Source of the DNA: an uncultured Bacteroidia bacterium | GTDB lineage: Bacteria > Bacteroidota > Bacteroidia > JAIBAJ01 | Assembly: GCA_965284645.1 (NCBI GenBank) | Contig: OZ260106.1 | Span: 2,815,747-2,879,746 of the forward strand | DNA: 64,000 nucleotides | Reading direction: 5' to 3' | In this document: piece by piece, positions 1 through 64,000 of the stretch | Numbering within the stretch: position 1 is the first letter of the stretch | How the letters are laid out: each line of letters starts with the position of its first letter | Notes under the pieces: generated by a model | Told to the model about the DNA's origin: nothing | Database searches by the model: none | What the model saw: the letters and a program-made list of their open reading frames with translations, nothing else | Program-made: the position numbers and the translations under genes

Positions 1-177
1 GATTATGCTTTGGAATCAGGAGAAGTTAAAGATTATAACTACAATGAAGCCCAATTGTTTATGAAACTTCCCACCCCTAATGTTGGGATTTCTCAATTCA
101 AGATTACACCCACCCAAAAATATAAGGTTTCTTATAACGCCGGAAAAGGAAAATTGGAGCTTCAAGGCTACCATTAG
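1..177 (+). CDS. 3' end of an unidentified upstream gene (partial, continues left of window)
   Basis: Frame 1 is open from the window start to TAG at 175-177. No recognisable domain in the 58 aa visible. Confidence 0.3.
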   Translation, partial: DYALESGEVKDYNYNEAQLFMKLPTPNVGISQFKITPTQKYKVSYNAGKGKLELQGYH

Positions 178-236
178 TCCAAATTATAACTTTTATTTCC
201 ATTTTCACTTTATCTTAGCCACCAAATTACCAGTTT

Positions 237-3200
237 ATGCAATCCCGAATTATTGCCTGTTTAACCGCTCTTTTTTTTCTAAATACATCCTTACAAGCCC
301 AAACTATTTACCATGATGGTTCTGATTATACGGAATTAGAGGTGCAGTTTGGACAAGTTGTTTTTAGACAAGTTGAGACAAACCAAGGTATAGCCTCCAT
401 TCCTTCTTTGGAAAATACAGTTCCTCTATTAAAAAAAGGTGCACCTCAATTGCTTTCGCGAGCCGTTTCTTTGGCCATCCCTAACAAGGCTGTGGCTTCC
501 ATAGAAATTATTTCGGTTGAAAGTCAATCCTATGCCAATTTTAATATCGCACCTTCAAAAGGCAATTTGAAAAGAAACCAATCTCCAGCCACTGTTCCTT
601 ATTATTATGGACCAATTTACCAACAGAATGCGCTTTTCCCAGCACAACCTGCCGAAATCAGCCATACCTATAACATGAGGTCTGTAGATGGTACTTGCCT
701 AAAGTTCTATCCCCTTCAATACAATCCGGTTACCAAAGAATTGGTTCAATATTCTTCCATACGTGTTAAAGTAACCTATGCTTATCCAAACGGTCAGGAT
801 TTTCGTAAACCTGCTCTGTCCAAAAGCTTTTCTTCCGTTATGTCTCGTCATTTCAGCAATTTCGGACAAGCGAAATACAATACGGTAGCACATGGTGAAA
901 ACATGGTAATTATAGCGCCTTCCAACTATTTCGAGACCTTAGCTCCGTTTATTTTATGGAAACAACAAATCGGTTATCAAGTAAAGTTAACGGATTATGC
1001 TACCCTTGGAAACGAAGAAGCCCTAGACCAATATATTGAAAACGAATACCTTAATAATAATGTAGGCTATGTGCTTTTGGTGGGAGATCATGAACAAATC
1101 CCTGCCTACAATACTAATTATGGCTACAGTGATAATTACTATGCCATGATCCAAGGAGATGACTGGTATCCAGAATTGTTTATGGGACGTTTTTCAGCTG
1201 AAAATACTACCCAGTTAAATACAATGGTGCAACGGGTTATCCGCTACGAGAAATTCCCACAAGACAATGGGAACTGGTATAGTGAAGCGGCTTGTATTGG
1301 CTCAAGTGAAGGACCAGGCGATGACAACGAAATTGATTTTGAACATGAAAGAGTGATTGCAGGGAAAATGACTGGCTATACTTATACACACGCCTACGAA
1401 CTATATGATGGTAGCCAAGGTGGAAATGATGCCGCTGGAAACCCAACCCCTGCCGATTTAGGAAATGTCCTTGAAAGTGGTGTGTCGTTTGTAAATTACA
1501 CTGGACATGGAAGCGAATATTCCATTGTTACTACGGAGTTTAGCAGCAATGAAGTGAATCTCTTAAATAATAAAGATAAATACCCGGTTTTTGTTTCGGT
1601 GGGATGTGTTAATGGAAATTTTACCGGAATGACCTGCTTTGCCGAAGAATGGATTCGTGCTACCGACGACAATGGAAATCCAGCAGGTGCTATCGATGCC
1701 ATGATGGCCACCATCAATCAAAGCTGGAACCCACCCATGAGTGCCCAAGATGAAATGGTTGATATCCTTACTGAGCAATATGCCGGATTCAATCCAAAGA
1801 ATTTCGGATGTATTGCCAACAATGGTTTAATGAAAATGAATGACGATTACGGCGATGCAGGAAGTGAAATGACCGCTACTTGGGTGATTTTTGGTGACCC
1901 TACTACAATGGTGCGCACAGCAGTTCCGTCGCCTTTAATCCTTTCCCATGTGCCAACTTCGCCCATCGGTACTTCCTCTTTAACCGTAAGCGGAAATGTG
2001 GAAGGAGCCGTGGTTTCGGTGACTCAAAATGGAGTAGTGCTGGCAACCGGAACCATTTCAGGTGGTTCAGCTGTTTTGAATTTCAATCCTTTATCCTCCT
2101 TGGATAGCCTTGAAGTAATTGGTTTTTCATTTAATACCAAACCTTATTTGGGCGGTGTAACCATTGTTCCGAATTCAGGTCCTTTTGTAGGTAACCACAA
2201 TTGGAATTTAGCAGATTTGAATGGAAATGGACAGCAAACCGCAAGTTACAATGATACCTTAAGGGTTTTATTCAATTTGGAAAATGTTGGTAATGGTCCT
2301 TCCAATAATGTGGTGGGCACCCTTACTACAACCGATCCCTATATTACCATCCTTGACAATACAGCCAATTTCGGTGATATGGTAGCCGGAAATTACAGCG
2401 GATTGATTGATGCTTTTGGTATCAAGGTAGCCACCTATGTCCCCAATAACCACCAAGCTTCTTTAAACGTATCCTTGTTAGATGATGCCGGAAATACTTG
2501 GAATTTCACGGTTCAGCTAACCATCTTGGCTCCGGTTCTGCAGGTAAGCGATAATTACTTTACCGAAACCTCTGGCCAAATCAATCAAAGCCTCGAAAGT
2601 GGCGAGAATGCTGATGTAGTATTGGTGTTGAATAACCTAGGAGGCGCTTCTTCTCCTGATATTTTTGGAACACTTTCTACTTCCAGTAGTTTTGTACATA
2701 TTGTAAACCCAAATGTATCCGGAAATCCAATTTCTGTTGGCAATGACGATATGTACACTTTTCAAATTGAGGTGGATGCCGATGCTCCTGTAAACAGCTA
2801 TGCCTACTTCACCTACACCGCTGCTGGCGGACCTTATGGCGATACTTTCCAATTCTCGATTCCGGTAAACCAAATTTTGGAAACCTTCGAAACTCAAGAT
2901 TTCTCCAAGTTCGATTGGTCCTTCTCCGGCACTGAACCTTGGATTACAACATCTTACCAACCTTATGAAGGAAATACCTGTTCCAAATCTGGAGCTATTA
3001 CCGATAGCCAAACTTCTATCTTACAATTAACCATAGATGTTGCAAACCAAGACAGTATTGCCTTTTTCTTCCGCACTAGCTGCGAACTGGATTGGGATTT
3101 CTTGAAATTTTTCATCAATGATGCTCAACAAAACCAATGGACAGGTGAAACCCCTTGGAACCGCGTAGTCTACAGTGTAAACCCAGGAGAAAATACATTT

Positions 3201-3566
3201 AAATGGACCTACGAAAAGGACGAATACTATTCCGATTTGGAAGATGCCGTTTACCTTGATAATATTCGTTTACCTCTAGAAGTAAAAGAAGATACAACCT
3301 CTAGCATAGCTGAAAACAAGTCTTTCGTAGGTATGGTTTTGTCCCCAAATCCAGCCAGCCAAAACGTTTCCATACAATGGAATGGTTTCAATACAACCGA
3401 AACCTTGGTTCGCTTGGTAAACAGCTTTGGTCAGGTGATCGCGATTAAAGAAGCCAGCAACCTAGATAAAGTAAGCTTCCACGTTCAAGGCTTGGCAAAA
3501 GGACTTTATCAGGTGGAAGTGTTAGACTCAAAAAACCGAATCACCCAAAAATTGATTATTGAATAA
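237..3566 (+). CDS. Peptidase C25 (gingipain-like) family secreted protease with T9SS/Por C-terminal sorting domain
   Basis: N-terminal signal peptide. Gingipain-like catalytic region (VGDHEQIPAY, YTGHGSEYS, VSVGCVNGNF His/Cys dyad context). 1109 aa with Ig-like middle domains. C-terminal ~80 aa beta-rich tail (KGLYQVEVLDSKNRITQKLIIE) typical of T9SS CTD. Confidence 0.85.
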   Translation: MQSRIIACLTALFFLNTSLQAQTIYHDGSDYTELEVQFGQVVFRQVETNQGIASIPSLENTVPLLKKGAPQLLSRAVSLAIPNKAVASIEIISVESQSYANFNIAPSKGNLKRNQSPATVPYYYGPIYQQNALFPAQPAEISHTYNMRSVDGTCLKFYPLQYNPVTKELVQYSSIRVKVTYAYPNGQDFRKPALSKSFSSVMSRHFSNFGQAKYNTVAHGENMVIIAPSNYFETLAPFILWKQQIGYQVKLTDYATLGNEEALDQYIENEYLNNNVGYVLLVGDHEQIPAYNTNYGYSDNYYAMIQGDDWYPELFMGRFSAENTTQLNTMVQRVIRYEKFPQDNGNWYSEAACIGSSEGPGDDNEIDFEHERVIAGKMTGYTYTHAYELYDGSQGGNDAAGNPTPADLGNVLESGVSFVNYTGHGSEYSIVTTEFSSNEVNLLNNKDKYPVFVSVGCVNGNFTGMTCFAEEWIRATDDNGNPAGAIDAMMATINQSWNPPMSAQDEMVDILTEQYAGFNPKNFGCIANNGLMKMNDDYGDAGSEMTATWVIFGDPTTMVRTAVPSPLILSHVPTSPIGTSSLTVSGNVEGAVVSVTQNGVVLATGTISGGSAVLNFNPLSSLDSLEVIGFSFNTKPYLGGVTIVPNSGPFVGNHNWNLADLNGNGQQTASYNDTLRVLFNLENVGNGPSNNVVGTLTTTDPYITILDNTANFGDMVAGNYSGLIDAFGIKVATYVPNNHQASLNVSLLDDAGNTWNFTVQLTILAPVLQVSDNYFTETSGQINQSLESGENADVVLVLNNLGGASSPDIFGTLSTSSSFVHIVNPNVSGNPISVGNDDMYTFQIEVDADAPVNSYAYFTYTAAGGPYGDTFQFSIPVNQILETFETQDFSKFDWSFSGTEPWITTSYQPYEGNTCSKSGAITDSQTSILQLTIDVANQDSIAFFFRTSCELDWDFLKFFINDAQQNQWTGETPWNRVVYSVNPGENTFKWTYEKDEYYSDLEDAVYLDNIRLPLEVKEDTTSSIAENKSFVGMVLSPNPASQNVSIQWNGFNTTETLVRLVNSFGQVIAIKEASNLDKVSFHVQGLAKGLYQVEVLDSKNRITQKLIIE

Positions 3567-4953
3567 CGTGAATAATGTATGCAACAAAGGCTGGATTCTT
3601 ATAGGATTCAGCCTTTTCTTTTGTTTAGGCAGCCAAGCCCAAAATAATGATTCCTTGATGGTGGCCAGGTTTTTTGAGCTGGAGCAGTCAAAAGGACTTT
3701 GTTACAGCGAACTTCGCGACCTATGTAAAAAGGTAGGGCATCGCCTCAGTGGTTCCCCTCAGGCAGAAAAAGCAGTGGATTGGACCGAAACCGAAATGAA
3801 GAAAATGGGACCTGATAAGGTGATCAAACAAGCTTGCATGGTTCCGCATTGGGAAAGAGGTCGTCCAGAGGTTTGTGTCATAAAATCCAATCCCGAACCA
3901 ATTTATTTAGATGTACTTGCCTTGGGAGGTTCCGTTGAAACCGGTGCCTCTGGAATTGAAGCTGAAGTGGTTATGGTGAAGGATTATGAGGAATTGAAAG
4001 CCTTGGGCAAAACCAACATTCAAGGCAAAATCGTGTTTTTTACCGTGGTAATGGATTCAACCCTCGACAATGCTTTTAATGCCTACAGTAAAGCCGTCAC
4101 CTACCGTTGGAAAGGTCCATCCGAAGCTGCTCGCTATGGCGCCCTTGCTTCCGTTGTGCGCAGTATGTGTACCCGAACCGACGATTATCCGCATACCGGT
4201 ACCATGCGCTACAACGATAGTCTGCCCAAAATTCCTTGCTTTGCCATTAGCACCCTGGATGCCCAAACCTTGCAAAGGCACCTCGCCTCAAAACCTTCCG
4301 ATAAGCTTTATTTACAATCTTCCTGCAAATTTTTCCCCGATGCTCCTTCCTTTAATGTCGTGGCTGAATTGACCGGTTCCGAATTCCCGAACGAAATCAT
4401 AACCCTCGGCGGACATTTAGACAGTTGGGATGTAGGTGAAGGCGCCCACGACGATGGAGCAGGGGTGGTGCAATGCATGGAATTGCTGCACTTGTTTAAA
4501 ACCATGAAAATTAAGCCAAAACGAACTATTCGGGTGGTAGCCTTTATGAACGAGGAAAACGGTGGAAGAGGAGGGAAGGAGTATGTGGCTTTTGGCCAAG
4601 CAAACGAGAAGCATATAGCTGCCTTAGAAAGTGATGAAGGCGCAGGTGCACCTATGGGTTTTGGCATTTCCGGTGCGAGCGAGCAATTTTATGGAAAGGT
4701 AAAAAAATGGGAATCCTATTTCAAACCGTTTGGACTCTATCAATGGCCTCACGAAGGTGGCGGAGCCGATATTGAACACTTGGTGGAGCAAAAGAAATGC
4801 CTTTCTATCGGATTTATTCCCGATCCCAGCAAATACTTTCATTACCACCATTCCCGGGCTGATGTATTTGAGAATGTGAACGAAGCCGATTTAAAGAACG
4901 GGGCAGCCTCCATTGCTGCCTTTGTATGGCTGCTTTCAGAGTACGGCTTGTAA
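3559..4953 (+). CDS. M28 family zinc aminopeptidase/peptidase (secreted)
   Basis: Signal peptide. M28 zinc-ligand block GGHLDSWDVGEGAHDDGAGV and ...FMNEENGG... Start overlaps the C25 gene by 8 bp, consistent with translational coupling. Confidence 0.85.
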   Translation: MNNVNNVCNKGWILIGFSLFFCLGSQAQNNDSLMVARFFELEQSKGLCYSELRDLCKKVGHRLSGSPQAEKAVDWTETEMKKMGPDKVIKQACMVPHWERGRPEVCVIKSNPEPIYLDVLALGGSVETGASGIEAEVVMVKDYEELKALGKTNIQGKIVFFTVVMDSTLDNAFNAYSKAVTYRWKGPSEAARYGALASVVRSMCTRTDDYPHTGTMRYNDSLPKIPCFAISTLDAQTLQRHLASKPSDKLYLQSSCKFFPDAPSFNVVAELTGSEFPNEIITLGGHLDSWDVGEGAHDDGAGVVQCMELLHLFKTMKIKPKRTIRVVAFMNEENGGRGGKEYVAFGQANEKHIAALESDEGAGAPMGFGISGASEQFYGKVKKWESYFKPFGLYQWPHEGGGADIEHLVEQKKCLSIGFIPDPSKYFHYHHSRADVFENVNEADLKNGAASIAAFVWLLSEYGL

Positions 4954-5020
4954 ATCAAGTAGTAAACCAAACAATTTTGATTTTTTTCCGCCGATAATTT
5001 GGATTTTTTGATATTAGCTA

Positions 5021-5028
5021 TACCTTTG
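5021..5028 (+). promoter_or_regulatory. Bacteroidetes-type -7 promoter element TACCTTTG (TAnnTTTG) with TTTG at about -33 (4998-5001) upstream of ORF 5052
   Basis: Sequence match to the TAnnTTTG consensus about 24 bp upstream of the GTG start. A TTG-containing -33-like element lies 19 bp further upstream. Confidence 0.35.
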
Positions 5029-5051
5029 TTCCCCTCTGTAAATTCGAAAAA

Positions 5052-5693
5052 GTGAAAAAACTACTACTAGGCTCCTTTTTATTTCTTGCCCTTACTGTTC
5101 AAGTAAAAGCCCAAGGGAATACCAGCGGAAACGTTGGAGTAGGCACCACCACCCCGCAAATTGATGCCGTTTTAGAAGTAACAGCTACCGATCGTGGTAT
5201 GTTAATTCCTCGTTTAGGAACAGCTGCCATCAATTCAATTTTCACAACATTTGGTCAATGCAACCCCGGTTTATTGGTTTATAATACCGACGAGAGCCAG
5301 TTTTGGTATAACAGTTCAACTTCTTTAAGTGCTCCTCCTGTTTGGGTTCAATTTCCTACTCGTATTTGTCCAACCAATTTTGTACCAGTTAATGAGTCGT
5401 ATTGCATCCTCAACAACGAGCAAACGGCCGATACTTGGTTTATGGCTGTAACCAATTGCGGTAATTTTGGTGCCAATGGCGTACCGGCTCACCTGTGCAC
5501 TTGGGCTGAGTGGTACAATGCCTGCCCCAATGCTGGAACCTTATTAATAAGCAACATGACAGGCAACAACGAATGGGTCGACGACGCTACCGGACCAAAC
5601 GAGGCCAAAGTAGTAGGAGGCACCAACTGCAGCAGTTCAGGCGAGGCCGCGGTGAATACCCAAAACACCTACCGTTGCTGCTTCAGACGTTAA
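5052..5693 (+). CDS. Secreted Cys-rich protein with tail-fibre-like N-terminal motif (GNVGVGTTTPQ..L.V....GMLIPRL...GLLVYNTD..FWYN)
   Basis: GTG start. Signal peptide MKKLLLGSFLFLALTVQVKAQ. Eight Cys in the C-terminal half. The N-terminal motif is shared with two internal segments of the 721-aa ORF at 59919. Confidence 0.55.
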   Translation: MKKLLLGSFLFLALTVQVKAQGNTSGNVGVGTTTPQIDAVLEVTATDRGMLIPRLGTAAINSIFTTFGQCNPGLLVYNTDESQFWYNSSTSLSAPPVWVQFPTRICPTNFVPVNESYCILNNEQTADTWFMAVTNCGNFGANGVPAHLCTWAEWYNACPNAGTLLISNMTGNNEWVDDATGPNEAKVVGGTNCSSSGEAAVNTQNTYRCCFRR

Positions 5694-5712
5694 ATCTATA
5701 GCAAAACTTACC

Positions 5713-5750
5713 GAAGCCGAATTTGATACCTCAAGTTCGGCTTTTTTATT
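5713..5750 (+). terminator. Rho-independent terminator after ORF 5052-5693
   Basis: 13-bp stem AAGCCGAATTTGA/TCAAGTTCGGCTT (one mismatch), 4-nt loop, followed by TTTTTTATTT. Confidence 0.6.
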
Positions 5751-5800
5751 TCCACTTGGTTTCCAATCCTTCACCAGCCAAGCCTAGGTTTTCTTTTAGG

Positions 5801-6152
5801 AATAAAAATGTGGCGGGCCCTTTTCGCCCAAAACCATTAGCACTTTATATTAGCTGAACTGCCAGGCGAAAAGGCCGGGCTATTCGCTGCAAATCCTCGC
5901 GCCTTTCGCTTACGCTCAGGCCGCTGTGGGTTTTCCGCTGCTATCCCTGCCCGGAAACAGCGTGCGGATACTTGGGTTTTAGTGGTTTAAACCCAGATTT
6001 TGCATTAGAAATCCATAAACGATTAACCCGTTGTAAATCAATTTGTATGGCCCAATTGATAAAAACTGCTATCCCGAAATTTCTTTGGGAGGGTAAACCC
6101 AACTAAATCAAGTAGTTCGGATTAATAATTCCTCCTATTGATTTGGGTTAAA
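5801..6152. repeat. Mosaic interspersed repeat locus 1: module B (minus, 5801-5957) + module A (plus, 5987-6152)
   Basis: B core ...GGCGAAAAGGCCGGGCTATTCGCTGCAAATCCTC...CTGTGGGTTTTCCGCTGCTATCCCTGCCCGG is the reverse complement of the B copy at 44352-44485. A copy begins TTAAACCCAGATTTTGCATTAGAAAT and ends ATTGATTTGGGTTAAA. Confidence 0.85.
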
Positions 6153-6432
6153 TGGAGAGATGATGAAAGTGGTTATATAACTGTTTTGTGGAAGAAAGAA
6201 GAAGGAAATAGGAGATGATAAACTTATTTTGGAGTTCCAAATAGCTCACCTAAATATACCTATTGGGGTATAAAGAAATGGTATTTTATTTTTTCTTTGG
6301 GAAGTATTTGGAAATTACCTACTCCTATTTTTGAAGGCAGATTTGGTAAAAAGAAATTTAATGGCAACTAGATGTAATTTAGAGGTCATTGAAAGACGAC
6401 TCACATAAATCACAATTAATGACATAGAATTA

Positions 6433-7002
6433 ATGCAAGACTTTATTGACCAAGCAAATAAAAATGGTGTAACACTTCTCGACAAAGGAAGGTGTCAATT
6501 TTGTGGTGCAGACTATCAAAAGGGCATTTTTGAATGTATGGACAATTATAACCATGGACTTCAATTTTTGGACTTTGTTAATCCAGAACATCAAATTTCA
6601 AGGTTTTTAAGCGTAGATGCTCATGCTTTACAACACCCAGAAATTCACGGACGGTGGAGCAATCATTTTCATTTAACAAGACTGAACATAATTCTTGACA
6701 AAAACCAAACTTGGGACTACAAAAAATCACCAATACTCAGTGACTATTTGAACGCATACAAACTAAATAGACCGAATGAGTTTCTTTCCATCCCGAAACC
6801 ATTAGAAAGAGGAAAAATAACAGCAAAAGAGTTGATTAAGGCGACATCAGCAGACGAATGTGTTGCACTAATAAAAAACTGGGCGGACGAAGTATATCAT
6901 TCATGGAGTTCAAGTTATTCAATAGTTTCTCAAATTGCAGACGGTTTTTTAGACAACATTTACAATGGAAAAACACATGACAGTAAAACAACGAACCGCT
7001 AA
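6433..7002 (+). CDS. Hypothetical protein (Cys-rich N-terminus, CxxC...C, no recognised family)
   Basis: 189-aa ORF in the AT-rich islet. GRCQFCGADYQKGIFEC suggests a small metal-binding knuckle. No family recognised from sequence. Confidence 0.45.
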   Translation: MQDFIDQANKNGVTLLDKGRCQFCGADYQKGIFECMDNYNHGLQFLDFVNPEHQISRFLSVDAHALQHPEIHGRWSNHFHLTRLNIILDKNQTWDYKKSPILSDYLNAYKLNRPNEFLSIPKPLERGKITAKELIKATSADECVALIKNWADEVYHSWSSSYSIVSQIADGFLDNIYNGKTHDSKTTNR

Positions 7003-7133
7003 CAAAGGGCAAGCTCAGAGTACGTCACAAACTGCAGGAAACGAACATAAAAACTGAAGACAACATTCAATCCCTTCAAAAACAAAAAGACCATCAAATC
7101 TTTAAAAGCAAAAAATAGCTACCAAGGAATATT

Positions 7134-7523
7134 CTATTTGCTTTTCAATTTTTGTTTATTTAATTTATAATCGACACCCCACTTTGCCATAGTTTGTATA
7201 ACTGGCGACAAAGTAAGACCAAACTCCGTTAGGTTATATTCTACTTTGGGTGGTATTTCTGCATAAATTTTTCTACTAATAATTCCATCATCTTCTAATT
7301 CTCTTAACTGTTGTGTAAGCATAGATTGAGTGATGCCCACTACACTGCGTTTCAATTCACCAAACCTTGCAGGGGCTGTATGGTAGATTGCGTTGATAAG
7401 AATAGGCTTCCATTTTCCACCTAAAACCTTCATCGTTGCAGTTACTGGACAATTATTCTCATCAAAAATAAAAGTTTTTTTAGTTTCAATTAACTGATTA
7501 TCAATATTAGTATTTTTATTCAT
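7134..7523 (-). CDS. HxlR-family winged-helix transcriptional regulator
   Basis: Canonical HxlR core CPVTATMKVLGGKWKPILINAIYHTAPARFGELKRSVVGITQSMLTQQLRELEDDGIISRKIY. Divergent from a YciI-like gene. Confidence 0.85.
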   Translation of the reverse strand: MNKNTNIDNQLIETKKTFIFDENNCPVTATMKVLGGKWKPILINAIYHTAPARFGELKRSVVGITQSMLTQQLRELEDDGIISRKIYAEIPPKVEYNLTEFGLTLSPVIQTMAKWGVDYKLNKQKLKSK

Positions 7524-7617
7524 ACTTACTTTGCTTTAATGTCCTACTTGTTGAATTTAAAATAACATTGTTTTTTTGCACTACAAATATAAATAGAACA
7601 ACTTAAAAACAAACAAA

Positions 7618-7959
7618 ATGGAAAAATTCATTCTTATTTTTAGAGGTGGTAATACGCATATTTCCACTGCTAATTCACAAGCCGCAATGGACATAATTAA
7701 AACTTGGGACAATTGGATGCAAGGACTTGCCGAAAAAGGAATTCTTGCTGGAGGCGATGCTCTGCAAGTATCAGGCAAGAATGTGAAAAGTTCAAAAAAA
7801 GTAGTTTCAGATGGTCCATATGCTGACGGAAATGAAATGGTTGGTGGCTACTTAATAGTAAATGCAAAAAACATTGAAGCAGCTGTTGAAATTTCAAAAG
7901 GTTGTCCGATTTTAAGTGAAGAAGGAAGCGTTGAAGTTCGCCCAATTCAATTAAGATAA
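7618..7959 (+). CDS. YciI-like (DGPF domain) small protein
   Basis: 113 aa. ...GGYLIVNAKNIEAAVEISKGCPIL...VEVRPI matches the YCII-related fold family. Classic divergent partner of HxlR regulators. Confidence 0.75.
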   Translation: MEKFILIFRGGNTHISTANSQAAMDIIKTWDNWMQGLAEKGILAGGDALQVSGKNVKSSKKVVSDGPYADGNEMVGGYLIVNAKNIEAAVEISKGCPILSEEGSVEVRPIQLR

Positions 7960-8011
7960 ATACAAAGTATGGAGTATTCTTCAGCGTATTAAGACATCAA
8001 CAAAACTATTG

Positions 8012-8055
8012 ACCATCTTTTTCGCAATAAAGCGAGAAAGATGGTAGTTTTTTTT
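8012..8055 (+). terminator. Rho-independent terminator after YciI-like gene
   Basis: ACCATCTTT ... AAAGATGGT 9-bp stem, 16-nt loop, followed by AGTTTTTTTT. Confidence 0.6.
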
Positions 8056-8253
8056 ACACCAATTCAAAAAAGCAATCTTGGCAAGCTAATAACAAGCCAA
8101 CGCTTCAAGACAATTCCAAACCTTGGACAATTTGACCTAAAATACTAAACGTTAGCACCTAGCATAGACTCCGGTTTGGGCGATTTGTACATTTGAGTTG
8201 TCACAAATTTCCACAAGAAAGGTGAAAGATGGTTGTTGAAAATAGTTTCTCTT

Positions 8254-8341
8254 TTTGCGACAGGATGTTGTAAGAAGAGCACTATTATTGTTACAGTCAA
8301 ACAGAATATTTGTCGCAAATATTTACTAATTTTGCGACAAA
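8254..8341 (+). promoter_or_regulatory. Operator/promoter region of the abiEi-abiEii operon: perfect 11-bp inverted repeat plus an extra upstream half-site
   Basis: Perfect 11-bp inverted repeat TTTGTCGCAAA (8309-8319) / TTTGCGACAAA (8331-8341) with an 11-bp spacer. Third half-site TTTGCGACA at 8254-8262. The palindrome overlaps a TAATTTTG (TAnnTTTG) -7-like element at 8327-8334, about 26 bp upstream of the TTG start. Confidence 0.55.
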
Positions 8342-8359
8342 ATTTAAAAAGTCATAACC

Positions 8360-8968
8360 TTGCAAAGTATTGAAAAGCAAATAGAAAAGGTCATTAAAAG
8401 CAAACCAAGAGGTTCATTGGTGTTACCTGCTGATTTTTTGCTCTATGGAACATCAAAGGCTGTTCAAAAATCATTAGAACGCTTGGAAGAAAAGCAAGTG
8501 ATTGTTCGAGTAGCGCATGGTATTTATGTACGTCCAAAAATAAGTAAGCTAATTGGGCCACTTACCCCCTCAGCGGAAGAAGTTGCGGAGGCTATTGCCA
8601 AGCGAGACAGGATACGCACTGTACCTACAGGTAGTTATGCTTTGAATGCATTAGGGTTGAGTACTCAAGTGCCGATGAATATTGTGCTACTTACTGATGG
8701 TTCACCTCGAGAAATAAAAGTAGGCAAACGAACCATAAAATTTAAGAAAACCACACCTAAAAACCTGTTGGCAAAAGGCAAAATAAGTCGCTTGGTAATT
8801 CAAGCCCTTAAAGAGATAGGCAATGGGAAAGTAACAGAAGATGAAGAAATAAAAATATTGGATATACTTAAAAAGGAAAACGAAAAAAAACTAAAAAACG
8901 ACATTGCTCTTACACCTGTGTGGATTCAAAAAATAATGAATAAAGCATTGATCATTGGCAAAGATTGA
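8360..8968 (+). CDS. AbiEi-family type IV toxin-antitoxin antitoxin / transcriptional regulator
   Basis: TTG start. About 200 aa with an N-terminal winged-HTH-like segment (GSLVLPADFLLYGTSKAVQKSLERLEEKQVIVRVAHGIYV). Sits immediately upstream of, and overlapping, an AbiEii nucleotidyltransferase gene. Confidence 0.7.
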   Translation: MQSIEKQIEKVIKSKPRGSLVLPADFLLYGTSKAVQKSLERLEEKQVIVRVAHGIYVRPKISKLIGPLTPSAEEVAEAIAKRDRIRTVPTGSYALNALGLSTQVPMNIVLLTDGSPREIKVGKRTIKFKKTTPKNLLAKGKISRLVIQALKEIGNGKVTEDEEIKILDILKKENEKKLKNDIALTPVWIQKIMNKALIIGKD

Positions 8969-9998
8969 TTTTTACCAAATAGATAAGGCCGAAAAAGCAG
9001 CCATCTTTACAGAGATTGCTACCCAAAAGGGAATGAATCCTTTTGCAGTAGAGAAAGACTGGTGGGTAAGCCGAACCTTAGAAATTATCTTTCAAATGCC
9101 CATTGCAGAGCATTTAGTTTTTAAAGGCGGTACATCATTAAGTAAGGCGTGGAAACTCATCAATCGATTTTCAGAAGATATTGATTTAGCTATTGATAAG
9201 GAGTATTTTGGATTTAAGGGAGAGTTAGGAAAGAATCAAAGAGATAAACTCAGAAAAACAGCAGGTGCTTATACTACCGGAACTTTCTTTGAAGAGTTAA
9301 AGAAGAGCTTTGAAGGGAAAGGATTTAAGGATTTAAAATTTGTAGTGATTGAAGCCAAAGACAGCGACCAAGATCCAAGAGTATTAGAGATTTACTATCC
9401 CAACATCATCAAAGCGAAATCAGAATATCTCTTACCAAGAGTGCAGATTGAAGTTAGTTGCCGTTCTTTAAGAGAACCCTTTACTGCAAAGTCTTTTGGG
9501 GCATTGGTAGATGAATTTTATCCTGATAAAAATTTTGCTGAAAAGCTATTTGAAGTTCCAACCGTAAATGCAGAGCGTACATTTTTGGAAAAAATATTCT
9601 TGTTACATGAAGAATTTCAGCGTCCGATTGAAAAAATGCGAGTAGACAGATTAAGCCGCCATTTGTACGATGTTTATCAATTGGCAAAAGCAGGAATTGC
9701 TGAAAAAGCAATCAACGATAAAGAACTTTACGAAACCATTGTAGCACATAGATACAAATTTTCAAGAGTTGGCGAAGTGGATTATAACAAACATAACCCT
9801 AAAACAATAAATCCTATTCCCAAAGAAATAGTAATTGCAGATTGGGAAGAAGATTACACCAAAATGAAAGAAGCTATGATATACGGTGAGAACAAGCCAA
9901 GTTTTAAGGATTTGATAATCAATTTAATGGAATTAATTGAACAACTGCAAGTCGTTGAATGGCCTTTTCAACTTGAATTTCCTATTCCTAATTCTTAA
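8955..9998 (+). CDS. AbiEii/AbiGii-family nucleotidyltransferase toxin (DUF1814)
   Basis: Diagnostic motifs EKDWWVSRTLE ... LVFKGGTSLSKAWKLINRFSEDIDLAID (GS-x10-DxD nucleotidyltransferase). 14-bp overlap with the upstream antitoxin gene. Confidence 0.85.
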   Translation: MAKIDFYQIDKAEKAAIFTEIATQKGMNPFAVEKDWWVSRTLEIIFQMPIAEHLVFKGGTSLSKAWKLINRFSEDIDLAIDKEYFGFKGELGKNQRDKLRKTAGAYTTGTFFEELKKSFEGKGFKDLKFVVIEAKDSDQDPRVLEIYYPNIIKAKSEYLLPRVQIEVSCRSLREPFTAKSFGALVDEFYPDKNFAEKLFEVPTVNAERTFLEKIFLLHEEFQRPIEKMRVDRLSRHLYDVYQLAKAGIAEKAINDKELYETIVAHRYKFSRVGEVDYNKHNPKTINPIPKEIVIADWEEDYTKMKEAMIYGENKPSFKDLIINLMELIEQLQVVEWPFQLEFPIPNS

Positions 9999-10086
9999 TT
10001 GAAAATTCGAAATTGACTATGACAGATAACAGGATAATACAAGATTAGACCGTTGTGAAAGCTAAAAATGGAGATTTATGATTTTT

Positions 10087-10428
10087 TTAACCCTGATTGC
10101 GCATTAGCATTTCATAAACGAATAATCAGTTGTAAATCAACTTGTTTATCCAAATTGATAACCACAATTATCCCGAAATTTCTTCGAGAGGGAAAAACCC
10201 ACTAAAACAAGTAGTTTGAATTAATAATCCTCCAATGGATTAATTTTGGTTAAAGCACCCCGGGCAACGATAGGAACGGAAAGCCCACAGGCCAGACGTA
10301 GCGCTAGCGAAGACTGGCCGAGGACTTGCAGTGGATAGCGTGGCCCTACCGCCCATGCAGCAAACTAAAGTTCCAGGTAGACTGCGGTATTGGCGGTAGG
10401 GAGCCCGCCTAAAAAGAAAAAATGAGAA
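10087..10428. repeat. Mosaic repeat locus 2: module A (plus, 10087-10255) + module B (plus, 10256-10428)
   Basis: A: TTAACCCTGATTGCGCATTAGCATTTCATAAACG...TTAATTTTGGTTAAAG. B: CCCGGGCAACGATAGGAACGGAAAGCCCACAGG-[GGCCAGACGTAGCGCTAGCGAAGACTGGCC hairpin]-GAGGACTTGCAGTGGATAGCGTGGCCC...GGCGGTAGGGAGCCCGCC-A-rich tail. Confidence 0.85.
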
Positions 10429-10468
10429 AGTTTTTAAAGCTTATTTAGGTGCTAGGGCAAGAGTTGGA

Positions 10469-11146
10469 TTAATCCTCCAATAAATCAGGTCGCCTAGTTT
10501 TGGTGCGCTCCAAGGACTGTTCGTGCCGCCATTCGTCAATCTTTTTTTGGTGCCCACTGAGCAATACATCGGGTACTTTCATGCCTTCGAAATCGGCTGG
10601 ACGGGTGTAAACGGGAGGGGCCAACAAATTATCCTGAAATGAATCGCTTAGGGCCGAGGTTTCGTCGCCAATGGAGCCAGGTATGAGCCTTATGATGCTG
10701 TCGCACAACACGGCAGCTGCCAATTCGCCTCCGCTTAAAACGTAGTCGCCAATGGAAATCTCTAGTGTAACGTATTTCTCCCTGATTCGCTGGTCGATGC
10801 CTTTGTAATGCCCACAAATAAAGAGCAGGTTGCTTAAGGTGGAAAGTCGGTTGGCCACAGCCTGGTTGTGTGTAATGCCGTCGGGGGTAAGGAAAATGAT
10901 TTCGTCGTAGCTTCTTTGCTTTTTCAATGCCTCAATGCAATTGGACAAAGGAAGGGGCATCAAAACCATACCAGCTCCGCCACCAAAAGGATAATCGTCG
11001 ACCTGGCGGTGTTTGTAAGGAGTGTAGTCGCGGAGCTGGTGCACCTGAATTTCCACTATGCCTTTTTCGCGCGCACGTTTAACAATACTGTGCCCAAAAG
11101 GACTTTCCAGTAGTTCGGGTAAAACCGTAATTATATCGATTCTCAT
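10469..11146 (-). CDS. trmD: tRNA (guanine37-N1)-methyltransferase
   Basis: [11 protein letters not shown]...; SPOUT-fold TrmD motifs ([31 protein letters not shown]). Confidence 0.9.
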
Positions 11147-11162
11147 TCCTTTGGGGGAGGAA

Positions 11163-12191
11163 CTAAGCTACGGTCCAGGTGTTTTTTCCACGCAATAAGG
11201 CATCCAAATCGCCTTCGCCTTTGGCCTTTGCTTCTTCCAACTGCTGTTCCATGGCCTCTTCGTAAGTAAAGCGATTTTCGGTATAAAACACACCAAACGG
11301 ACGAGGTAAATGGCCTTCGGTAGCCGGATTATCGAAGAAACGGGTTAAAATTGAAGCCTTTACTCGGTCGGTTTCGTCGTGAATCCATAAATCGTTCAAG
11401 GAATTTCCTTCCAGTTCAACGATAACAGGTTTAAAACCATCCAATTTGATTCCTTTGTTTTTATTGGCCCCGAAAACCAAGGGTTGTCCATGCTCTACAA
11501 ACAAGGTTTCTTCAGCTTTTGATGATTTTTCGGTAAATACTTCAAAGGCTCCGTCGTTGAACACATTGCAGTTTTGGTAAATCTCCAACATAGAAGTGCC
11601 TTTGTGCTGGTGGGCACGCTTTAACATGGTACGCAAATGGATGGGATCGCGATCCATGCTGCGGGCCACAAAAGTAGCATCAGCTCCCATGCACAAGGCC
11701 AAAGGGTTAAAGGGATGATCGATGGCGCCCATCGGAGAAGATTTGGTGATTTTTCCTTTTTCGGAAGTAGGGGAGTATTGTCCTTTTGTTAACCCGTAAA
11801 TTTGGTTATTGAACAAAAGCACATTCACATCGAAGTTGCGGCGAAGCATGTGGATAAGGTGGTTGCCACCAATGGAAAGTGCATCACCATCGCCGGTTAC
11901 AAGCCACACACTGAGGTCGGGACGAGCCCCTTTCAAACCGCTTGCAATGGCCGTGGCTCTTCCGTGAATACTGTGCATACCAAAAGTTTCCATGTAATAG
12001 GGGAAACGGCTTGAGCATCCGATACCTGAAACGAAGACCAATTTTTCTTTAGGAATTCCCAGTTCAGGAATTACTGTTTGAACTTGTTTGAGGATAGAAT
12101 AATCGCCGCAGCCCGGGCACCAACGCACATCTTGGTCGGTAACCAGTTCTTTGGAGGTATAGGCTATAGGGTTGTTTGTAGTTTCAGACAT
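11163..12191 (-). CDS. korB: 2-oxoglutarate/2-oxoacid:ferredoxin oxidoreductase beta subunit (TPP-binding)
   Basis: WCPGCGDY Cys motif. TPP-binding GDGD...N region. Adjacent to the alpha subunit gene. Confidence 0.85.
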
Positions 12192-12202
12192 AGTAAATAC
12201 GT

Positions 12203-14056
12203 TTAGTTGGCCAATACTTCGTCAATTTTTTCCTTGATTTCTTTGGTCGTAAAAGGAATACCTTTGATTTTGTTGAAACCTTCGGCAGGTACGAGGTATT
12301 TATCACGAATGATGCGCACCAATTGACCGTTGTTCATTTCTGGCACGATGATTTTATCGAAATTCTTCAAAATTTCTCCTAAGTTTTTAGGCAAAGGATT
12401 AAGGTATTTGATATGGATATGGGAAACTGAAAGACCTTCGTTCAGGGCTTGTTTTACAGCAGCGGTGATGGAACCATAGGTGCTTCCCCAACCAATGATC
12501 AACAATTTGCCTTTTTCAGGTCCGTTGTCGATGCTTTGCAAAGGCACGTAATCGGCTATTTTATCCACTTTGGCCTGGCGCATTTTCACCATAAATTCGT
12601 GGTTAGCCGGGTCGTAGCTGATATTACCAGTTTCATGTTCCTTTTCGAGTCCGCCGATGCGGTGTTCCAAACCTTTGGTGCCCGGAATAGCCCACTCGCG
12701 GCCTAATTTCTCGTTGCGTTTGTAAGGAAGAAACTTACCATCGGCTGTTTTTGAATCGATGGTGGCAAAAACAGGTTTAATTTTTGGTAAATCTGCTGCC
12801 TTCGGGAATTTCCATGGCTCGGCACCATTGGCAATATATCCATCGGAAAGGAAGAAAACAGGTAACATGTGCTCCACAGCAATTCGAGCTGCTTCGATAA
12901 TGGTATCGAAACAATCGGAAGGTGATTTGGCTGCGATTACTGCCACGGGTGATTCCCCGTTACGACCATAAATGGCTTGCATTAAATCCGCTTGTTCCGT
13001 TTTAGTGGGCAATCCGGTGGAAGGTCCACCCCGTTGCACATTGATCAAAAGCAAGGGTAATTCCAACATCAAGGCCAAACCAATGGCTTCACCTTTAAGG
13101 GCAATACCTGGTCCGGAAGAAGATGTAACCCCCAAGGTTCCGCCGAAACTAGCTCCGATGGCTGAGGCTACGGCAGCAATTTCGTCCTCGGCTTGGAAGG
13201 TTTTGATATTGAAGTTTTTGTACTTAGATAGTTCGTGTAAAATGTCGGAAGCAGGTGTAATAGGGTAGGTGCCAAAAAACAGTTGCAAACCCGATAGTTT
13301 CGAGGCTGCAATCAAACCGAGTGCGGTTGCCTGGTTACCCATAATGTTGCGGTATTCCCCAGGTTCCATGGTAGCCTTCTCCACTTGGTAGCGTGTCATA
13401 AAGGTTTCGCTGGTTTCACCGAAGTGGTATCCTGCTTTCAACACTTTGGTATTGGCCTCAACAATTTCAGGTTTTTTCTTGAACTGTTCTTTTACATAGT
13501 TGATACTGTAATCTAGCGGGCGGTTGTACATCCACAAAATAAATCCGAGGACGAACATGTTCTTGGTTCGGTCAATTTCCTTGGTACCCAAACCGCTATC
13601 TGCCAAGGCAGCCTTGGTCATTTTGGTAATATCCAGCTTAAAAACCTTGTAGTTATCTAAGGAACCATCGTCCAAAGGAGTAGCACCATCAGGGTATTTC
13701 GCTAATTTAAGGTTTTTGGGGTCGAAACCATCGATGTTTGCGATGATTATTCCACCTTTTTTAAGTTGTTTTAAGTTGGCCTTTAAAGCTGCGGCATTCA
13801 TCACTACCAATACATCGCAATCGTCGCCTGGTGTGTAAATTTCTTCACTCCCGAAATGAAGCTGGAAGCCCGAAACACCAGCTAATGTTCCTTGCGGGGC
13901 ACGTATTTCGGCAGGGAAATTTGGGAAAGTACTTAAATCGTTGCCAAAAAGGGCATTTGTATTGGTAAACTGGGTTCCTGTTAATTGAATTCCATCTCCA
14001 CTATCACCGGCAAAAAGTATGGTGACATCCTTCTTAATTTCTGTTGTTTTGTTCAT
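12203..14056 (-). CDS. korA: 2-oxoglutarate/2-oxoacid:ferredoxin oxidoreductase alpha subunit
   Basis: 617 aa. Pyruvate-flavodoxin/ferredoxin oxidoreductase domains I/II. Directly upstream of korB. Confidence 0.85.
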   Translation of the reverse strand: MNKTTEIKKDVTILFAGDSGDGIQLTGTQFTNTNALFGNDLSTFPNFPAEIRAPQGTLAGVSGFQLHFGSEEIYTPGDDCDVLVVMNAAALKANLKQLKKGGIIIANIDGFDPKNLKLAKYPDGATPLDDGSLDNYKVFKLDITKMTKAALADSGLGTKEIDRTKNMFVLGFILWMYNRPLDYSINYVKEQFKKKPEIVEANTKVLKAGYHFGETSETFMTRYQVEKATMEPGEYRNIMGNQATALGLIAASKLSGLQLFFGTYPITPASDILHELSKYKNFNIKTFQAEDEIAAVASAIGASFGGTLGVTSSSGPGIALKGEAIGLALMLELPLLLINVQRGGPSTGLPTKTEQADLMQAIYGRNGESPVAVIAAKSPSDCFDTIIEAARIAVEHMLPVFFLSDGYIANGAEPWKFPKAADLPKIKPVFATIDSKTADGKFLPYKRNEKLGREWAIPGTKGLEHRIGGLEKEHETGNISYDPANHEFMVKMRQAKVDKIADYVPLQSIDNGPEKGKLLIIGWGSTYGSITAAVKQALNEGLSVSHIHIKYLNPLPKNLGEILKNFDKIIVPEMNNGQLVRIIRDKYLVPAEGFNKIKGIPFTTKEIKEKIDEVLAN

Positions 14057-14067
14057 TTAGATAATAC

Positions 14068-14319
14068 TTAAATAGCAAAAAGATCTTCGGTGGCCGCTTC
14101 AACCGCTGTGATTTCAGGGGCTGCTTTTTTAATAGCTTCCTCTACACCGGCTTTCATAGTCATATGCCGCATACTGCAAGAGGAGCAGGCACCCAATAAT
14201 TTGACTCTAACCACCTTTTCTGGGGTAATTTCCAAAAGTTCAATATCCCCACCGTCGTTTTGCAAGAAAGGACGCAAGGAATCCAGTGCTGACAAAACTC
14301 GGTTTTCTAATTCATTCAT
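14068..14319 (-). CDS. NifU-like (Nfu) Fe-S cluster scaffold domain protein
   Basis: 83 aa with LGACSSCSMRHMTMKAGVEEAI, the conserved CxxC of NifU C-terminal domains. First gene of the apparent nfu-korA-korB operon. Confidence 0.75.
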   Translation of the reverse strand: MNELENRVLSALDSLRPFLQNDGGDIELLEITPEKVVRVKLLGACSSCSMRHMTMKAGVEEAIKKAAPEITAVEAATEDLFAI

Positions 14320-14442
14320 TATGAGTGGTATATTTCTTTTTGGACTTTAATCCTTGATGCTTGCAAATATGAGTAATAAAGGCTTAGGTATTTATGTAAA
14401 TTATCATGTTTTCCTTAGCCTTTAGCAGATTTTTTTCAATTC

Positions 14443-15696
14443 TCAGATATTCCCTTCGCCGACAAGTAAAACTGGATTTTCAAGGTACTTTTTGAGTGTT
14501 TGTAAAAAGGATGCTCCACTGGCACCGTCTACCACCCGATGGTCGCAGCTTAAGGTCACTTTCATCACATGTCCGGGCACAACTTGTCCGTTTTTCACCA
14601 CTGGCACATCACTTATGCCACCCACTGCCAATATACAAGCATCGGGCGGATTGATGATGGCTGTGAATTCTTCAATTCCAAACATGCCTAAATTACTTAT
14701 GGTAAAGGTGTTTCCTTGCCAATCAGCAGGTTGTAGTTTCTTCTCCTTGGCTCGTTTTCCGAGGTCTTTCACCTCCGCTGCAATTTCGGAAAGTGGTTTT
14801 GAATCGGCAAACCGGATTACAGGCACCAAAAGTCCATCTTCAACGGCTACAGCCACACCAATATGTGTATGTTCGTTGTAACGGATTTTATCGCCTAACC
14901 ATGCCGAATTTACAGCAGGATGTTTTTTGAGGCTTAAAGCTGAAGCTTTGATTACCAAATCGTTGAAGGAGATTTTAACGGGGCTCACTTCATTTATAGC
15001 GGTTCGAGCCTGCATTGCGGCCTCCATATCAATTGAAACCGTTAAGTAAAAGTGAGGCGCACTGAATTTGCTTTCGGCTAAGCGTTTTGCAATGGTTTTA
15101 CGCATTTGCGAAACAGAAACTTCCGTAAAGCGTTCCTCCCTAACGATACTGCGAGATCCGCCTTGGTAATTTTCAATATCGCGTTTGATTACCCTTCCAC
15201 CATCTCCACTGCCTTTAATTTTATTAACATCCACTCCTTTTTCCTGGGCTAATAATTTAGCCAAAGGCGATGCTTTTAAGCGGTCGTTTGTAGCTGATGA
15301 AACCGGAATCGTTTCGGTTTTCGCAACTGGTGCAGGACTGGTGGCAACCGGAGTTGGAGCAGGGGGGGCGGCAACTTCCTTAGCTGGGGCTGGAGTACTT
15401 TCAACAATTGGGGTCACTTTGGTAGTCTCAGCTGCTAACAGAGCCGTAATATCCTCACCAGCTTTTCCTAAAACCGCCAAAATACTATCAACCGGCGCCG
15501 CTTTTCCTTCCTGCACACCAATATGAAGCAGAACACCATCTTGAAAGGATTCAAATTCCATGGTTGCTTTATCGGTTTCGATATCAGCCAACAACTCCCC
15601 TGATTTGACGGGGTCGCCTACTTTTTTATGCCACTTGGCTACCACACCTTCGGTCATGGTGTCGCTCAATTTGGGCATCTTAACTGTCTCTGCCAT
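14443..15696 (-). CDS. Dihydrolipoamide acyltransferase (E2) of a 2-oxoacid (pyruvate) dehydrogenase complex
   Basis: N-terminal lipoyl domain (IETDKATMEFESF). Ala/Pro-rich linker. C-terminal catalytic domain with DHRVVDGA. Confidence 0.85.
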   Translation of the reverse strand: MAETVKMPKLSDTMTEGVVAKWHKKVGDPVKSGELLADIETDKATMEFESFQDGVLLHIGVQEGKAAPVDSILAVLGKAGEDITALLAAETTKVTPIVESTPAPAKEVAAPPAPTPVATSPAPVAKTETIPVSSATNDRLKASPLAKLLAQEKGVDVNKIKGSGDGGRVIKRDIENYQGGSRSIVREERFTEVSVSQMRKTIAKRLAESKFSAPHFYLTVSIDMEAAMQARTAINEVSPVKISFNDLVIKASALSLKKHPAVNSAWLGDKIRYNEHTHIGVAVAVEDGLLVPVIRFADSKPLSEIAAEVKDLGKRAKEKKLQPADWQGNTFTISNLGMFGIEEFTAIINPPDACILAVGGISDVPVVKNGQVVPGHVMKVTLSCDHRVVDGASGASFLQTLKKYLENPVLLVGEGNI

Positions 15697-15716
15697 AATT
15701 ATTTATATTGTTTTAC

Positions 15717-16712
15717 TTAATCTTTTAAATAAGGGTAATCGTTTTCGGCATACACATCCACATAGAGTTCACTTGCATCGGGGTAAGGTGATTCTTCTGC
15801 GAATTTTACCGAATCTTCCACTATTTCATTCACCCTTTTTTGAATGTTTTCTAAATCTTGATCGCTTGCCCATTTATTCTCTAGAATGGTGTTAAGCACT
15901 TTCTGAATTGGGTCTTGGGCTTTGTAATTCTCAACTTCCTCCTTGGTGCGGTATTTAGCAGGATCGCTCATGCTATGGCCACGGTAGCGATAGGTTTTCA
16001 TTTCGAGTAGGGTAGGACCTCCTCCTTTTCTGGCTCTTCCTACGGCTTCTTCTATAGCTTGGTGCACCGCTTCAACAGTCATACCATCAACGGCAAAAGA
16101 GGGCATTTCATAGGCATGTCCCAGCTTATATAAATCGGTGATGTTGGACGTTCTTTCTACGGAGGTACCCATGGCGTAGTTGTTATTTTCGATGATAAAA
16201 ATAACTGGTAGTTTCCAAGTCATAGCCATGTTAAGAGCTTCATGGAAGGCTCCTTGCCTAACCGCGCCATCACCCATGTAGCAAAGCGTTACATTGTCGG
16301 TTCCATTGTAATAATCCACAAAAGCAATTCCAGCCCCTAGTGGAATTTGTCCACCAACAATACCATGTCCACCAAAGAAGCGATGTTCTTTCGAAAACAT
16401 ATGCATACTGCCACCTTTTCCTTTGGAGCAACCGGTAATTTTTCCGAATAATTCAGCCATAACAGCTCGGGGAGTTACACCCTTAGCAATAGGATGCACA
16501 TGGTCGCGGTAGGCGGTTATCATGTTGTCGCTCGGACGAAGCACGCTGGAAGCTCCGGCTACCAAGGCCTCTTGACCGATATACAAATGGCAGAAACCTC
16601 GAATCTTTTGTTGAATATAAAGTTGACCTGCTTTCTCTTCAAACTTGCGGTAGAGTAACATTTCCTCATACCATTTCAAGTATTGTTCCTTGTTGAACGT
16701 CGTTTTTTCCAT
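15717..16712 (-). CDS. pdhA: Pyruvate dehydrogenase E1 component alpha subunit (TPP-dependent)
   Basis: E1-alpha family motifs (YRGHSMSDP, GDGAVRQGAFHEALNMA). The likely start is the internal Met MEKTTFNKEQ at 16712 rather than the longer track ORF ending at 16781. Confidence 0.8.
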   Translation of the reverse strand: MEKTTFNKEQYLKWYEEMLLYRKFEEKAGQLYIQQKIRGFCHLYIGQEALVAGASSVLRPSDNMITAYRDHVHPIAKGVTPRAVMAELFGKITGCSKGKGGSMHMFSKEHRFFGGHGIVGGQIPLGAGIAFVDYYNGTDNVTLCYMGDGAVRQGAFHEALNMAMTWKLPVIFIIENNNYAMGTSVERTSNITDLYKLGHAYEMPSFAVDGMTVEAVHQAIEEAVGRARKGGGPTLLEMKTYRYRGHSMSDPAKYRTKEEVENYKAQDPIQKVLNTILENKWASDQDLENIQKRVNEIVEDSVKFAEESPYPDASELYVDVYAENDYPYLKD

Positions 16713-16929
16713 AAAATAGAATTCAAGAGCAAAAGTAGGGTAAATGCCAATAGGAGAATCTGGTTTGAAAAGTACAATCAACCGAGTGATGTGAAAAAGC
16801 AGAGAATGACCTACAGCAATAAGGCTTATGGAATGATGTTAATTTCATTTAAACTTCAAAAATGGAAGGTATTCCAATATGTATACTTTTGCGAAAAGCT
16901 AAATTCCTTTAACGTAAAATCTTACTCCT

Positions 16930-17433
16930 ATGGCTTGTTTTAAAGTAAATAGAAAACTCCACTTGATTTTTTTGTTGATTCTAACTTTTCAATTTCAAGG
17001 AAATGCTCAAACTTTATTGAAGAACTTTGATGAATTGATGAATGCTCTAAAGGCTGGGAAATCGGTTAAGACAGTTATTTATTATGAAAAATGCAAGCTA
17101 TTTTCGGATGGGATAGAAAAGCCCGAATCGCCTAATGCCATTGGCGGTATGCGCTTAGATACGTATGAGTATTTTGATTCGAGTGTATTCAAGAATAAAG
17201 TGCCTTCCTTTGTTACAAGTTCTCAAACGGTTTTAATTAACCATTCCTATTATGGTTACGTTTACAATTATGTGAAAGTGAAAGTGCGTATTGATCAAAC
17301 CGTTGAAATTACAGCTCGATACCTGAAACCTAGAAAATTTTCTTCCAAATTCAAAGTAGTCATGGATGAGGTTTTTAAAGGAAAAATATATGATGGAACC
17401 AACGATGCAGGGGTTTGGTTTTATGCCGAATAG
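16930..17433 (+). CDS. Hypothetical secreted protein
   Basis: Signal peptide ending ...FQGNAQ. No family recognised. Confidence 0.45.
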   Translation: MACFKVNRKLHLIFLLILTFQFQGNAQTLLKNFDELMNALKAGKSVKTVIYYEKCKLFSDGIEKPESPNAIGGMRLDTYEYFDSSVFKNKVPSFVTSSQTVLINHSYYGYVYNYVKVKVRIDQTVEITARYLKPRKFSSKFKVVMDEVFKGKIYDGTNDAGVWFYAE

Positions 17434-17528
17434 ATGGAAAGTTTGTCGAGTAGGAATTACTTAAAAATCGGTTTGTTCATCCAATGTTAAGCCTTTGCGT
17501 TGTTTTTCTTTTTTTTAAGGATTTGTCT

Positions 17529-18269
17529 ATGAAAAAATTAGGATTAGTTTTGGTTTTAGCTGTTTTTCAGTCAGTTGCAGGGATAGCCCAGGTTGTGCCA
17601 GCGGGACGGTTGTTGTACGAGAACAGCTTGAAGGCCAAGGCGGATACTCTGGGATGGAAACTGGAAGGCAAGGCCGAAGTTGAATTTTTAAACGATTGGA
17701 TGCATGTGTATTCGCCAAATCAGGCCCAACATCATGTGTTTTGGTGTCCGGTTTCGTTTCCTAGTGATTTTATAGCTGAATGGGACGTACAAAACCAAGA
17801 TCCAAAAGCAGGTTTATGTATTGTATTCTTTGCAGCCGAAGGGGAAAAAGAAGCCGATATCTTTTCGCCAAAACTCAAAACTCGAACCGGTGTTTTTAAG
17901 CAATATACCAAGGGCGATATCAACAACTACCACATTTCTTATTATGCCAATAATCCGAACGAAAAAGGCCGGACCAATGCCAATTTGCGGAAAAACAGCG
18001 GGTTCAAAAAGGTACAATCCTTAACCGAAGGAATACCTAAAAATGACACCTTGGTGCACCGTTGCCAATTGGTTAAGCGCAAAGGACGAATTTTATTTTA
18101 TGTAGATACCAAAAAAGTAATCGATTGGCAAGATGGCCAAGCTTGGGGTGGAGGACGAATAGGGTTTAGGCAAATGAAATGGACCCATTTTGCGTATCGA
18201 AACTTTAAGGTTTGGGAAGCCGGAGAAGTGGTGATTCCAGAAATACCGGTAGGCGCGAGGAAAAACTAA
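17529..18269 (+). CDS. Hypothetical secreted protein (possible concanavalin/LamG-like jelly-roll, DUF1080/DUF1961-like)
   Basis: Signal peptide MKKLGLVLVLAVFQSVAGIAQ (internal Met start preferred over 17484). The C-terminal GGRIGFRQ...FAYRNFKVWE pattern resembles laminin-G-like hydrolase folds. Weak. Confidence 0.4.
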   Translation: MKKLGLVLVLAVFQSVAGIAQVVPAGRLLYENSLKAKADTLGWKLEGKAEVEFLNDWMHVYSPNQAQHHVFWCPVSFPSDFIAEWDVQNQDPKAGLCIVFFAAEGEKEADIFSPKLKTRTGVFKQYTKGDINNYHISYYANNPNEKGRTNANLRKNSGFKKVQSLTEGIPKNDTLVHRCQLVKRKGRILFYVDTKKVIDWQDGQAWGGGRIGFRQMKWTHFAYRNFKVWEAGEVVIPEIPVGARKN

Positions 18270-18275
18270 ATCAAA

Positions 18276-18968
18276 TTGAAACACATGGGAACTTGGCATA
18301 CCAAAATTGACGGAAATGATACCTTTCAGGATATTTACCAAGGATTTTATCAGTTGTACAACCAAGGTGCGAGTCCGCAGCAGGCTTCAGCTCAGATAAA
18401 GGCCGATTTTGTTGCTTATTGGATGGATGAAGAGGATAGGAACAATGCTTTATTTGCTTTGGTTTTAGCCCAATGGGAAACCAAATGCTTGGAAAAGGAA
18501 TTGCTTGCTGAAGTTAAGGACATACTTTCCACCGGAAAAGATTTGGAAGTTTGGAAGGCATTGGGCGCCAGCGTTGAACAGTTGGAAGAAAGAAAGCTGG
18601 AATTGGCTAGTTTTTGGAAGAAGGTTTCGGTGGAGAGAGAAAAGCCGAAACGTAGGATTAGGCCCAAATGGGAATTTGCACTCAGACTGCGGTTGAGCTT
18701 AGTCTCACCCGATGGAAAAAAGGTGTTGGAGGTGAACGATGAAATTGTAAACCATCATTATACCTGCACCAGTGCGTTGTTGAACTGGGAGAGAGGAGGA
18801 GGCGGTGTGTTTAATTATATCGGTGAGGGAAAAGATTTGAAAGCCCAATGGTTGGATGCCCAAACCTTGGAAATTCATCATGAAAAAGGCTTAGAATTCC
18901 ATCAGAAGAACCCAAGTTTGTACTTTTTTGGAGAGGAAGTTAGGATAGTTTACAAGGAGCTTAGGTAG
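18276..18968 (+). CDS. Hypothetical protein
   Basis: 230-aa ORF, no signal peptide, no recognised domain. Same strand and tightly packed with the two upstream hypotheticals. Confidence 0.4.
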   Translation: MKHMGTWHTKIDGNDTFQDIYQGFYQLYNQGASPQQASAQIKADFVAYWMDEEDRNNALFALVLAQWETKCLEKELLAEVKDILSTGKDLEVWKALGASVEQLEERKLELASFWKKVSVEREKPKRRIRPKWEFALRLRLSLVSPDGKKVLEVNDEIVNHHYTCTSALLNWERGGGGVFNYIGEGKDLKAQWLDAQTLEIHHEKGLEFHQKNPSLYFFGEEVRIVYKELR

Positions 18969-19066
18969 GAAGATTTGAACCTTGGTCTCTAAGGTGTTTT
19001 GTTGGTAAAAAGGCTAAATTGTTGAATGGTAATAATTGCATCCAAGCTTAAAGTCTGTGCTTCTTT

Positions 19067-19213
19067 CCGGGTAGGGATAGGAACGGAAAGCCCACAGGGA
19101 TGCGGAGGAACGGAGCAGACCGAGGACTTGCAGTGTATAGCCCGACCATGAGCCATGCACCAAAGTTTAAAACAAAGGAGAATGTGAAAAGGCGAATGGG
19201 ACCCGCCAAATAA
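19067..19213 (+). repeat. Mosaic repeat locus 3: solitary module B (plus)
   Basis: CCGGGTAGGGATAGGAACGGAAAGCCCACAGGG...CGAGGACTTGCAGTGTATAGCCCGACC...GGCGAATGGGACCCGCCAAATAAG. Confidence 0.8.
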
Positions 19214-19340
19214 GTATTAAAATTATATTCTTTAAGGGTTGAGGAAGGAGCCAAGGTTTCGATTTTATTCAAGCAAATTTGTTTATAAATTCAGGGCTAG
19301 GAACCCTGTTTGAAATGGGATAACTCTTTAATTTTACGGC

Positions 19341-21191
19341 ATGGCAGAAGAAGAAGAAGTTAAATACGACGAAGGCAATATTAGAACCCTCGATTGGAAA
19401 GAACATATCCGATTGAGGGCTGGCATGTATATCGGTAAATTGGGTGATGGTTCGAGTACCGACGATGGAATTTATATTCTTATCAAAGAGGTGATTGACA
19501 ATGCCATCGATGAATTTGTGATGGGAAATGGTCGTACTGTAGAAATTACCGTGAAAGATAAGCGTGTGAAAGTAAGGGATTACGGTAGGGGGATACCGCT
19601 TGGAAAGGTGATTGATTGTGTGAGTAAGATTAATACCGGGGGGAAATACGATAGTTTGGCTTTTAAGAAATCGGTGGGACTGAATGGAGTTGGTACCAAA
19701 GCTGTGAATGCTCTTAGTTCGTATTTTAGGGTACAAAGTATACGCGACGACAAGACCAAGGTGGCAGAATTTAACCAAGGAAACATCGTTGTGGATGCGC
19801 CGGTAGAAGAATGCAACTTGCGCAAAGGTACCATAGTGACTTTCGAGCCGGATGACACAATTTTCCACAATTTCCACTTCATTCACCAGTACATCGAAAA
19901 AATGTGCTGGAATTATTGCTACCTCAATCCCGGGTTGACCATTTACCTTAATGGGGAAAAAATATATTCGGAAAATGGATTGAAAGACCTGTTGCAAAAC
20001 AATATTTCCGAAGAAATACTCTATCCGATAATTCATTTGCGGGGGAACGATATTGAAGTAGCCCTCACGCATGGGAATAGCTACGGGGAAGAATACTATA
20101 GCTTTGTTAATGGACAGTTTACCACCCAAGGCGGTACCCACCAATCTGCTTTCAGGGAGGAAATTGCCAAGGTGATTCGGAATTTCTATAAAAAGGATTT
20201 TGAAACCACCGATATCCGCACCAGTATTATTGCTGCGGTGAGTGTGAAAGTAATGGAACCGGTTTTTGAAAGCCAAACCAAAACCAAACTAGGTTCGGCT
20301 GTGATTGCACCGGATGGACCTTCGTTGAAATCGTTTATTGGCGATTTTCTTTCCAAGGAATTGGACAATTACCTGCATAAAAACCAGGAAACGGCCGATG
20401 CTTTGCTCCGTAAAATCCTCCAAAGCGAAAGGGAAAGAAAAGATATGGCCGGCATTAAAAAACTGGCCAAAGAAAGAGCTAAAAAAGCCAGTCTGCACAA
20501 CCGCAAACTCAGGGATTGTAGGTTGCATTTTAACACAACCGATGAAAGAAGGCTGGAAACAACCCTTTTCATAACCGAGGGTGACAGTGCGAGTGGATCC
20601 ATTACCAAAAGTAGGGATGTGAATACCCAAGCGGTTTTTAGCTTGAAAGGTAAACCGCTGAACTGCTATGGCATGACCAAAAAAGTGGTGTATGAAAACG
20701 AGGAATTCAATCTTTTGCAAGCGGCTTTGAACATTGAAGAATCGCTGGAAGACCTACGTTACAACAATATTGTAATAGCCACCGATGCCGATAACGATGG
20801 TATGCATATTCGATTGTTGATGATTACCTTCTTTTTACAGTTTTTTCCTGATTTGGTGAAGAACGGACATTTGTTCATTCTCCAAACGCCCTTGTTTAGG
20901 GTGAGAAACAAGAAGGAAACCCGTTATTGCTATTCGGAAGAGGAAAAACTATCGGCCATTGAAGCCTTGGGACCTAGGCCAGAGATTACTCGATTTAAAG
21001 GTTTGGGAGAAATTTCGCCTGACGAGTTCAAGCATTTTATTGGAAAAGATATCCGTCTCGACCCTGTTATTATTGGGAAAGACTCCCATATCAGCCAGTT
21101 GTTGAACTATTACATGGGAAGTAATACACCGGATCGGCAAATGTTTATTATTGAAAATCTGCGGGTCGAAGCCGATTTAGTGGAAAATTAG
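19341..21191 (+). CDS. parE: Type IIA topoisomerase subunit B, most likely topoisomerase IV ParE (616 aa, no GyrB insert)
   Basis: GHKL ATPase motifs ([23 protein letters not shown]), TOPRIM ([20 protein letters not shown]). Length and absence of a C-terminal GyrB insertion favour ParE. Confidence 0.75.
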
Positions 21192-21206
21192 TACATTTGA
21201 AACCTG

Positions 21207-21698
21207 ATGAGGAAGGTGGTACGATACCTGTTTTTATTCTTGCTTAGTGCTGGGGCGCTTGCTTCGTGCAAGAAAACGGAATACGTTTATCAAATCGAAA
21301 ACGAAAACCTGTATGCCGATAATGCGGGCAAGGTAAAGGTGAAATCGGACGAACAATTTGTATCGATTCTGTATGCCAACCTTTTTCAAGAAGCACTGGG
21401 GGCCAACGAATTGGTGAGAGTGGTTCGTTGTATCCGAGCCAATGGTGATAAGGACTTGATCCACGAAGTACTGGTTTCTAATTTCATGAACCGTCCGGAT
21501 GTGCAATTGCCCGAAGCGGAATTTATGCGTTCCAATCCTGATTCATTTGTGGTAGAAACCTACAAACGTTTTTTGGTTCGGTATCCAACTGAAGCCGAGA
21601 AAACCTGGTTTAGGAATTATATCAATACCCATCCGACCGTTACACCTGAAATCGTTTACTCTTCCTTCGCTATTAGCAACGAATACCAATTTTACTAG
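21207..21698 (+). CDS. Hypothetical lipoprotein
   Basis: Lipobox LSAGALASC. First of four same-strand secreted-protein genes with 3-10 bp gaps. Confidence 0.45.
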   Translation: MRKVVRYLFLFLLSAGALASCKKTEYVYQIENENLYADNAGKVKVKSDEQFVSILYANLFQEALGANELVRVVRCIRANGDKDLIHEVLVSNFMNRPDVQLPEAEFMRSNPDSFVVETYKRFLVRYPTEAEKTWFRNYINTHPTVTPEIVYSSFAISNEYQFY

Positions 21699-21701
21699 GT
21701 T

Positions 21702-23039
21702 ATGCAAAGACGTTCCTTTATAAAGAAAGCCGCCACCGCCACAGCTGGTGCTTTTGCATTGCCTTATATTTTGCCGAGTGGTCGATTGTTTGCCTCTACC
21801 CAAGCTCCTTTAGCTCAGCATGTTATTTTAATCATGTTTGCCGGTGGTGTTCGGCAACAGGAAAGTGTATTGCAACGTTATTTGGACGATAGCCAAGGCA
21901 TGGGAATTCCGGGCAACATCATGTACAATATGTTCAATGGTGCCCCTCCAACAGCGAAGATTGTTTACGGTACCGATGGTTTTATTGCTGGTGATACACC
22001 CATACCTTCCTTGTTAAACCAAAGTTTACAAAGCCAAGGAACTTTGTTTTCTGAACTTCGCTCTGGCACTACAGGACACTACAACGGTTTAAATGCAATT
22101 GTTCAGGGAAATACCCTTTATACCCAAGGTTTGAAACAAAAACCAATTCATCCTACCATATTTGAATATGCCCGTCGCCATGGAAATTTTCCTGCATCGA
22201 AGGTGTGGTTTGTAGGCAATGGCATTGGAAATTCTACGCCTTTATTGAATTACAGTACCCATCCCGATTATGGTGCGGCTTATGGTGCTAATTTTTTGGC
22301 TCCAACCATTGTTTTTGGAAATGAAGGGTTAACCTATATGTCTAACAGCAAGGTTTACCATCCAGAAGAGGAATTGGGACCGATGTACGAAATGAAGTAT
22401 TTCCTGGATAAGAATTTTAAAAATGCTGCCGGAACCTTGGAAGGTATTCACAACACCGACGAAGAGAAGCAAAACATCAAGGAGTTCTTCAAAGAAATGT
22501 ACCAAAAATCTCAGGATGGTACCATTGCCTTTCCGCCGGTAGTAGACAATGGCGATTTGAAAACCATCGGTTATGCCTGCGAGGTAGCCAAATGGTTTAA
22601 GCCGAATGTATTAGCTATCAATATGAGTGCTGTAGATGGATGCCATAGCAATTTTACTGGTTATTTAAGGTCCTTGCACAGGGCTGATCATGCGGTGGGA
22701 CATATTTGGAACTATATTCAAACCCAGGTACCGGAAATGGCGGGCAATACTGCTATTATCTTGGCACCGGAATGTGGCCGAAACCTAAACCACAACCCCA
22801 TCTTGGACGAAAACGATTGGTATGCCTTCGATCACAGCGACCAAAACTCTTTGCGGGTTTTCGGAATGATGGCCGGCCCCTCCATTCCATCCAATTTAAC
22901 CGTTGGAAGCAATGTTCAACCTGTTGGAAATACGGTGGATATTGTTCCTACCATGGCTGAAATTTTAGGATTTAAAAACGAGGTGGTTTCTTCCGGACTA
23001 TTGGCTGGAGATTCCATGAGCTGGTTTGATCGATTGTAA
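21702..23039 (+). CDS. Tat-signal sulfatase-fold protein, DUF1501-like
   Basis: Twin-arginine-like N-terminus MQRRSFIKKAATATAGAFALP followed by HVILIMFAGGVRQQES (resembles the DUF1501 VIxLFxxGGxSxxD block). C-terminal D-H-containing blocks. Confidence 0.4.
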   Translation: MQRRSFIKKAATATAGAFALPYILPSGRLFASTQAPLAQHVILIMFAGGVRQQESVLQRYLDDSQGMGIPGNIMYNMFNGAPPTAKIVYGTDGFIAGDTPIPSLLNQSLQSQGTLFSELRSGTTGHYNGLNAIVQGNTLYTQGLKQKPIHPTIFEYARRHGNFPASKVWFVGNGIGNSTPLLNYSTHPDYGAAYGANFLAPTIVFGNEGLTYMSNSKVYHPEEELGPMYEMKYFLDKNFKNAAGTLEGIHNTDEEKQNIKEFFKEMYQKSQDGTIAFPPVVDNGDLKTIGYACEVAKWFKPNVLAINMSAVDGCHSNFTGYLRSLHRADHAVGHIWNYIQTQVPEMAGNTAIILAPECGRNLNHNPILDENDWYAFDHSDQNSLRVFGMMAGPSIPSNLTVGSNVQPVGNTVDIVPTMAEILGFKNEVVSSGLLAGDSMSWFDRL

Positions 23040-23042
23040 GCC

Positions 23043-24002
23043 ATGAGAAATACCAATTCCATAGCCGCTCTGTTTGGATTAAGCTATTTGCTTATCGTTT
23101 TGGATGCCTGTAAAAAAGAGGCACCAACTCCCTTTAGAAATGACGACGATACCGAGCAAACCAATCCTGATTCAGTAGCTCCGCCCGATCCAAAGAGTTT
23201 TGCCGGACTACAATACTATATTTTTAAACCAACTTGCGCCAACAGCGGTTGCCACGATGGAACTTTCGAGCCCGATTTCAGGACCATCCAAAGTAGCTAC
23301 AACACCTTGGTTTATAGGCCTATAATTAAAAACAATCCTCAAAACTCCTTTACCTTTCGGGTGGTTCCCTACCAACCGGATGCCTCCGTTCTGATAAACC
23401 GCCTAACTGTGGATATCGACGGATTGAGCGGAATTATGCCTTTGATTACCGATCCCAATGCCGAATGGAGCTTGAAAAAGGAGGAGCATATCCAAAATAT
23501 CCGGGATTGGATTTTGAATGGTGCAAAAGATGTGTTTGGTCAGGTTCCACAACCCGGTAACAGAGAGCCCCAATTGTTGGGCATTATGGTTACGCCGGTT
23601 GGAAGCACCACGCCCTATCCACGTTCCGGAACCAATGCGGTGGATGTAATTGCCGGTGTAGGTTCGGTTGATGTGTGGATTGCCGTAGGAGACGATAGCA
23701 CGGCTGCTTCCGCTTTGGGTAGTCCAAGTGTGAAATTCTCGGGTAATCCTTACGATTATAGTTCAGCTTCGGGAATAAACCTTCAAACTGTTCCTGGTGG
23801 AGTTTCCAATGTTGGTTTTAGCGGCGATATGGTTCAGTTTACCCACAAGGCAACCTATTCCATTCCTACTTTATTTGGCGATACCACCATCTTTTTCCGT
23901 TCCTATTTTCAAGATCCCAAACAGCCCGGGATAACCGAAATGCCTGAATCAGGTAGCTTGCAACATGTATTGGATTATTGTTCATTTAAACTTTCAAATT
24001 AG
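23043..24002 (+). CDS. Hypothetical lipoprotein with non-canonical CX4CH (CANSGCH) motif
   Basis: Lipobox LDAC. FKPTCANSGCHDG resembles the F..C..CH.G heme-c context but with 4-residue spacing. Confidence 0.4.
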   Translation: MRNTNSIAALFGLSYLLIVLDACKKEAPTPFRNDDDTEQTNPDSVAPPDPKSFAGLQYYIFKPTCANSGCHDGTFEPDFRTIQSSYNTLVYRPIIKNNPQNSFTFRVVPYQPDASVLINRLTVDIDGLSGIMPLITDPNAEWSLKKEEHIQNIRDWILNGAKDVFGQVPQPGNREPQLLGIMVTPVGSTTPYPRSGTNAVDVIAGVGSVDVWIAVGDDSTAASALGSPSVKFSGNPYDYSSASGINLQTVPGGVSNVGFSGDMVQFTHKATYSIPTLFGDTTIFFRSYFQDPKQPGITEMPESGSLQHVLDYCSFKLSN

Positions 24003-24011
24003 ATAAGGTAA

Positions 24012-24470
24012 GTGTTTGAAAATAAAAGAAATATAGTATTATTTTTTCTGTTCATTTTTGTATGGATTTTCATTGGTTCCTGCAAGAAAGAAACAGAAAC
24101 CAATACGGCTCCCGAAATCTCCAATCTGGTCATTACGCCGCATTCAATAATAGAGTGGGTAGATTCGGTAGAAATTCGCTTCGATTATAAAGATTTAGAA
24201 GGCGATATTGGAGAAGAAGATCCTAATATAAAAACATTGGAAATCAAAGATTCGAGACTTGATGAATCCGATTTCTACCACATTCAACCACTTACCCCTA
24301 ACGACAAAGTTTATTCGTCTCAAGGAACCTTAACGGTTAAGCTAAATTCCATGTTTAGATTGGGCAATGCCGCCTTCGAAAAATTCACCTTCACCATTTC
24401 TCTCCGCGATAGAGCTGGAAACAAGAGCAATGAAATTCGGAGTGATACCCTGCAAGTTGCGATTTTTTAA
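24012..24470 (+). CDS. Hypothetical lipoprotein
   Basis: Signal peptide/lipobox IFIGSC. 152 aa. Confidence 0.4.
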   Translation: MFENKRNIVLFFLFIFVWIFIGSCKKETETNTAPEISNLVITPHSIIEWVDSVEIRFDYKDLEGDIGEEDPNIKTLEIKDSRLDESDFYHIQPLTPNDKVYSSQGTLTVKLNSMFRLGNAAFEKFTFTISLRDRAGNKSNEIRSDTLQVAIF

Positions 24471-24532
24471 AGTTCCAAATTGCTTATGTTGTTATCTTAA
24501 TTTTTCTTACGTTTGTTAGTCAAATATCAAGT

Positions 24533-25606
24533 ATGAAAACAAAATCCTTAAAGTACTGGATGGTTATGCAAGGACCCATTATTGCTATCATTTCCTTTGT
24601 CGGACATGGTGCGCTTGCTTGGTTGTTGCCCATGTATGCCTTTGTTTTGATTCCAATCGCCGAACTGTTTTTGCCGGCTACAACCGAGAATATGTCGGAG
24701 GCTGAAGAAGAAATTGCCTTGGCCGATCCTTGGTACGATTGGGCCGTTTACCTCATGGTACCGATTCAATACGGTTTGCTGGCCTTTTATCTGTACACCA
24801 TTTGTTACACTGAAAACACCCTGTTTGAATTGGTCGGAAAAACATTTTCTATGGGTATAGGGTGTGGAATTTTAGGTATCAATTTGGGACATGAATTGGG
24901 GCACCGGATTAAGCCTTCCGAGCGATTTATGGCAAAAGCTTTGTTGCTCACTTCCATGTATATGCATTTCTTTATCGAGCATAACCGTGGTCACCATAAA
25001 AACGTGGCAACGCCTTTAGATCCAGCCACTTCTCGTTATGGCGAGATTGTTTATTTCTTTTGGTTTCGTTCCATTATCAACAGTTGGTTTTCGGCTTGGG
25101 AACTGGAGGTGAAGCGTTTAAAAAAGGATAATCAGCCCATACTTTCGCTGAGCAATGAAATGATTCGCTACATCCTTATTCAATTCAGTTTTTGCGCCTT
25201 CATTTTTGCCATATTCGGTTTAAAAGGATTGCTGGGCTTTTTGTCAGTTGCCTTTATTGGAATTTTACTTTTAGAAACGGTCAACTATATTGAGCACTAC
25301 GGTTTGACCCGCAAGAAAAGTCAAGGTGAAGCCTACGAGCGTGTTTTACCTGTTCACAGCTGGAATTCCAACCATGTCATCGGCCGTTTATTGCTTTTTG
25401 AATTGTCACGTCACAGCGATCATCACTATAAGGCGAGTCGTAAATACCAGATTTTGAGGCATTTCGAAGATAGTCCACAAATGCCTACCGGTTATCCGGG
25501 TATGATTGTTTTGGCCTTGGTTCCGCCTTTGTGGTTTTACGTGATGCACCGCAACATTGCCAAGTACAGCCAATTGCATCCAGAAGCGGTTAAAGCTTGG
25601 GCTTAA
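24533..25606 (+). CDS. AlkB-like integral-membrane alkane 1-monooxygenase / fatty-acid desaturase-family di-iron hydroxylase
   Basis: All four His boxes of the AlkB/XylM family: HELGHR, EHNRGHH, NYIEHYGL, HSDHH. Multiple TM helices. Confidence 0.8.
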   Translation: MKTKSLKYWMVMQGPIIAIISFVGHGALAWLLPMYAFVLIPIAELFLPATTENMSEAEEEIALADPWYDWAVYLMVPIQYGLLAFYLYTICYTENTLFELVGKTFSMGIGCGILGINLGHELGHRIKPSERFMAKALLLTSMYMHFFIEHNRGHHKNVATPLDPATSRYGEIVYFFWFRSIINSWFSAWELEVKRLKKDNQPILSLSNEMIRYILIQFSFCAFIFAIFGLKGLLGFLSVAFIGILLLETVNYIEHYGLTRKKSQGEAYERVLPVHSWNSNHVIGRLLLFELSRHSDHHYKASRKYQILRHFEDSPQMPTGYPGMIVLALVPPLWFYVMHRNIAKYSQLHPEAVKAWA

Positions 25607-25607
25607 T

Positions 25608-25764
25608 TTTTTTATTTTTTGGCGGGCACCATTCGCAAAAACAGGTTCGTCATTAAATTAAAATTTGGCAAGGCGAATGGTCGGGCTATACGCTGCAAGT
25701 CCTCGTCCAGTCTACGTTTCACTTCGTCTGTCCTGTGGGCTTTACGCTTCTATCCCTTCCCGGA
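25608..25764 (-). repeat. Mosaic repeat locus 4: solitary module B (minus)
   Basis: TTTTTTATTTTTGGCGGGCACCATTCGC...GGCGAATGGTCGGGCTATACGCTGCAAGTCCTCG...CCTGTGGGCTTTACGCTTCTATCCCTTCCCGG. Confidence 0.8.
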
Positions 25765-25839
25765 GCCTCCGAAATAGTTTTGGCAAATAGAACAAGCATT
25801 TGCTTTTCACTCAGTGTGGTAAAAAAATAAAGTAAGAAT

Positions 25840-26499
25840 TTAGGCCGCAGCCATTCTTTCCTTCTCTTTCAGGATTTCCAGGGTTTTCACGGCTTTTTTG
25901 AAAAGTGAACCTTGGTCTTGATTTTTTTCAGCTTTGGTGTAAATAGGTGAGGCAGGACTGAAAATAATGGCTTGGGTTGTATTGGCAAAAAACTGGGAAA
26001 GTTCAACTGCTTCTGTAGTGGAGTTTGCACCAAGAATAATGGTGGAATAGTCCATAAGTTTTAGCATAGTTTGGCTGTTGTAGTCACCAATAACGATAAT
26101 CCCCATTACTTTTTCCTGAATCACTTTGCTTAGTTTGTGCAGTTTAGAAATGGCATCGGATTCATTCATAATCCAAACAATTTGCTTTTCAGGAATAAAC
26201 TGAAGCGCTTCCAAGGCATTGGGAATGGACGAACTTAGGGAGTCGTTATAATAACTAACACCGTCAATGGTTGCTACTTTTTCGCACCTAGAATGACCTG
26301 AATAAACATCTGAAACGCTTTCTGATACTATTTCATGGTGCAACATTAGCAACAAGGTATCAAAATCATCTTCGGATGGAATGGCGGTTTGATTATATGT
26401 GGTGGATTCGACCATTTTTCGACGAGTAAAAATAGAAATTCTTTGGGTTCTTAACATAGTATTTTCATAAATAGTTAAAAAAAATCGGTCAACAACCAA
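25840..26499 (-). pseudogene. MurD-like (UDP-N-acetylmuramoylalanine-D-glutamate ligase) C-terminal half only; probable gene remnant
   Basis: Matches only the C-terminal ~190 residues of Mur ligases (YYNDSLSSS ~ INDSKATN; IIFSPASPIYTKAEKNQDQGSLF ~ [23 protein letters not shown]). It lacks the N-terminal Rossmann domain, the P-loop and the GGxDKG block. Only 118 bp of non-coding sequence lie upstream. Confidence 0.45.
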
Positions 26500-26617
26500 A
26501 CCTTTGCTTTTGCGCTTTCCTAAAATTTAGAATTCGCCAAGGACATAAGGTTTAAATGGTTTATTGGTTTTATCACCCAAATTATTAACTTTACCCAACT
26601 AAATAAAAGTATACTTT

Positions 26618-28198
26618 ATGAGAAAATTTACCTTTGGAATGCTTGTTCTCCTGTTCGGAACACTTGCAAATTCGCAAGCCCAAACTTGGTCGCAAGAAGT
26701 AGCTCCAATCATTTTTAATAAATGCGGGAGTTGCCATAATCCAGGAGGAGTAGGGCATTATTCTTTGCTAAGCTTTGAAGATGCTTATTATTTGCGTTAT
26801 TCCATCCAGGATAGAGTAGTGAACGGGAAAATGCCACCTTGGCCTCCAGATACAAACTATACTCGCTTATCCCATGAGCGAATTCTTACACAGCAAGAAA
26901 TTCAGACTCTTTCCGATTGGGTTGATAATGGTGCCTTAAGTGGAGATCTTTCCACAGCTCCCCAGCCACCAACCTACAACAATGGACCTGAACTTACTGA
27001 CTATGACTTGGAATTGACCATGCCAATTTATACCGTAAATACAGTTTCAGATTTGTATCGTTGTTTTGTATTGCCTCCTAATATTACTGAAAATAAAATG
27101 ATTACGGGATTAGAAGTTATTCCAGGCAATAAAAATATAGTACACCATGTGCTTGTTTTCTCAGATACAACCCACCAAGCCCAAGTATTGGATGCTGGCG
27201 ACCCAGAACCTGGATATACCAATTTTGGCGGTACCGGAACCCCCAATCCTACTTTATTGGCTGGCTGGGTGCCCGGATCAAGAGCCTTACAGATGCCTGC
27301 TAATTTTGGAATAAAACTGTTTTCCAATGCTGATGTAGTTATTCAGATTCATTATCCAGGTGGAGTTTTCAATGAAACCGATAGCACAAAAATCCGATTG
27401 AAATTTGCACCAACTGTCACCGGTATGAGACAAGTGAATACTGCGCCAATCCTGAATCATATAATTGGATTGACGAATGGACCATTGGTAATTCCTGCAA
27501 ATGAAACAAAAACCTTTTACACCTCCTATACCATTCCAGCTGTGAATGTTTCCTTGTTGAGTGTTGCGCCGCACATGCATCTCATTGGAAGAAATATTGT
27601 AGCATTTGCTGTATCTCCTCAACAAGACACCATTCCTTTTATTCGAATCAATGATTGGGATTTTCATTGGCAAGGTTTCTATAACTTCAAAAAAATAGTC
27701 AAAGTCCCAGCAAACTCTACCTTTTATGGCGAAGCATTTTATGACAATACGTCGAATAATCCAGCCAATCCCAACAATCCGCCTCAAACTGTTTCAGTGG
27801 GTGAAGGAACAGCCGATGAAATGTGTTTGGTTTATTTTCAATACACCCCATATTTTCCCGGCGATGAAAATATTACCATTGATAGTACGGACATATTAAC
27901 CGGAACAGAATCGTTTGATTTTTCTGATAAAATTAAAACGGTCCAACTTTACGAGCCTTATCCAAATCCTTCTAAATCCAACTTGGCCTATATTGATTTT
28001 TATCTTCCTGAAACTGGAGATGTGGAATTACAAATCCTTGATTTATCGGGCAAAACCGTATTTCAACAAAGTTGGAAGGCTATATCCAATGGAATCACAA
28101 CAAAAAAATTGGATCTGGGAGGTTTAGCTCAAGGATCTTATGTTTTCCGATTGGAATCCAATGGTTTAGTGCGAACAAAAAATTGGATAAAAGATTAA
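26618..28198 (+). CDS. Secreted fusion protein: N-terminal c-type cytochrome-like CxxCH domain + PHM/DBH-like copper type II monooxygenase domain + T9SS C-terminal sorting domain
   Basis: Signal peptide. IIFNKCGSCHNPGGVG (CXXCH). PHM-like ligand pattern IVHHVLVF ... QIHYP (CuH) and APHMHLIGR ... ADEMCLVYFQY (CuM His-x-His + Met). C-terminal YPNPS...LQILDLSGKTVF...GSYVFRL Por/T9SS tail. Confidence 0.6.
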   Translation: MRKFTFGMLVLLFGTLANSQAQTWSQEVAPIIFNKCGSCHNPGGVGHYSLLSFEDAYYLRYSIQDRVVNGKMPPWPPDTNYTRLSHERILTQQEIQTLSDWVDNGALSGDLSTAPQPPTYNNGPELTDYDLELTMPIYTVNTVSDLYRCFVLPPNITENKMITGLEVIPGNKNIVHHVLVFSDTTHQAQVLDAGDPEPGYTNFGGTGTPNPTLLAGWVPGSRALQMPANFGIKLFSNADVVIQIHYPGGVFNETDSTKIRLKFAPTVTGMRQVNTAPILNHIIGLTNGPLVIPANETKTFYTSYTIPAVNVSLLSVAPHMHLIGRNIVAFAVSPQQDTIPFIRINDWDFHWQGFYNFKKIVKVPANSTFYGEAFYDNTSNNPANPNNPPQTVSVGEGTADEMCLVYFQYTPYFPGDENITIDSTDILTGTESFDFSDKIKTVQLYEPYPNPSKSNLAYIDFYLPETGDVELQILDLSGKTVFQQSWKAISNGITTKKLDLGGLAQGSYVFRLESNGLVRTKNWIKD

Positions 28199-28298
28199 AC
28201 AAAAAATAATCTGTTTAAAATCGTTAATTCATAATAATATGAACGATTTTCTAATATTTTTATCCCCTCTATTAACCTGTAAACCTTAAAAAATCACT

Positions 28299-29966
28299 AT
28301 GGATAAAAATCTGTGGCTAAAGAATTACCCGGAAGGTGTTCCGCATGAAGTAAGCCCTAATACATTTAATAATGTAGTCGAAATTTTTGAACAAAGTTGT
28401 AAGAACTACAGCGACCTACCTGCCTTTGAAAACATGGGCGCCGTATTGACTTATGCTGACTTAGAAAGGTTGGCTACCAACTTTGCTGCCTATCTTCAAA
28501 ACAAAACGGATTTGGTACCAGGCGATAAAATTGCCATTCAGATGCCAAATATTTTGCAATATCCCGTGGCCTTGTACGGAGCTATGAAAGCTGGATTGAT
28601 TGTGGTGAATACCAATCCGCTTTATACACCAAGGGAAATGGAATACCAATTCAAGGATTCAGGAGCAAAAGCCATTGTTATTGTGGCCAACTTTGCTGAT
28701 AGCCTTGAACAAGTAATAAAAAATACCTCTATCAAACATGTTTTCCTAACCGAAATCGGCGATTTGATGGGATTCCCAAAGAAACATATCGTCAATTTCG
28801 TTTTGAAATATGTTAAGAAAATGGTTCCAAGCTTTAACCTTCCGCAAGCCATTTCTTTTTCTTCTGCCTTGGCCGATAATGGGTTGAAGTTTAAAAAGGT
28901 AAAAATCCTACCGGATGATATAGCCTTCCTACAATATACCGGCGGTACAACTGGGGTTTCTAAAGGTGCCATTTTGAACCACTTCAATATTGTGGCTAAT
29001 ATGGAACAAATGAATGCTTGGATGCAAACTGCCGTGAAAGATAGAATTGAAGTTATCATCACGCCATTGCCGCTTTACCATATTTTCTCCTTAACGGTAA
29101 ACTGTTTAGGGTTTATGTCGAAAGGTGGTAAAAACGTTTTAATCACCAATCCAAGAGATATTCCAGGTTTCGTAAAAGAACTGAAAAAACACAAATTCAC
29201 TATCATTACAGGGGTGAATACATTGTTTAATGCATTACTTAATAATGAGGAGTTCAATAAATTGGATTTCAGTCATTTAAAAGTAACAGTTGGAGGTGCG
29301 ATGGCTGTTCAAAGACTGGTAGCCGAGCGTTGGAAAAAAGTAACTGGTTGTGTATTGACCGAGGGGTATGGTTTAACTGAAAGTTCACCTGCAGCATCAG
29401 CCAATCCAATCGTAGGAGGTAAGGATCGCATTGGTACCATAGGTTTGCCAATTCCTAGTACCGAATTCAAATTGATGGATGATGATGACCAAGAAGTTCC
29501 ATTGGGACAACCCGGTGAAATCTGGATTAAAGGTCCTCAAGTGATGCAGGGTTATTACAACAAACCAGATGAAACTGCAAAAGTGATTACAGTAGACGGC
29601 TGGCTAAAAACAGGTGATATAGCAATCTTCACTGAAGAAGGCTACTTCAAAATCGTGGATCGTAAAAAAGATATGATTTTGGTATCTGGATTTAATGTGT
29701 ATCCGAACGAAATCGAAGATGTTGTAGCTTCTTGTCCTGGAGTTTTGGAAGTAGCCGCTATCGGTATTCCGGACGAAAAATCAGGCGAAGTAGTGAAAAT
29801 CTTTGTAGTGAAAAAAGACCAAAGTTTGACCGAAGATGCGGTGATGGCTTATTGTAAAGAAAACCTAACTGGTTATAAATTACCTAAACACATCGAATTT
29901 AGAGCTGAACTTCCAAAAACCAACGTTGGTAAAATCCTTCGTAGGGCTTTGAGAGACCAGAAATAG
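28299..29966 (+). CDS. fadD: Long-chain-fatty-acid--CoA ligase
   Basis: AMP-binding signature [29 protein letters not shown], and a conserved C-terminal Lys. Confidence 0.9.
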
Positions 29967-29985
29967 TAAAAATTCACGCAAAACA

Positions 29986-30022
29986 AATGCCCAGTTATTC
30001 TGTAGCTGGGCATTTTTCTTTT
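29986..30022 (+). terminator. Rho-independent terminator after fadD
   Basis: AATGCCCAG / CTGGGCATT 9-bp stem, 11-nt loop, followed by TTTCTTTT. Confidence 0.6.
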
Positions 30023-30036
30023 AAATCCTGCTCCAA

Positions 30037-30648
30037 ATGTATATTCCTAAACAATTTTCTATGCCCGAAGGCGATGTGCTGGACTTTATTCGATCCAATC
30101 CATTCGGAATTTTAGTAACAGCAGCAGCAGATGGCATAAAGGCTACGCACATACCATTTCATGTAAAGGAAACAAACAATTCTTGGGTGCTTTGGGCCCA
30201 TTTAGCGGGTGCTAATCCACATGCTTCTTGCTTGTTGGAAAAGGAACATTTAGCTATATTTTCAGGTGTACACGCTTACGTTTCCTCTTCTTGGTACAAA
30301 AATGTAAATGTTTCTACCTGGAATTACGAGGCCGTGCATGTTACAGGAACTATCCAATTGCTTTCTGAATCAGAATTGTTGGAGGCGCTAAACGAACTAA
30401 CCAATTCCTATGAGCATGGACAAGAGTCGCCGCTCACATTAGACAAAATTCCAACAAAAATGGTTTCTGCTTATTTGAAGGAAATTGTAGGCTTCGCATT
30501 TCATCCCCAAAAGGTAGAAGCAAAGGCAAAGCTCAGCCAAAACCGCAACCGGCAGGATCATGCTTCCATTGTTTCTCACCTTGAAAAACAAGTTGACCCC
30601 TTAGCTCAAGAAGTGGCCAAAAAAATGAAGAAGAACCGACTAGGCTAG
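30037..30648 (+). CDS. paiB: PaiB-family FMN-binding negative transcriptional regulator
   Basis: MYIPKQFSMPEGDVLDFIRSNPFGILVT N-terminus typical of PaiB/YwhH-like proteins. 203 aa. Confidence 0.7.
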   Translation: MYIPKQFSMPEGDVLDFIRSNPFGILVTAAADGIKATHIPFHVKETNNSWVLWAHLAGANPHASCLLEKEHLAIFSGVHAYVSSSWYKNVNVSTWNYEAVHVTGTIQLLSESELLEALNELTNSYEHGQESPLTLDKIPTKMVSAYLKEIVGFAFHPQKVEAKAKLSQNRNRQDHASIVSHLEKQVDPLAQEVAKKMKKNRLG

Positions 30649-33600
30649 GAGGGAGGTCCTTCTTTTATTACTTCAACCCAAGTTCCTGATTTACGAGCAT
30701 AGTAAGAATTGTCGTACATCGCTTCTACGCTCGGACCTGAAAGGAAGAATTTACCCAAATAGGCAGCATTCAATTGAATTCGGTACACCTTGGTTTGGTT
30801 CTTTCCTAAATTGAAATAGGTATAAACCCTATCATCCCTAATATCTTGGTAAGTGAAATCGCTGTTGGCAACTTGCGCTCCTAAATTGGTGTTGTCTTCC
30901 ATGCGCACATTTCTGATTTCCCATCCCGAAGCAAACACCTGCGACAAGGCCAATTGACGAATATCGATTCCTGACATGGCATTGGCTAGGGTAACTTCGG
31001 CCACAAAGTCTGTACCTTGGTTCAAGTGGCTTATGTCAATAGGATTGCCTTTTAGGTCTTTATAGGTGACTTTCATTTCCATATTAGATGATTCGTCCTT
31101 GGTTTGCTCAAAACTGGGTCGTCCGGTGGTCGTTAACTGAATGAACATTGGGCCTGCTCCTGCATCATTCTTAATGGTGATTTTTCCGAAAGGTTTGGCA
31201 TTTAAATCAATGGATTTTTTGAAACTCAATCCGGTGGTTTTAATACGGGTGTTGGTTCCGTTAATACTTAAGCTTCCCGATAATCCTTTTTGCTTGGAAT
31301 TGCCAACGAATTTGCTCATAGCCATTAAACTATAAGCGGTAGTTTGGGTACTGTAATAAGCATCCCTGTTTAATTCCAAGGCTAATTCTTTGGCTTTCAT
31401 TCCAGCTAATCCGGTTTGTCCCAGCAGTAGCATGGTTTCCAAAATCATGGCATCATCCCGTGTGCTTGAACCAAAGCTATAATCCATTTCCCTGTAGGGT
31501 TTTACTTTATTGGCTTGGTTTTGAACTAATTTCAGGGCCACATCTTTTTGTCCGGCCAAGGCATATGCGGCTGCCAATCGCCACCTTGCCTGGAGACTCA
31601 GGTTAGCTTTTTCTCGTAATCGGTTCATGGCGCTTAATACCGGAACTTTGGCTAAGGCCAAGGTATACAAGCGATAGGCTTGGGTATGGTCATCGTCGGA
31701 ATAATAATAATTCAAATACGCATTTGGTCTCCAGCTTAGGGCCGCCTTCTTTTGGAATTCAATCCATTTTGATTTCCAGCCGCTGGGTAAACTGTAGCCT
31801 TGAGCTTCGGCTTCCAACATAAAATGTCCACTGTAATTGCTTCCCCAATGGTTTGGATCATTTTCCCCCGGCCAATAACTCATTCCGCCATCCGTAGTTT
31901 GGAACCCTTTCAGGCGTTTAATTCCTTCTATGATATTTTTATCAATTGTGGCTTTGCGGTTTGGATCCAAATCCATAACCTTGCTTAAATACAATTGAGG
32001 GAAAACGGAAGATGTAGTTTGTTCTACACAGCCATGTGGGTAAACAATCAAATAATCCAGTCGCTTTTCTAGGTTGAAATTTTGAATGCCCGAGACTTCT
32101 ATGGTAGCTTTGTTTGTGCCAGCCGAACCAAATGAAGCGTAGTCAAGGCTGATGGATTGTCCGGCTGGAACCACCTGATTCGAGGTTCTTGAAACAGGCA
32201 TATTGGGGTTTCTAACCTCGATTTCAATTTCATCTTTCGAATGGTGACTACCTGAACTGGCTTCCACGGCAATTTTTGTAACCCCTACACTGTTTTTTAC
32301 TTTCAATTCAAAGGTTGCTACTTGGTCGCCAACTTCATTAAAGGTTAAGGATTGAGTAGGATTGGAAACAACTGAAACTAGATTTCCTGCCTTTACCTTG
32401 AGGGTAACGTTTTTAACCGATTTTTCCATGGCAAACACCGTAACCGGAAGTTTTACAGTTTCTTCTGGTCCGAGTACTCTTGGCAAAGTAGCCAGTACCA
32501 TTAAAGGTTTTCTAACTGCAACTGTTTTTTCGGCTAGGCCATAGGCTCCATCTTGTCCGGCCACTACCATAACCCTCACCGAACCTACATATGGTGGAAC
32601 ATCGATAGCGTGGTTCTTGGTTTGTCCGGCTGGAAGGTAAAAAGGACCAACGAAACGTACCATAGGTTTAAAGCGGTTGGCTTTGGAACCTTCTTTGCCA
32701 TGTAAGCCTTCATCACCTCCAATTCCTAAAACGGTTTCAATTTCGCCGGCCCAAGCTCCAATTACTTGGTCGAACAAATCCCAAGTCCTTACGCCAAGCG
32801 CCTCTCTGGCATAAAAACTTTCCCAGGCATCCGGAGTTTTGAATCGGGTAAGGTCCAACAAGCCTTCATCCACAATGGCTAAGGTATAGGTCATTGCCTT
32901 GCCATTGGCTTCGCTAATTTTTACATTGGTTTTGCTTTCCGGTTGCAAAACTTCAGCCATGGAAATACTAGGTTTCAGGTGGGTATTGGGATCTTCTATC
33001 CGTATTGGAATAACGCCATATTGCCGAATGGGCAAATCATTAATGGTTTGCTTAAAAGGCTGCACCAGGGTGACATACGCATAAATATTCGGTGTCATTT
33101 CGGAAGAAGCTTTGAATTTTACTTCATTTTGTCCCTTGTTTAGGCTCACCCAAAAGGCTTTTAGCACTCTTGAGCCCGTTTCTAGGCTTATCAGTGCACG
33201 GCTGTTTTCCATGGCCGGAATGGAAAGTTTGATGTCATCGCCAGGGGCAAAAACCTCCTTGTTGGCACTAAAGTTCACGGTCGAAGGTGCTTTTCCGCCA
33301 TCACCTTCTCGGGTCCACCAATTTTCCCAATCAAACCAAACTTCGGAGCTGGTGCAATGTCCGCTTTCCAAATCGGTAATGCTTAGGCGGTACCTTCCCC
33401 AATCATCATTTTCGATTTTGAAGTTAAAATTACAGGTTCCATTGCTGCCGGTAGTTTCTTCGAGTTCAATCTTTTGATCGCCATATTCATAACTTTCGTA
33501 ATCGTAGTCGCCATCTTCATTGTCCCACCACCATCTCCAGGATAATTTCTTAAGAACCATTTTTAATCTTCGTCCATTGGCTGCTGCTCCTTTTTCTGTA

Positions 33601-36254
33601 ACGGAAATAGCCTTTATAGTTTGGTCTTTTCCGGTTACCAAAGGTTTGGGTTGAAGGGCATCACCAGGTTTGATAAATCCTGCATAGTGGGAATATGGAG
33701 AATAATCCAAGGAGTATTTGTCTATACTAAAATTACCTCCTTCTTCATAAACCCTCGTTTTAAAATAAACCCTGGCCATACCGTTGCCTTTGGCTTGGTC
33801 ATTGAATTGGAGTTTGAAATTTGTTGCTCCATTTTCATCCAAACGCCCATCAAAAACACTGGTTTCTTCACTTTCCAATTTACTGATATTGTTTTCGAAA
33901 TAGTAATTTTTAAAGGCTTTAAATTCGGTTGGAATTTTAGAGAAACTCATATTGACATCAGCCTTTAGGTTTCGGGCAGGTGTGCCATGCAACCAATTGG
34001 AAGTTAAATGGATGGATGGGGCTGTTTCATTGGAGTAGTATTTTTCCGTTCCGGGATCAAGCTTGATTTTGAGTCGATTAGGCATAACCGTTTCAATTTT
34101 CAAAGTTTTGGAAAAATTGGTGGATCCTACCTTGAAATTGGCTGTCCAGTTTCCGGTTGGACTGCCTTTTTCGGTAACCACTGTGAAATTGTAAAAACCA
34201 TTGAGGGGATTGGCTTTTACCATTCGATGGAACAATTGTCCTTGGGGTGTAAGCAGTTCCATGGTTACCGGGAAATTCTTAGGAAGTTTTTTAAGCTTAT
34301 CTTCTAAAATCAAGGTCAGGAAAAGGCTATCGCCAGGTCTCCAAACACCTCTTTCACCATAAATAAAGGCCTTTATTCCTTTTTGAACCGTTTCGCCACC
34401 AATATCGAACATGCCCAATTGTTGGTTCGACCATTCATCCACTTTTAAATAGCCTCTTTCTTTTCCTTTTTTAGCAACCAAAATAAAGGGATTGGTTTTA
34501 AGGGTTGTCAAAACCAGGCCTTCGTCGTTGGTAACACCTGTGAATATCAATTGTTTTTGAAAATCATAAACTTCCACGGTAATACCTGCCAAGGGTTGGG
34601 TTGTATTCAAATTGTTTACCGCCACCATGAAGGTATTGTCGTTGCCACGTTTGGCGACCATGCCAAAATTTGAAGCCAAAATATTTCGGGATTGTGCACC
34701 AGCTTCGCGGTAATAGGCAGCATTGCAAGGATTGTTGCGTTGCGACCAGTCGTAGCCAGATTCATATGCATCATAATCCATTTCTGAATAGTCGTTGTAA
34801 TAGCCCCAACGTGTAGGCCCAACTTCCTCTTCTTGAGTAGATTTAAGTTCTTCCAATTCGATGGGTTTGTTTTCCTGTCCGGGACAATCGCAAATGCCAA
34901 AACTTTTTTTGAAGCTTAAACTAACCCTGTAAATGGCTCCAGGCTCGGTTTTTACCAAGGATGAAATATCGATGCCATACCTTTTCCATTCGTTCGAAAC
35001 AGTAGTGGAATTGTTTAAGAGAATAGTCTTTTTCCGAACGACCTTTCCAACCCTGCTCAGTTCTCTGTCTTCGTTTAAGGCATTGGTTTGGAGGAACTGG
35101 GTAATATTGTTTTCAAAAATCTTTACCACTTTTACATCTACTGCCTTAAGGTTAATGGCTTCGAAGGGCAAAACCAAACCTTTGCCATCGGGCAATATGC
35201 TGCCCGAACCAAGAATTTTTACAGCGGGCGAATTATTGGAAAAGGAAACGGTGGAGGCATAATCGCTGCCCAGTTTCTTGCCTTTGGCATTGGCAAGGTC
35301 GCCTAAAACGCGCAAGGTATAGGTTCCAGAAACCTTAGTGGAGGTGTATAATCTGACCTCGTTATGGGCATGGTAATATTTGAGATCACTTAATCCTTCT
35401 ATTTCGAACAAACCATTCGGAATTAAGCCTTCAGACAAGATATCTGAAAACTGTATCGAAATGTATTGATCACCTGCATTCACGGCTTTTACCCGGGTAA
35501 CTTTAAAGGTGGAGAGCGATGGAATTTCCACGTTGATCAATCCATCCTTTTCTAATCCGATCGACGAAGCATTGTATTGAATCTGCACTTCGGATGCTGC
35601 TTCTCCACGGTTGATGCTGTCGATGGTAAAGGTGTGGGTGCGTTGGTCGGTACTGTGCACCCAACTAGAATTCAGTTTGTCGCGACCTTGTCCGAATTTA
35701 AAAAAGCCTTCCAATTGTTGTCCGTCGATAGCATCAGCTGTTTTTACGGTACCTAAAATTCCAACTTTGTTTTCCAGACTTAGGGAATAACCGGCCACAT
35801 GGTCGATTTCCACTTCAATGGCTTGTTGGATGGTTTTAAAGGCAAAGTTGAAAGACTTTAAATCCTCTTTTACCGGAAGCAGTTTGTCGAGCTTGAAACT
35901 GGCCTTATACACCTGATCGGAGGGAAGTTTTTGATCGGGTCTGAATTCGATTGTTTTGGAATCGGTCCACACCACTTTTCCAGCAATCGAAGGTTCAAAG
36001 TCGAAATATTCGTTCGGAACTGGTGTATTCAATTCCACCGGTATTCCTACATCGGCAGAAAGGAGGATTTTTACCGGACTTTGGGTTGAAATGACCCCGG
36101 CGGTAAACGCTTGGATGTATTCAGCAAATTCCGGATTGATAGGAGGGAAGAGCTCCGAATGAATAGCGCGGGCATTGCTGCAATGAAAGGATTTAAAAGT
36201 AGATAAAGAAATGAGGATGCCTCCAAGAAGGCTGAGGATGAATATCCGTTTCAT
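30645..36254 (-). CDS. Bacterial alpha-2-macroglobulin family protein with intact thioester motif (GCVEQ)
   Basis: 1869 aa. Signal peptide. MG/bMG domains. Thioester YPHGCVEQTTSSVFPQLYL. Receptor-binding-like C-terminal domain. No pbpC neighbour. 4-bp convergent overlap with paiB. Confidence 0.9.
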   Translation of the reverse strand: MKRIFILSLLGGILISLSTFKSFHCSNARAIHSELFPPINPEFAEYIQAFTAGVISTQSPVKILLSADVGIPVELNTPVPNEYFDFEPSIAGKVVWTDSKTIEFRPDQKLPSDQVYKASFKLDKLLPVKEDLKSFNFAFKTIQQAIEVEIDHVAGYSLSLENKVGILGTVKTADAIDGQQLEGFFKFGQGRDKLNSSWVHSTDQRTHTFTIDSINRGEAASEVQIQYNASSIGLEKDGLINVEIPSLSTFKVTRVKAVNAGDQYISIQFSDILSEGLIPNGLFEIEGLSDLKYYHAHNEVRLYTSTKVSGTYTLRVLGDLANAKGKKLGSDYASTVSFSNNSPAVKILGSGSILPDGKGLVLPFEAINLKAVDVKVVKIFENNITQFLQTNALNEDRELSRVGKVVRKKTILLNNSTTVSNEWKRYGIDISSLVKTEPGAIYRVSLSFKKSFGICDCPGQENKPIELEELKSTQEEEVGPTRWGYYNDYSEMDYDAYESGYDWSQRNNPCNAAYYREAGAQSRNILASNFGMVAKRGNDNTFMVAVNNLNTTQPLAGITVEVYDFQKQLIFTGVTNDEGLVLTTLKTNPFILVAKKGKERGYLKVDEWSNQQLGMFDIGGETVQKGIKAFIYGERGVWRPGDSLFLTLILEDKLKKLPKNFPVTMELLTPQGQLFHRMVKANPLNGFYNFTVVTEKGSPTGNWTANFKVGSTNFSKTLKIETVMPNRLKIKLDPGTEKYYSNETAPSIHLTSNWLHGTPARNLKADVNMSFSKIPTEFKAFKNYYFENNISKLESEETSVFDGRLDENGATNFKLQFNDQAKGNGMARVYFKTRVYEEGGNFSIDKYSLDYSPYSHYAGFIKPGDALQPKPLVTGKDQTIKAISVTEKGAAANGRRLKMVLKKLSWRWWWDNEDGDYDYESYEYGDQKIELEETTGSNGTCNFNFKIENDDWGRYRLSITDLESGHCTSSEVWFDWENWWTREGDGGKAPSTVNFSANKEVFAPGDDIKLSIPAMENSRALISLETGSRVLKAFWVSLNKGQNEVKFKASSEMTPNIYAYVTLVQPFKQTINDLPIRQYGVIPIRIEDPNTHLKPSISMAEVLQPESKTNVKISEANGKAMTYTLAIVDEGLLDLTRFKTPDAWESFYAREALGVRTWDLFDQVIGAWAGEIETVLGIGGDEGLHGKEGSKANRFKPMVRFVGPFYLPAGQTKNHAIDVPPYVGSVRVMVVAGQDGAYGLAEKTVAVRKPLMVLATLPRVLGPEETVKLPVTVFAMEKSVKNVTLKVKAGNLVSVVSNPTQSLTFNEVGDQVATFELKVKNSVGVTKIAVEASSGSHHSKDEIEIEVRNPNMPVSRTSNQVVPAGQSISLDYASFGSAGTNKATIEVSGIQNFNLEKRLDYLIVYPHGCVEQTTSSVFPQLYLSKVMDLDPNRKATIDKNIIEGIKRLKGFQTTDGGMSYWPGENDPNHWGSNYSGHFMLEAEAQGYSLPSGWKSKWIEFQKKAALSWRPNAYLNYYYSDDDHTQAYRLYTLALAKVPVLSAMNRLREKANLSLQARWRLAAAYALAGQKDVALKLVQNQANKVKPYREMDYSFGSSTRDDAMILETMLLLGQTGLAGMKAKELALELNRDAYYSTQTTAYSLMAMSKFVGNSKQKGLSGSLSINGTNTRIKTTGLSFKKSIDLNAKPFGKITIKNDAGAGPMFIQLTTTGRPSFEQTKDESSNMEMKVTYKDLKGNPIDISHLNQGTDFVAEVTLANAMSGIDIRQLALSQVFASGWEIRNVRMEDNTNLGAQVANSDFTYQDIRDDRVYTYFNLGKNQTKVYRIQLNAAYLGKFFLSGPSVEAMYDNSYYARKSGTWVEVIKEGPPS

Positions 36255-36451
36255 GGATAAATAGGTTATAGTTTGGAAAACGTTGAAAAACAGGGTTTTA
36301 TTTTAGAATTAACCAAAGAAATCCGGGCATTTTTTTACCCGATTTTGGTTTGAAAATCCAAGCTAAAATTAAAGAGGAAAGAAAAGTGTACAGAAAATAG
36401 TTTTCAAAAAGAAACCAACAACGAACGAACTAAGATGCACCTAAGAGCGAA

Positions 36452-37177
36452 CTATTGCAATTTTTTCATGGACTCGATTTCGGAGTACAAAGCCCTGTCT
36501 TCTTCAGCCGAAACAAGGTCACCCATTTTGATTTTGGCCATGGCCCTGTTATAATAAGCCATGGAGAATTTAGGGTCGAGTTCGATGGCAATTGAATAAT
36601 CGGAAAGAGCCCCGTCGTAATCCATAAGTTTACGTTTTGCCATACCCCGGTTATTAAAGTAAATGGGATTGTTGGCCTGGAAGGAAATAGCCTTGGTATA
36701 CATTTGAATAGCAAGTTCGAATTGTCCTTTTTTACGGTAAACCACCCCGAGGGCATTGTAGCCTTCCGCAAAATTAGGATTTAGTAAAAGTGCTTTCCTA
36801 ATATCGTTTTCTTCACCAATGGTATCGCGGTAAAGTCCTTTTATAACAGAACGGTTCAGGTAAGCTTCAAAAAGATTTGGGTCGTATTCAAGTGCTTTGT
36901 TGTAATCGGCCAGGGCGCCTTCAAAATCTTTCATCTCCTTTTTTGCCTTGCCTCGGTTACAATAAGCTATGGCATAGGTTGGACTTAAGGAAAGTGCGAA
37001 GGAATAGTTTTCAATGGCTGATTTATAGTTTCCTTCCACTTGGTTATCGTCGCCTGATGCTGTAAACTGCTTGGAATAGATTAAGTTTTCCTCAACAGAA
37101 CCTGATGTAGTTGATTTTTTGCAACTACTCAAAAACAGCAATGCACAGAAGAATATGCTACAGATGGATTTCATCAT
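36452..37177 (-). CDS. TPR-repeat lipoprotein
   Basis: Lipobox LFLSSC. Five or more 34-aa TPR units (AIAYCNRGKAKKEMKDFEGALADYNKALEYDPN...). Confidence 0.75.
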   Translation of the reverse strand: MMKSICSIFFCALLFLSSCKKSTTSGSVEENLIYSKQFTASGDDNQVEGNYKSAIENYSFALSLSPTYAIAYCNRGKAKKEMKDFEGALADYNKALEYDPNLFEAYLNRSVIKGLYRDTIGEENDIRKALLLNPNFAEGYNALGVVYRKKGQFELAIQMYTKAISFQANNPIYFNNRGMAKRKLMDYDGALSDYSIAIELDPKFSMAYYNRAMAKIKMGDLVSAEEDRALYSEIESMKKLQ

Positions 37178-37249
37178 GAAAACTTTGGCAAGTTTATGAA
37201 TTTTTCGCTAAATTGTTATTTTAATCGTCGAACGACCTGAAATTATCCA

Positions 37250-37706
37250 TAAACCCAGATTACGCATTAGAAATACATAAACGATTAACCAGTTGTAAAT
37301 CAATTTGGATGGCCAAATTGATAACAACTGCTATCCCGAAATTTCTTCGGGAGGGGTAAACCCAACTAAATCAAGTAGTTCGGATTTTTAAATCCTCCTA
37401 TTGATTAATTTGGGATAAAAAAGGGTATGCATGATTTATCAATGAAGGGAATTTGAATAGGACCAGCCCTATTTTGGGGGAAGCCCTTAGAAGAAGCCAA
37501 AATTGAAATGCAAAACTAAAATACTTCGCCAACAACCGGGCACGAAGACCAATCGGGCAGGGATAGCAGTGGAAAGCCCGCAAACCAGCCGTAGCGCAGC
37601 AAGCTGGTTGAGGACTTGGAACGAATAGCCCGACCATTCGCCCAGCACAACTATTAAATCTGGGTAGAATGGAGCTGGCGAATGGGGCCCGCCAAATAAA
37701 AAAAAG
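37250..37706 (+). repeat. Mosaic repeat locus 5: module A (plus, 37250-37418) + 135-bp spacer + module B (plus, 37554-37706)
   Basis: A: AAACCCAGATTACGCATTAGAAATACATAAACG...TTGATTAATTTGGGATAAAA. B: CGGGCAGGGATAGCAGTGGAAAGCCCGC-[AACCAGCCGTAGCGCAGCAAGCTGGTT hairpin]-GAGGACTTGGAACGAATAGCCCGACCATTCGCC...GGCGAATGGGGCCCGCCAAATAAAAAAAAG. Confidence 0.85.
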
Positions 37707-37820
37707 AAGGGTTAAAGTCTCGTTTAAGCATCGGGGTACAATTTGGATTTGCATTCAAAATTTCCATAATCCAGCCTTGGGTATCGAATCGGGAGGGGAA
37801 AAGTTTACCTTTGTCCTGCA

Positions 37821-38384
37821 ATGCACACTGTGGAGCCATTTTTTCAATGGGATAGTTTATATTCTGCCGAAACGGATCCGTATTCTCCATTTTATGGTGT
37901 GGAGCATAGTGAATTTTACTATTCCAAGACACTTTACAATTATTATATTCATCCGCAGTGGGAGGAATTTGGTTCGTCAACCCTTTATTTAAAGGTTTTA
38001 TTTGCCGAATATGATGATTTTGGCGGGGTAATTTTGGAAATGATGGGTGAATGGAACGATGCTTTGCACAATGATATCATGCATTTGAAGCGTGAAGTGG
38101 TGGATCATTTTGTGTCGAGAGGCATACAAAAATTTATTGTCATAGGGGAGAATGTGCTCAATTTTCATAGTTCGGAAGAAGATTATTACCAAGAATGGCA
38201 GGAAGATGTGGAGGAAGGGTGGATTGTTTTTGTGAATTTCAGGAGGCATGTATGGCAAGAAATGAAACAGGCCAGGTTGGGATATTATGTTGAACTTTTG
38301 CCTGATGAGATCAATTGGAGACGGTCTCAGCCAATGGAATTATTACATCAAGTAGATAGCTTTATAAATCGAAGAATCAATTAA
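37821..38384 (+). CDS. Hypothetical protein (acidic, Trp/Tyr-rich)
   Basis: 187-aa ORF directly upstream of, and same strand as, rlmB. No recognised domain. Confidence 0.4.
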   Translation: MHTVEPFFQWDSLYSAETDPYSPFYGVEHSEFYYSKTLYNYYIHPQWEEFGSSTLYLKVLFAEYDDFGGVILEMMGEWNDALHNDIMHLKREVVDHFVSRGIQKFIVIGENVLNFHSSEEDYYQEWQEDVEEGWIVFVNFRRHVWQEMKQARLGYYVELLPDEINWRRSQPMELLHQVDSFINRRIN

Positions 38385-38388
38385 TTAA

Positions 38389-39135
38389 ATGGAAAACAGG
38401 ACTAAGTCGGGAATACTATTTGGAATCCATCCGGTAATGGAGGCCTTGAAAGCGGGAAAGGAATTGGAATGCGTGTTTATTCAATCGGGATTGCGGGGAC
38501 AAGGATTTCAGGAGCTGACCAAACTGATTGCGGAGAAGAAGGCTGTGGTGAAGCATGTTCCGATTCAAAAGTTGAACCAATTTACCCGGTCTAATCACCA
38601 AGGCGTTGTGGCTATTGTTTCGGAAATCGACTATCAGCCATTGGAAGAAATTGTGGCCAGTATATTTGAGCGAGGTGAAAATCCATTGGTGGTGGTATTG
38701 GATCGCATAACCGACACCCGTAATTTGGGCGCTATTGCCCGTACGGCCGAGAGTGCTGGGGCGCATGCGATTGTGGTGCCTACCCAAGGTTCGGCTATGA
38801 TTAACGGAGATACTGTAAAAACCAGTGCAGGGGCTTTGAACCACTTGCCGGTTTGTAAGGTGAAGAACCTGACCGATGCGGTGGTGTACCTAAAAACTTC
38901 GGGTTTGCAGATTGTGGCAGCTACCGAGAAATCAAAGCTGAATTATTACCAAACGGATTTTACCAACCCGACCGCTATTTTGATGGGATCGGAAGAAACA
39001 GGTATTTCTTCCAATCTTTTTAAATTATGTGATGCCGAAGTGAAAATTCCAATGCTGGGACAAACCGGAAGTTTGAATGTATCGGTGGCTGCCGGGGTTT
39101 TGCTGTACGAAGCGGTAAGGCAACGCTTGCAATAA
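38389..39135 (+). CDS. rlmB: 23S rRNA (guanosine-2'-O)-methyltransferase, TrmH/SpoU family
   Basis: SPOUT motifs: VVLDRITDTRNLGAIARTAESAGAH, LMGSEETGIS, GQTGSLNVSVAAGVLLYE. Confidence 0.8.
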   Translation: MENRTKSGILFGIHPVMEALKAGKELECVFIQSGLRGQGFQELTKLIAEKKAVVKHVPIQKLNQFTRSNHQGVVAIVSEIDYQPLEEIVASIFERGENPLVVVLDRITDTRNLGAIARTAESAGAHAIVVPTQGSAMINGDTVKTSAGALNHLPVCKVKNLTDAVVYLKTSGLQIVAATEKSKLNYYQTDFTNPTAILMGSEETGISSNLFKLCDAEVKIPMLGQTGSLNVSVAAGVLLYEAVRQRLQ

Positions 39136-39148
39136 GAAATGGAATAAA

Positions 39149-39604
39149 TTAGTCTTGTGTTCTATTTAGCCTAATAGTCAACTTGATAATAGAATCCAGC
39201 ATTTCCACATAGTTGGAGTCATCATCAGAGGTCAAAACATAACTATCGGCATCGGTTTTTTCAATATTAAACCGACCGTTTATGAAGTTATCCAAGACTA
39301 GGTGCATATTCGTTTTGGTTTCCAACTGCCATTCGCCTTCTCGGGTAAAAACTAGGGTATCGTTTACGGTATAGGAGGCAATTACAATATCATTGTTGGC
39401 AAAGTCTAGGCTATACACACATTGGCTTCCTATTACATTGTAGGAAGGGAAAAACAAGGTGCGAGGATCGGCTGAATCCCTGTTCATTTTCAAGCTGGTG
39501 ATACGCCAAGTTCCATCCAAGAAGTTGTCCTCCTCAGTTTTCCTACAGGTACTTAGCAAAAGGATTAACCCTAAGGCAATCGGAATAAACAGCAACTTTT
39601 TCAA
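39149..39604 (-). CDS. Hypothetical lipoprotein (lipocalin-like size)
   Basis: Lipobox LLLSTC. 151 aa. Confidence 0.45.
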   Translation of the reverse strand: MKKLLFIPIALGLILLLSTCRKTEEDNFLDGTWRITSLKMNRDSADPRTLFFPSYNVIGSQCVYSLDFANNDIVIASYTVNDTLVFTREGEWQLETKTNMHLVLDNFINGRFNIEKTDADSYVLTSDDDSNYVEMLDSIIKLTIRLNRTQD

Positions 39605-39720
39605 ACCGCCTAATTTTGTCTCAAAGGAAATAAAAATTTGTTTTCAACAAACTATTAACGTGTAATTAACATAAATAGTTACGAATAAGGGATTGTTTAT
39701 TTCCTAAGCAAAGCCTTGAT

Positions 39721-40176
39721 CTACTTGTGCTGTGCCTCAAATTGGTTGAGTACTTTGGAGGCAAAAAGATAGATTCGTTCAACCATTATTCCGAATCCCA
39801 TCCAGGCAAAAACGTAATCAAGTCGGATATAACCGGCAATATGGAGGCCTTCTTTGTACTCCCATGGGCAACTTCCGGTAAAAACATCCAGCAGCCAGCC
39901 GGTTAGAAATTCAAAGCCAAAAATGACTACAGCATAAAGGAAGGCTCTCAGAAAAATAGTCCATTGTTGGATTTTTTCGATTAACAAGGGTCCCATTAAA
40001 CTGATACAGCCATAAATTGGAAACATCCAAATATAGCTTTGTCCCATTAAGCGCAGAGAAAAAAGCGGCGTTCCGTAGGCTTTTACCGTATCGACAATGG
40101 CCGTAAAAAAAATTTCGGCTGTAATACCGATGCAGCCAAAAAGGATAAAGAGTATTAGACTTTTCTTGAGTTTCAT
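39721..40176 (-). CDS. Small integral membrane protein (possible PF06541 'putative ABC-transporter type IV'-like, CPWEY motif)
   Basis: Four predicted TM helices. A GSCPWEYKEG motif similar to the CPWDY signature of that family. Weak. Confidence 0.4.
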   Translation of the reverse strand: MKLKKSLILFILFGCIGITAEIFFTAIVDTVKAYGTPLFSLRLMGQSYIWMFPIYGCISLMGPLLIEKIQQWTIFLRAFLYAVVIFGFEFLTGWLLDVFTGSCPWEYKEGLHIAGYIRLDYVFAWMGFGIMVERIYLFASKVLNQFEAQHK

Positions 40177-40179
40177 GAA

Positions 40180-40890
40180 TTAAGACACCGCTCCTTCGCG
40201 TTTTCTAATGGTTCGTTGTTCAATTCGTTTCTCGTAGTTTACACCTTGAAAAATGCGTTGAACAAAAATACCTGGGGTGTGGATTTGGTCGGGGTCCAAT
40301 TCGCCAGCAGGAACCAATTCTTCCACTTCGGCAATGGTAATTTTACCGGCCATGGCCATCATCGGATTAAAGTTCCGGGCGGTAGCTTTAAAAATCAAGT
40401 TGCCGTGTACGTCGCCTTTCCAAGCCTTAACAATAGCAAAATCAGCCTTCAACCAGCTTTCCAAAATGTATTTCTTTCCATCGAATTCGCGAACCTCCTT
40501 GCCTTGGGCAACTTCGGTTCCATAGCCAGCCGGAGTGAAAAATGCCGGAATACCTGCACCACCTGCACGGAGACGCTCTGCCAAAGTTCCTTGTGGTATC
40601 AAATCAACTTCGAGTTCGCCCGATAGCAATTGTCTTTCAAACTCTGCATTTTCGCCTACGTAGGACGAGATCATTTTCTTGATTTGGTGGTTTTTAAGCA
40701 ACAAGCCCAAACCAAAATCATCAACCCCAGCATTGTTGGAAATACAGGTCAATTGGTTTACGCCTTTGGCTACGAGGGCCGAAATACAATTTTCTGGAAT
40801 ACCGCAAAGTCCGAAACCACCCAGCATTAAGGTCATACCACTTTCAATGCCCTGAATGGCCACTTCTGCGTTTGCTACCGTTTTATTCAT
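40180..40890 (-). CDS. scoA: 3-oxoacid CoA-transferase subunit A (ScoA/AtoD family)
   Basis: N-terminal ...[30 protein letters not shown]..., characteristic of the CoA-transferase family I alpha subunit. No B subunit adjacent. Confidence 0.75.
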
Positions 40891-41392
40891 GCCACAAAAA
40901 TAAGAGGCTTACCGGCAATCTGCTAATAATTTTATTGGACCGCTATAAAATTGTCATTTCCTTGAAAAACAGTCTTTTGGAAATTTTCATTTTCCTTAGT
41001 GTGGACAATGAATTGGAAAAGTTGAACTTGAAATATGTTTCAATTTGTTCCTAGCGTTGGGAAGAGGGAAGTTGAAAACTTAAGCGAAGGTCCTGAAAAT
41101 TAAATTTCAATCCCGTTTAGGCTTTAGAAAAAGTGTAATGTTTTGAATTGGAATTTAAATAATGATTTCAGGGTTTAGTCTGTATAGCTGAATTATAAAT
41201 TATAGAATAGGATATGGGAATGGATTCATTTGAGGTGAAGCGGTGCGGTTTGTCTTTTCTAACACGTCTAGATTTCGCCCGTCTGGTGCGCAAGGTGATT
41301 GCTAGTTGTATTTAAATCTATGCCCCTGCTGCAACTAAAGGTGCTAAGAAAGTTAAGTTATTTCAGGTTTATTTTACTCTCAAATTTATCCA

Positions 41393-41545
41393 TGGGAGGA
41401 TTTATTAATCCGATTGGTCTGATATAGCTGGGTTGCATCTTTTGGAGTATTTTGGGATAGCAGTTGGGTTTCATAAAGACATACAGATTGCAAAACAACT
41501 GGACCATTGTTAAAGCCTTAGAAATACGTAACCTGGGTTCAAAAA
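41393..41545 (-). repeat. Mosaic repeat locus 6: degenerate module A (minus) in the 5' leader region of the cysteine desulfurase gene
   Basis: GGGAGGATTTATTAATCCGA...GGGATAGCAGTTGGG...ACAACTGG...CCTTAGAAATACGTAACCTGGGTT aligns with block-wise identity to A(-) at 43972-44150. Confidence 0.55.
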
Positions 41546-41605
41546 CCTTTGCAAATTGGAACATGATTCTTATTATGAAAAATAAATTTACAAATCCTTC
41601 TACCT

Positions 41606-42769
41606 TTGCCCCAAATTACAACCATGCAAGTTTATTTAGACAATGCAGCCACAACGCCCCTCGACAAAGAGGTGTTGGAGGCCATGCTTCCTTACATGTC
41701 TGAACATTTCGGAAATCCTTCCTCTATCCATAGTTACGGACGAAAAACGCGGTCTGCCATTGAACAGGCCCGAAAATCGGTAGCCAACTACCTGCATGTG
41801 TCACCCTCCGAAATTTTTTTCACTTCGGGCGGTACCGAGGCTAACAATACAGCTATTCAATGCAGTATTTATGACCTCAATATCAAGCATGCCATTTCAT
41901 CGCCCATCGAGCACCATGCCGTTACCCATACCTTGGAAGCTATGGAAAAACGAGGGGTAATAAAATTGAGTTGGGTAAATATTCTACCCGACGGACATGT
42001 GGATTTGGAAAGCCTAGAGCACTTGCTGGCAACCAACGAAAGAAGCTTTATTTCCTTGATGCATGCCAACAATGAAATCGGCAATCTTTTGAATTTGAAC
42101 AGGGTTTCAGAACTGGCCCAACAATACAATGCCATTTTGCATACCGATACGGTGCAAACTATGGGGCATTATGGCTTTAACTTGCAGGAGACCAAGGTTC
42201 ATTTTTTAAGTTGTGCGGCTCATAAATTTCATGGTCCTAAAGGTGTGGGCTTTTTGTATGTGAATTCCGAAATCAAGATCAATCCTTTGATATACGGTGG
42301 AGCCCAGGAGCGCAACATGCGTGGCGGAACCGAAAATTTGTATGGCATTATTGGATTAGCCAAAGCTCTAGAAATTGCCAATGCCCACCAGCAAGAGCAT
42401 ATCGACCATATTTTAGGTTTAAAAAACTACATGATTGAGCGGCTCGAATCCTTATTTCCAGATGTGAAGTTTAACGGCGATGCCAAAGGGAAATCCTTGT
42501 ATACCGTATTAAACGTTTCTTTGCCGCCCAGCGAAAAGGCCGAAATGCTGTTGTTCAGTTTAGATATTTGCGGCATAGCGGCTTCAGGCGGAAGTGCGTG
42601 CAGCAGTGGTACCGAAATAGGTTCCCATGTGTTGCGTGCCTTACATGCCGATCCGAGTCGTCCTTCGGTTCGTTTTTCGTTCAGCAAATTTACCACCAAA
42701 GAAGAAATCGATTATACCATAGACCAACTTGCTCGCATATACGAGGTAGAGGCGGTTTCCCATTCCTAG
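41606..42769 (+). CDS. iscS: Cysteine desulfurase, group I (IscS/NifS-like), PLP-dependent
   Basis: Class V aminotransferase fold. PLP-Lys context SCAAHKFHGPKGVG. Group I active-site loop SGGSACSSG. Confidence 0.8.
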   Translation: MPQITTMQVYLDNAATTPLDKEVLEAMLPYMSEHFGNPSSIHSYGRKTRSAIEQARKSVANYLHVSPSEIFFTSGGTEANNTAIQCSIYDLNIKHAISSPIEHHAVTHTLEAMEKRGVIKLSWVNILPDGHVDLESLEHLLATNERSFISLMHANNEIGNLLNLNRVSELAQQYNAILHTDTVQTMGHYGFNLQETKVHFLSCAAHKFHGPKGVGFLYVNSEIKINPLIYGGAQERNMRGGTENLYGIIGLAKALEIANAHQQEHIDHILGLKNYMIERLESLFPDVKFNGDAKGKSLYTVLNVSLPPSEKAEMLLFSLDICGIAASGGSACSSGTEIGSHVLRALHADPSRPSVRFSFSKFTTKEEIDYTIDQLARIYEVEAVSHS

Positions 42770-42776
42770 TTTACCC

Positions 42777-43619
42777 ATGATTGTCAGTGAAAACGGTGTG
42801 CTTTGTCCGGCCACCAGTGTACGTTTCGGAATTACCAACCGATCCTTTCGCTACGGCGATGGTTGTTTTGAGTCCATTCGTTTGGTAAATGGGAAGGCAC
42901 CTTTTTTAAAATACCATTTCAATCGCCTTAGCGAAACCACCGATGTGTTAAAGTTGGAATTGCCAGCCAGTTTCACCCACGATTATTTCGAAAAGCAGAT
43001 CCAGGCTTTAGCAGAGGCCAATAATTTAGCGGAGGGCGGCTACATTCGTCTTACCGTTTTTAGGCACGACGGTGGTTTTTACCTGCCGGGAGCCAACAAT
43101 GCCTCTTTTGTGATGGAGGCTTATTCTTTGGACCACAATCATTTTCAGTGCAATACCAATGGGTTGACGCTTGGATTGTTTCAAGAAATTCCCAAGCCCA
43201 AGGGTTTATTGGCCAATTTTAAAACCAACAATTCCTTGGTTTATGTGTTGGCTTCCATTTATTGCAAAGAGCATGGCTTAGACGATTGTTTGTTGGTAAA
43301 CGAGGACGGAAACATAGTTGAATCAACCAATTCCAATGTATTTATGCTGCTTGATGGCGAAATTATAACACCTCCTTTGTCCGAGGGCTGTTTAGGTGGG
43401 GTGGCACGTAAGGTATTGCTCGATTTGTTGCAGGAAAAGGGGGAGGATGTTTACGAGCGGGCCATTTCCGTAGAGCAAGCCATGAGGGCGGAGGAAATAA
43501 TCGTTACCAATGCCGTTCGCGGTCCCCGTTGGACCCAAGGACTTGGTCAGGGCCAAATGAATCGCACCCAGCAATGGAATCGTTGGTTAAATGAAAGGGT
43601 AGGGGTGAAGGTAGGGTAA
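42777..43619 (+). CDS. Class IV aminotransferase family protein (aminodeoxychorismate lyase PabC-like / BCAT-like)
   Basis: 280 aa. FRYGDGCFESIR, the catalytic-Lys region and ExTxSNVF-type block (VESTNSNVFML) typical of PLP fold-type IV. Confidence 0.7.
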   Translation: MIVSENGVLCPATSVRFGITNRSFRYGDGCFESIRLVNGKAPFLKYHFNRLSETTDVLKLELPASFTHDYFEKQIQALAEANNLAEGGYIRLTVFRHDGGFYLPGANNASFVMEAYSLDHNHFQCNTNGLTLGLFQEIPKPKGLLANFKTNNSLVYVLASIYCKEHGLDDCLLVNEDGNIVESTNSNVFMLLDGEIITPPLSEGCLGGVARKVLLDLLQEKGEDVYERAISVEQAMRAEEIIVTNAVRGPRWTQGLGQGQMNRTQQWNRWLNERVGVKVG

Positions 43620-43635
43620 GTTGCTGGATGCTATC

Positions 43636-44560
43636 CATTTCTATTTTCTATTTTCTATTTTCTAATTTCTCATTTTTTCCCCAATTTTTAATTTTTAATT
43701 CGCTAATTTTTAATTTATTAGGCGGGCTCCCTTTCGCCCAAATACAGCTTTTTCCTTTGAAACAATTTATTCTGCTAGGGCTCAAGGGCCACGCTATCGC
43801 CCATACTCCTCGGTCTGCTCCGTTCCTCCGCAGCCCTGTGGGGTATTTGGCTCTATCGTTGCCCGGACCCTTGCCTAAGTTTTGGTGGGTGGAAAAAAGT
43901 TTTGGAGCTGCTTGGGCTGGGGTGATTTTGGGGGCAGAGCCAGTAAGTGAATTTACCGAAAAATACTTCTTAAACCCAAATTAATCAATAGGAGGATTTA
44001 TTAATCCGAACTACTTGATTTAGTTGGGTTTACCCCTCCCGAAGAAATTTCGGGATAGCAGTTGTTATCAATTTGGCCATACAAATGGATTTACAACTGG
44101 TTAATCGTTTATGCATTTCTAATGCGTAATCTGGGTTAAACCCAAATTCAGCATTAGAAATCTATTACAGCTTCCAACTGCTTCAAATACAAGGATTTCA
44201 GAACAATTTTTGACTTCAAAATAGTTTACTATTCCTTCACCCAAAAATTAACCTGAAACCCTCGTCTTTATTGCATTTGAAAGCTTCATTTCGATTTCTA
44301 ATGCGTAATCTGGGTTTAAACCACCAAAACCCAAGTACCAGCACGCACTTTCCGGGCAGGGATAGCAGCGGAAAACCCACAGCGGCCTGAGCGTAAGCGA
44401 AAGGCGCGAGGATTTGCAGCGAATAGCCCGACCTGAACGCCACTTGCACCATGCTTGGACTCAGGGAAAAGTTTTTGTGGCGGAAGGGCACGCATAAGTA
44501 ATTAAAAATTAGGGAATTAAAAATTAAGAATTAGAAAAGAGAAGAGAGAAAAGAGTTTCT
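43636..44560. repeat. Mosaic repeat locus 7: ~0.9-kb imperfect palindromic assembly bounded by ~70-bp AT-rich inverted repeats (IR-L, B-, A-, A fragments, B+, IR-R)
   Basis: IR-L, 43636-43712: tandem heptamers CTATTTT x3-4, then TAATTTTTAATTCGCTAATTTTTAATTTATTA. B(-) at 43712-43870 and A(-) at 43972-44150. A-terminus fragments at 44157-44172 and 44294-44322. B(+) at 44352-44485. IR-R, 44490-44560: AATTAAAAATTAGGGAATTAAAAATTAAGAATTAGAAAAGAGAAGAGAG is the reverse-complement counterpart of IR-L. Confidence 0.8.
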
Positions 44561-44566
44561 CTGGAA

Positions 44567-45472
44567 TTAGGGTTCAAAGGCATCTAAAACGGGTTTGCCA
44601 TCCCAACAGCTTGGAATTTGAAGTCCGAAAAGATGGGCTAGGGTAGCGCCGGTATCAATAGTTACAACCGATTTGCTTTTCAAGGTATGGTTTTTCTTGA
44701 TTCCAGGACCTTGGATTATCCATGGAATGTTCATTTCTCCTTCTGTTATCCATCCATGGTGTTTGCCCCGTCCGCCATGGTCGGCTGTAAGAATTATGGT
44801 GGTTTGCTCAAAAATACCATTTCGTTTTAAGGCCGCTATAACCTCCCCCACCAATGAATCGACCTTTTCTACATCTTTATAATACAGCGGGGTTTTATGG
44901 CCATAGGTATGTCCGGCATGATCTACATTATCAAAATGCAAAAACAATAAATCGGGCATGCCTTGCTCAATGGTTTGAATGGCCCAATAAGCGGTACTAT
45001 CTTCGGTTTTGGTACATTTTGCAAAACTTATATCTTTCGGGTTGACAAGTCGGTTGTACTCATCCCAATGGTGCAATAACACAATTTTCTTATCCGGTTT
45101 TTGCTCGTGCAACAGGGTATAAACGGAAGGCCATAATTGTCCGGCGGGTCTACCACAATAGGCCTTTTTGGTAGCCTTTTCCATACTAAATCCATTTTTG
45201 GGAATATGTGTCTTTCTGGGCTTGGCTCCCATAATCATGCTGGCCCAATTTGGACTGCTCGAACTTGGGTAAATGCACCTAGCTTTAAACGTATAACTCC
45301 CGTTTTCCCATAGTTTTTTGATATTGGGCGCATTGGCTTTCGGAAAGGCATAGCCACCCAACCCGTCGATTCCGATAAGTAAAACATAGTTGCCCCCATT
45401 GCGGGTTTGAGCCAAAATGGAAGAAATGTTAATAAATGCTGAAAAAAACAAAAAAATTAAAAATTTAATCAT
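44567..45472 (-). CDS. Type I phosphodiesterase / nucleotide pyrophosphatase (alkaline-phosphatase superfamily, NPP-like), secreted
   Basis: Signal peptide (internal Met start MIKFLIFLFF preferred). Metal-ligand blocks LLIGIDGLGGYA, HFDNVDHAGHTYG, LTADHGG. Confidence 0.8.
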   Translation of the reverse strand: MIKFLIFLFFSAFINISSILAQTRNGGNYVLLIGIDGLGGYAFPKANAPNIKKLWENGSYTFKARCIYPSSSSPNWASMIMGAKPRKTHIPKNGFSMEKATKKAYCGRPAGQLWPSVYTLLHEQKPDKKIVLLHHWDEYNRLVNPKDISFAKCTKTEDSTAYWAIQTIEQGMPDLLFLHFDNVDHAGHTYGHKTPLYYKDVEKVDSLVGEVIAALKRNGIFEQTTIILTADHGGRGKHHGWITEGEMNIPWIIQGPGIKKNHTLKSKSVVTIDTGATLAHLFGLQIPSCWDGKPVLDAFEP

Positions 45473-45523
45473 GTGAAGTGGTTGTGATAAAAAATATATT
45501 TGACCGCCTGCAATTATATCGAT

Positions 45524-47176
45524 ATGTTTATTCCCAAAGCTCAAAATTGGATAATAATTTTATTTTTCCTTTTTAAGCCTTTCTTGAGTTTCGCCCAGAA
45601 CATTACCCATGGTCCTGTTGTTGGTGGATTGACCGATTCGCAGGCTAGAATTTATGTAAGAACCTCAAAACCAATGCCTGGTAAATTGGTTTTGGAAAAT
45701 GAAGGGCAAAAGTTAAGTTGGAATTTTACTACCACAACCGAAAGAGATAATGCCACCATAATTGATGTGGATGGATTAAAATCGAATGCATTGTATACCA
45801 TTCAATTCTTTTTCGGTTCAGACAAACCTGACTCTTTGGGAGGTTCCTTTACCACTTTTCCCAAACCTGGTGAAGCAGGCAATTATGTGTTTGTTACCGG
45901 TTCGTGCCAAGAGTCGGAGAATATGAAAACCTTTGACCGGATGGCCGAACTCAAACCAAGGATGATGATTCATACGGGTGATTTTACCTATCCTAGTTAT
46001 CAGATGGGAGATGAGTATCCATTTACATATGCCTCTGTGCAAGAATCTTTTAGAAGACGTTACCAAGAGAAAAGAATGAAGGAAATGCTTCGATCGGTGC
46101 CCATTGCTTATATTGCAGATGATGACGATGGTTGGGGTTGTGCCTATGAAGAAGGGTCGGCTGGGGTGAGGGTTGAAATGCAACAAAGAGGCAAGAAGAA
46201 AAAGAAAGCGATTGTCAACAAGCTTTATTCTACCAAATATTCGCAGTTGGAGCGAACCAATTGCAAAAGAGGTTATGTGGAGAATTTTCCGGGGTATGCT
46301 TTAGTCGATAGTTCGGATGGTTTCTATCATTCGTTTGTGATGGGCAATTGTGAATTTATTTTTTTGGATACCCGCTTTACGGCTGATTTGAATTACCGAA
46401 ACTTTAAATACGATAGTCTTAAAAACCATTGGACCTTCGAGCCAGATAGCAATGTAAGGTTGATTTCAAAAAAACAAATGGAATGGGCCAAGCGAAAACT
46501 AAAGGAATCAAAAGCTGATTGGAAATTTTTTGTTTGTGGATTGCCATTTAACCAAAACTTAAAACACCTGATTGATTTAGGGATTAAAACCCAAGATATT
46601 ATTGCGGGAGATGCTGGGGAAAAAGGAACAGGTTTCCGCATTGCTAGTTCATTTTCACAGTATTGGGCGGGGTTTCCCTATCAATCCAAGGAAATACTGG
46701 ATTGGCTTAAAAACAACAGCATAAAAGATGTAATTGTGATTAGTGGTGATACCCACCACAATGTGATGGACGATGGAACCAACGGAGGTTTGCCCGAAAT
46801 AAATGCCAGTGGTTTGGCCGTTGCTGGAACCCATTTGGCTTATTATATGAACAAGTTTTGCAAATTGATGGGGTATCCGAGGTACGATAAATTTGTTTGG
46901 AACCATGGAGGTGGGGGATTGAAAGGAAACAAGAATTTCAAAAATCAATTTGGGAAGATAGAAGTGATGGGAAAAGAAAAGGTAAGGATGAGTGTGGTAG
47001 ATGAAAACAACTTGACCTTAGCTGTAATGGATATCCCGCATTCCAGCCTAAATATTGAACCTAAAAAGAAACCGCATTATTTTAAAAAATTGGAAAGACG
47101 TTATTCAAGAGCTAGACCAACTGCTTGGATAGGGTTTGCCAAATTTATTGCCCGCATTCTGTTTAAACAATCTTAA
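45524..47176 (+). CDS. PhoD-like alkaline phosphatase/phosphodiesterase (PhoD_N + metallophosphatase domains)
   Basis: Signal peptide (start taken at MFIPKAQNW). N-terminal PhoD_N-like beta domain. HTGDFTYP and GDTHHNV metallophosphatase blocks. Divergent from the NPP gene. Confidence 0.65.
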   Translation: MFIPKAQNWIIILFFLFKPFLSFAQNITHGPVVGGLTDSQARIYVRTSKPMPGKLVLENEGQKLSWNFTTTTERDNATIIDVDGLKSNALYTIQFFFGSDKPDSLGGSFTTFPKPGEAGNYVFVTGSCQESENMKTFDRMAELKPRMMIHTGDFTYPSYQMGDEYPFTYASVQESFRRRYQEKRMKEMLRSVPIAYIADDDDGWGCAYEEGSAGVRVEMQQRGKKKKKAIVNKLYSTKYSQLERTNCKRGYVENFPGYALVDSSDGFYHSFVMGNCEFIFLDTRFTADLNYRNFKYDSLKNHWTFEPDSNVRLISKKQMEWAKRKLKESKADWKFFVCGLPFNQNLKHLIDLGIKTQDIIAGDAGEKGTGFRIASSFSQYWAGFPYQSKEILDWLKNNSIKDVIVISGDTHHNVMDDGTNGGLPEINASGLAVAGTHLAYYMNKFCKLMGYPRYDKFVWNHGGGGLKGNKNFKNQFGKIEVMGKEKVRMSVVDENNLTLAVMDIPHSSLNIEPKKKPHYFKKLERRYSRARPTAWIGFAKFIARILFKQS

Positions 47177-47205
47177 TTTAACCTTAACCTGTAATCTACC
47201 AAATC

Positions 47206-49530
47206 GTGTCTGAAATGAAAAAAATCGTACTTTTTTCTTGTCTATTTTTTGTAACATCCTTATTAACTGCCCAAAACGGAATCATAAACGGTTTCGTAAA
47301 AGACAAATCCAATGGGGATAAACTCACCGGAGTTGTAATTGCAGTGGATGGCGTTGCCAAAGAGGTAACAGGATTGGATGGTGATTTCAAATTAAACCTC
47401 AAAGAAGGCGAACATACCTTGAAATTTACCTATTTGGGATTTGAAGCCGTGGAAAAGAAAGTTACCGTAAAAGCAAAAGATATCCAAACCTTAACCATAC
47501 AATTATCGGGTGCTAAAAGTCTTTTGAATATGGTAGTTATCTCTTCCAGCCAATATGAAAAAGATTTAGCTAGGGAAAACGTTTCCGTTGAAGTTTTGTC
47601 AAAAGCCCAAATCAAAAACACCAATTCTATCGATTTATCCGAAACGGTGAACCGTGTGGCTGGGGTGCAGGTGCAGGATGGACAGGTTAGTATTCGGGGT
47701 GGTAGCTCTTATTCTTATGGAGTAGGGTCTAGGACAGCTGTTATGGTGGATGGTTTGACCATTGCCAGTGCCGACTTGGGGATGAACCAATGGTCTTTTG
47801 CACCGATTGAAAATGCCGAACAGGTTGAAGTGATAAAAGGTGCATCTTCGGTAGTTTATGGAAGTTCGGCTCTGAATGGGGTAATCAATATGAGGACCGC
47901 TTGGCCAAAATCAGAACCAGAAACAGAAATAACCGCGTTTTCGCAGGTTTTTGGAGTTCCAGAAAATGAATTAATGCGTTGGTGGCCTGAAGGAACAGCG
48001 CCAAGCAATTCAGGTTTGAGTTTTTCTCACAAACAAAAATTCGGAAATTTGGATTTCGTTTCAGGTGGTAATCTGTTTATTTCCAATAGTTACCTCGACC
48101 AAGGTGGAGCTGTTCGAGGACGAATTGATATTAAAACAAGATTTAACAGCAAGAAAAAACCAGGACTTCAGTACGGATTGGATATCAATTGGCAAAGGGA
48201 AAACAACGGACTCTTTTTTCTTTCTAAGGACCTTTCTGACAGCGCCTATTTAGCAGGCAGTTGGTCAGACAATAGGTATATGCAAACCTATATTGACCCG
48301 CATTTAACCTATGCTGGAACAAATGGTGCTAAACACATCCTTCGATTCCGTTATTTAAATGTATTCCGTTGGGGAAATGGGGTAGATCCAAACGCGAATT
48401 CACATTCCATAAACGGAGACTACCAGTTTCAAAAGAAATTTAAGGAAAGGGCTGTTCTTACTACGGGTTTACCTTTTAATATGGGTTTTTCTCGCAGTAA
48501 CTTGTATGAAGGTTTACGGTTGAGTTATTTTGGAGCGGCTTATGCCCAAGGGGAGTACTTTGTAGGCAAAAGGTTTACAGCTACTGCAGGACTAAGGTAT
48601 GAAATCAATGGTATTGATTCCTATGTGCAGTGGGGTATTCCAGTATTCCGTTCTGGAATCAACTACCAAATAGCCAAAGCAACTTTCCTCAGAGCTTCCT
48701 ACGGACAATCCTACCGCCAACCTACTATTGGCGAGAGGTTTGTAGATGCAAGTTTCTCCATTTTGAAAATTGTTCCCAACCCTGATTTGCAAGTTGAAAA
48801 AGGATGGAGTGCTGAAATTGGTATGAAACAAGGATTCCGAATTGGGAATTTTAATGCCTTGTTGGATGCAGCCTTTTTTTGGCAACAGTATGACAAGTTT
48901 GTAGAATACCGTTTTGGAATCTACAATTATAAAGGAGTTATGGGACAGGATACCTCAAGTTTTGGTTTAAAACCGTTTAATGTTGCTGGGGCAAGAATTG
49001 CCGGATACGAAGTTGGTATAATGGGAGAAGGAAATATTGGAAAGGTAAATATCCGGGTAATGGGTGGTTATACCTATACTTTCCCTGGCGATTTAGATTC
49101 GAACTCTACAGTGAAAAATGCTGGTAAATATTTAGCTGATTTCTTCAAATATTCTACCAAAAGAATTGATAGTGCCTATGCCTACAACAATACGCTTCAA
49201 TTTAGAAACCGCCATTTGGTAAGAGGTGATATCGAGATTAGTTACAAAAAATTCTCGGTTGGATACACCATTTATTACGGCAGTTTTCCGGAGAAAATCC
49301 CTCAAATCTTCTACTTATTGGATGGTTTCTTAAATTACAACTACTACGATTACCAAAAGAAACATATCAAGGGTGATTTGGTAATGGATATTCGCGCTGG
49401 GTATGAGATCACTCCTAAAGTTAGACTTGGTTTTGTTTGCAAAAACTTAACGAATCATTTATATTCTACCAGACCGGGTATTATGGAGGCGCCAAGGAAT
49501 TTTACACTTCAACTGCGTTATAAAATCTAA
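47206..49530 (+). CDS. TonB-dependent outer-membrane receptor with N-terminal carboxypeptidase-regulatory-like domain
   Basis: Signal peptide. CarbopepD_reg-like N-terminus (GIINGFVKDKSNGDKLTGVVIAV). Plug domain (VEVIKGASSVVYGSSALNGVINM). Beta-barrel ending in aromatic ...LQLRYKI. Confidence 0.8.
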   Translation: MSEMKKIVLFSCLFFVTSLLTAQNGIINGFVKDKSNGDKLTGVVIAVDGVAKEVTGLDGDFKLNLKEGEHTLKFTYLGFEAVEKKVTVKAKDIQTLTIQLSGAKSLLNMVVISSSQYEKDLARENVSVEVLSKAQIKNTNSIDLSETVNRVAGVQVQDGQVSIRGGSSYSYGVGSRTAVMVDGLTIASADLGMNQWSFAPIENAEQVEVIKGASSVVYGSSALNGVINMRTAWPKSEPETEITAFSQVFGVPENELMRWWPEGTAPSNSGLSFSHKQKFGNLDFVSGGNLFISNSYLDQGGAVRGRIDIKTRFNSKKKPGLQYGLDINWQRENNGLFFLSKDLSDSAYLAGSWSDNRYMQTYIDPHLTYAGTNGAKHILRFRYLNVFRWGNGVDPNANSHSINGDYQFQKKFKERAVLTTGLPFNMGFSRSNLYEGLRLSYFGAAYAQGEYFVGKRFTATAGLRYEINGIDSYVQWGIPVFRSGINYQIAKATFLRASYGQSYRQPTIGERFVDASFSILKIVPNPDLQVEKGWSAEIGMKQGFRIGNFNALLDAAFFWQQYDKFVEYRFGIYNYKGVMGQDTSSFGLKPFNVAGARIAGYEVGIMGEGNIGKVNIRVMGGYTYTFPGDLDSNSTVKNAGKYLADFFKYSTKRIDSAYAYNNTLQFRNRHLVRGDIEISYKKFSVGYTIYYGSFPEKIPQIFYLLDGFLNYNYYDYQKKHIKGDLVMDIRAGYEITPKVRLGFVCKNLTNHLYSTRPGIMEAPRNFTLQLRYKI

Positions 49531-49547
49531 TTTTTTACCGGTTCAAG

Positions 49548-50576
49548 ATGAATAAATACCTGCTTTCAATGCTGTTGCTTGGATTGCCTTTTCAAAAAGC
49601 GCTATCCCAAAAACAACACCATCTTAAAATTGGCTTTGGAAGTTGCATCAGTCAGGACAACGAACAAAAGGTGTGGTATAAAGTGGATGAACTTCACCCG
49701 GATTACTTTATATTTCTGGGTGATAATATCTATGGAGATACCCAAAATATGGCCGTATTGAAGGCTAAATATGGACAATTGGGAGCAAAGCCAGGGTTGC
49801 AAAAAGTTTGGGAAAAGACAAAAATTTTAGCTGTATGGGACGATCATGATTATGGAGTGAACGATGGTGGGAAGGAATACCCAAAAAAGGAAGAAAGTAA
49901 ACAGATTTTTCTGGATTTTTTTAAAGAACCTGCTGAAAGTGAAAGGAGAAAACGACCTGGAAATTACGACCAAATTGTTATAGGTGAGGCTGGAGAAAGA
50001 GTACAATTTATCCTTTTGGATTGTCGAACTTTTCGGGATAAACTTTGTAGGGTAGGGAAGGATGAAGATTGTTATGGCGAATACGGAAAATGCGAGGATA
50101 CATCCAAAACCATGCTTGGAGATTCCCAATGGAAATGGTTGGAAGAAAGCTTGAAAGTTCCGGCAGATATTCGAATCGTTTGCACCAGTACCCAGTTTTT
50201 GGTGGATTTTAATGGATGGGAAGCCTGGGCTAATTTTCCCCATGAAAGGGAAAGGTTTATGCGCCTTATTGAAAAAACCAAAGCCAATGGACTATTCTTT
50301 ATTTCAGGAGATGTTCATTATTCTGAAATGTCGAAATTAAAAAGGCCCAATTCTTATCCGTTATATGACCTTACTGCTTCAGGAATGACCCACGGACACA
50401 GTTGTGCTGGCGAAAATATAAACCGAATTCATGGGGCGTATATGAAACCCAATTTTGGCTGGATTGATATTGATTGGAAGGGAAAGGATACGCAAATAAG
50501 CCTGAAAATTATCAGCAGTGAGGAAGGTGAAGTAAAAATTGAACACCAAATTCCGCTTAAAGAATTACAGTTCTAA
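49548..50576 (+). CDS. PhoD-like metallophosphatase (short form)
   Basis: Signal peptide. GDNIYGD ... AVWDDHDYGVNDGG ... GDVHYSE metallophosphatase/PhoD blocks. Confidence 0.7.
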   Translation: MNKYLLSMLLLGLPFQKALSQKQHHLKIGFGSCISQDNEQKVWYKVDELHPDYFIFLGDNIYGDTQNMAVLKAKYGQLGAKPGLQKVWEKTKILAVWDDHDYGVNDGGKEYPKKEESKQIFLDFFKEPAESERRKRPGNYDQIVIGEAGERVQFILLDCRTFRDKLCRVGKDEDCYGEYGKCEDTSKTMLGDSQWKWLEESLKVPADIRIVCTSTQFLVDFNGWEAWANFPHERERFMRLIEKTKANGLFFISGDVHYSEMSKLKRPNSYPLYDLTASGMTHGHSCAGENINRIHGAYMKPNFGWIDIDWKGKDTQISLKIISSEEGEVKIEHQIPLKELQF

Positions 50577-51424
50577 TGAAAAAGCTAGGATTGCTTGGTT
50601 TGTTTTTCTTGTTTTCACTATCCTCGTTCGCCCAATCAGCATTGGTACTTCTGACCTATAACATTCGTTTCAACAATCCAATGGATGGTCACTCTGCTTG
50701 GCCGAATAGAAAAAGTAGCATGATCGACAGTTTAAAGCAATTAAATGGGTCAATTTATTGCTTTCAAGAAGTACTACATGGTCAATACGAAGATTTGAAA
50801 ATGGGTTTAATGGGCTTTGAATCCTATGGCGTAGGTCGCGACAACGGAAAAAAGAAAGGGGAGATGGCTCCGATATTTTATAAAAAATCGGATTGGAACT
50901 GTTTAGAAAAAGGCAGCTTTTGGCTTAGTGAAACACCTGAAAAGCCAAGTAAAGGTTGGGATGCAAGTCTTCCCAGGATAGTTACTTGGGTTAAGCTCCA
51001 ACATCAAACAAACTCGAAAATCCTGTTTGTTTTTAATACCCATTTCGACCATAAAGGGGCAGAAGCAAGAAGGCAGTCCGGTTTATTGCTTGCTCAAAAG
51101 GCAAAGGATTTGGCCGGTTCTCATGCCTATGTAATTTGCGGTGATTTGAACCTTAGCCCCGAACATGCCGCCTATGAAGTCATCACCCAAACCTTAATTG
51201 ATAGTAGAAATGCTGCAAAAAAGGTAAATGGAACTGAATATACCTTTGCCGGTTTTGAGGTCGATAATCCTCCCAAACCACTTCATCGAATTGATTATAT
51301 ATTTGTATCTAAAGCTATGATAGTCAATGATTATAACTGTCCTGATTGGAAACAAGATTCTAATCATTGGCTAAGTGACCACCGTCCTGTATTTATTCAA
51401 TTTATCCCATTTTCAAATCCCTAA
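50576..51424 (+). CDS. Endonuclease/exonuclease/phosphatase (EEP) family protein, secreted
   Basis: Signal peptide. LLTYNIRFNN ... CFQEV ... GDLNLSPEH ... SDHRPV catalytic signature of the EEP fold. Confidence 0.75.
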   Translation: MKKLGLLGLFFLFSLSSFAQSALVLLTYNIRFNNPMDGHSAWPNRKSSMIDSLKQLNGSIYCFQEVLHGQYEDLKMGLMGFESYGVGRDNGKKKGEMAPIFYKKSDWNCLEKGSFWLSETPEKPSKGWDASLPRIVTWVKLQHQTNSKILFVFNTHFDHKGAEARRQSGLLLAQKAKDLAGSHAYVICGDLNLSPEHAAYEVITQTLIDSRNAAKKVNGTEYTFAGFEVDNPPKPLHRIDYIFVSKAMIVNDYNCPDWKQDSNHWLSDHRPVFIQFIPFSNP

Positions 51425-51436
51425 TAACCTGTTTTC

Positions 51437-53551
51437 ATGAAAAGAATTTTTCTCTTTTTACCTATTTTACTATTTGTTCATTCTGTTATTGCTCAGAAGA
51501 AAGCCAATCTGCCGGTCTTTGATCCAAGTCGGATTGAGATAGTTAGGGATTCCTTTGGCATTCCCCATATTTTCGCTAAAACAGATGCAGAAGCCGCTTA
51601 TGGTTTGGCTTGGGCAACCGCAGAAGACGATGTGGATAATGCCCAGTTTATGCTCGCTGCCATGAATGGAAGGTTAGGTGCGGTTAAAGGAGTCGATGGG
51701 GCTAAAATTGATTTTGCCGTTCAGTTTTTAGGGGTGGTTAAATATGTAGATAAGGTTTATGAAAAAGAAATTCCTGAAGATTTCAAAAGAGTGCTTGAGG
51801 GTTATGCGGCTGGAGCTAATGCGTATTTTTATGCCCATCCAGAAAGACTTTGGAGTAAAAAGCTCCTTCCGATTCGTCCGCAACATTTAGTAGCAGGATA
51901 TATGTTGGGTATGGCTTTAATGGGTGGAGTAGAAGGAACGGTAAGAAGAATGGTGGATGGCTCAATAGTCAACGATATGCTCAAACCTGAGGATGGGATA
52001 GGTTCTAATGCCTTTGCTTTTAATTCGGCCAAAACAAAAAATGGATCAAGCTTTTTGGCGGTGAATGCTCATCAACCAATCGAAGGTCTTCTTTCTTGGT
52101 ACGAGGCTCATGTGTGTAGTGAGGAAGGTTGGAATATTGTGGGGGCGCTTTTCCATGGTTCAACCACCATTTTTCTAGGAACAAACGAAAACTTGGGTTG
52201 GGCACATACAACAGGGCAATTGGATGAAATCGATACCTATAAATTAACCATGCATCCCAAAAAGAAATACTGGTACAAATACGATGGTCAATGGAAAAAA
52301 TTGGAAACCCATCGCGCCAAACTGCATGTTGGACTTGGCAAAAAGCATAAGTTTGTTATCACTGTAGGAAAGAAATTTTGGACCAGTGTTTATGGCCCAA
52401 CCATGAAAAACGACCACGGCTTTTTCTCGGTTCGGATGCCTGCTTTGATTGAACCTAAAACATCCTTACAATGGTTTAGAATGAACAAAGCCAAAAACTT
52501 TACTGAATTCCGAAAAGCATTGGAGGTGCAAGGATTATCTCGTCAGAACATCACTTATGCCGATAAAAATGATACTATCTTTTTCATTTCTAATGGATTA
52601 ATTCCCGTACGAAATAAAAACTACAATTGGAAAAAGGTCCTTCCTGGTGATACATCAGCCACTTTATGGGATCATTTTTTACCTGTTGACAGTATGGCCC
52701 AATTCCTAAATCCTGAATGTGGCTTTGTTTTCAATACCAACAATGCCGGTTATGAAGCCACTTGCTCAACCGAAAATGGCAACCTTAACATGTACAATAA
52801 AGGGATTGGATACGAGCCTGAGTTCAACAACCGTAGCCTTAGGTTTTATGAATTAATGAATGAAAAATATGCCAACACCCCTATCGATTTTGAAGATTTT
52901 AAAAAGATTAAATTCGACTATACTTTCCCTAAGCGAATTACTTATAGAGGTCAATTTTGGTTGGATAATCTCTTTAAACTTGAGGCATCCAAATATCCCG
53001 ACATTGCGGATGCTATCAATCGAATTAAAACTTTTGACCACGAAGCTGACACCCTCGATAGAAATGCTTCCATTTTCATGTTTACCATTTACCAAATGTT
53101 GAATGGTCCGCACGAAAGACTCAAAGATTTGGATAAGAATCCAACCAAAATGGAAGAAAGCTTTGTGGCCTGCATTCGGGAGGCACAAGCCCATATGATC
53201 AAACATTTTGGAAGCATCGATCAGCCGCTCGGAAAAGTGCAAGTGCTGGAAAGAGGAGGGAAGTATATTGGTTTAAATGGCGGTCCTGATGCTATTCGTG
53301 CCGTTTTTGGACATATTCAAGCCGATGGTAGAATCCGAATGGTAGCCGGCGATGGTTATATGCAATTGGTTGAATTTAAAAAGGATGGTCCTCAAATTAA
53401 CTCCATTAGTCCGTATGGCGCAAGCAGCTTTTCAGATAGCAAACATTACAACGATCAAATGTCGCCTTTCGGAAGGCATGAATTGAAAAAAATGACCTTG
53501 GACAAAAAGGAAATTTATAAAAACGCTGAAAGAATTTACCACCCTAAATAA
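51437..53551 (+). CDS. Penicillin-acylase (S45) family Ntn-hydrolase (penicillin amidase / AHL-acylase-like)
   Basis: 704 aa. Signal peptide. Alpha-subunit-like N-terminus. Internal GIGSNAFAF containing the Ser-Asn nucleophile context of the beta subunit. Confidence 0.7.
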   Translation: MKRIFLFLPILLFVHSVIAQKKANLPVFDPSRIEIVRDSFGIPHIFAKTDAEAAYGLAWATAEDDVDNAQFMLAAMNGRLGAVKGVDGAKIDFAVQFLGVVKYVDKVYEKEIPEDFKRVLEGYAAGANAYFYAHPERLWSKKLLPIRPQHLVAGYMLGMALMGGVEGTVRRMVDGSIVNDMLKPEDGIGSNAFAFNSAKTKNGSSFLAVNAHQPIEGLLSWYEAHVCSEEGWNIVGALFHGSTTIFLGTNENLGWAHTTGQLDEIDTYKLTMHPKKKYWYKYDGQWKKLETHRAKLHVGLGKKHKFVITVGKKFWTSVYGPTMKNDHGFFSVRMPALIEPKTSLQWFRMNKAKNFTEFRKALEVQGLSRQNITYADKNDTIFFISNGLIPVRNKNYNWKKVLPGDTSATLWDHFLPVDSMAQFLNPECGFVFNTNNAGYEATCSTENGNLNMYNKGIGYEPEFNNRSLRFYELMNEKYANTPIDFEDFKKIKFDYTFPKRITYRGQFWLDNLFKLEASKYPDIADAINRIKTFDHEADTLDRNASIFMFTIYQMLNGPHERLKDLDKNPTKMEESFVACIREAQAHMIKHFGSIDQPLGKVQVLERGGKYIGLNGGPDAIRAVFGHIQADGRIRMVAGDGYMQLVEFKKDGPQINSISPYGASSFSDSKHYNDQMSPFGRHELKKMTLDKKEIYKNAERIYHPK

Positions 53552-53580
53552 TTCTACTAGCTAATTTGAATGAAACCGAT

Positions 53581-53620
53581 TTAACCCAGATTACGCATTA
53601 GATCTGCATAAACGATTCCT
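53581..53620 (+). repeat. Mosaic repeat locus 8: 5' fragment of module A
   Basis: TTAACCCAGATTACGCATTAGATCTGCATAAACGATTCC matches the left terminus of module A and then diverges. Confidence 0.6.
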
Positions 53621-53680
53621 TGAAAAGTATACAAGCTTCATGGATTTGTATACTTCCTAGCCGATTGCTTATTCCCACCT

Positions 53681-54520
53681 TTGCCCCATCAAAATTTTAA
53701 GAAAATGAAAAAAGTAATCTTAATCACAGGGGCAAGTTCAGGAATGGGAAAGGAAACAGCTAAAACCCTCATAAAACAAGGCCATTCCGTTTATACTGTT
53801 GCCCGACGAATCGACCAAATGAAGGATTTGGAACAACTGGGCGGACATCCTCTAAAAATGGATGTTACCAATGAGTCTGAAATTCAAACCGTTCTAGATA
53901 CAATTATAAAAAAGGAAGGCCGGATTGATGTACTTTGGAACAATGCAGGTTATGGTTTATATGGTTCAGTAGAGGATGTTCCTTTGGCAGAAGCTAGAAG
54001 ACAATTTGAAGTTAATATTTTCGGTTTGGCCACCCTAACCCAAAAAGTTATCCCGTTTATGCGCAAGGCCAAACAGGGTACAATTATCAATACTTCCTCC
54101 ATGGGCGGTAAAATGTATACACCAATGGGTGCTTGGTACCATGCCTCTAAACATGCCTTGGAAGGATTCAGTGATTGTTTGCGTCTCGAACTTAAGGAAT
54201 TTAATATACAAGTTGTAGTGCTTGAGCCCGGAATTATCGAAACGGAATTTGGCGATGTAATGCTGGATAACATCACTCAATACTCTGGTAAAACGGTCTA
54301 TTCCGGTATCACAAACAAATTGGTAACCGCTACCAAAGCCATGTATGCCAATGGAGGAGGATCAAAACCTAGCCTGATAGCCGAAACGGTTTCTGAAATA
54401 GTTCAAGCTCAAAAACCTAAAACACGTTATAGGGTAGGGAAGTGGGCAAAACCAATGGTATGGATGCGTATTTTTCTAGGAGATCGTATATTTGACAAAG
54501 TAGTAATGAGCCAAGTATAA
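53681..54520 (+). CDS. SDR-family short-chain dehydrogenase/reductase
   Basis: TGASSGMG Rossmann motif, NNAG, catalytic YHASKHA. Confidence 0.85.
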   Translation: MPHQNFKKMKKVILITGASSGMGKETAKTLIKQGHSVYTVARRIDQMKDLEQLGGHPLKMDVTNESEIQTVLDTIIKKEGRIDVLWNNAGYGLYGSVEDVPLAEARRQFEVNIFGLATLTQKVIPFMRKAKQGTIINTSSMGGKMYTPMGAWYHASKHALEGFSDCLRLELKEFNIQVVVLEPGIIETEFGDVMLDNITQYSGKTVYSGITNKLVTATKAMYANGGGSKPSLIAETVSEIVQAQKPKTRYRVGKWAKPMVWMRIFLGDRIFDKVVMSQV

Positions 54521-54523
54521 GCC

Positions 54524-55432
54524 ATGAAACCAATTCTTCAACTGAAATCCATTTCGGATATAGCACAACTCATTCCAGGCTGGAAACCCAAACATCCCCT
54601 TGTAGCCATAATCGATTTTGCCCAGGTTGACGATTACATGCCCGAGGATACCCGCGTAAGTGCCGATTTTTATTCCCTAATGTTTAAAAACTATTGCACC
54701 AATCGATTTAAATATGGTCGTCAATCCTACGATTTTCAAGATGGAAGCTTGATTTGCATAGCCCCGAAACAGACTATAACCATGGATACTGAAATTGAAA
54801 AAAGGCCGGATCGACTAGGTTGGGGACTTTTTTTTCATCCCGATTTAATTCGTGGAACAACCTTGGGCGAAAATATTGAACAATATTCCTTCTTTACTTA
54901 CGAAATGTCTGAAGCTTTGCATCTTTCGGATAAGGAAAAACAAATTCTTTGGGACGGAGTACTGAAAATTCAAAACGAACTCGACGAGAATATTGATGTG
55001 CACAGCCAAACCTTAATTGTATCAAATATCGAACTATTGCTGAATTATTGTTTGCGATATTATGGTCGACAGTTTATAACTCGAAAATCAAATAACAGCG
55101 ATTATGTGGTTCAGGTTGAGAAACTTATAAAATCGTATTTCCGCAATTCCGATGTTCGTAACAATGGTTTGCCAACCGTGAAATATTTGGCTGAACAGGT
55201 CCATCTTTCGCCCAACTACCTCAGCGATTTATTGAAAAAAGAGACAGGAATGAATGCTCAGGACCATATTCATTACCAATTGATTGAAGAAGCCAAACGC
55301 ATCCTTTTAAATACCGACCAAAATGTAAGCGAAATCGCCTACGAACTTGGTTTTGAATATCCGCAGTATTTTAGTAAACTCTTCAAACTTAAAACCGGAA
55401 AAACCCCACTGGAATTTAGAAGTATGAATTGA
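54524..55432 (+). CDS. AraC-family transcriptional regulator
   Basis: C-terminal dual HTH AraC signature (VSEIAYELGFEYPQYFSKLFKLKTGKTPLEF). Confidence 0.85.
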   Translation: MKPILQLKSISDIAQLIPGWKPKHPLVAIIDFAQVDDYMPEDTRVSADFYSLMFKNYCTNRFKYGRQSYDFQDGSLICIAPKQTITMDTEIEKRPDRLGWGLFFHPDLIRGTTLGENIEQYSFFTYEMSEALHLSDKEKQILWDGVLKIQNELDENIDVHSQTLIVSNIELLLNYCLRYYGRQFITRKSNNSDYVVQVEKLIKSYFRNSDVRNNGLPTVKYLAEQVHLSPNYLSDLLKKETGMNAQDHIHYQLIEEAKRILLNTDQNVSEIAYELGFEYPQYFSKLFKLKTGKTPLEFRSMN

Positions 55433-55497
55433 TGAGGGTTTGAAAGGTCCCTTGGAATATTTTCTTTATATTTGTTCCAACCCTAAATTGAAAAAAA

Positions 55498-56076
55498 ATG
55501 GCTTATATCCAAACAGGAATCAACCAACCCGGCATTCTAGAACTTTTATTTTACAAAAACTCAACAGGCAATGCCCTGTCTAACTTGGCAAACACATTAT
55601 TGTTGGACAAATCGCCCTTATCAAGCGGAGAAAGGGAGTTGATAGCTTCCTATGTGTCCTATCTAAATGAGTGTGAGTTTTGTCACCTTTCCCATACAGC
55701 TGCTGCCAATGTTCATTTGGGCGATCAAGGAAAGACGGTCACTTGTGTGATCAAAGATATTGATACAGCAAATGTTTCCGAAAAAATGAAAAGCCTTTTG
55801 CGTATCGCCGGAAAGGTTCAAAAAAGTGGCAAACAGGTTACTTTGGATGATGTGAATGCTGCAAAAAGCAAAGGAGCAAACGATGAGGAAATCCATGATA
55901 CTGTTCTTATTGCCGCAGCCTTTTGTATGTTTAACAGATATGTAGATGGGTTAGGTACCACACCAGCGCGATTAGACGAATATCCAGCCATGGGAAAACG
56001 CATGGCCAAAGGGTACAAAATGCCACCCAATTTTTTGAAAAAGTTTATTCTGAAATATGTGGCCAAACGAAACTAA
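55498..56076 (+). CDS. Carboxymuconolactone decarboxylase (AhpD-like) family protein
   Basis: CMD-fold with CEFCHLSH Cys/His block. Confidence 0.65.
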   Translation: MAYIQTGINQPGILELLFYKNSTGNALSNLANTLLLDKSPLSSGERELIASYVSYLNECEFCHLSHTAAANVHLGDQGKTVTCVIKDIDTANVSEKMKSLLRIAGKVQKSGKQVTLDDVNAAKSKGANDEEIHDTVLIAAAFCMFNRYVDGLGTTPARLDEYPAMGKRMAKGYKMPPNFLKKFILKYVAKRN

Positions 56077-56285
56077 ATCCTAAAAATTAATCATTCGAGA
56101 TTGTTTTTTTTGGGAAATTGGTCTTATAGTTGAATTTTTTAGCTTAAGAAATGGGGGTTTTTATGAAAATTTAATCCCCGCTTTTAGGCTTTTAGTTAAA
56201 ACACCTTAAAAATTCTAAAAAGCCTGATTGGCGTCAGTTCTGGCAGGGCTGACTGTTCTATATTTGACTCAAAATTAAACCCCTC

Positions 56286-57530
56286 ATGAGTCCCAATTAC
56301 ATTCTAATCGCCATCCCATTTTTCTTTGGCAGTATTTTATTTGAATTTCTCTACGGCAAATTTAAAGGTAAAACTTGGTACAATTTCGAAGATGCTATTA
56401 CCAACCTTAATTTAGGTGTTGGTAGTCAGGCATTTAACGCTATGACCAAGCTTTTTATCTTTGCTATATTTACCTATATTTTCGATCATTTTGCCCCATT
56501 TAAACAGGAAGCTTCCTTCTTTTCTTTCATCATTTGCGTGGTTGCTTTCGACTTTATTTACTACTGGGCTCACCGCTGGGGACATGAGTGGAATATCTTT
56601 TGGGGTGCCCACATTGTTCACCACCAAAGCCAAGAGTACAATTTAAGTGTCGCCCTTCGTCAACCTTGGTTTCACCATTTGCTTGCCTTTGTTCTGTTCT
56701 TACCGATTCCACTTTTAGGTTTCCATCCTATCGTTTTCGGCAGTGCGGCAGCCTTTGTAACCCTTTATCAGTATTGGATCCACAGCCAAGCCATTCGCAG
56801 CTTGGGATGGTTTGAATGGATTTTCAATAGTCCTTCCCACCACCGGGTGCACCATGCCATTAATCCACAATACCTCGACAAAAACTATGCAGCCGTATTT
56901 ATCATTTGGGATCGCCTTTTCGGAACCTTTGTGAAAGAAGAAGAGGAGCCTGAATATGGCACCACTATTCCGCTCAATAGCTGGAACCCTTTTTGGGCCA
57001 ATATTCATTTTTATGTGGATGTTTTTGAAGGTATGAAAGTCGAAAAAGGACTATGGAACAAATTGTCGCTTTGGTGGAAAGGACCTGAATACTTGGGGAA
57101 ACTTCTCAATCAAGATTCAAGCAAATATAAAAACAAGGAAGGTCACGTGGATAAATACCATGTAAAACCCAAATTGAACATGCAGGTATATGTTTTGGTC
57201 CAATTCATTGCGCTTGCCTTTGGAATAGTCTCTTTTTTAGGCCATTTCAACGAATTGTCTTGGTTTTACCGCATCGTTTTCTTTTCCTTGATTATACTCA
57301 CTACCATGAATTGTGGCGCCATTCTGGAAGGTCGGAAATGGGTAAACCGTGTTGAAATCCTGCGATTTATCGTGTTTCTGCCAATTTACAACGTACTTTA
57401 CATGACCTATTACGCTTCATGGGTAAAATGGGTAATGCCGATTTCAATAGTTCTCACGATTGGTTTCTTAACCTGGCTGGCCATTAATTTTCTTTACTAC
57501 AAAAGGAAAAATCAATTGGTGAAAGGCTAG
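56286..57530 (+). CDS. Sterol desaturase / fatty-acid hydroxylase superfamily membrane protein
   Basis: His boxes HRWGHE, HIVHHQ, HHRVHH. Multiple TM segments. Confidence 0.8.
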   Translation: MSPNYILIAIPFFFGSILFEFLYGKFKGKTWYNFEDAITNLNLGVGSQAFNAMTKLFIFAIFTYIFDHFAPFKQEASFFSFIICVVAFDFIYYWAHRWGHEWNIFWGAHIVHHQSQEYNLSVALRQPWFHHLLAFVLFLPIPLLGFHPIVFGSAAAFVTLYQYWIHSQAIRSLGWFEWIFNSPSHHRVHHAINPQYLDKNYAAVFIIWDRLFGTFVKEEEEPEYGTTIPLNSWNPFWANIHFYVDVFEGMKVEKGLWNKLSLWWKGPEYLGKLLNQDSSKYKNKEGHVDKYHVKPKLNMQVYVLVQFIALAFGIVSFLGHFNELSWFYRIVFFSLIILTTMNCGAILEGRKWVNRVEILRFIVFLPIYNVLYMTYYASWVKWVMPISIVLTIGFLTWLAINFLYYKRKNQLVKG

Positions 57531-57680
57531 GAGGGAAGGTTATTGTTGTATAGGATGATTATTTTGCGAGCTCCTTTTTGTCTTTGGTTAACAGCCATAC
57601 TTCCGAATTAGGGCTAGGTAAAAGGGGCAGCTTTAAGAATCCAAATACTGGAACCTCTTACGCTTTAATGGTGAGAATAA

Positions 57681-57830
57681 GCATTAGATATCCTTTAGAA
57701 CTTAACCTTTTGTAAATCAATTTGTTTTGTCAAATTGACTTACAAATGCTATCCTGAAATGCTCGAGGAGGTGTCCAGCTAAATCAAGTAATTCAGATTA
57801 AAAGTCCTCCTTTTGATTAAATTGAGTTTA
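57681..57830 (+). repeat. Mosaic repeat locus 9: module A (plus), left terminus missing
   Basis: GCATTAGATATCCTTTAGAACTTAACCTTTTGTAAATCAATTTGTTTTGTCAAATTGA...AAATCAAGTAATTCAGATTAAAAGTCCTCCTTTTGATTAAATTGAGTTTAAAGG. Confidence 0.7.
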
Positions 57831-59276
57831 AAGGCTTTCTAAAAAGGATTTAAGCAAAGGAAAAATGTTTAAATTCTTTCCTGCAGGATTAAGGTCGAAT
57901 TCTGTTTTTAATTCCTGAATCAAAGTTGGAATTTTTTCTTGTTGTTTGCCATTTAGCAAGGTGCGAAAGGTTTTTATAATGATTTTGTCAAAATTGTCAG
58001 CTCCATTTTTTTTCAAAAATCTTTCAAAAGATACCAATATATTTTCCACTAAATCAAAATTGCCCTTTTTAAAATGGGCCATCATTTGAAAAACCTGAAG
58101 TGTAGTTTGGGTGTCAAAATGTTTTTTGACCTTTAAATTTTGTCTATATACTTCAATCCAATGGATAGTTGAAGAATAATCCTGGTATTCTAGCATGGCG
58201 CTTGAAAAAGCTGTAACTAGTGCTAAAAATAAATCAGAACGAATATAACTAAGAAAGGCCAACATTTGCTTTTCAGTTTGTTTAGCCAAAAGCATAACTC
58301 CTTGGTGGTCTTTTTGATTATCAAGCCAAACCAATTTAAACATACTGTAATACAAAAACTGGTAAAGTTTAGCCTGTTGATTTTTAAATGCATAGGAATT
58401 TAGCTCTTCGAGTAAATTACCTAATCCTTCCAGATTTCCATTAAAATAGGCAGCGGTCATACATTGGTTATAGGCATTGATTAAAGGCAACTGATCTATA
58501 GTCAAAAAATAGCTACCACTTTTACATATTTCTAGCAATTCCTTTGCCTCATTTTCTGCTTCCTGTCGCTTTCCAGCAACCGCATAAAAATTTAATTTAA
58601 TACAAGCATGGTAATGTCTGGCACGTTGACCAACCGGCAGGATTTTCCCTGTCATGGCATTATGGTTAATAATATCCATATGCAATTCCTTGATGGTTTT
58701 TCCGATTAAAGTGTAGCTGGGAGTCATAATTACCGCTTGTTGGTACAGCAGATTTTCATACAAATGGAAATTTTCCCAATTCGTAAGAACTTGTTCATAC
58801 ACCCTATTTAAGTTTTCAATCTCCTCAATTTGTTTATCACTGGTATTTATTTGCAACCAAAGTTTTCTTTTTTGATCAAGCAATTCCATTTGGTAATGAA
58901 AAAGCTCGTTTCGTTCTGCAAAGGCTAATGCTTTATTCAATTGCCGGAGTGCATCGTCTGAAAGTCCACGGCTTGCCAATAAATGGAAATTGGCAATGGT
59001 TCTTAAAAATCCAATCTGGCTCAAATTTTCCTGGTGGAATTGGCCTAAGGATTGAAGCAATGATCCAAACAAATAGTTTTTAGTTATATGCAATTTCGCT
59101 AGAGGAGTTTTGGTCTTTTTCGCCAGTATTTCATCCTCATCCGCTTTCATTTCTTCTAAAATAGTGAATACTTTAAGGTAGTTCGTTGTATTTGAATCAT
59201 CAAATCCTGAACTGGCCCATTTGCGAAAATATCCCTTCTCGGAAGGTGAAAGTGATTTGATTAATTCGAATAGCAT
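57828..59276 (-). CDS. Hypothetical all-alpha (TPR-like?) cytoplasmic protein
   Basis: 482 aa. No signal peptide. Leucine-rich helical repeats. Divergent from two secreted-protein genes. Confidence 0.45.
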   Translation of the reverse strand: MLFELIKSLSPSEKGYFRKWASSGFDDSNTTNYLKVFTILEEMKADEDEILAKKTKTPLAKLHITKNYLFGSLLQSLGQFHQENLSQIGFLRTIANFHLLASRGLSDDALRQLNKALAFAERNELFHYQMELLDQKRKLWLQINTSDKQIEEIENLNRVYEQVLTNWENFHLYENLLYQQAVIMTPSYTLIGKTIKELHMDIINHNAMTGKILPVGQRARHYHACIKLNFYAVAGKRQEAENEAKELLEICKSGSYFLTIDQLPLINAYNQCMTAAYFNGNLEGLGNLLEELNSYAFKNQQAKLYQFLYYSMFKLVWLDNQKDHQGVMLLAKQTEKQMLAFLSYIRSDLFLALVTAFSSAMLEYQDYSSTIHWIEVYRQNLKVKKHFDTQTTLQVFQMMAHFKKGNFDLVENILVSFERFLKKNGADNFDKIIIKTFRTLLNGKQQEKIPTLIQELKTEFDLNPAGKNLNIFPLLKSFLESL

Positions 59277-59373
59277 CTTTTTGAAAATTAGACTATTAGC
59301 TTTTTAAAATTGTATTTTTTGTCTTTGCCGAAGCCAAAGATTCATCTTTTTTTGATTAGACAAGTCGCAAAGT

Positions 59374-59883
59374 GTGGAATTTCTTTGTCCTCGAAATTTA
59401 ACGAACATGAAAAAAGTAATATTAGTCTTTATAGTTATACTTACCATTCCTGCCTTCAAAGTGGCAGGTCAAACAGTAGTTTCAAATGCTGGGACCTATT
59501 CGTTTCAAACAAACTATTCAGTAAATTGGACCTTGGGTGAGGTTATAACTTCAACCATTTCAAATTCTTCCACTACACTAACACAGGGTTTCAATCAGGT
59601 AGCCGGCACAATTGTAGGCATTGAAATTCCCTTTGAATCTTTTAATTTTCGTATTTACCCGAATCCATTTGAGGACGAAATTAACATCCAAGTTGGCGGA
59701 TCATTTGTTTCAGGAACCAATTTTAAAATTACGGATTTAGCGGGTCAAGTTGTAGTTGACAATGGTACCCTTGCGGGAACTAATACGGAATTAAGCTTAG
59801 GTCATTTGGTGCCAGGAATCTATTTCGTATGCTTTTCTAATTCCACCAACCATACCAGCTATAAAATTATCAAAACCAAATAA
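59374..59883 (+). CDS. Small secreted protein with T9SS/Por C-terminal sorting domain
   Basis: Signal peptide. C-terminal IYPNPFEDEINIQ...GIYFVCF...YKIIKTK typical T9SS CTD. Confidence 0.6.
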   Translation: MEFLCPRNLTNMKKVILVFIVILTIPAFKVAGQTVVSNAGTYSFQTNYSVNWTLGEVITSTISNSSTTLTQGFNQVAGTIVGIEIPFESFNFRIYPNPFEDEINIQVGGSFVSGTNFKITDLAGQVVVDNGTLAGTNTELSLGHLVPGIYFVCFSNSTNHTSYKIIKTK

Positions 59884-59918
59884 TCAACCTGTTTTCTTCA
59901 CCACTAATTTTTATTACC

Positions 59919-62084
59919 ATGAATAAACTAAGCCTTTTTTTAAGTTTTAAGTTTACCTTAATTGTTTTATTCTCCTTGGCTCAAGCTCCGGATGCATTCA
60001 ATTACCAGGCTGTAATTCGAAATGGTCAAGGCAACGTAATTGCCAATAGCAATGAGCAGTTTAAATTTGACATTCATAAAACTACTTCCAGTGGTCAGGT
60101 TGTTTATTCTGAAGAACAAATCGCCACTACGAATGCCTTTGGATTGGTTAATTTCCAAATTGGAAGAGGCACCAATCCATCGACCAGTTTCTCGGCTATA
60201 AATTGGAATGCCGGACCTTATTTTCTGGAAGTTAAGCGCATGGTGAATGGCAGTTATGAGAGCATTGGTACCCAAGAATTAATAAGTGTTCCTTTTGCTT
60301 TAAATGCTAAGAAACTAAGTCTTCCTTATTCGGAGAACTTGCAAGGCACAGATGCCAATTTTAACTCCCAACTTTCATTTACAGACATCACAACCAATTC
60401 TTTTAGCAGCGATATTTCATTTGCAAAAATTGTTAGTGACAATCGTCCGCCTTTGGAGCTTGAATCAATTAATAAAACTGGATTGAAAGTATTGTCATAC
60501 AATGCCGAAGGTGCCATGATTCAAAGCAGTTTAAATAAGCCGGCAATAATGGCCAAGTCAATTGGAAATACCAATACGGTTCATATAGAAGGTAATAGTG
60601 GTGGGACAAACAGTCAATTGTTGTTATCAGAAAGTGAGAATGATTTCGCCCGATTATCCTTTATTTCCAATTATGTGTATTGGACCGGGAACCAAACTTC
60701 CAATTTATGGACTTTGGCAGCAAAAACCGATGCTACAAATAGCAACGCCCGATTTCATTTTTATAAAACTGGCACAGGAAATATACTGTCCTTAAGTGGA
60801 GATGGAAATGTAGGAGTAGGGGTTACTGACCCAACAGCCAAATTTGAAGTTGCGGGTCAACTTAAAATAACCGGAGGTGGTCCGGGACAAGGGAAAGTTC
60901 TAACCTCAGACGCTAATGGTTTAGCAAGTTGGCAAACTCCAACGGGTGGCGGCACAGGCAACTTTTCCTTACCCTACAATTCAGGAACCTTAAATTACTC
61001 CTCTGTACCACTTTTTAGCGTAACCAATACGGATGCAGATGGATTGGAAGGAATTTCAGGTTATTTCAATGGAGTTGGAGTAAGAGGAGTAAACACCTAT
61101 TCTGGTTCTCTTAGTGCTCAAACAGTTGGCGTTTTGGGCGTAACTACCAACGGAAGTGGAATTAAGGGTGTGGTTTCCGGAACGGGAAATCCAAGTGGTA
61201 CAGCTGGTTATTTTTATGCACCTTCAAGTGGTGCAGCAATTCAAACGATTGGATTATCTTCTTTTTCCAAATCACAAAATGCCTTAATCCCAACTGCGGC
61301 TGTTGATATTGATGGAGAATTACGTTTAAGAGCCCAACAAACACCGGCAATTCTCACATCGGGATTAATTTGGTTTGATGGAAGCAATTTTAAGGGGTAT
61401 AACGGTTTAACAACGGTTAATTTTGGAGGAAGTGGAGGAAGTGGAAGCAGTGAGTGGTCGCAAACAACCGACGGGATTTTTAATACAAACCTTACCAATG
61501 TTGGCATTGGAACCAATACGCCTTATGCCAAACTTCATGTAGAAGGTGGCCAGGTTTTTATCAAAAACAGTATCAATGGTGGGTTACGAGTAACCAATAC
61601 CGGAAGCAGTGTTTCAGCTGTTGAGTTCCAGGCAGCCAATGGCACCGGATTATCAGTTTTGGCACAAAATGGTATTGATGTGCAGGCAAATGATATAGGA
61701 ATTGTGGGTGTGAGTGTTGCCACATCTGGTGGAAAAGGGATTTATGGTTTATCCTATAGCGGGACAGGAACAGGTATAGAGGCCAGCAATCTTCATAATT
61801 CAGGAATTGCCTTTAAAGTAAGCAGTGGAGGTGTTTCTGATACTGGTGGAAAGTGGTCATTTCGGATTTATCCATATAGTGGCGATTTATCTCAAATACT
61901 AATTAATTACCCCAATCAATCCATCAACGATATGTTATATATTCAATCCATAGGCAGTGGAAATGGAGCCACCAATTTTACCCTTGAGTGGGATGGGATA
62001 TTAAATATTTGGAAATTACTTCCCATCAGTGGAAATTTTGATGCGGGCCTTGCTTTTAATGTAATGGTTATCCATGCCAACTAA
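59919..62084 (+). CDS. Large secreted Gly/Ser/Thr/Asn-rich protein with repeated tail-fibre-like motifs
   Basis: Signal peptide. N-terminal APDAFNYQAVIRNGQGNVIANSNEQFKFDI block. Two internal GNVGVGVTDPTAKFEVAGQLKITGG / TNVGIGTNTPYAKLHVEGG motifs homologous to the N-terminus of ORF 5052. No T9SS tail recognised. Confidence 0.5.
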   Translation: MNKLSLFLSFKFTLIVLFSLAQAPDAFNYQAVIRNGQGNVIANSNEQFKFDIHKTTSSGQVVYSEEQIATTNAFGLVNFQIGRGTNPSTSFSAINWNAGPYFLEVKRMVNGSYESIGTQELISVPFALNAKKLSLPYSENLQGTDANFNSQLSFTDITTNSFSSDISFAKIVSDNRPPLELESINKTGLKVLSYNAEGAMIQSSLNKPAIMAKSIGNTNTVHIEGNSGGTNSQLLLSESENDFARLSFISNYVYWTGNQTSNLWTLAAKTDATNSNARFHFYKTGTGNILSLSGDGNVGVGVTDPTAKFEVAGQLKITGGGPGQGKVLTSDANGLASWQTPTGGGTGNFSLPYNSGTLNYSSVPLFSVTNTDADGLEGISGYFNGVGVRGVNTYSGSLSAQTVGVLGVTTNGSGIKGVVSGTGNPSGTAGYFYAPSSGAAIQTIGLSSFSKSQNALIPTAAVDIDGELRLRAQQTPAILTSGLIWFDGSNFKGYNGLTTVNFGGSGGSGSSEWSQTTDGIFNTNLTNVGIGTNTPYAKLHVEGGQVFIKNSINGGLRVTNTGSSVSAVEFQAANGTGLSVLAQNGIDVQANDIGIVGVSVATSGGKGIYGLSYSGTGTGIEASNLHNSGIAFKVSSGGVSDTGGKWSFRIYPYSGDLSQILINYPNQSINDMLYIQSIGSGNGATNFTLEWDGILNIWKLLPISGNFDAGLAFNVMVIHAN

Positions 62085-62125
62085 ATCTTTGTAAGAATAG
62101 AACTTACTTTTCCGAATTCAACAAC

Positions 62126-62161
62126 ATGGCTGGTTTCAAATGGATTCCAGCCATTTTTTTT
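62126..62161 (+). terminator. Rho-independent terminator after ORF 59919-62084
   Basis: ATGGCTGG / CCAGCCAT 8-bp stem, 13-nt loop, followed by TTTTTTTTT. Confidence 0.65.
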
Positions 62162-62286
62162 AATCCATTCTGGTGGTACTGACCTTGGTTTTCTAAGTAA
62201 TCAGTTTAAAATTCCATTATTTAATCTGTAATTTGAATTTTACCTATTTTTCTTTTGGTTGAAAAACCATTTATTAATCGGAATTG

Positions 62287-62556
62287 CATTTCTAATGACT
62301 CATTTGGGTGATTTCAAACTGCTTATTTTTTTATTTGGCGGGCTCCATTTTGCCCAAAACATTTGCCTAAATTTTAAGCAGTCTACCAGGCAAAATGGCC
62401 ACGCTTTCGGCGGTAGTCCTCGGTCTGTGAAGGGCTAGGCCATTAATACTTTCTTAGGGTTTAACCAAATAAATTACCTGACTGCTTTTAATAGAAAATA
62501 GGCCTAGCCCTTCACATCCCTGTGGGCTACACTGCCTCTATCGTTGCCCGAGACCC
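62287..62556 (-). repeat. Mosaic repeat locus 10: A-terminus fragment (62287-62310) + module B (minus, 62323-62556) with expanded central hairpin
   Basis: TTTTTTTATTTGGCGGGCTCCATTTTGCCC...GTCCTCGGTCT-[GTGAAGGGCTAGGCC ... 59 nt ... GGCCTAGCCCTTCAC]-ATCCCTGTGGGCTACACTGCCTCTATCGTTGCCCG. A 15-bp perfect inverted repeat replaces the short variable hairpin of the other B copies. Confidence 0.8.
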
Positions 62557-62588
62557 TTCGAACCTTAGTTTTGTCTAAAACCTACATC

Positions 62589-63467
62589 CTATCGAGGCAT
62601 ATACTTGTTGTGGTCGTCTTCTTCGAATGGCTTAACTTGTTGAACTGGCTTCTCCACTTGTTTTGAAAAGAAAGGTGTAGGCGCTTGTCCTTCAAACCCT
62701 TGGTTATGCAATGCTTTAATGCGTTTACTCAAGTGAGGATGGGTTGAAACCTTCTCCGAAAACCAAGTCCAGAATCCACCGATTTGGTCATATTGGTTAG
62801 CATACACCTTGGCATTTACCTGTTTGAATAATTTGTTTCCGGCAGCCAAAACCAACAATCCTGAAGGCGCACCCTGTGGACTTAAGGCTGATCCAATATT
62901 GTCGCAAGTGTATTCACAAGCTCTGCTGTAAGCTGAATTCAAAAAAGGAACTAAAATAGAAGGCAAGGTCAGCAATTGCTTTAAAATATGGTTGCGCTTG
63001 ATATGACCTAATTCATGACCAATCACAAAATCTAAGGTCTCCGGATGGTTCTCAAGGGCTTCATCGGCAATATTCGAATACAGTACTATGTAGTTAACTC
63101 CCATAAACTTAGTGGCAAAGGCATTCAAAACGCCTCCGGCCTGCATAATATAAACATCGGGTGTTTGCTTCAAACCCAAGGCCTGGCTTTGGCGTGTAAC
63201 AGCTTCAAATATCCTTGGAAATTGATCATAACCCACTTTCACAGCATTGCCTCTGATATAGCCCACCATTACTCCCATTTGTATGAAAAGAATCAACACA
63301 ATGACTATCAAATAACTGATTCCAAAAAGGGCATAAGGTTGATTACTAGTAAGACTATTCATTATGGAGAAAACAATAAAGGCATACCCCAACAAGGCTG
63401 CAATGATTTTAATTCCGAAATAGATATTTTCCTTCGAATGAACCTTATAGGTAATGTTAGCTTCCAT
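62589..63467 (-). CDS. M48-family zinc metalloprotease (HtpX-like), membrane-anchored
   Basis: HExxH motif GHELGHIKRNH. Two N-terminal TM helices. Confidence 0.75.
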   Translation of the reverse strand: MEANITYKVHSKENIYFGIKIIAALLGYAFIVFSIMNSLTSNQPYALFGISYLIVIVLILFIQMGVMVGYIRGNAVKVGYDQFPRIFEAVTRQSQALGLKQTPDVYIMQAGGVLNAFATKFMGVNYIVLYSNIADEALENHPETLDFVIGHELGHIKRNHILKQLLTLPSILVPFLNSAYSRACEYTCDNIGSALSPQGAPSGLLVLAAGNKLFKQVNAKVYANQYDQIGGFWTWFSEKVSTHPHLSKRIKALHNQGFEGQAPTPFFSKQVEKPVQQVKPFEEDDHNKYMPR

Positions 63468-63653
63468 GTCGTATTTTGGACGAAAATAGTAGAAAAAAAA
63501 TAATACCGAATAGACATTATGTATAGTCCAATAGTAGGCTTACATTTTCTAGAAAAGATTTGACTATCAAACTGTATCCCCGGCATTTACCATTCTAATT
63601 TTACAAATATCCTTAGGACGATTTTTAAATTAAAAATGGTATAAAAGGTTTAT

Positions 63654-64000
63654 TTAACCCAGATTACGCATTAGAAATGCATAAACGATTAACCAGTTGT
63701 AAATCAATTTTTATAGCCAAATTGATAACAACTGCTATCCCAAAATTCCTTAGGGAGGGGTAAACCCAACTAAATCAAGTAGTTCGGATTAATAAATCCT
63801 CCTATTGATTAATTTGGGTTTAATGGCAAAATGGTTTTGCTGGCACTTCACTTCCCGGGCAGGGATAGCAGTGGAAAGCCCACAGGACCGCCGTGACCCG
63901 AACCCTTTCGGGTTACAGCGGGGCGAGGACTTGGAACGGATAGCCCGGTGCTTTCGCCCCTTGCTAAAGCCAAGATTAATAGCAAAAAGGTTTTGGGCGA
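63654..64000 (+). repeat. Mosaic repeat locus 11: module A (plus, 63654-63824) + module B (plus, 63854-window end, truncated by window)
   Basis: A: TTAACCCAGATTACGCATTAGAAATGCATAAACGATTAACCAGTTGTAAATCAATT...TTGATTAATTTGGGTTTAATGG. B: CCCGGGCAGGGATAGCAGTGGAAAGCCCACAGG-[CCGCCGTGACCCGAACCCTTTCGGGTTACAGCGGGG nested hairpin]-GAGGACTTGGAACGGATAGCCCGG... Confidence 0.85.

Follow-up and report, generated by a model that had tools for sequence, protein, structure and literature searches.

A repeated intergenic element of a Bacteroidia genome is very probably a divergent, three-armed form of the Flavo-1 motif

The element that recurs through the 64-kb stretch of DNA analysed here (the window), referred to below as module B, is very probably a divergent subfamily of the Flavo-1 motif (Rfam RF01705) of Bacteroidota. 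Its complete unit is a three-way junction, of which the Rfam model covers less than the whole. The family itself was already known, although unrecognised in the first-pass annotation of this DNA, and the divergent, larger, three-armed form is the addition made by our analysis. The best explanation we can offer, to which we assign a probability of roughly 0.5, is a Flavo-1-type element that behaves as a strand-specific, REP-like, amplifying structured repeat in the form of single-stranded DNA or RNA.

The full unit runs, in order, 5'-YYY, a 5-bp stem (P1), an A, a long helix (P2) carrying the variable hairpin, a G, a second variable hairpin (P3), the returning strand of P1 (P1') and CCAAAU-3'. 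P2 is built as GGG / A.G / UA / GNA.GNA loop / GY-RC / GGA.GNA loop / AAG-CUU / CC-GG / asymmetric CRCA loop. The two ends of the element therefore pair with each other, GCCCG with the CGGGC at the 5' end to form P1, a point missing from the earlier description, and P3 is formed by GGCGAATGG together with CCATTCGCC, which lies some 45 nt further upstream. What had been taken for a local terminal GGCG..CGCC hairpin turned out to be the 3' strands of P3 and P1; the compensatory differences seen there are genuine, but they belong to the P3 and P1 pairings. A covariance-model search of the window returned nine copies, so the previous count of four was too low. The matches begin at 10258, 19065, 37551, 44350 and 63853 on the plus strand and at 5956, 25765, 43868 (degenerate) and 62553 (with an insertion) on the minus strand. 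The copies, scored with our covariance model R1, are as follows.

Copy 1, 10261 to 10413, plus strand, the copy from which the first-pass annotation started: R1 49.6 bits, Rfam Flavo-1 29.6 bits; P1 10261-10265 (CGGGC) with 10403-10407 (GCCCG); P2a is ACG/CGT, a covarying variant; variable hairpin 10290-10319; P3 at about 10344-10402; tail CCTAAA; three-way junction obtained by an unconstrained minimum free energy (MFE) fold.
Copy 2, 19068 to 19211, plus strand: R1 58.2 bits, Rfam 33.6 bits, fold computed; P1 CGGGT/ACCCG, which differs from P1 of the other copies by a compensatory change; variable hairpin 19097-19121; tail CCAAAT; also present on a strain-variant contig (L121).
Copy 3, 37554 to 37697, plus strand: R1 73.1 bits, the alignment with the model including P1 and P3, Rfam 38.1 bits (E = 5.8e-7 in the local scan, the best local match); P1 CGGGC/GCCCG; variable hairpin 37583-37609; P3 ACCATTCGCC...GGCGAATGG; tail CCAAAT.
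Copy 4, 44353 to 44498, plus strand: R1 58.5 bits, Rfam 34.9 bits; variable hairpin 44382-44407, identical to that of copy 6; 3' strand of P1 probably GCACG (44488-44492) with a central G-A mismatch, an arrangement (CGGGC...GCACG) also seen at another locus (L054), while the MFE fold pairs this region differently.
Copy 5, 63856 to 64000, plus strand, P3 truncated by the window end: R1 57.9 bits, Rfam 27.8 bits; variable hairpin 63885-63924, enclosing the nested hairpin 63888-63921.
Copy 6, 5808 to 5953, minus strand: R1 60.2 bits, Rfam 32.1 bits, fold computed; P1 5953-5949 with 5818-5814; variable hairpin 5924-5899; tail CCACAT.
Copy 7, 25617 to 25762, minus strand: R1 58.3 bits, Rfam 30.1 bits, fold computed; P1 CGGGA with GCCC(G); variable hairpin 25733-25705; P3 ACCATTCGCC...GCGAATGGT; tail CCAAAA.
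Copy 8, 43717 to 43865, minus strand: R1 25.2 bits (E = 8e-4); degenerate core, the MFE fold still giving P1, P2, variable hairpin and P3; variable hairpin near-identical to that of copy 2.
Copy 9, 62333 to 62550, minus strand: R1 18.3 bits, MFE fold z = -6.6; P1 62550-62546 with 62343-62339; a perfect inverted repeat of 15 bp (62427-62441 with 62501-62515) lengthens the variable arm and encloses a 59-nt A+T-rich loop.

Support for the junction comes from a covariation test on a MAFFT alignment that was fitted to no structure, with 500 shuffles as control. The whole structure was 96.7% paired in this alignment compared with 87.3% in the shuffles, and changes on both sides were found at 13 of the 22 pairs, a figure that none of the 500 shuffles reached; all five P1 pairs covary. 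RNAalifold predicted the same structure independently, and the MFE folds of the full-length window copies lead to the same junction, save for the pairing of P1 in copy 4. With the insertion copy excepted, whole-copy folding z-scores ranged from -0.0 to -2.9, and energy alone would thus have missed the copies. In all of four Bacteroidota orders the internal loops show high conservation, and conservation has sharp boundaries that close in a stem followed by CCA, an end loosely reminiscent of the tRNA acceptor end. Readings of the loops and of the CCA tail as K-turn, sarcin-ricin or tRNA-like motifs were discarded on inspection, the consensus not fitting any of them.

The hairpin that had first drawn attention to module B corresponds to the apical stem, variable in length, in which the long interrupted helix of Flavo-1 ends. 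Its reported positions proved exact: GGCCAG-N18-CTGGCC at 10290-10319, AACCAGC-N13-GCTGGTT at 37583-37609, the nested CCGC...GCGG hairpin of copy 5 and the perfect inverted repeat of copy 9 all lie where they had been placed, between conserved cores that we recovered as ...GGAAAGCCCRCA(G) and (C)GAGGAYTTG. The core 12-mer occurs seven times in the window (0.8 expected). That the hairpin would differ in every copy was nearly right, with seven types among the nine copies; the exceptions are the matches at 5956 and 44350, which share one hairpin, and those at 19065 and 43868, which nearly do. Beyond the window, some 100 independent copies in other Bacteroidota differ in the sequence and length of the segment but keep the central pairing above the level of chimeric controls: of 85 distinct segments (about 100 loci), 44 (52%) have ends that pair with each other in the MFE fold, versus 80 of 594 chimeras made from 5' and 3' halves (13%), and the MFE per nucleotide is -0.262 in the segments versus -0.121 in the chimeras. 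Perfect Watson-Crick inverted repeats of at least 6 bp are present in 26 of 79 variable segments, G-U accounts for 6.4% of the pairs in the variable-hairpin folds, and at about 14 loci the whole segment is GCGNAGC.

Pairing also bears the mark of one particular strand. The sense strand of the variable hairpin folds better than the antisense strand (48 versus 17), and at columns 22/163 of the covariance-model alignment (A2) UG was found 11 times and CA never; the total excess of G-U over A-C is modest (39 versus 27), and no such asymmetry was seen in P1. The loops are likewise biased. The triloop motif c(GNA)g is found 39 times in the variable hairpin (11.9 expected) and 25 times in P3 (9.8 expected), the complementary motif is underrepresented in the variable hairpin (1 versus 6), and neither GNRA nor UNCG loops are enriched. 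GCGNAGC is the consensus of a DNA mini-hairpin of extraordinary stability; r(GCGAAAGC), the RNA hairpin with which it is compared, melts at 39 C (review PMC13037366). Covariation, the chimera control and strand asymmetry together bear out the original reading of a variable stem between conserved flanks as a pairing constraint, here acting on one strand, the asymmetries being those in UG/CA, c(GNA)g and fold stability. "RNA or single-stranded DNA" is still the right framing.

The kinship with Flavo-1 becomes visible only when E-value thresholds are used. A scan of the window at the Rfam gathering threshold (42 bits) gave no match, while in the whole-window scan seven copies matched RF01705 below it over the full model (positions 1-76; cmscan) with 27.8-38.1 bits and E = 1.5e-4 to 0.1. 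The sole other Rfam match, to Xist_exon1 (E = 0.046), is almost certainly due to chance. The Flavo-1 consensus structure was recovered in module B, namely the interrupted helix, the GAUAG / GGA / GNA loops and the variable apical stem. Further evidence came from one orthologous Flavobacterium locus downstream of a UbiA-like gene, where the window-type core is found in two species (L093 and L081) and Flavo-1 above the gathering score in two others (L216 with 42.6 bits and L212 with 45.5 bits); the four have alignable flanks and hold P1 (GCGTG/CACGC) and the tail in common. The occurrence of both types at a single orthologous locus shows homology beyond mere resemblance. Whole hairpin modules differ between these orthologous copies. 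A pattern derived from the core of the window copies retrieved 116 loci, nearly all in Bacteroidota, with three contigs from one MAG labelled Spirochaetales, and the taxonomic range is thus that of Flavo-1, which extends over Bacteroidota and a small number of Spirochaetes. Proteins encoded in the window carry Por_Secre_tail sorting domains, which are typical of Bacteroidota. The Flavo-1 motif was described by Weinberg et al. 2010 (Genome Biol 11:R31) and judged a probable RNA; its Rfam class is "Gene; sRNA", it counts as one of the "sRNA" families with the highest abundance in Rfam (PMC9029176), and no function is assigned to it in the literature that we found.

Nine copies in 64 kb amount to about one per 7 kb, compared with one per 1.14 Mb in unselected Bacteroidota DNA, so that the density in the window is about 100 times that of the Bacteroidota comparison sample; another contig of the same organism (L117) holds three copies in 9.9 kb. 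P1 and P3 subtypes are genome-specific: the CGGGC/GCCCG type of P1 and the long P3 are lineage-specific and common to the copies of this organism, with variants in copies 2, 4 and 7. Over the 41-nt 5' core the window copies are 63-80% identical to each other, and those within this genome are old and divergent, unlike a recent burst. The copies are intergenic, among housekeeping genes, and module B clusters with other repeats, here module A, in mosaic intergenic regions. As a possible sign of replication-strand bias, orientation is at most weakly linked to GC skew (t = 2.3, 41 of 69 positive). Some contigs with copies are of viral or prophage origin, though these are a handful, and one of them (L126) is an ordinary Mu-like prophage end. 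The element is kept at orthologous sites across Flavobacterium species. Signs of mobility were sought at several levels: no direct repeat indicative of a target-site duplication flanks the copies; no empty site was found at the orthologous Flavobacterium locus, the species without the element having an unalignable spacer there; and the nearest metagenome ParE relatives are only 74% identical, hence there is no alignable empty site. Exact-protein look-ups retrieved contigs 98-99.9% identical to the window in which the copies are also present, without presence/absence polymorphism at this strain level, and further look-ups of this kind gave no match.

On these grounds we propose a mechanism that, taken as a whole, we hold at somewhat short of even odds. 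The element would act as one folded strand, the invariant internal loops and the junction being read by a conserved candidate partner, while the two hairpins, as spacers or stabilisers, would need only to pair and would be left free in sequence and length. In this organism it would be a selfishly amplifying, REP-like interspersed repeat, folding perhaps as single-stranded DNA, e.g. in replication or transposition. We lean towards single-stranded DNA because transcription signals are missing and the c(GNA)g loops are of the DNA type, signs with which an RNA processed from read-through transcripts would also be compatible. Persistence at orthologous loci and loop conservation in four orders fit a host-functional RNA as well as a selfish repeat. 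The strongest version of the proposal, in which Flavo-1 would be a phylum-wide, strand-specific REP-like element whose single-stranded DNA forms the three-way junction, with d(GNA) mini-hairpins as its caps, and is read by a candidate conserved Bacteroidota enzyme, with massive amplification in some lineages and swapping of hairpin modules at fixed loci, is rather unlikely.

The main competitor, which we regard as possible though clearly tentative, is a structured non-coding RNA family whose copies would be transcribed, or processed at P1/CCA, with GA-rich loops binding a conserved protein or RNA and with hairpins that are ordinary stems of variable length. The strong covariation with variable stem lengths, the loops conserved in four orders, the U-G intermediate favoured 11 to 0 at one pair, the copies kept at orthologous loci, the sharp edges with a stem and CCA end and the original classification as a likely RNA are all consistent with it. 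It is at odds, however, with what we found around the copies. Gene contexts are evenly distributed (17 >E<, 16 >E>, 15 <E< and 15 <E>); this lack of orientation bias counts against the RNA reading, and the equal frequency of the four classes led us to discard a cis-regulatory element. No position-specific motif emerged from a search for a promoter in fixed register, and terminators lie downstream of 7 of 81 copies compared with 9-15 in controls, so there is no excess; a dedicated sRNA gene with its own promoter and intrinsic terminator was rejected, neither signal being found. The only transcriptome comment that we found, on F. psychrophilum, places Flavo-1 matches sense, antisense or outside transcribed regions (PMC9723704). 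Moreover, the enrichment of c(GNA)g triloops rather than of GNRA or UNCG, the roughly 100-fold lineage-specific gap in density and the genome-specific P1 and P3 would be unusual for sRNA genes.

It seems improbable that the element is an RNA that cleaves itself or has some other catalytic or processing role, spread through intergenic DNA with no constant gene context as hammerhead and twister ribozymes are: the three-way junction with invariant nucleotides in its internal loops and junction strands, the optional peripheral stems of differing length, the orientation-independent scatter and the few viral or prophage copies would suit it, but no known ribozyme family was matched in Rfam, and both transcription signals and GNRA/UNCG enrichment are missing.

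Little room is left for the systems to which the first-pass annotation had likened module B, i.e. an integron attC site, an IS200/IS605 (or PATE) end, a TnpB or IscB guide RNA, or a canonical REP with its RAYT. Conserved flanks around a variable stem do match their general architecture, as do high copy number in intergenic DNA and the GNA mini-hairpins contained in some published REPs (PMC6006769 Table S1), but for the window this very improbable reading is largely refuted. A Pfam scan of all 54 window ORFs gave no transposase, HUH enzyme, integrase, Y1_Tnp, OrfB or RuvC-like transposon protein, and none of the 54 has a TnpA, TnpB or IscB domain, which lends no support to IS200/IS605 ends and TnpB guides; no RAYT gene is present in the window. 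The attC boxes R''(RYYYAAC)...R'(GTTRRRY) were ruled out, the ends being instead variable P1 strands followed by CCAAAU; with five copies on the plus and four on the minus strand there is no same-orientation cassette array, and the analogy fails on its boxes, on orientation and on the integrase. The analogy with a canonical REP and its RAYT finds no support either: the GT[AG]G foot is absent from the alignments, and REPs of the Bacteroidetes RAYT subclass 2.6 were rejected since those published are unrelated simple hairpins of 24-35 nt (PMC6006769). ORFs enclosed by inverted element pairs (L105 and L020) appeared MORN-like and RNase II-like by eye, from translations only, and were set aside as unlike transposases.

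It is also highly improbable that pairing is a mutational by-product, in which template switching or hairpin-templated repair in palindromic DNA creates or restores inverted repeats in one step and gives neutral repeats the look of covariation, for although this would account for the frequent perfect inverted repeats, the scarcity of G-U, the 15-bp repeat at 62427-62515 and the differences in whole hairpin modules between orthologues, it leaves unexplained the covariation in 2-5-bp stems (P1, P2a, P2c) whose strands lie 60-140 nt apart, the unpaired loops conserved phylum-wide, and the biases of c(GNA)g over its complement and of UG (11) over CA (0). Template switching may nevertheless contribute to the renewal of the two variable hairpins.

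Several consequences follow. The complete architecture, with outer stem, second hairpin and 3' tail, defines the true ends of the unit, and the distal-core variant missed by the Rfam threshold makes up nearly all of the approximately 100 copies found with the window-core pattern. High density, independence of orientation, missing transcription signals and loops of DNA type suggest, taken together, a repeat-like proliferation and possibly an action as single-stranded DNA. If the single-stranded DNA reading is true, many "sRNA" annotations in Bacteroidota would be mislabelled, a partner enzyme would still have to be found, and Flavo-1 would represent, in place of an RNA gene, a structured DNA element of a new type, mobile or domesticated; if it is false, there is still an orphan RNA structure of unusual size and with good support. 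The architecture, the distal-core variant and a lineage that carries roughly one copy per 7 kb together make the question of function testable.

Compared with known systems, module B resembles attC sites in having conserved parts around a centre variable in sequence and length and in strand-specific folding, but attC sites bear R''/L''-L'/R' boxes and stand in same-orientation arrays beside intI, whereas module B is scattered and lacks the boxes. As to MITEs, P1 might pass for a terminal inverted repeat of 5 bp, but the element has an asymmetric CCAAAU tail, no flanking direct repeat and no alignable empty site. With REP, BIME and REPIN sequences it shares high copy number, strictly intergenic location in either orientation, imperfect palindromes thought to fold single-stranded, genome-specific subtypes and an association with other repeats. 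A REP, however, has GT[AG]G at the foot of a 20-40-nt hairpin and a species-specific core, whereas module B is branched, 95-215 nt long and conserved in its core across the phylum. To the d(GCGNAGC) mini-hairpins it is linked by its shortest variable segments, which are exactly GCGNAGC, by its short P3 (CCC-GNA-GGG) and by the 2.5- to 3-fold enrichment of c(GNA)g on a single strand only. The known DNA mini-hairpins are single hairpins, as in phage and plasmid single-strand initiation sites and N4 virion RNA polymerase promoters (PMC13037366), whereas here the GNA loops cap a larger conserved structure, and most caps in the window copies are longer and of a different kind. The closest relative is Flavo-1 itself. 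Its Rfam model, in which 8 nt stay single on either side, lacks P1, P3 and the CCAAAU tail, and where module B has the distal core AAAGCCCRCAG...CGAGGACUU with an asymmetric loop, Flavo-1 has an A/U-rich auCCUUUuu...aaAAAGau helix. Both nevertheless are multi-copy and not cis-regulatory, both carry an apical stem of variable length, and both are built on the same interrupted helix, with GGG / A / UA / GNA / GY / GGA on its 5' side and GNA / RC / GNA / UA / G / CCC on its 3' side.

The four hairpins that the first-pass annotation had located in the window were placed exactly, each being flanked by the conserved cores GGAAAGCCCRCA(G) and (C)GAGGAYTTG, and the core 12-mer has seven occurrences there, where 0.8 are expected. 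Alignment of the window copies revealed a repeat unit of ~150 nt rather than a lone hairpin, in which CGGGC at the 5' end pairs with GCCCG at the 3' end to form an outer stem (P1) and ACCATTCGCC pairs with GGCGAATGG in a second hairpin (P3); what had been taken for a GGCG..CGCC terminal hairpin consists instead of the 3' strand of this long second hairpin and the 3' strand of the outer stem. Unconstrained MFE folding returned a three-way junction common to each full-length window copy, and the long P3 and lineage-specific P1 (CGGGC/GCCCG) are common to all nine window copies identified below. Our covariance model identified nine Flavo-1-like copies in the window, five on the plus and four on the minus strand, two of them with the following peculiarities:

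43868-43717, minus strand, degenerate copy
62553-62333, minus strand, copy with the variable arm lengthened by a 15-bp inverted repeat

No Rfam family matched the window at gathering thresholds. At E-value thresholds, Flavo-1 (RF01705, gathering score 42) matched seven window copies across the whole model with 27.8-38.1 bits (best local E-value 5.8e-7), the variable hairpin being the terminal stem of this model. Flavo-1 is a computationally inferred motif regarded as likely RNA, not cis-regulatory, and limited to Bacteroidetes and a few Spirochaetes (Weinberg et al. 2010, Genome Biol 11:R31); a report that gives no function for it ranks it with the most abundant sRNA families of Rfam (PMC9029176), and in the F. 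psychrophilum transcriptome its hits fall "indistinctly in sense or antisense" with respect to transcribed regions, many being outside them (PMC9723704). Orthology was assessed at a single locus downstream of a UbiA-like gene, traced across Flavobacterium species. At this locus, the distal core of L093 and L081 is of the window type (R1, the covariance model built here, scores them at 104 and 99 bits) and neither has an Rfam match at E <= 0.01; L212 and L216 carry Flavo-1 copies above the gathering score (45.5 and 42.6 bits). The four copies have alignable flanks, P1 (GCGTG/CACGC), basal P2 and a CCCAAA tail in common, the distal P2 arm and P3 being wholly unlike between the two types. The element is absent and the spacer unrelated in L210, L213 and L214, L210 encoding the closest protein (91% identity). 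From the occurrence of both core types at one orthologous locus it follows that the window copies are Flavo-1 elements with a variant distal core. P1, P3 and the tail accompany either core at this locus and so probably characterise the family as a whole, even though missing from the Rfam model; the unlike distal P2 arm and P3 show that hairpin modules are replaced even where the locus stays the same. Within this known orphan family, the element represents a new variant that is larger and, locally, hyper-abundant.

The proposal that pairing is kept despite the variable sequence is borne out by covariation, RNAalifold folding and a chimera control. In an unfitted MAFFT alignment of 44 short copies from 44 loci, the proposed structure was 96.7% paired, versus 87.3% in column shuffles and 22-45% with slid partners; both-sided changes occurred in 13 of 22 pairs, a value reached by 0 of 500 shuffles, and all five P1 pairs covaried. 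An independent RNAalifold prediction arrived at this fold too, with P1, P2, the variable hairpin and P3. Among 85 distinct variable segments, the ends were paired in 52% of MFE folds versus 13% of half-swapped chimeras, with an MFE per nucleotide twice the chimera value. The G/A alternation in AAAG/AAAA is mirrored by C/T in ACUU/AUUU. Whole-copy folding z-scores ranged from -0.0 to -2.9 (-6.6 for the insertion copy), unremarkable energies explained by much of P2 being non-canonical.

A search with the 5' core pattern, using one genome per species, retrieved at least 116 loci. The matches listed are nearly all from Bacteroidota (Flavobacteriales, Cytophagales, Chitinophagales and Sphingobacteriales), and include three contigs from a single Spirochaetales-labelled MAG and two probable chance hits. 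Their common order is a 5-nt strand (mostly GCGTG or GCGTT), A, GGGATAG..GGAAAGCCCRCAG, the variable segment, CGAGGACTTG..ATAGCCCG, the second hairpin, a strand complementary to the first 5 nt (CACGC or AACGC; other P1 pairs are GCGCA/TGCGC, CGGCC/GGCCG and GCGGC/GCCGC) and the tail CCAAAU, with C 100% (by construction), C 84%, A 75%, A 76% and A 84% by position. Since copies of the same genome are alike in tail and P1 type and unlike directly outside (e.g. L006, L052 and L057), the unit spans P1 to tail. Separate subtypes characterise the Spirochaetales-labelled MAG and a Cyclobacteriaceae MAG. In the former (Gx481_bin132; contigs L020, L087 and L098) seven copies within 18.5 kb are set apart by P1 (GCGCC or GCGCA) and by an unusual P3, GTTTTTTTGCCCGC...GCGGGCAAAAAAA; this second hyper-abundant lineage may be mis-binned or truly outside Bacteroidota. 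Variable-arm insertions of 57-130 nt in several genomes (L019:6175-6330 and L084:141-300, mutually homologous; L043; L097; L098:6466-6331) make the apical stem seem a recurrent site of extension or insertion. Copy density varies enormously among genomes: the window has 9 copies in 64 kb, L117 (a metagenome contig that matches part of the window at 99% identity) has 3 in 9.9 kb, unselected Bacteroidota contigs around parE homologues have 1 in 1.14 Mb, and the ascertained loci yield ~8 additional copies in 0.7 Mb. Seven of eight IMG/VR pattern matches were genuine, one of them, with three copies, being an ordinary Mu-like prophage end.

The window also contains a second interspersed repeat, module A (~168 nt, 65-93% identity among copies), with an internal inverted repeat, TAAACCCAACTAAATCAA/TTGATTAATTTGGGTTTA:

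5990-6157, 10089-10256, 37252-37419 and 63656-63823, plus strand, module A copies
43970-44140 and 41374-41434, minus strand, module A copies
57674-57738, partial module A copy

Module A has no Rfam match, and five of its seven copies lie 0-210 nt from a Flavo-1-like copy, in both relative orientations. It may be a MITE, or the two repeats may merely collect in the same permissive spacers. The copies at 5956(-) and 44350(+) agree in the variable hairpin, which is identical, and in ~45 nt of 5' flank (5899-5975 and 44335-44407), a flank that takes in some of module A and a GGGTTTAAACC...AAAACCC hairpin; their P3 and 3' ends are unlike, which indicates a recombinant or mosaic origin. The 59-nt A+T-rich loop (62442-62500) in the extended arm of the copy at 62553-62333 contains GGGTTTAACCAAAT, resembling the module A terminal motif, and may be the footprint of another repeat inserted at the hairpin tip. 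A 148-nt stretch (63497-63644) is 86% identical to L054:1854-2001, a Sediminibacterium MAG contig that also holds a window-subtype copy and has no synteny of flanking genes with this region; it points to a third repeat family common to different genera and hints at a relative of Chitinophagaceae as the window source. Directly upstream of module A and copy 1 (10261-10413), paired DUF6088 and AbiEii nucleotidyltransferase genes (8360-9998) form a predicted abortive-infection or type IV toxin-antitoxin module. L117, 99.1% identical to 9139-12792, diverges beyond the AbiEii gene into IS630-type HTH and DDE_3 ORFs and two more Flavo-1-like copies, a strain-level rearrangement adjoining copy 1. ORFs of 74-118 aa overlapping Flavo-1-like copies, all on the minus strand (19048-19272, 37398-37754 and 44237-44491), are most likely artefacts of the G+C-rich repeat that gene callers may label as hypothetical proteins.

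There is good evidence that function resides in one strand. Intermediates at the GY/RC pair comprise 11 U-G and 0 C-A, and the better fold of variable segments is the sense one in 48 cases versus 17 antisense. Both the variable hairpin (39 vs 11.9 +/- 3.5 expected) and P3 (25 vs 9.8 +/- 3.0) show enrichment of the loop c(GNA)g, its complement being depleted in the variable hairpin (1 vs 6 expected). The loop types characteristic of RNA, GNRA and UNCG, show no enrichment in the element hairpins, whether as c(GNRA)g or as c(UNCG)g. Among the matches listed, GCGNAGC makes up the whole variable segment in ~14 loci, and short CCC-GNA-GGG hairpins account for 12 of 73 P3 (1.2 expected). GCGNAGC is the "extraordinarily stable mini-hairpin DNA", which melts at 70-76 C, versus 39 C for the RNA hairpin set against it in that review, r(GCGAAAGC) (PMC13037366; see also PMC3201870). 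Listed copies are nearly always intergenic, with even gene-orientation classes (17, 16, 15 and 15); no fixed-register promoter motif precedes them, the sole conspicuous feature being pyrimidines at positions -1 to -3, and downstream terminators show no excess (7 of 81 vs 9-15 in controls). DNA-type GNA loops, the lack of GNRA/UNCG enrichment and the missing transcription signals make the evidence lean to single-stranded DNA. This lean is not decisive, given the small overall excess of G-U over A-C (39 vs 27), the absence of strand asymmetry in P1, the weak association of orientation with GC skew, and conservation compatible with RNA. We tentatively favour, at a probability of roughly 45%, a REP-like amplifying single-strand element, probably DNA, whose hairpins are spacer stems. 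A conventional structured RNA, possible if less probable, would suit the phylum-wide loop conservation and retention at orthologous sites equally well, but fits poorly with the missing promoter motif and terminator excess and with the enrichment of c(GNA)g instead of GNRA/UNCG loops. A purely mutational origin of pairing by template switching may account for the perfect inverted repeats in 26 of 79 variable arms, but not for long-range covariation of short stems or strand-specific features.

With regard to known systems, the earlier interpretation holds for selection on single-strand structure and fails in its specific analogies. The attC, IS200/IS605 and TnpB readings were rejected as their defining features fail, and Pfam scans identified no transposase, HUH enzyme, integrase or TnpB among the 54 window ORFs. 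The best lead came from a published statement on the Bacteroidetes-specific RAYT subclass 2.6, whose flanks are said to carry "atypical secondary structures" that recur at other places in the genome (PMC6006769). It was likewise abandoned, the REPs listed there being unrelated to the element: they are 24-35-nt hairpins whose foot is GCTAG or GCTGG, whereas the window element is a three-way junction of ~150 nt.

Follow-up and report, generated by a model that had tools for sequence, protein, structure and literature searches.

Can a copper monooxygenase of the PHM/DBH type carry its own electron donor? The question is raised by one gene (26618..28198, plus strand) in a 64,000-nucleotide stretch of DNA from an uncultured Bacteroidia bacterium, the whole of which we refer to as the 64-kb window. 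Its 526-aa product consists of five parts, that is, a signal peptide, a cytochrome c-like domain, a linker, a PHM/DBH-type core, and a sorting domain of the type IX secretion system (T9SS) (Table 1). The original prediction had described four of these—signal peptide, cytochrome c-like CXXCH domain, PHM/DBH-like two-copper core, and T9SS C-terminal domain—and the Pfam, NCBIfam, and fold matches obtained here agree with that architecture. The motifs behind it, FNKCGSCHNPGGVG (C36, C39, H40), IVHHVLVF (H176, H177), QIHYP (H245), APHMHLIGR (H319, H321), and ADEMCLVYFQY (M402), are all present in the translation, and their conservation in homologues rules out a chance origin. Two minus-strand ORFs lying within the gene, 27028..27327 and 27287..27787, are regarded as shadow ORFs. 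The putative signal peptide, as read from the translation, shows a basic n-region, a hydrophobic core, and S-Q-A ahead of the mature end, and it aligns with the corresponding N-termini of the homologues in alignment A1. The full-length structural model reached a pLDDT of 86 and a pTM of 0.81, with values of ∼70 to 77 for pLDDT in linker residues 113-130.

Table 1. Features of the gene and its predicted protein (positions are those of the window)
Feature	Position	Strand	Residues	Basis
Whole gene	26618..28198	+		526 codons plus stop (28196..28198); ORF list; homologues with equal length and architecture
Predicted Sec-type signal peptide	26618..26680	+	1-21 (MRKFTFGMLVLLFGTLANSQA)	Read from the translation, by inference
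Mono-haem class I cytochrome c-like domain	26681..26953	+	22-112 (∼90 aa)	
CGSCH, putative haem c attachment motif	26723..26737	+	C36, C39, H40	Invariant in alignment A1
MPPW motif; M72 candidate distal haem ligand	26831..26842	+	M72, P73, P74, W75	Invariant in alignment A1
Conserved linker between haem and CuH domains	26954..27007	+	113-130	A114, P115, P118 conserved (alignment A1)
CuH (electron-transfer) beta-sandwich domain	27008..27406	+	131-263	PF01082; Foldseek DBH 4zel, PHM 1phm
CuH ligands	27143..27148	+	H176-H177	Align to the HH pair of DBH and PHM (PHM H107/H108)
Third CuH ligand	27350..27352	+	H245	Aligns to PHM H172; DBH/PHM alignments
CuM (O2 and substrate) beta-sandwich domain	27437..27853	+	274-412	PF03712; Foldseek
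CuM ligands	27572..27580	+	H319-M-H321	HMM alignment to PHM H242/H244
Gln aligned to PHM Q272	27671..27673	+	Q352	Offset taken from H242/H244; kept in 145/147
CuM methionine ligand (EM motif)	27821..27823	+	M402	Aligns to the Met of DBH EEMC
Type A T9SS C-terminal sorting domain	27950..28195	+	445-526	PF18962, TIGR04183

Judged by its domains, ligands, and fold, the core would belong to the PHM/DBH-type family of copper type II, non-coupled binuclear enzymes, and it is predicted to act as a monooxygenase. Both halves were recognized in Pfam, with Cu2_monooxygen (PF01082) covering residues 132-246 at 31.4 bits (cut-off 30) and Cu2_monoox_C (PF03712) covering residues 302-411 at 42.5 bits (cut-off 23). 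The best PDB matches of the full model are human DBH (4zel; Foldseek E value of 1e-14) and rat PHM (1phm/1sdw family; TM score of 0.67 to 0.69 on the target). H176, H177, H245, H319, H321, and M402 align to the DBH/PHM ligands, which bears out the claim of a complete CuH and CuM set. The roles of the aligned PHM ligand residues, as well as the hydrogen bond from PHM Q272 (here Q352) to the CuM ligand H242, are taken from PMC12164859.

At the C-terminal end, Por_Secre_tail (PF18962) matches residues 448-518 with 35.3 bits against a cut-off of 27 in Pfam, and TIGR04183 matches residues 448-525 of 526 with 37.9 bits against 23 in NCBIfam. The domain searches that had been proposed as a check, for Cu2_monooxygen, Cu2_monoox_C, and the T9SS C-terminal domain, therefore passed their curated cut-offs. 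The sorting domain is a beta-sandwich in the model and weakly matches a solved C-terminal domain (8glj_D). Two other ORFs in the 64-kb window also carry a T9SS C-terminal domain, and longer relatives of the protein have PKD/Ig-type spacers ahead of theirs, which we liken to a frequent trait of surface enzymes. On these sequence features the protein is a predicted T9SS cargo and would be secreted; our literature search found no report of T9SS export for any haem c protein.

The N-terminal domain is best described as a mono-haem class I cytochrome c-like domain, presumably loaded with haem, in which M72 is the likely distal ligand if the chemistry of class I cytochromes c is followed. Here the proposed domain search succeeded only in part. 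Cytochrome models stay under cut-off in the whole protein (Haem_bd, 18.5 bits, and Cytochrome_CBB3, 16.6 bits, both against 27 in Pfam), and over all cytochrome c family models the scores in this protein range from 16 to 22.5 bits against cut-offs of 21.3 to 27. Across the family, in contrast, all 22 of the 22 aligned N-terminal domains match both Haem_bd and Cytochrome_CBB3, if weakly, three independent cytochrome c families are matched by nearly all members, one homologue (P0164) exceeds the Cytochrome_CBB3 cut-off of 27 with 34.1 bits, and some relatives have been annotated by JGI as "mono/diheme cytochrome c family protein." The structure prediction that had been proposed for the copper sites and the haem pocket likewise gave a divided result. 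The core matches DBH/PHM, and the N-terminal domain is helical with a fold that best matches c-type cytochromes, above all PccH and FoxE, proteins that help to exchange electrons with electrodes or Fe(II) in the periplasm or outside the cell. Residues 38-49 around the CXXCH motif, on the other hand, are the least confident region of the model (pLDDT of <50), as expected because haem is absent from the model. The Pfam search found no DOMON domain in the protein, and no cytochrome c maturation genes were found within the 64-kb window. A second cytochrome-like domain, considered for the ORF at 23043..24002, was rejected, the hhalign probability being 19% and the match confined to the last helix.

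Conservation extends jointly over the haem and copper sites, which behave as a single unit. C36, C39, H40, M72, P73, P74, W75, H176, H177, H245, H319, H321, E401, and M402 are invariant in the 34 homologues of alignment A1. Among 150 representatives of clusters at 50% identity (denominators below 150 being the residues present at that position), the haem site is kept at C36 in 137/138, C39 in 138/138, H40 in 138/138, and M72 in 145/145, and the copper sites are kept at HH in 149/149, H245 in 149/150, HxH in 149/149, and M402 in 142/142. In a sister branch of 120 proteins, all have the haem motif and M72 (120/120), and the copper ligands are complete in 119/120, with a gap in the remaining one. 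One Y for C36 and one D for H245 are the sole substitutions at haem or copper ligands in ∼270 diverse relatives. The cytochrome domain is present in 145 of the 150 representatives; the other five are N-terminally cut fragments. Cysteines outside CXXCH behave differently, with C149 partly conserved (94/150) and C403 found in 8/150 representatives. The cytochrome-PHM module comprises more than 2,000 clusters at 50% identity. Relatives of the T9SS-tailed form are all Bacteroidota, and a form with an N-terminal redoxin-like domain in place of the T9SS tail occurs in Armatimonadota and Planctomycetota. We found no solved bacterial structure for this family, only animal DBH and PHM being among the solved relatives, and a full-text literature search, with subscription journals outside its coverage, returned no publication dealing with PHM-like or cytochrome-fused proteins from bacteria, in keeping with the earlier statement that the domain combination is uncharacterized. 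A 2020 metalloproteome review lists PHM and DBM as copper proteins of eukaryotes only.

We propose that the protein, secreted or displayed on the cell surface, is a self-contained haem-copper monooxygenase in which the tethered haem replaces ascorbate as the point of electron entry to CuH, a reading to which we assign a probability of roughly 0.55. The protein would be exported by the Sec pathway and loaded in the periplasm with two copper ions and one haem c, bound covalently at C36-x-x-C39-H40 and probably taking M72 as its sixth ligand; once folded, it would cross the outer membrane by the T9SS through its C-terminal sorting domain. In the manner of PHM and DBH, CuM (H319, H321, and M402) would bind O2 and hydroxylate a C-H bond of the substrate, CuH (H176, H177, and H245) would supply the second electron, and the haem domain would accept electrons one at a time from an external donor and hand them on to CuH. 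We place electron entry at the haem because, to our knowledge, ascorbate is absent from bacteria and because the conserved linker ties the haem domain directly to the CuH domain. In PHM, the CuH domain is the electron-entry domain, and the haem domain adjoins it in the position that DOMON occupies in DBH. This domain order, the strict co-conservation of the sites, and the absence of ascorbate make a role of the haem as a built-in electron donor plausible. Against the proposal stands that it offers no explanation for where the surface haem would obtain its electrons after export. The low model confidence around CXXCH, the lack of any conserved neighbouring gene that hints at a donor or substrate, and the presence of just one partly conserved cysteine (C149) outside CXXCH, where PHM has five disulfides, likewise count against it. 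A wider version seems doubtful to us at present. In it, such proteins would be widespread self-sufficient extracellular haem-copper monooxygenases that attack, at the cell surface, the unreactive C-H bonds of polymers or of hydrophobic organic matter, draw on environmental reductants instead of ascorbate, and correspond in bacteria, on a PHM scaffold, to the CDH-LPMO pair of fungi.

Other explanations start from the haem domain itself. If the CXXCH motif were no haem site, the N-terminal domain could be a thiol/disulfide or metal-binding module, serving for example in copper delivery, as might be suggested by the sub-cut-off cytochrome scores, the poorly modelled residues 38-49, and a YxxCH sequence in one relative. 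We consider this very unlikely: the second Cys is immediately followed by an invariant His, and an invariant Met-Pro-Pro lies 32 residues beyond this His, a pattern that is the signature of class I cytochromes c, and both the fold and the three cytochrome c families point the same way; single-Cys xxxCH motifs, moreover, bind haem in some known cytochromes. A real fusion could also work in reverse, with substrate oxidation or O2 reduction at the copper core and electrons leaving through the haem to an acceptor, as in an oxidase or a dehydrogenase-like enzyme, or the haem could serve a sensory or structural purpose. The resemblance of the haem domain to PccH and FoxE and the lack of an electron donor encoded nearby are compatible with such a role, and the direction of flow in our proposal is itself inferred. 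Yet the two-domain fold, the complete set of CuH and CuM ligands, and Q352 all correspond to monooxygenases that activate O2 and use up two electrons in each turnover, and the haem is attached to the very domain that accepts electrons in PHM; we therefore regard reverse flow or another haem function as unlikely.

The remaining two alternatives concern the substrate. With the fold and metal ligands of PHM, the protein might be a genuine peptidylglycine alpha-hydroxylating enzyme of bacteria, responsible for the amidation of peptides that are secreted. The residue that follows the Met ligand, at what we take to be the place of Asn316 in PHM numbering, is however hydrophobic in the bacterial family, the sequence is nearer to DBH than to PHM, and no gene for a PAL partner or a precursor peptide recurs nearby. 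In place of PHM Arg240, which forms a salt bridge to the substrate carboxylate (PMC12164859), the protein has Ala317 (position -2 from H319), and A, F, M, S, T, L, or G prevail there in the 150 plus 120 relatives, Arg being absent from the commonest residues (the six commonest in the case of the 150). Because small or hydrophobic residues replace Arg240 and the carboxylate-holding positions of PHM in general, the protein is probably PHM-like in its chemistry and not in its substrate, which is predicted to be something other than a C-terminal glycine carboxylate; a peptide-amidating enzyme is thus extremely improbable. The genomic setting had instead suggested a role in oxidizing hydrophobic or polymeric substrates, the gene having been placed between an AlkB-like alkane hydroxylase gene and fadD. 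Both genes do flank it—the AlkB-like gene at 24533..25606 (FA_desaturase, 91.5 bits in Pfam, with AlkB histidine boxes readable in the translation) and the FadD-like gene at 28299..29966 (866.7 bits against an NCBIfam cut-off of 884), situated downstream at a distance of 100 bp and in the same orientation—but a minus-strand gene (25840..26499) separates it from the former. A part in alkane or fatty-acid oxidation would also fit the hydrophobic pocket positions near CuM, and the AlkB plus FadD arrangement is kept in one metagenome-assembled genome (MAG) at 73% identity, with FadD but not AlkB found again on a contig at 80% identity. Among close relatives, these are the only two with FadD downstream and the former the only one with AlkB. 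A tblastn comparison found none of the 11 window neighbours conserved at 80 related loci, with AlkB nearby in 0/80 and weak FadD-like matches elsewhere in the locus in only two, so that the inferred role loses its basis in the neighbours; AlkB and FadD, furthermore, work intracellularly or at the inner membrane, whereas the product of 26618..28198 bears a secretion tag. The AlkB/FadD neighbourhood is lineage-specific and uninformative on the substrate, and we give a shared pathway hardly any credence.

De novo clustering of the flanking ORFs at related loci yielded nothing beyond synteny blocks of housekeeping genes (NamZ/DUF1343-like, LolE-like, aminotransferase, amidinotransferase-like, and methylmalonyl-CoA mutase) and repeat-rich secreted proteins, and no redox partner or electron donor was recurrent among the clusters. 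An Rfam search of 24000..30500 gave no match, and a promoter/terminator scan remained at chance level with a tool that models no Bacteroidota promoters. The sequence TAACTTTA at 26586..26593 is similar to the Bacteroidota -7 motif, an observation that we do not take as evidence.

The proposed self-contained haem-copper monooxygenase can be set beside several known systems. It shares with PHM, the catalytic core of PAM, the two beta-sandwich domains, a CuH site of three His, a CuM site of His-x-His plus Met, and the Gln that hydrogen-bonds the first CuM His, at an identity of only ∼17 to 18%. Unlike PHM, which is animal or algal and has five disulfides, the cytochrome-PHM family is bacterial and without a conserved disulfide set, and the protein lacks Arg240, apparently also Asn316, and a PAL partner, having gained a haem domain and a T9SS tail. 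Within the group of DBH/DBM, tyramine beta-monooxygenase, and MOXD1, DBH is the best match in sequence as well as in structure (4zel; phmmer E value of 5e-8), and in both proteins the CuH domain is preceded by an additional domain. In the ascorbate-dependent DBH, this is a DOMON beta-sandwich in which no haem is known and the C-terminal end is a dimerization domain, in contrast to the alpha-helical cytochrome c and the T9SS domain of the bacterial protein. The principle of a built-in haem donor has a parallel in copper nitrite reductases such as NiR of Ralstonia pickettii, where a mono-haem cytochrome c is fused to an enzyme with an electron-transfer and a catalytic copper; these enzymes, however, have a cupredoxin fold, reduce nitrite, are periplasmic, and show no homology to the PHM core. 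Similarly, the extracellular haem domain of cellobiose dehydrogenase gives, on a linker, single electrons to a secreted copper LPMO, although the haem there is a haem b in a DOMON-like fold, the protein is fungal and separate from the copper enzyme, and the LPMO has a mononuclear histidine brace. In Armatimonadota and Planctomycetota, redoxin-cytochrome c-PHM-like proteins (e.g., P0381 from Tuwongella immobilis) contain the same module at 36 to 40% identity with all ligands kept, and differ in their N-terminal AhpC/TSA-redoxin-like domain, whose CxxC pair is missing in 112/120, and in having no T9SS tail. These proteins are likewise uncharacterized.

PHM and DBH are textbook enzymes of animals, where they serve to make amidated peptide hormones and noradrenaline, respectively. 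Two points in their enzymology are still debated, that is, how the second electron crosses the ∼11-Å gap between the coppers and whether ascorbate has a role beyond copper reduction (reviewed in PMC12164859). A natural relative with a covalent haem would help with both, since the haem, if attached, would be an optical handle with which to inject and follow single electrons, and the enzyme would be a naturally occurring test case for ascorbate-free turnover. It would further provide an example of T9SS export of a haem c protein. The cytochrome-PHM family is very large, yet absent from the literature searched. Bacteroidota are major degraders of organic polymers, and a protein of this kind, addressed to their cell surface, may represent an unrecognized route of extracellular oxidative chemistry.

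Translation of the ORF at 26618..28198 (+) yields a 526-aa protein that includes all the strings quoted in the original prediction of a T9SS-exported fusion between a c-type cytochrome and a PHM/DBH-like copper monooxygenase, and the claimed architecture holds on the evidence of Pfam/NCBIfam models, fold and conservation. Both Cu2 halves, Por_Secre_tail and the T9SS type A sorting domain (NCBIfam TIGR04183, 37.9 versus a cut-off of 23) score above their cut-offs, whereas the cytochrome models stay below theirs (Pfam Haem_bd, 18.5 bits, and Cytochrome_CBB3, 16.6 bits, versus 27). Base composition is unremarkable, and no Rfam family matched in or around the ORF.

Features of the studied protein and of its surroundings in the window
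Feature	Position	Strand	Evidence
Cu2_monooxygen (N-terminal half)	residues 132-246 of the 526-aa protein		Pfam, 31.4 bits, cut-off 30
Cu2_monoox_C	residues 302-411 of the 526-aa protein		Pfam, 42.5 bits, cut-off 23
Por_Secre_tail	residues 448-518 of the 526-aa protein		Pfam, 35.3 bits, cut-off 27
T9SS sorting-domain ORF	219..3566	+	C-terminus vs family-built profile, E 1e-6
Four-gene cluster (163-aa lipoprotein-like, 445-aa twin-arginine signal, 319-aa and 152-aa ORFs)	21207..24470	+	
AlkB-like integral-membrane hydroxylase	24533..25606	+	FA_desaturase, 91.5 bits
219-aa ORF, MurD C-terminal domain only	25840..26499	-	TIGR01087 positions 290-440, E 2e-16, far below cut-off
1869-aa bacterial alpha-2-macroglobulin-like protein	30645..36254	-	syntenic homologue in the related locus L081 has bMG, A2M and TED (Pfam)
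T9SS sorting-domain ORF	59356..59883	+	C-terminus vs family-built profile, E 5e-8

Against all PDB sequences, phmmer matched human dopamine beta-hydroxylase (4zel, E 5e-8), aligning H176-H177 with the HH pair of DBH, H245 with the third CuH histidine, H319-x-H321 with the H-T-H of CuM and M402 with the methionine of EEMC. A 34-homologue profile also reached rat PHM, with H319/H321 equivalent to H242/H244 and, by the offset derived from these positions, Q352 to Q272, whose role in PHM is a hydrogen bond with H242, a CuM ligand (review PMC12164859). Compared with the PDB by Foldseek, an AlphaFold2 model computed from a 34-sequence alignment (mean pLDDT 86, pTM 0.81) retrieved DBH first (E 1e-14), followed by about 29 PHM entries (TM 0.6-0.69 on the target). 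Because unrelated folds rank below all of these, the predicted His/Met ligand pattern occupies, as modelled, a genuine PHM/DBH fold.

Residues 22-112 follow the pattern W..VAPI....C..CH..G...F.L..Y.DA..., followed by MPPWPPD and by a C-terminal helix whose end reads WV..G, with C36, C39, H40, M72, P73, P74 and W75 invariant in the 34-sequence alignment. All 22 isolated domains matched Haem_bd and Cytochrome_CBB3 (best E 1e-6 and 1e-5), 18 of the 22 matched Cytochrom_C and 13 PccH, each below the curated Pfam cut-offs. A PDB profile search with this domain gave weak matches throughout, the top two (E ~0.03) being haem proteins: CcoP, and hydrazine synthase alpha at its C-terminal haem domain. 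Residues 22-112 very probably form a haem c-binding domain. In one cluster representative, the database relative P0167, YxxCH replaces CxxCH and the other ligands are all kept, which points to a haem site with one thioether bond or to an error in the sequence.

At E <= 1e-3, 2,493 relatives came out of a word-indexed search. Each of the best 120 is ~520 aa long, shares the architecture and is unnamed or merely called "T9SS type A sorting domain-containing protein", and CXXCH is present in 119 of them, the lone exception being N-terminally truncated. When the mature protein without its sorting domain was compared exhaustively with 1.84 billion cluster representatives, 2,107 clusters passed E <= 1e-30, rising to 6,249 at E <= 1e-10. 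Among the top 150 representatives, 145 have the cytochrome domain (the remaining five are fragments) and 102 a recognisable T9SS domain. Counting only residues present, these representatives keep the haem motif (C36 137/138, with one Y; C39 and H40 138/138), M72 (145/145), the CuH ligands (H176/H177 149/149; H245 149/150), the CuM ligands (H319/H321 149/149; M402 142/142) and Q352 (145/147). With one genome per species, a search restricted to two sequence patterns gave 542 carriers, of which the best 80 are all MAGs, nearly all labelled as Bacteroidota lineages, from lakes, streams, groundwater, soil and wastewater, each with at most 60% identity to the 526-aa protein. Variants bear PKD, Ig-like, BiPBP_C or InlB-B-repeat spacers ahead of the T9SS domain, or have the whole module duplicated.

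Armatimonadota (Fimbriimonadales) and Planctomycetota, among them the cultured Tuwongella immobilis, have a sister branch at 36-40% identity, in which an AhpC/TSA-redoxin-like domain stands at the N-terminus and the T9SS tail is missing. The haem motif is retained in 120/120 proteins of this branch, and the copper ligands are intact in 119/120. Since cytochrome and PHM-like domains stay together across phyla with differing extra domains, sequence comparison identifies this pair as the conserved unit and the accessory domain as the part that differs by phylum. The redoxin-like domain is without a CxxC pair in 112 of 120 sister-branch proteins (the database relative P0252 and 119 relatives), mostly having a single Cys, as in SSECPAV. 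Database labels for this branch (ResA, redoxin or peroxiredoxin) miss the copper monooxygenase part.

Around the studied gene, the order is AlkB-like (+), MurD-like (-), 118 bp, the studied gene (+), 100 bp and FadD. The MAG GCA_019695265.1 (73% identity) is syntenic throughout the 19-36 kb stretch of the window, including the full four-gene cluster, in which no Pfam/NCBIfam family scored above cut-off; in a contig with 80% identity, the MurD-like gene and FadD are both present, and a response regulator occupies the AlkB position. The short MurD-like gene, divergent from the monooxygenase gene, is kept in two relatives, and its conservation as a short gene suggests a stand-alone Mur-ligase C-domain protein rather than a recent pseudogene. 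The two other ORFs with T9SS sorting domains fit a T9SS-using organism. The 319-aa ORF (23043..24002) contains TCANSGCHDG (C-x4-CH) and later GIMPL...IRDWILNGA, a layout resembling the studied gene's cytochrome domain; hhalign gave a probability of 19%, for the last helix only. Histidine boxes (HELGH, EHNRGHH, NYIEHYGL, LSRHSDHH) are readable in the AlkB-like translation, and no rubredoxin gene was noticed beside it.

The adjacency of AlkB and FadD had led to the suggestion of a hydrophobic substrate, which found no comparative support: AlkB is in none of 80 more distant loci, FadD-like matches are in two, weak and elsewhere in the locus, and de novo clustering of the flanks of the 80 loci recovered lineage synteny only. 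A role in an AlkB/FadD pathway is therefore less likely, and the gene, whose neighbours are not conserved in distant loci, behaves as a stand-alone unit. True peptide amidation, which the PHM-like ligands might call to mind, is also less likely. PHM Arg240 binds the C-terminal carboxylate of the peptide (PMC12164859). This position is Ala317 in the 34-homologue profile alignment, mostly A, F, M, S, T or L in the 150 representatives and mostly M, T, G, A or L in the 120 sister-branch proteins, Arg being outside the commonest residues in both sets. Two residues past M402, presumably the position of PHM Asn316, the representatives have a hydrophobic position, and unlike in PHM the disulfide set is not conserved in the family. 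We rejected a peptidylglycine hydroxylase identity on these three grounds, and a DBH/MOXD-type architecture is ruled out because the 526-aa protein has no DOMON domain. Together, these differences place the protein, by its sequence, in the PHM/DBH superfamily and in none of its characterised subfamilies.

Ascorbate is generally absent from bacteria. In PHM-type turnover, two electrons are used, which ascorbate delivers singly to the two coppers, CuH being the electron-transfer site and CuM the site of O2 and substrate (PMC12164859). In the present family, a one-electron carrier precedes the CuH domain, joined to its N-terminus by a linker with conserved A114, P115 and P118, and this tethered carrier is never lost. 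A haem-to-CuH path is the simplest reading, and the haem is plausibly the electron donor to the copper core. Electron flow in the opposite direction (or action as an oxidase) and a non-redox haem are both less likely, given a one-electron carrier placed at the electron-transfer copper domain. A CXXCH without haem would accord with the low cytochrome scores and with residues 38-49 being the lowest-confidence stretch of the full AlphaFold2 model; low confidence is expected there because the haem site was modelled without haem, and the near-complete retention of the motif makes this alternative less likely. With haem as donor, electrons would pass from an external donor through haem c and CuH to CuM-O2, and the substrate would be hydroxylated. 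The T9SS moves folded cargo. The protein would be exported by Sec, be loaded in the periplasm with copper as well as haem c, and exit via the T9SS. We infer export, cofactor loading and electron path from architecture and conservation.

By homology, DBH is closest to the 526-aa protein and PHM next; by logic, the closest systems are the copper nitrite reductases that carry a cytochrome c on a tether and, in fungi, the CDH cytochrome paired with an LPMO. No solved structure of a bacterial member was among the PDB sequence, profile and Foldseek matches, and a full-text literature search, with most subscription journals outside it and a missed paper possible, returned no study of one. As tabulated in a 2020 review, PHM and DBM are solely eukaryotic copper proteins. 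The catalytic scaffold is known, and what appears to be new in this family is its cofactor combination, its cellular address and its kingdom.
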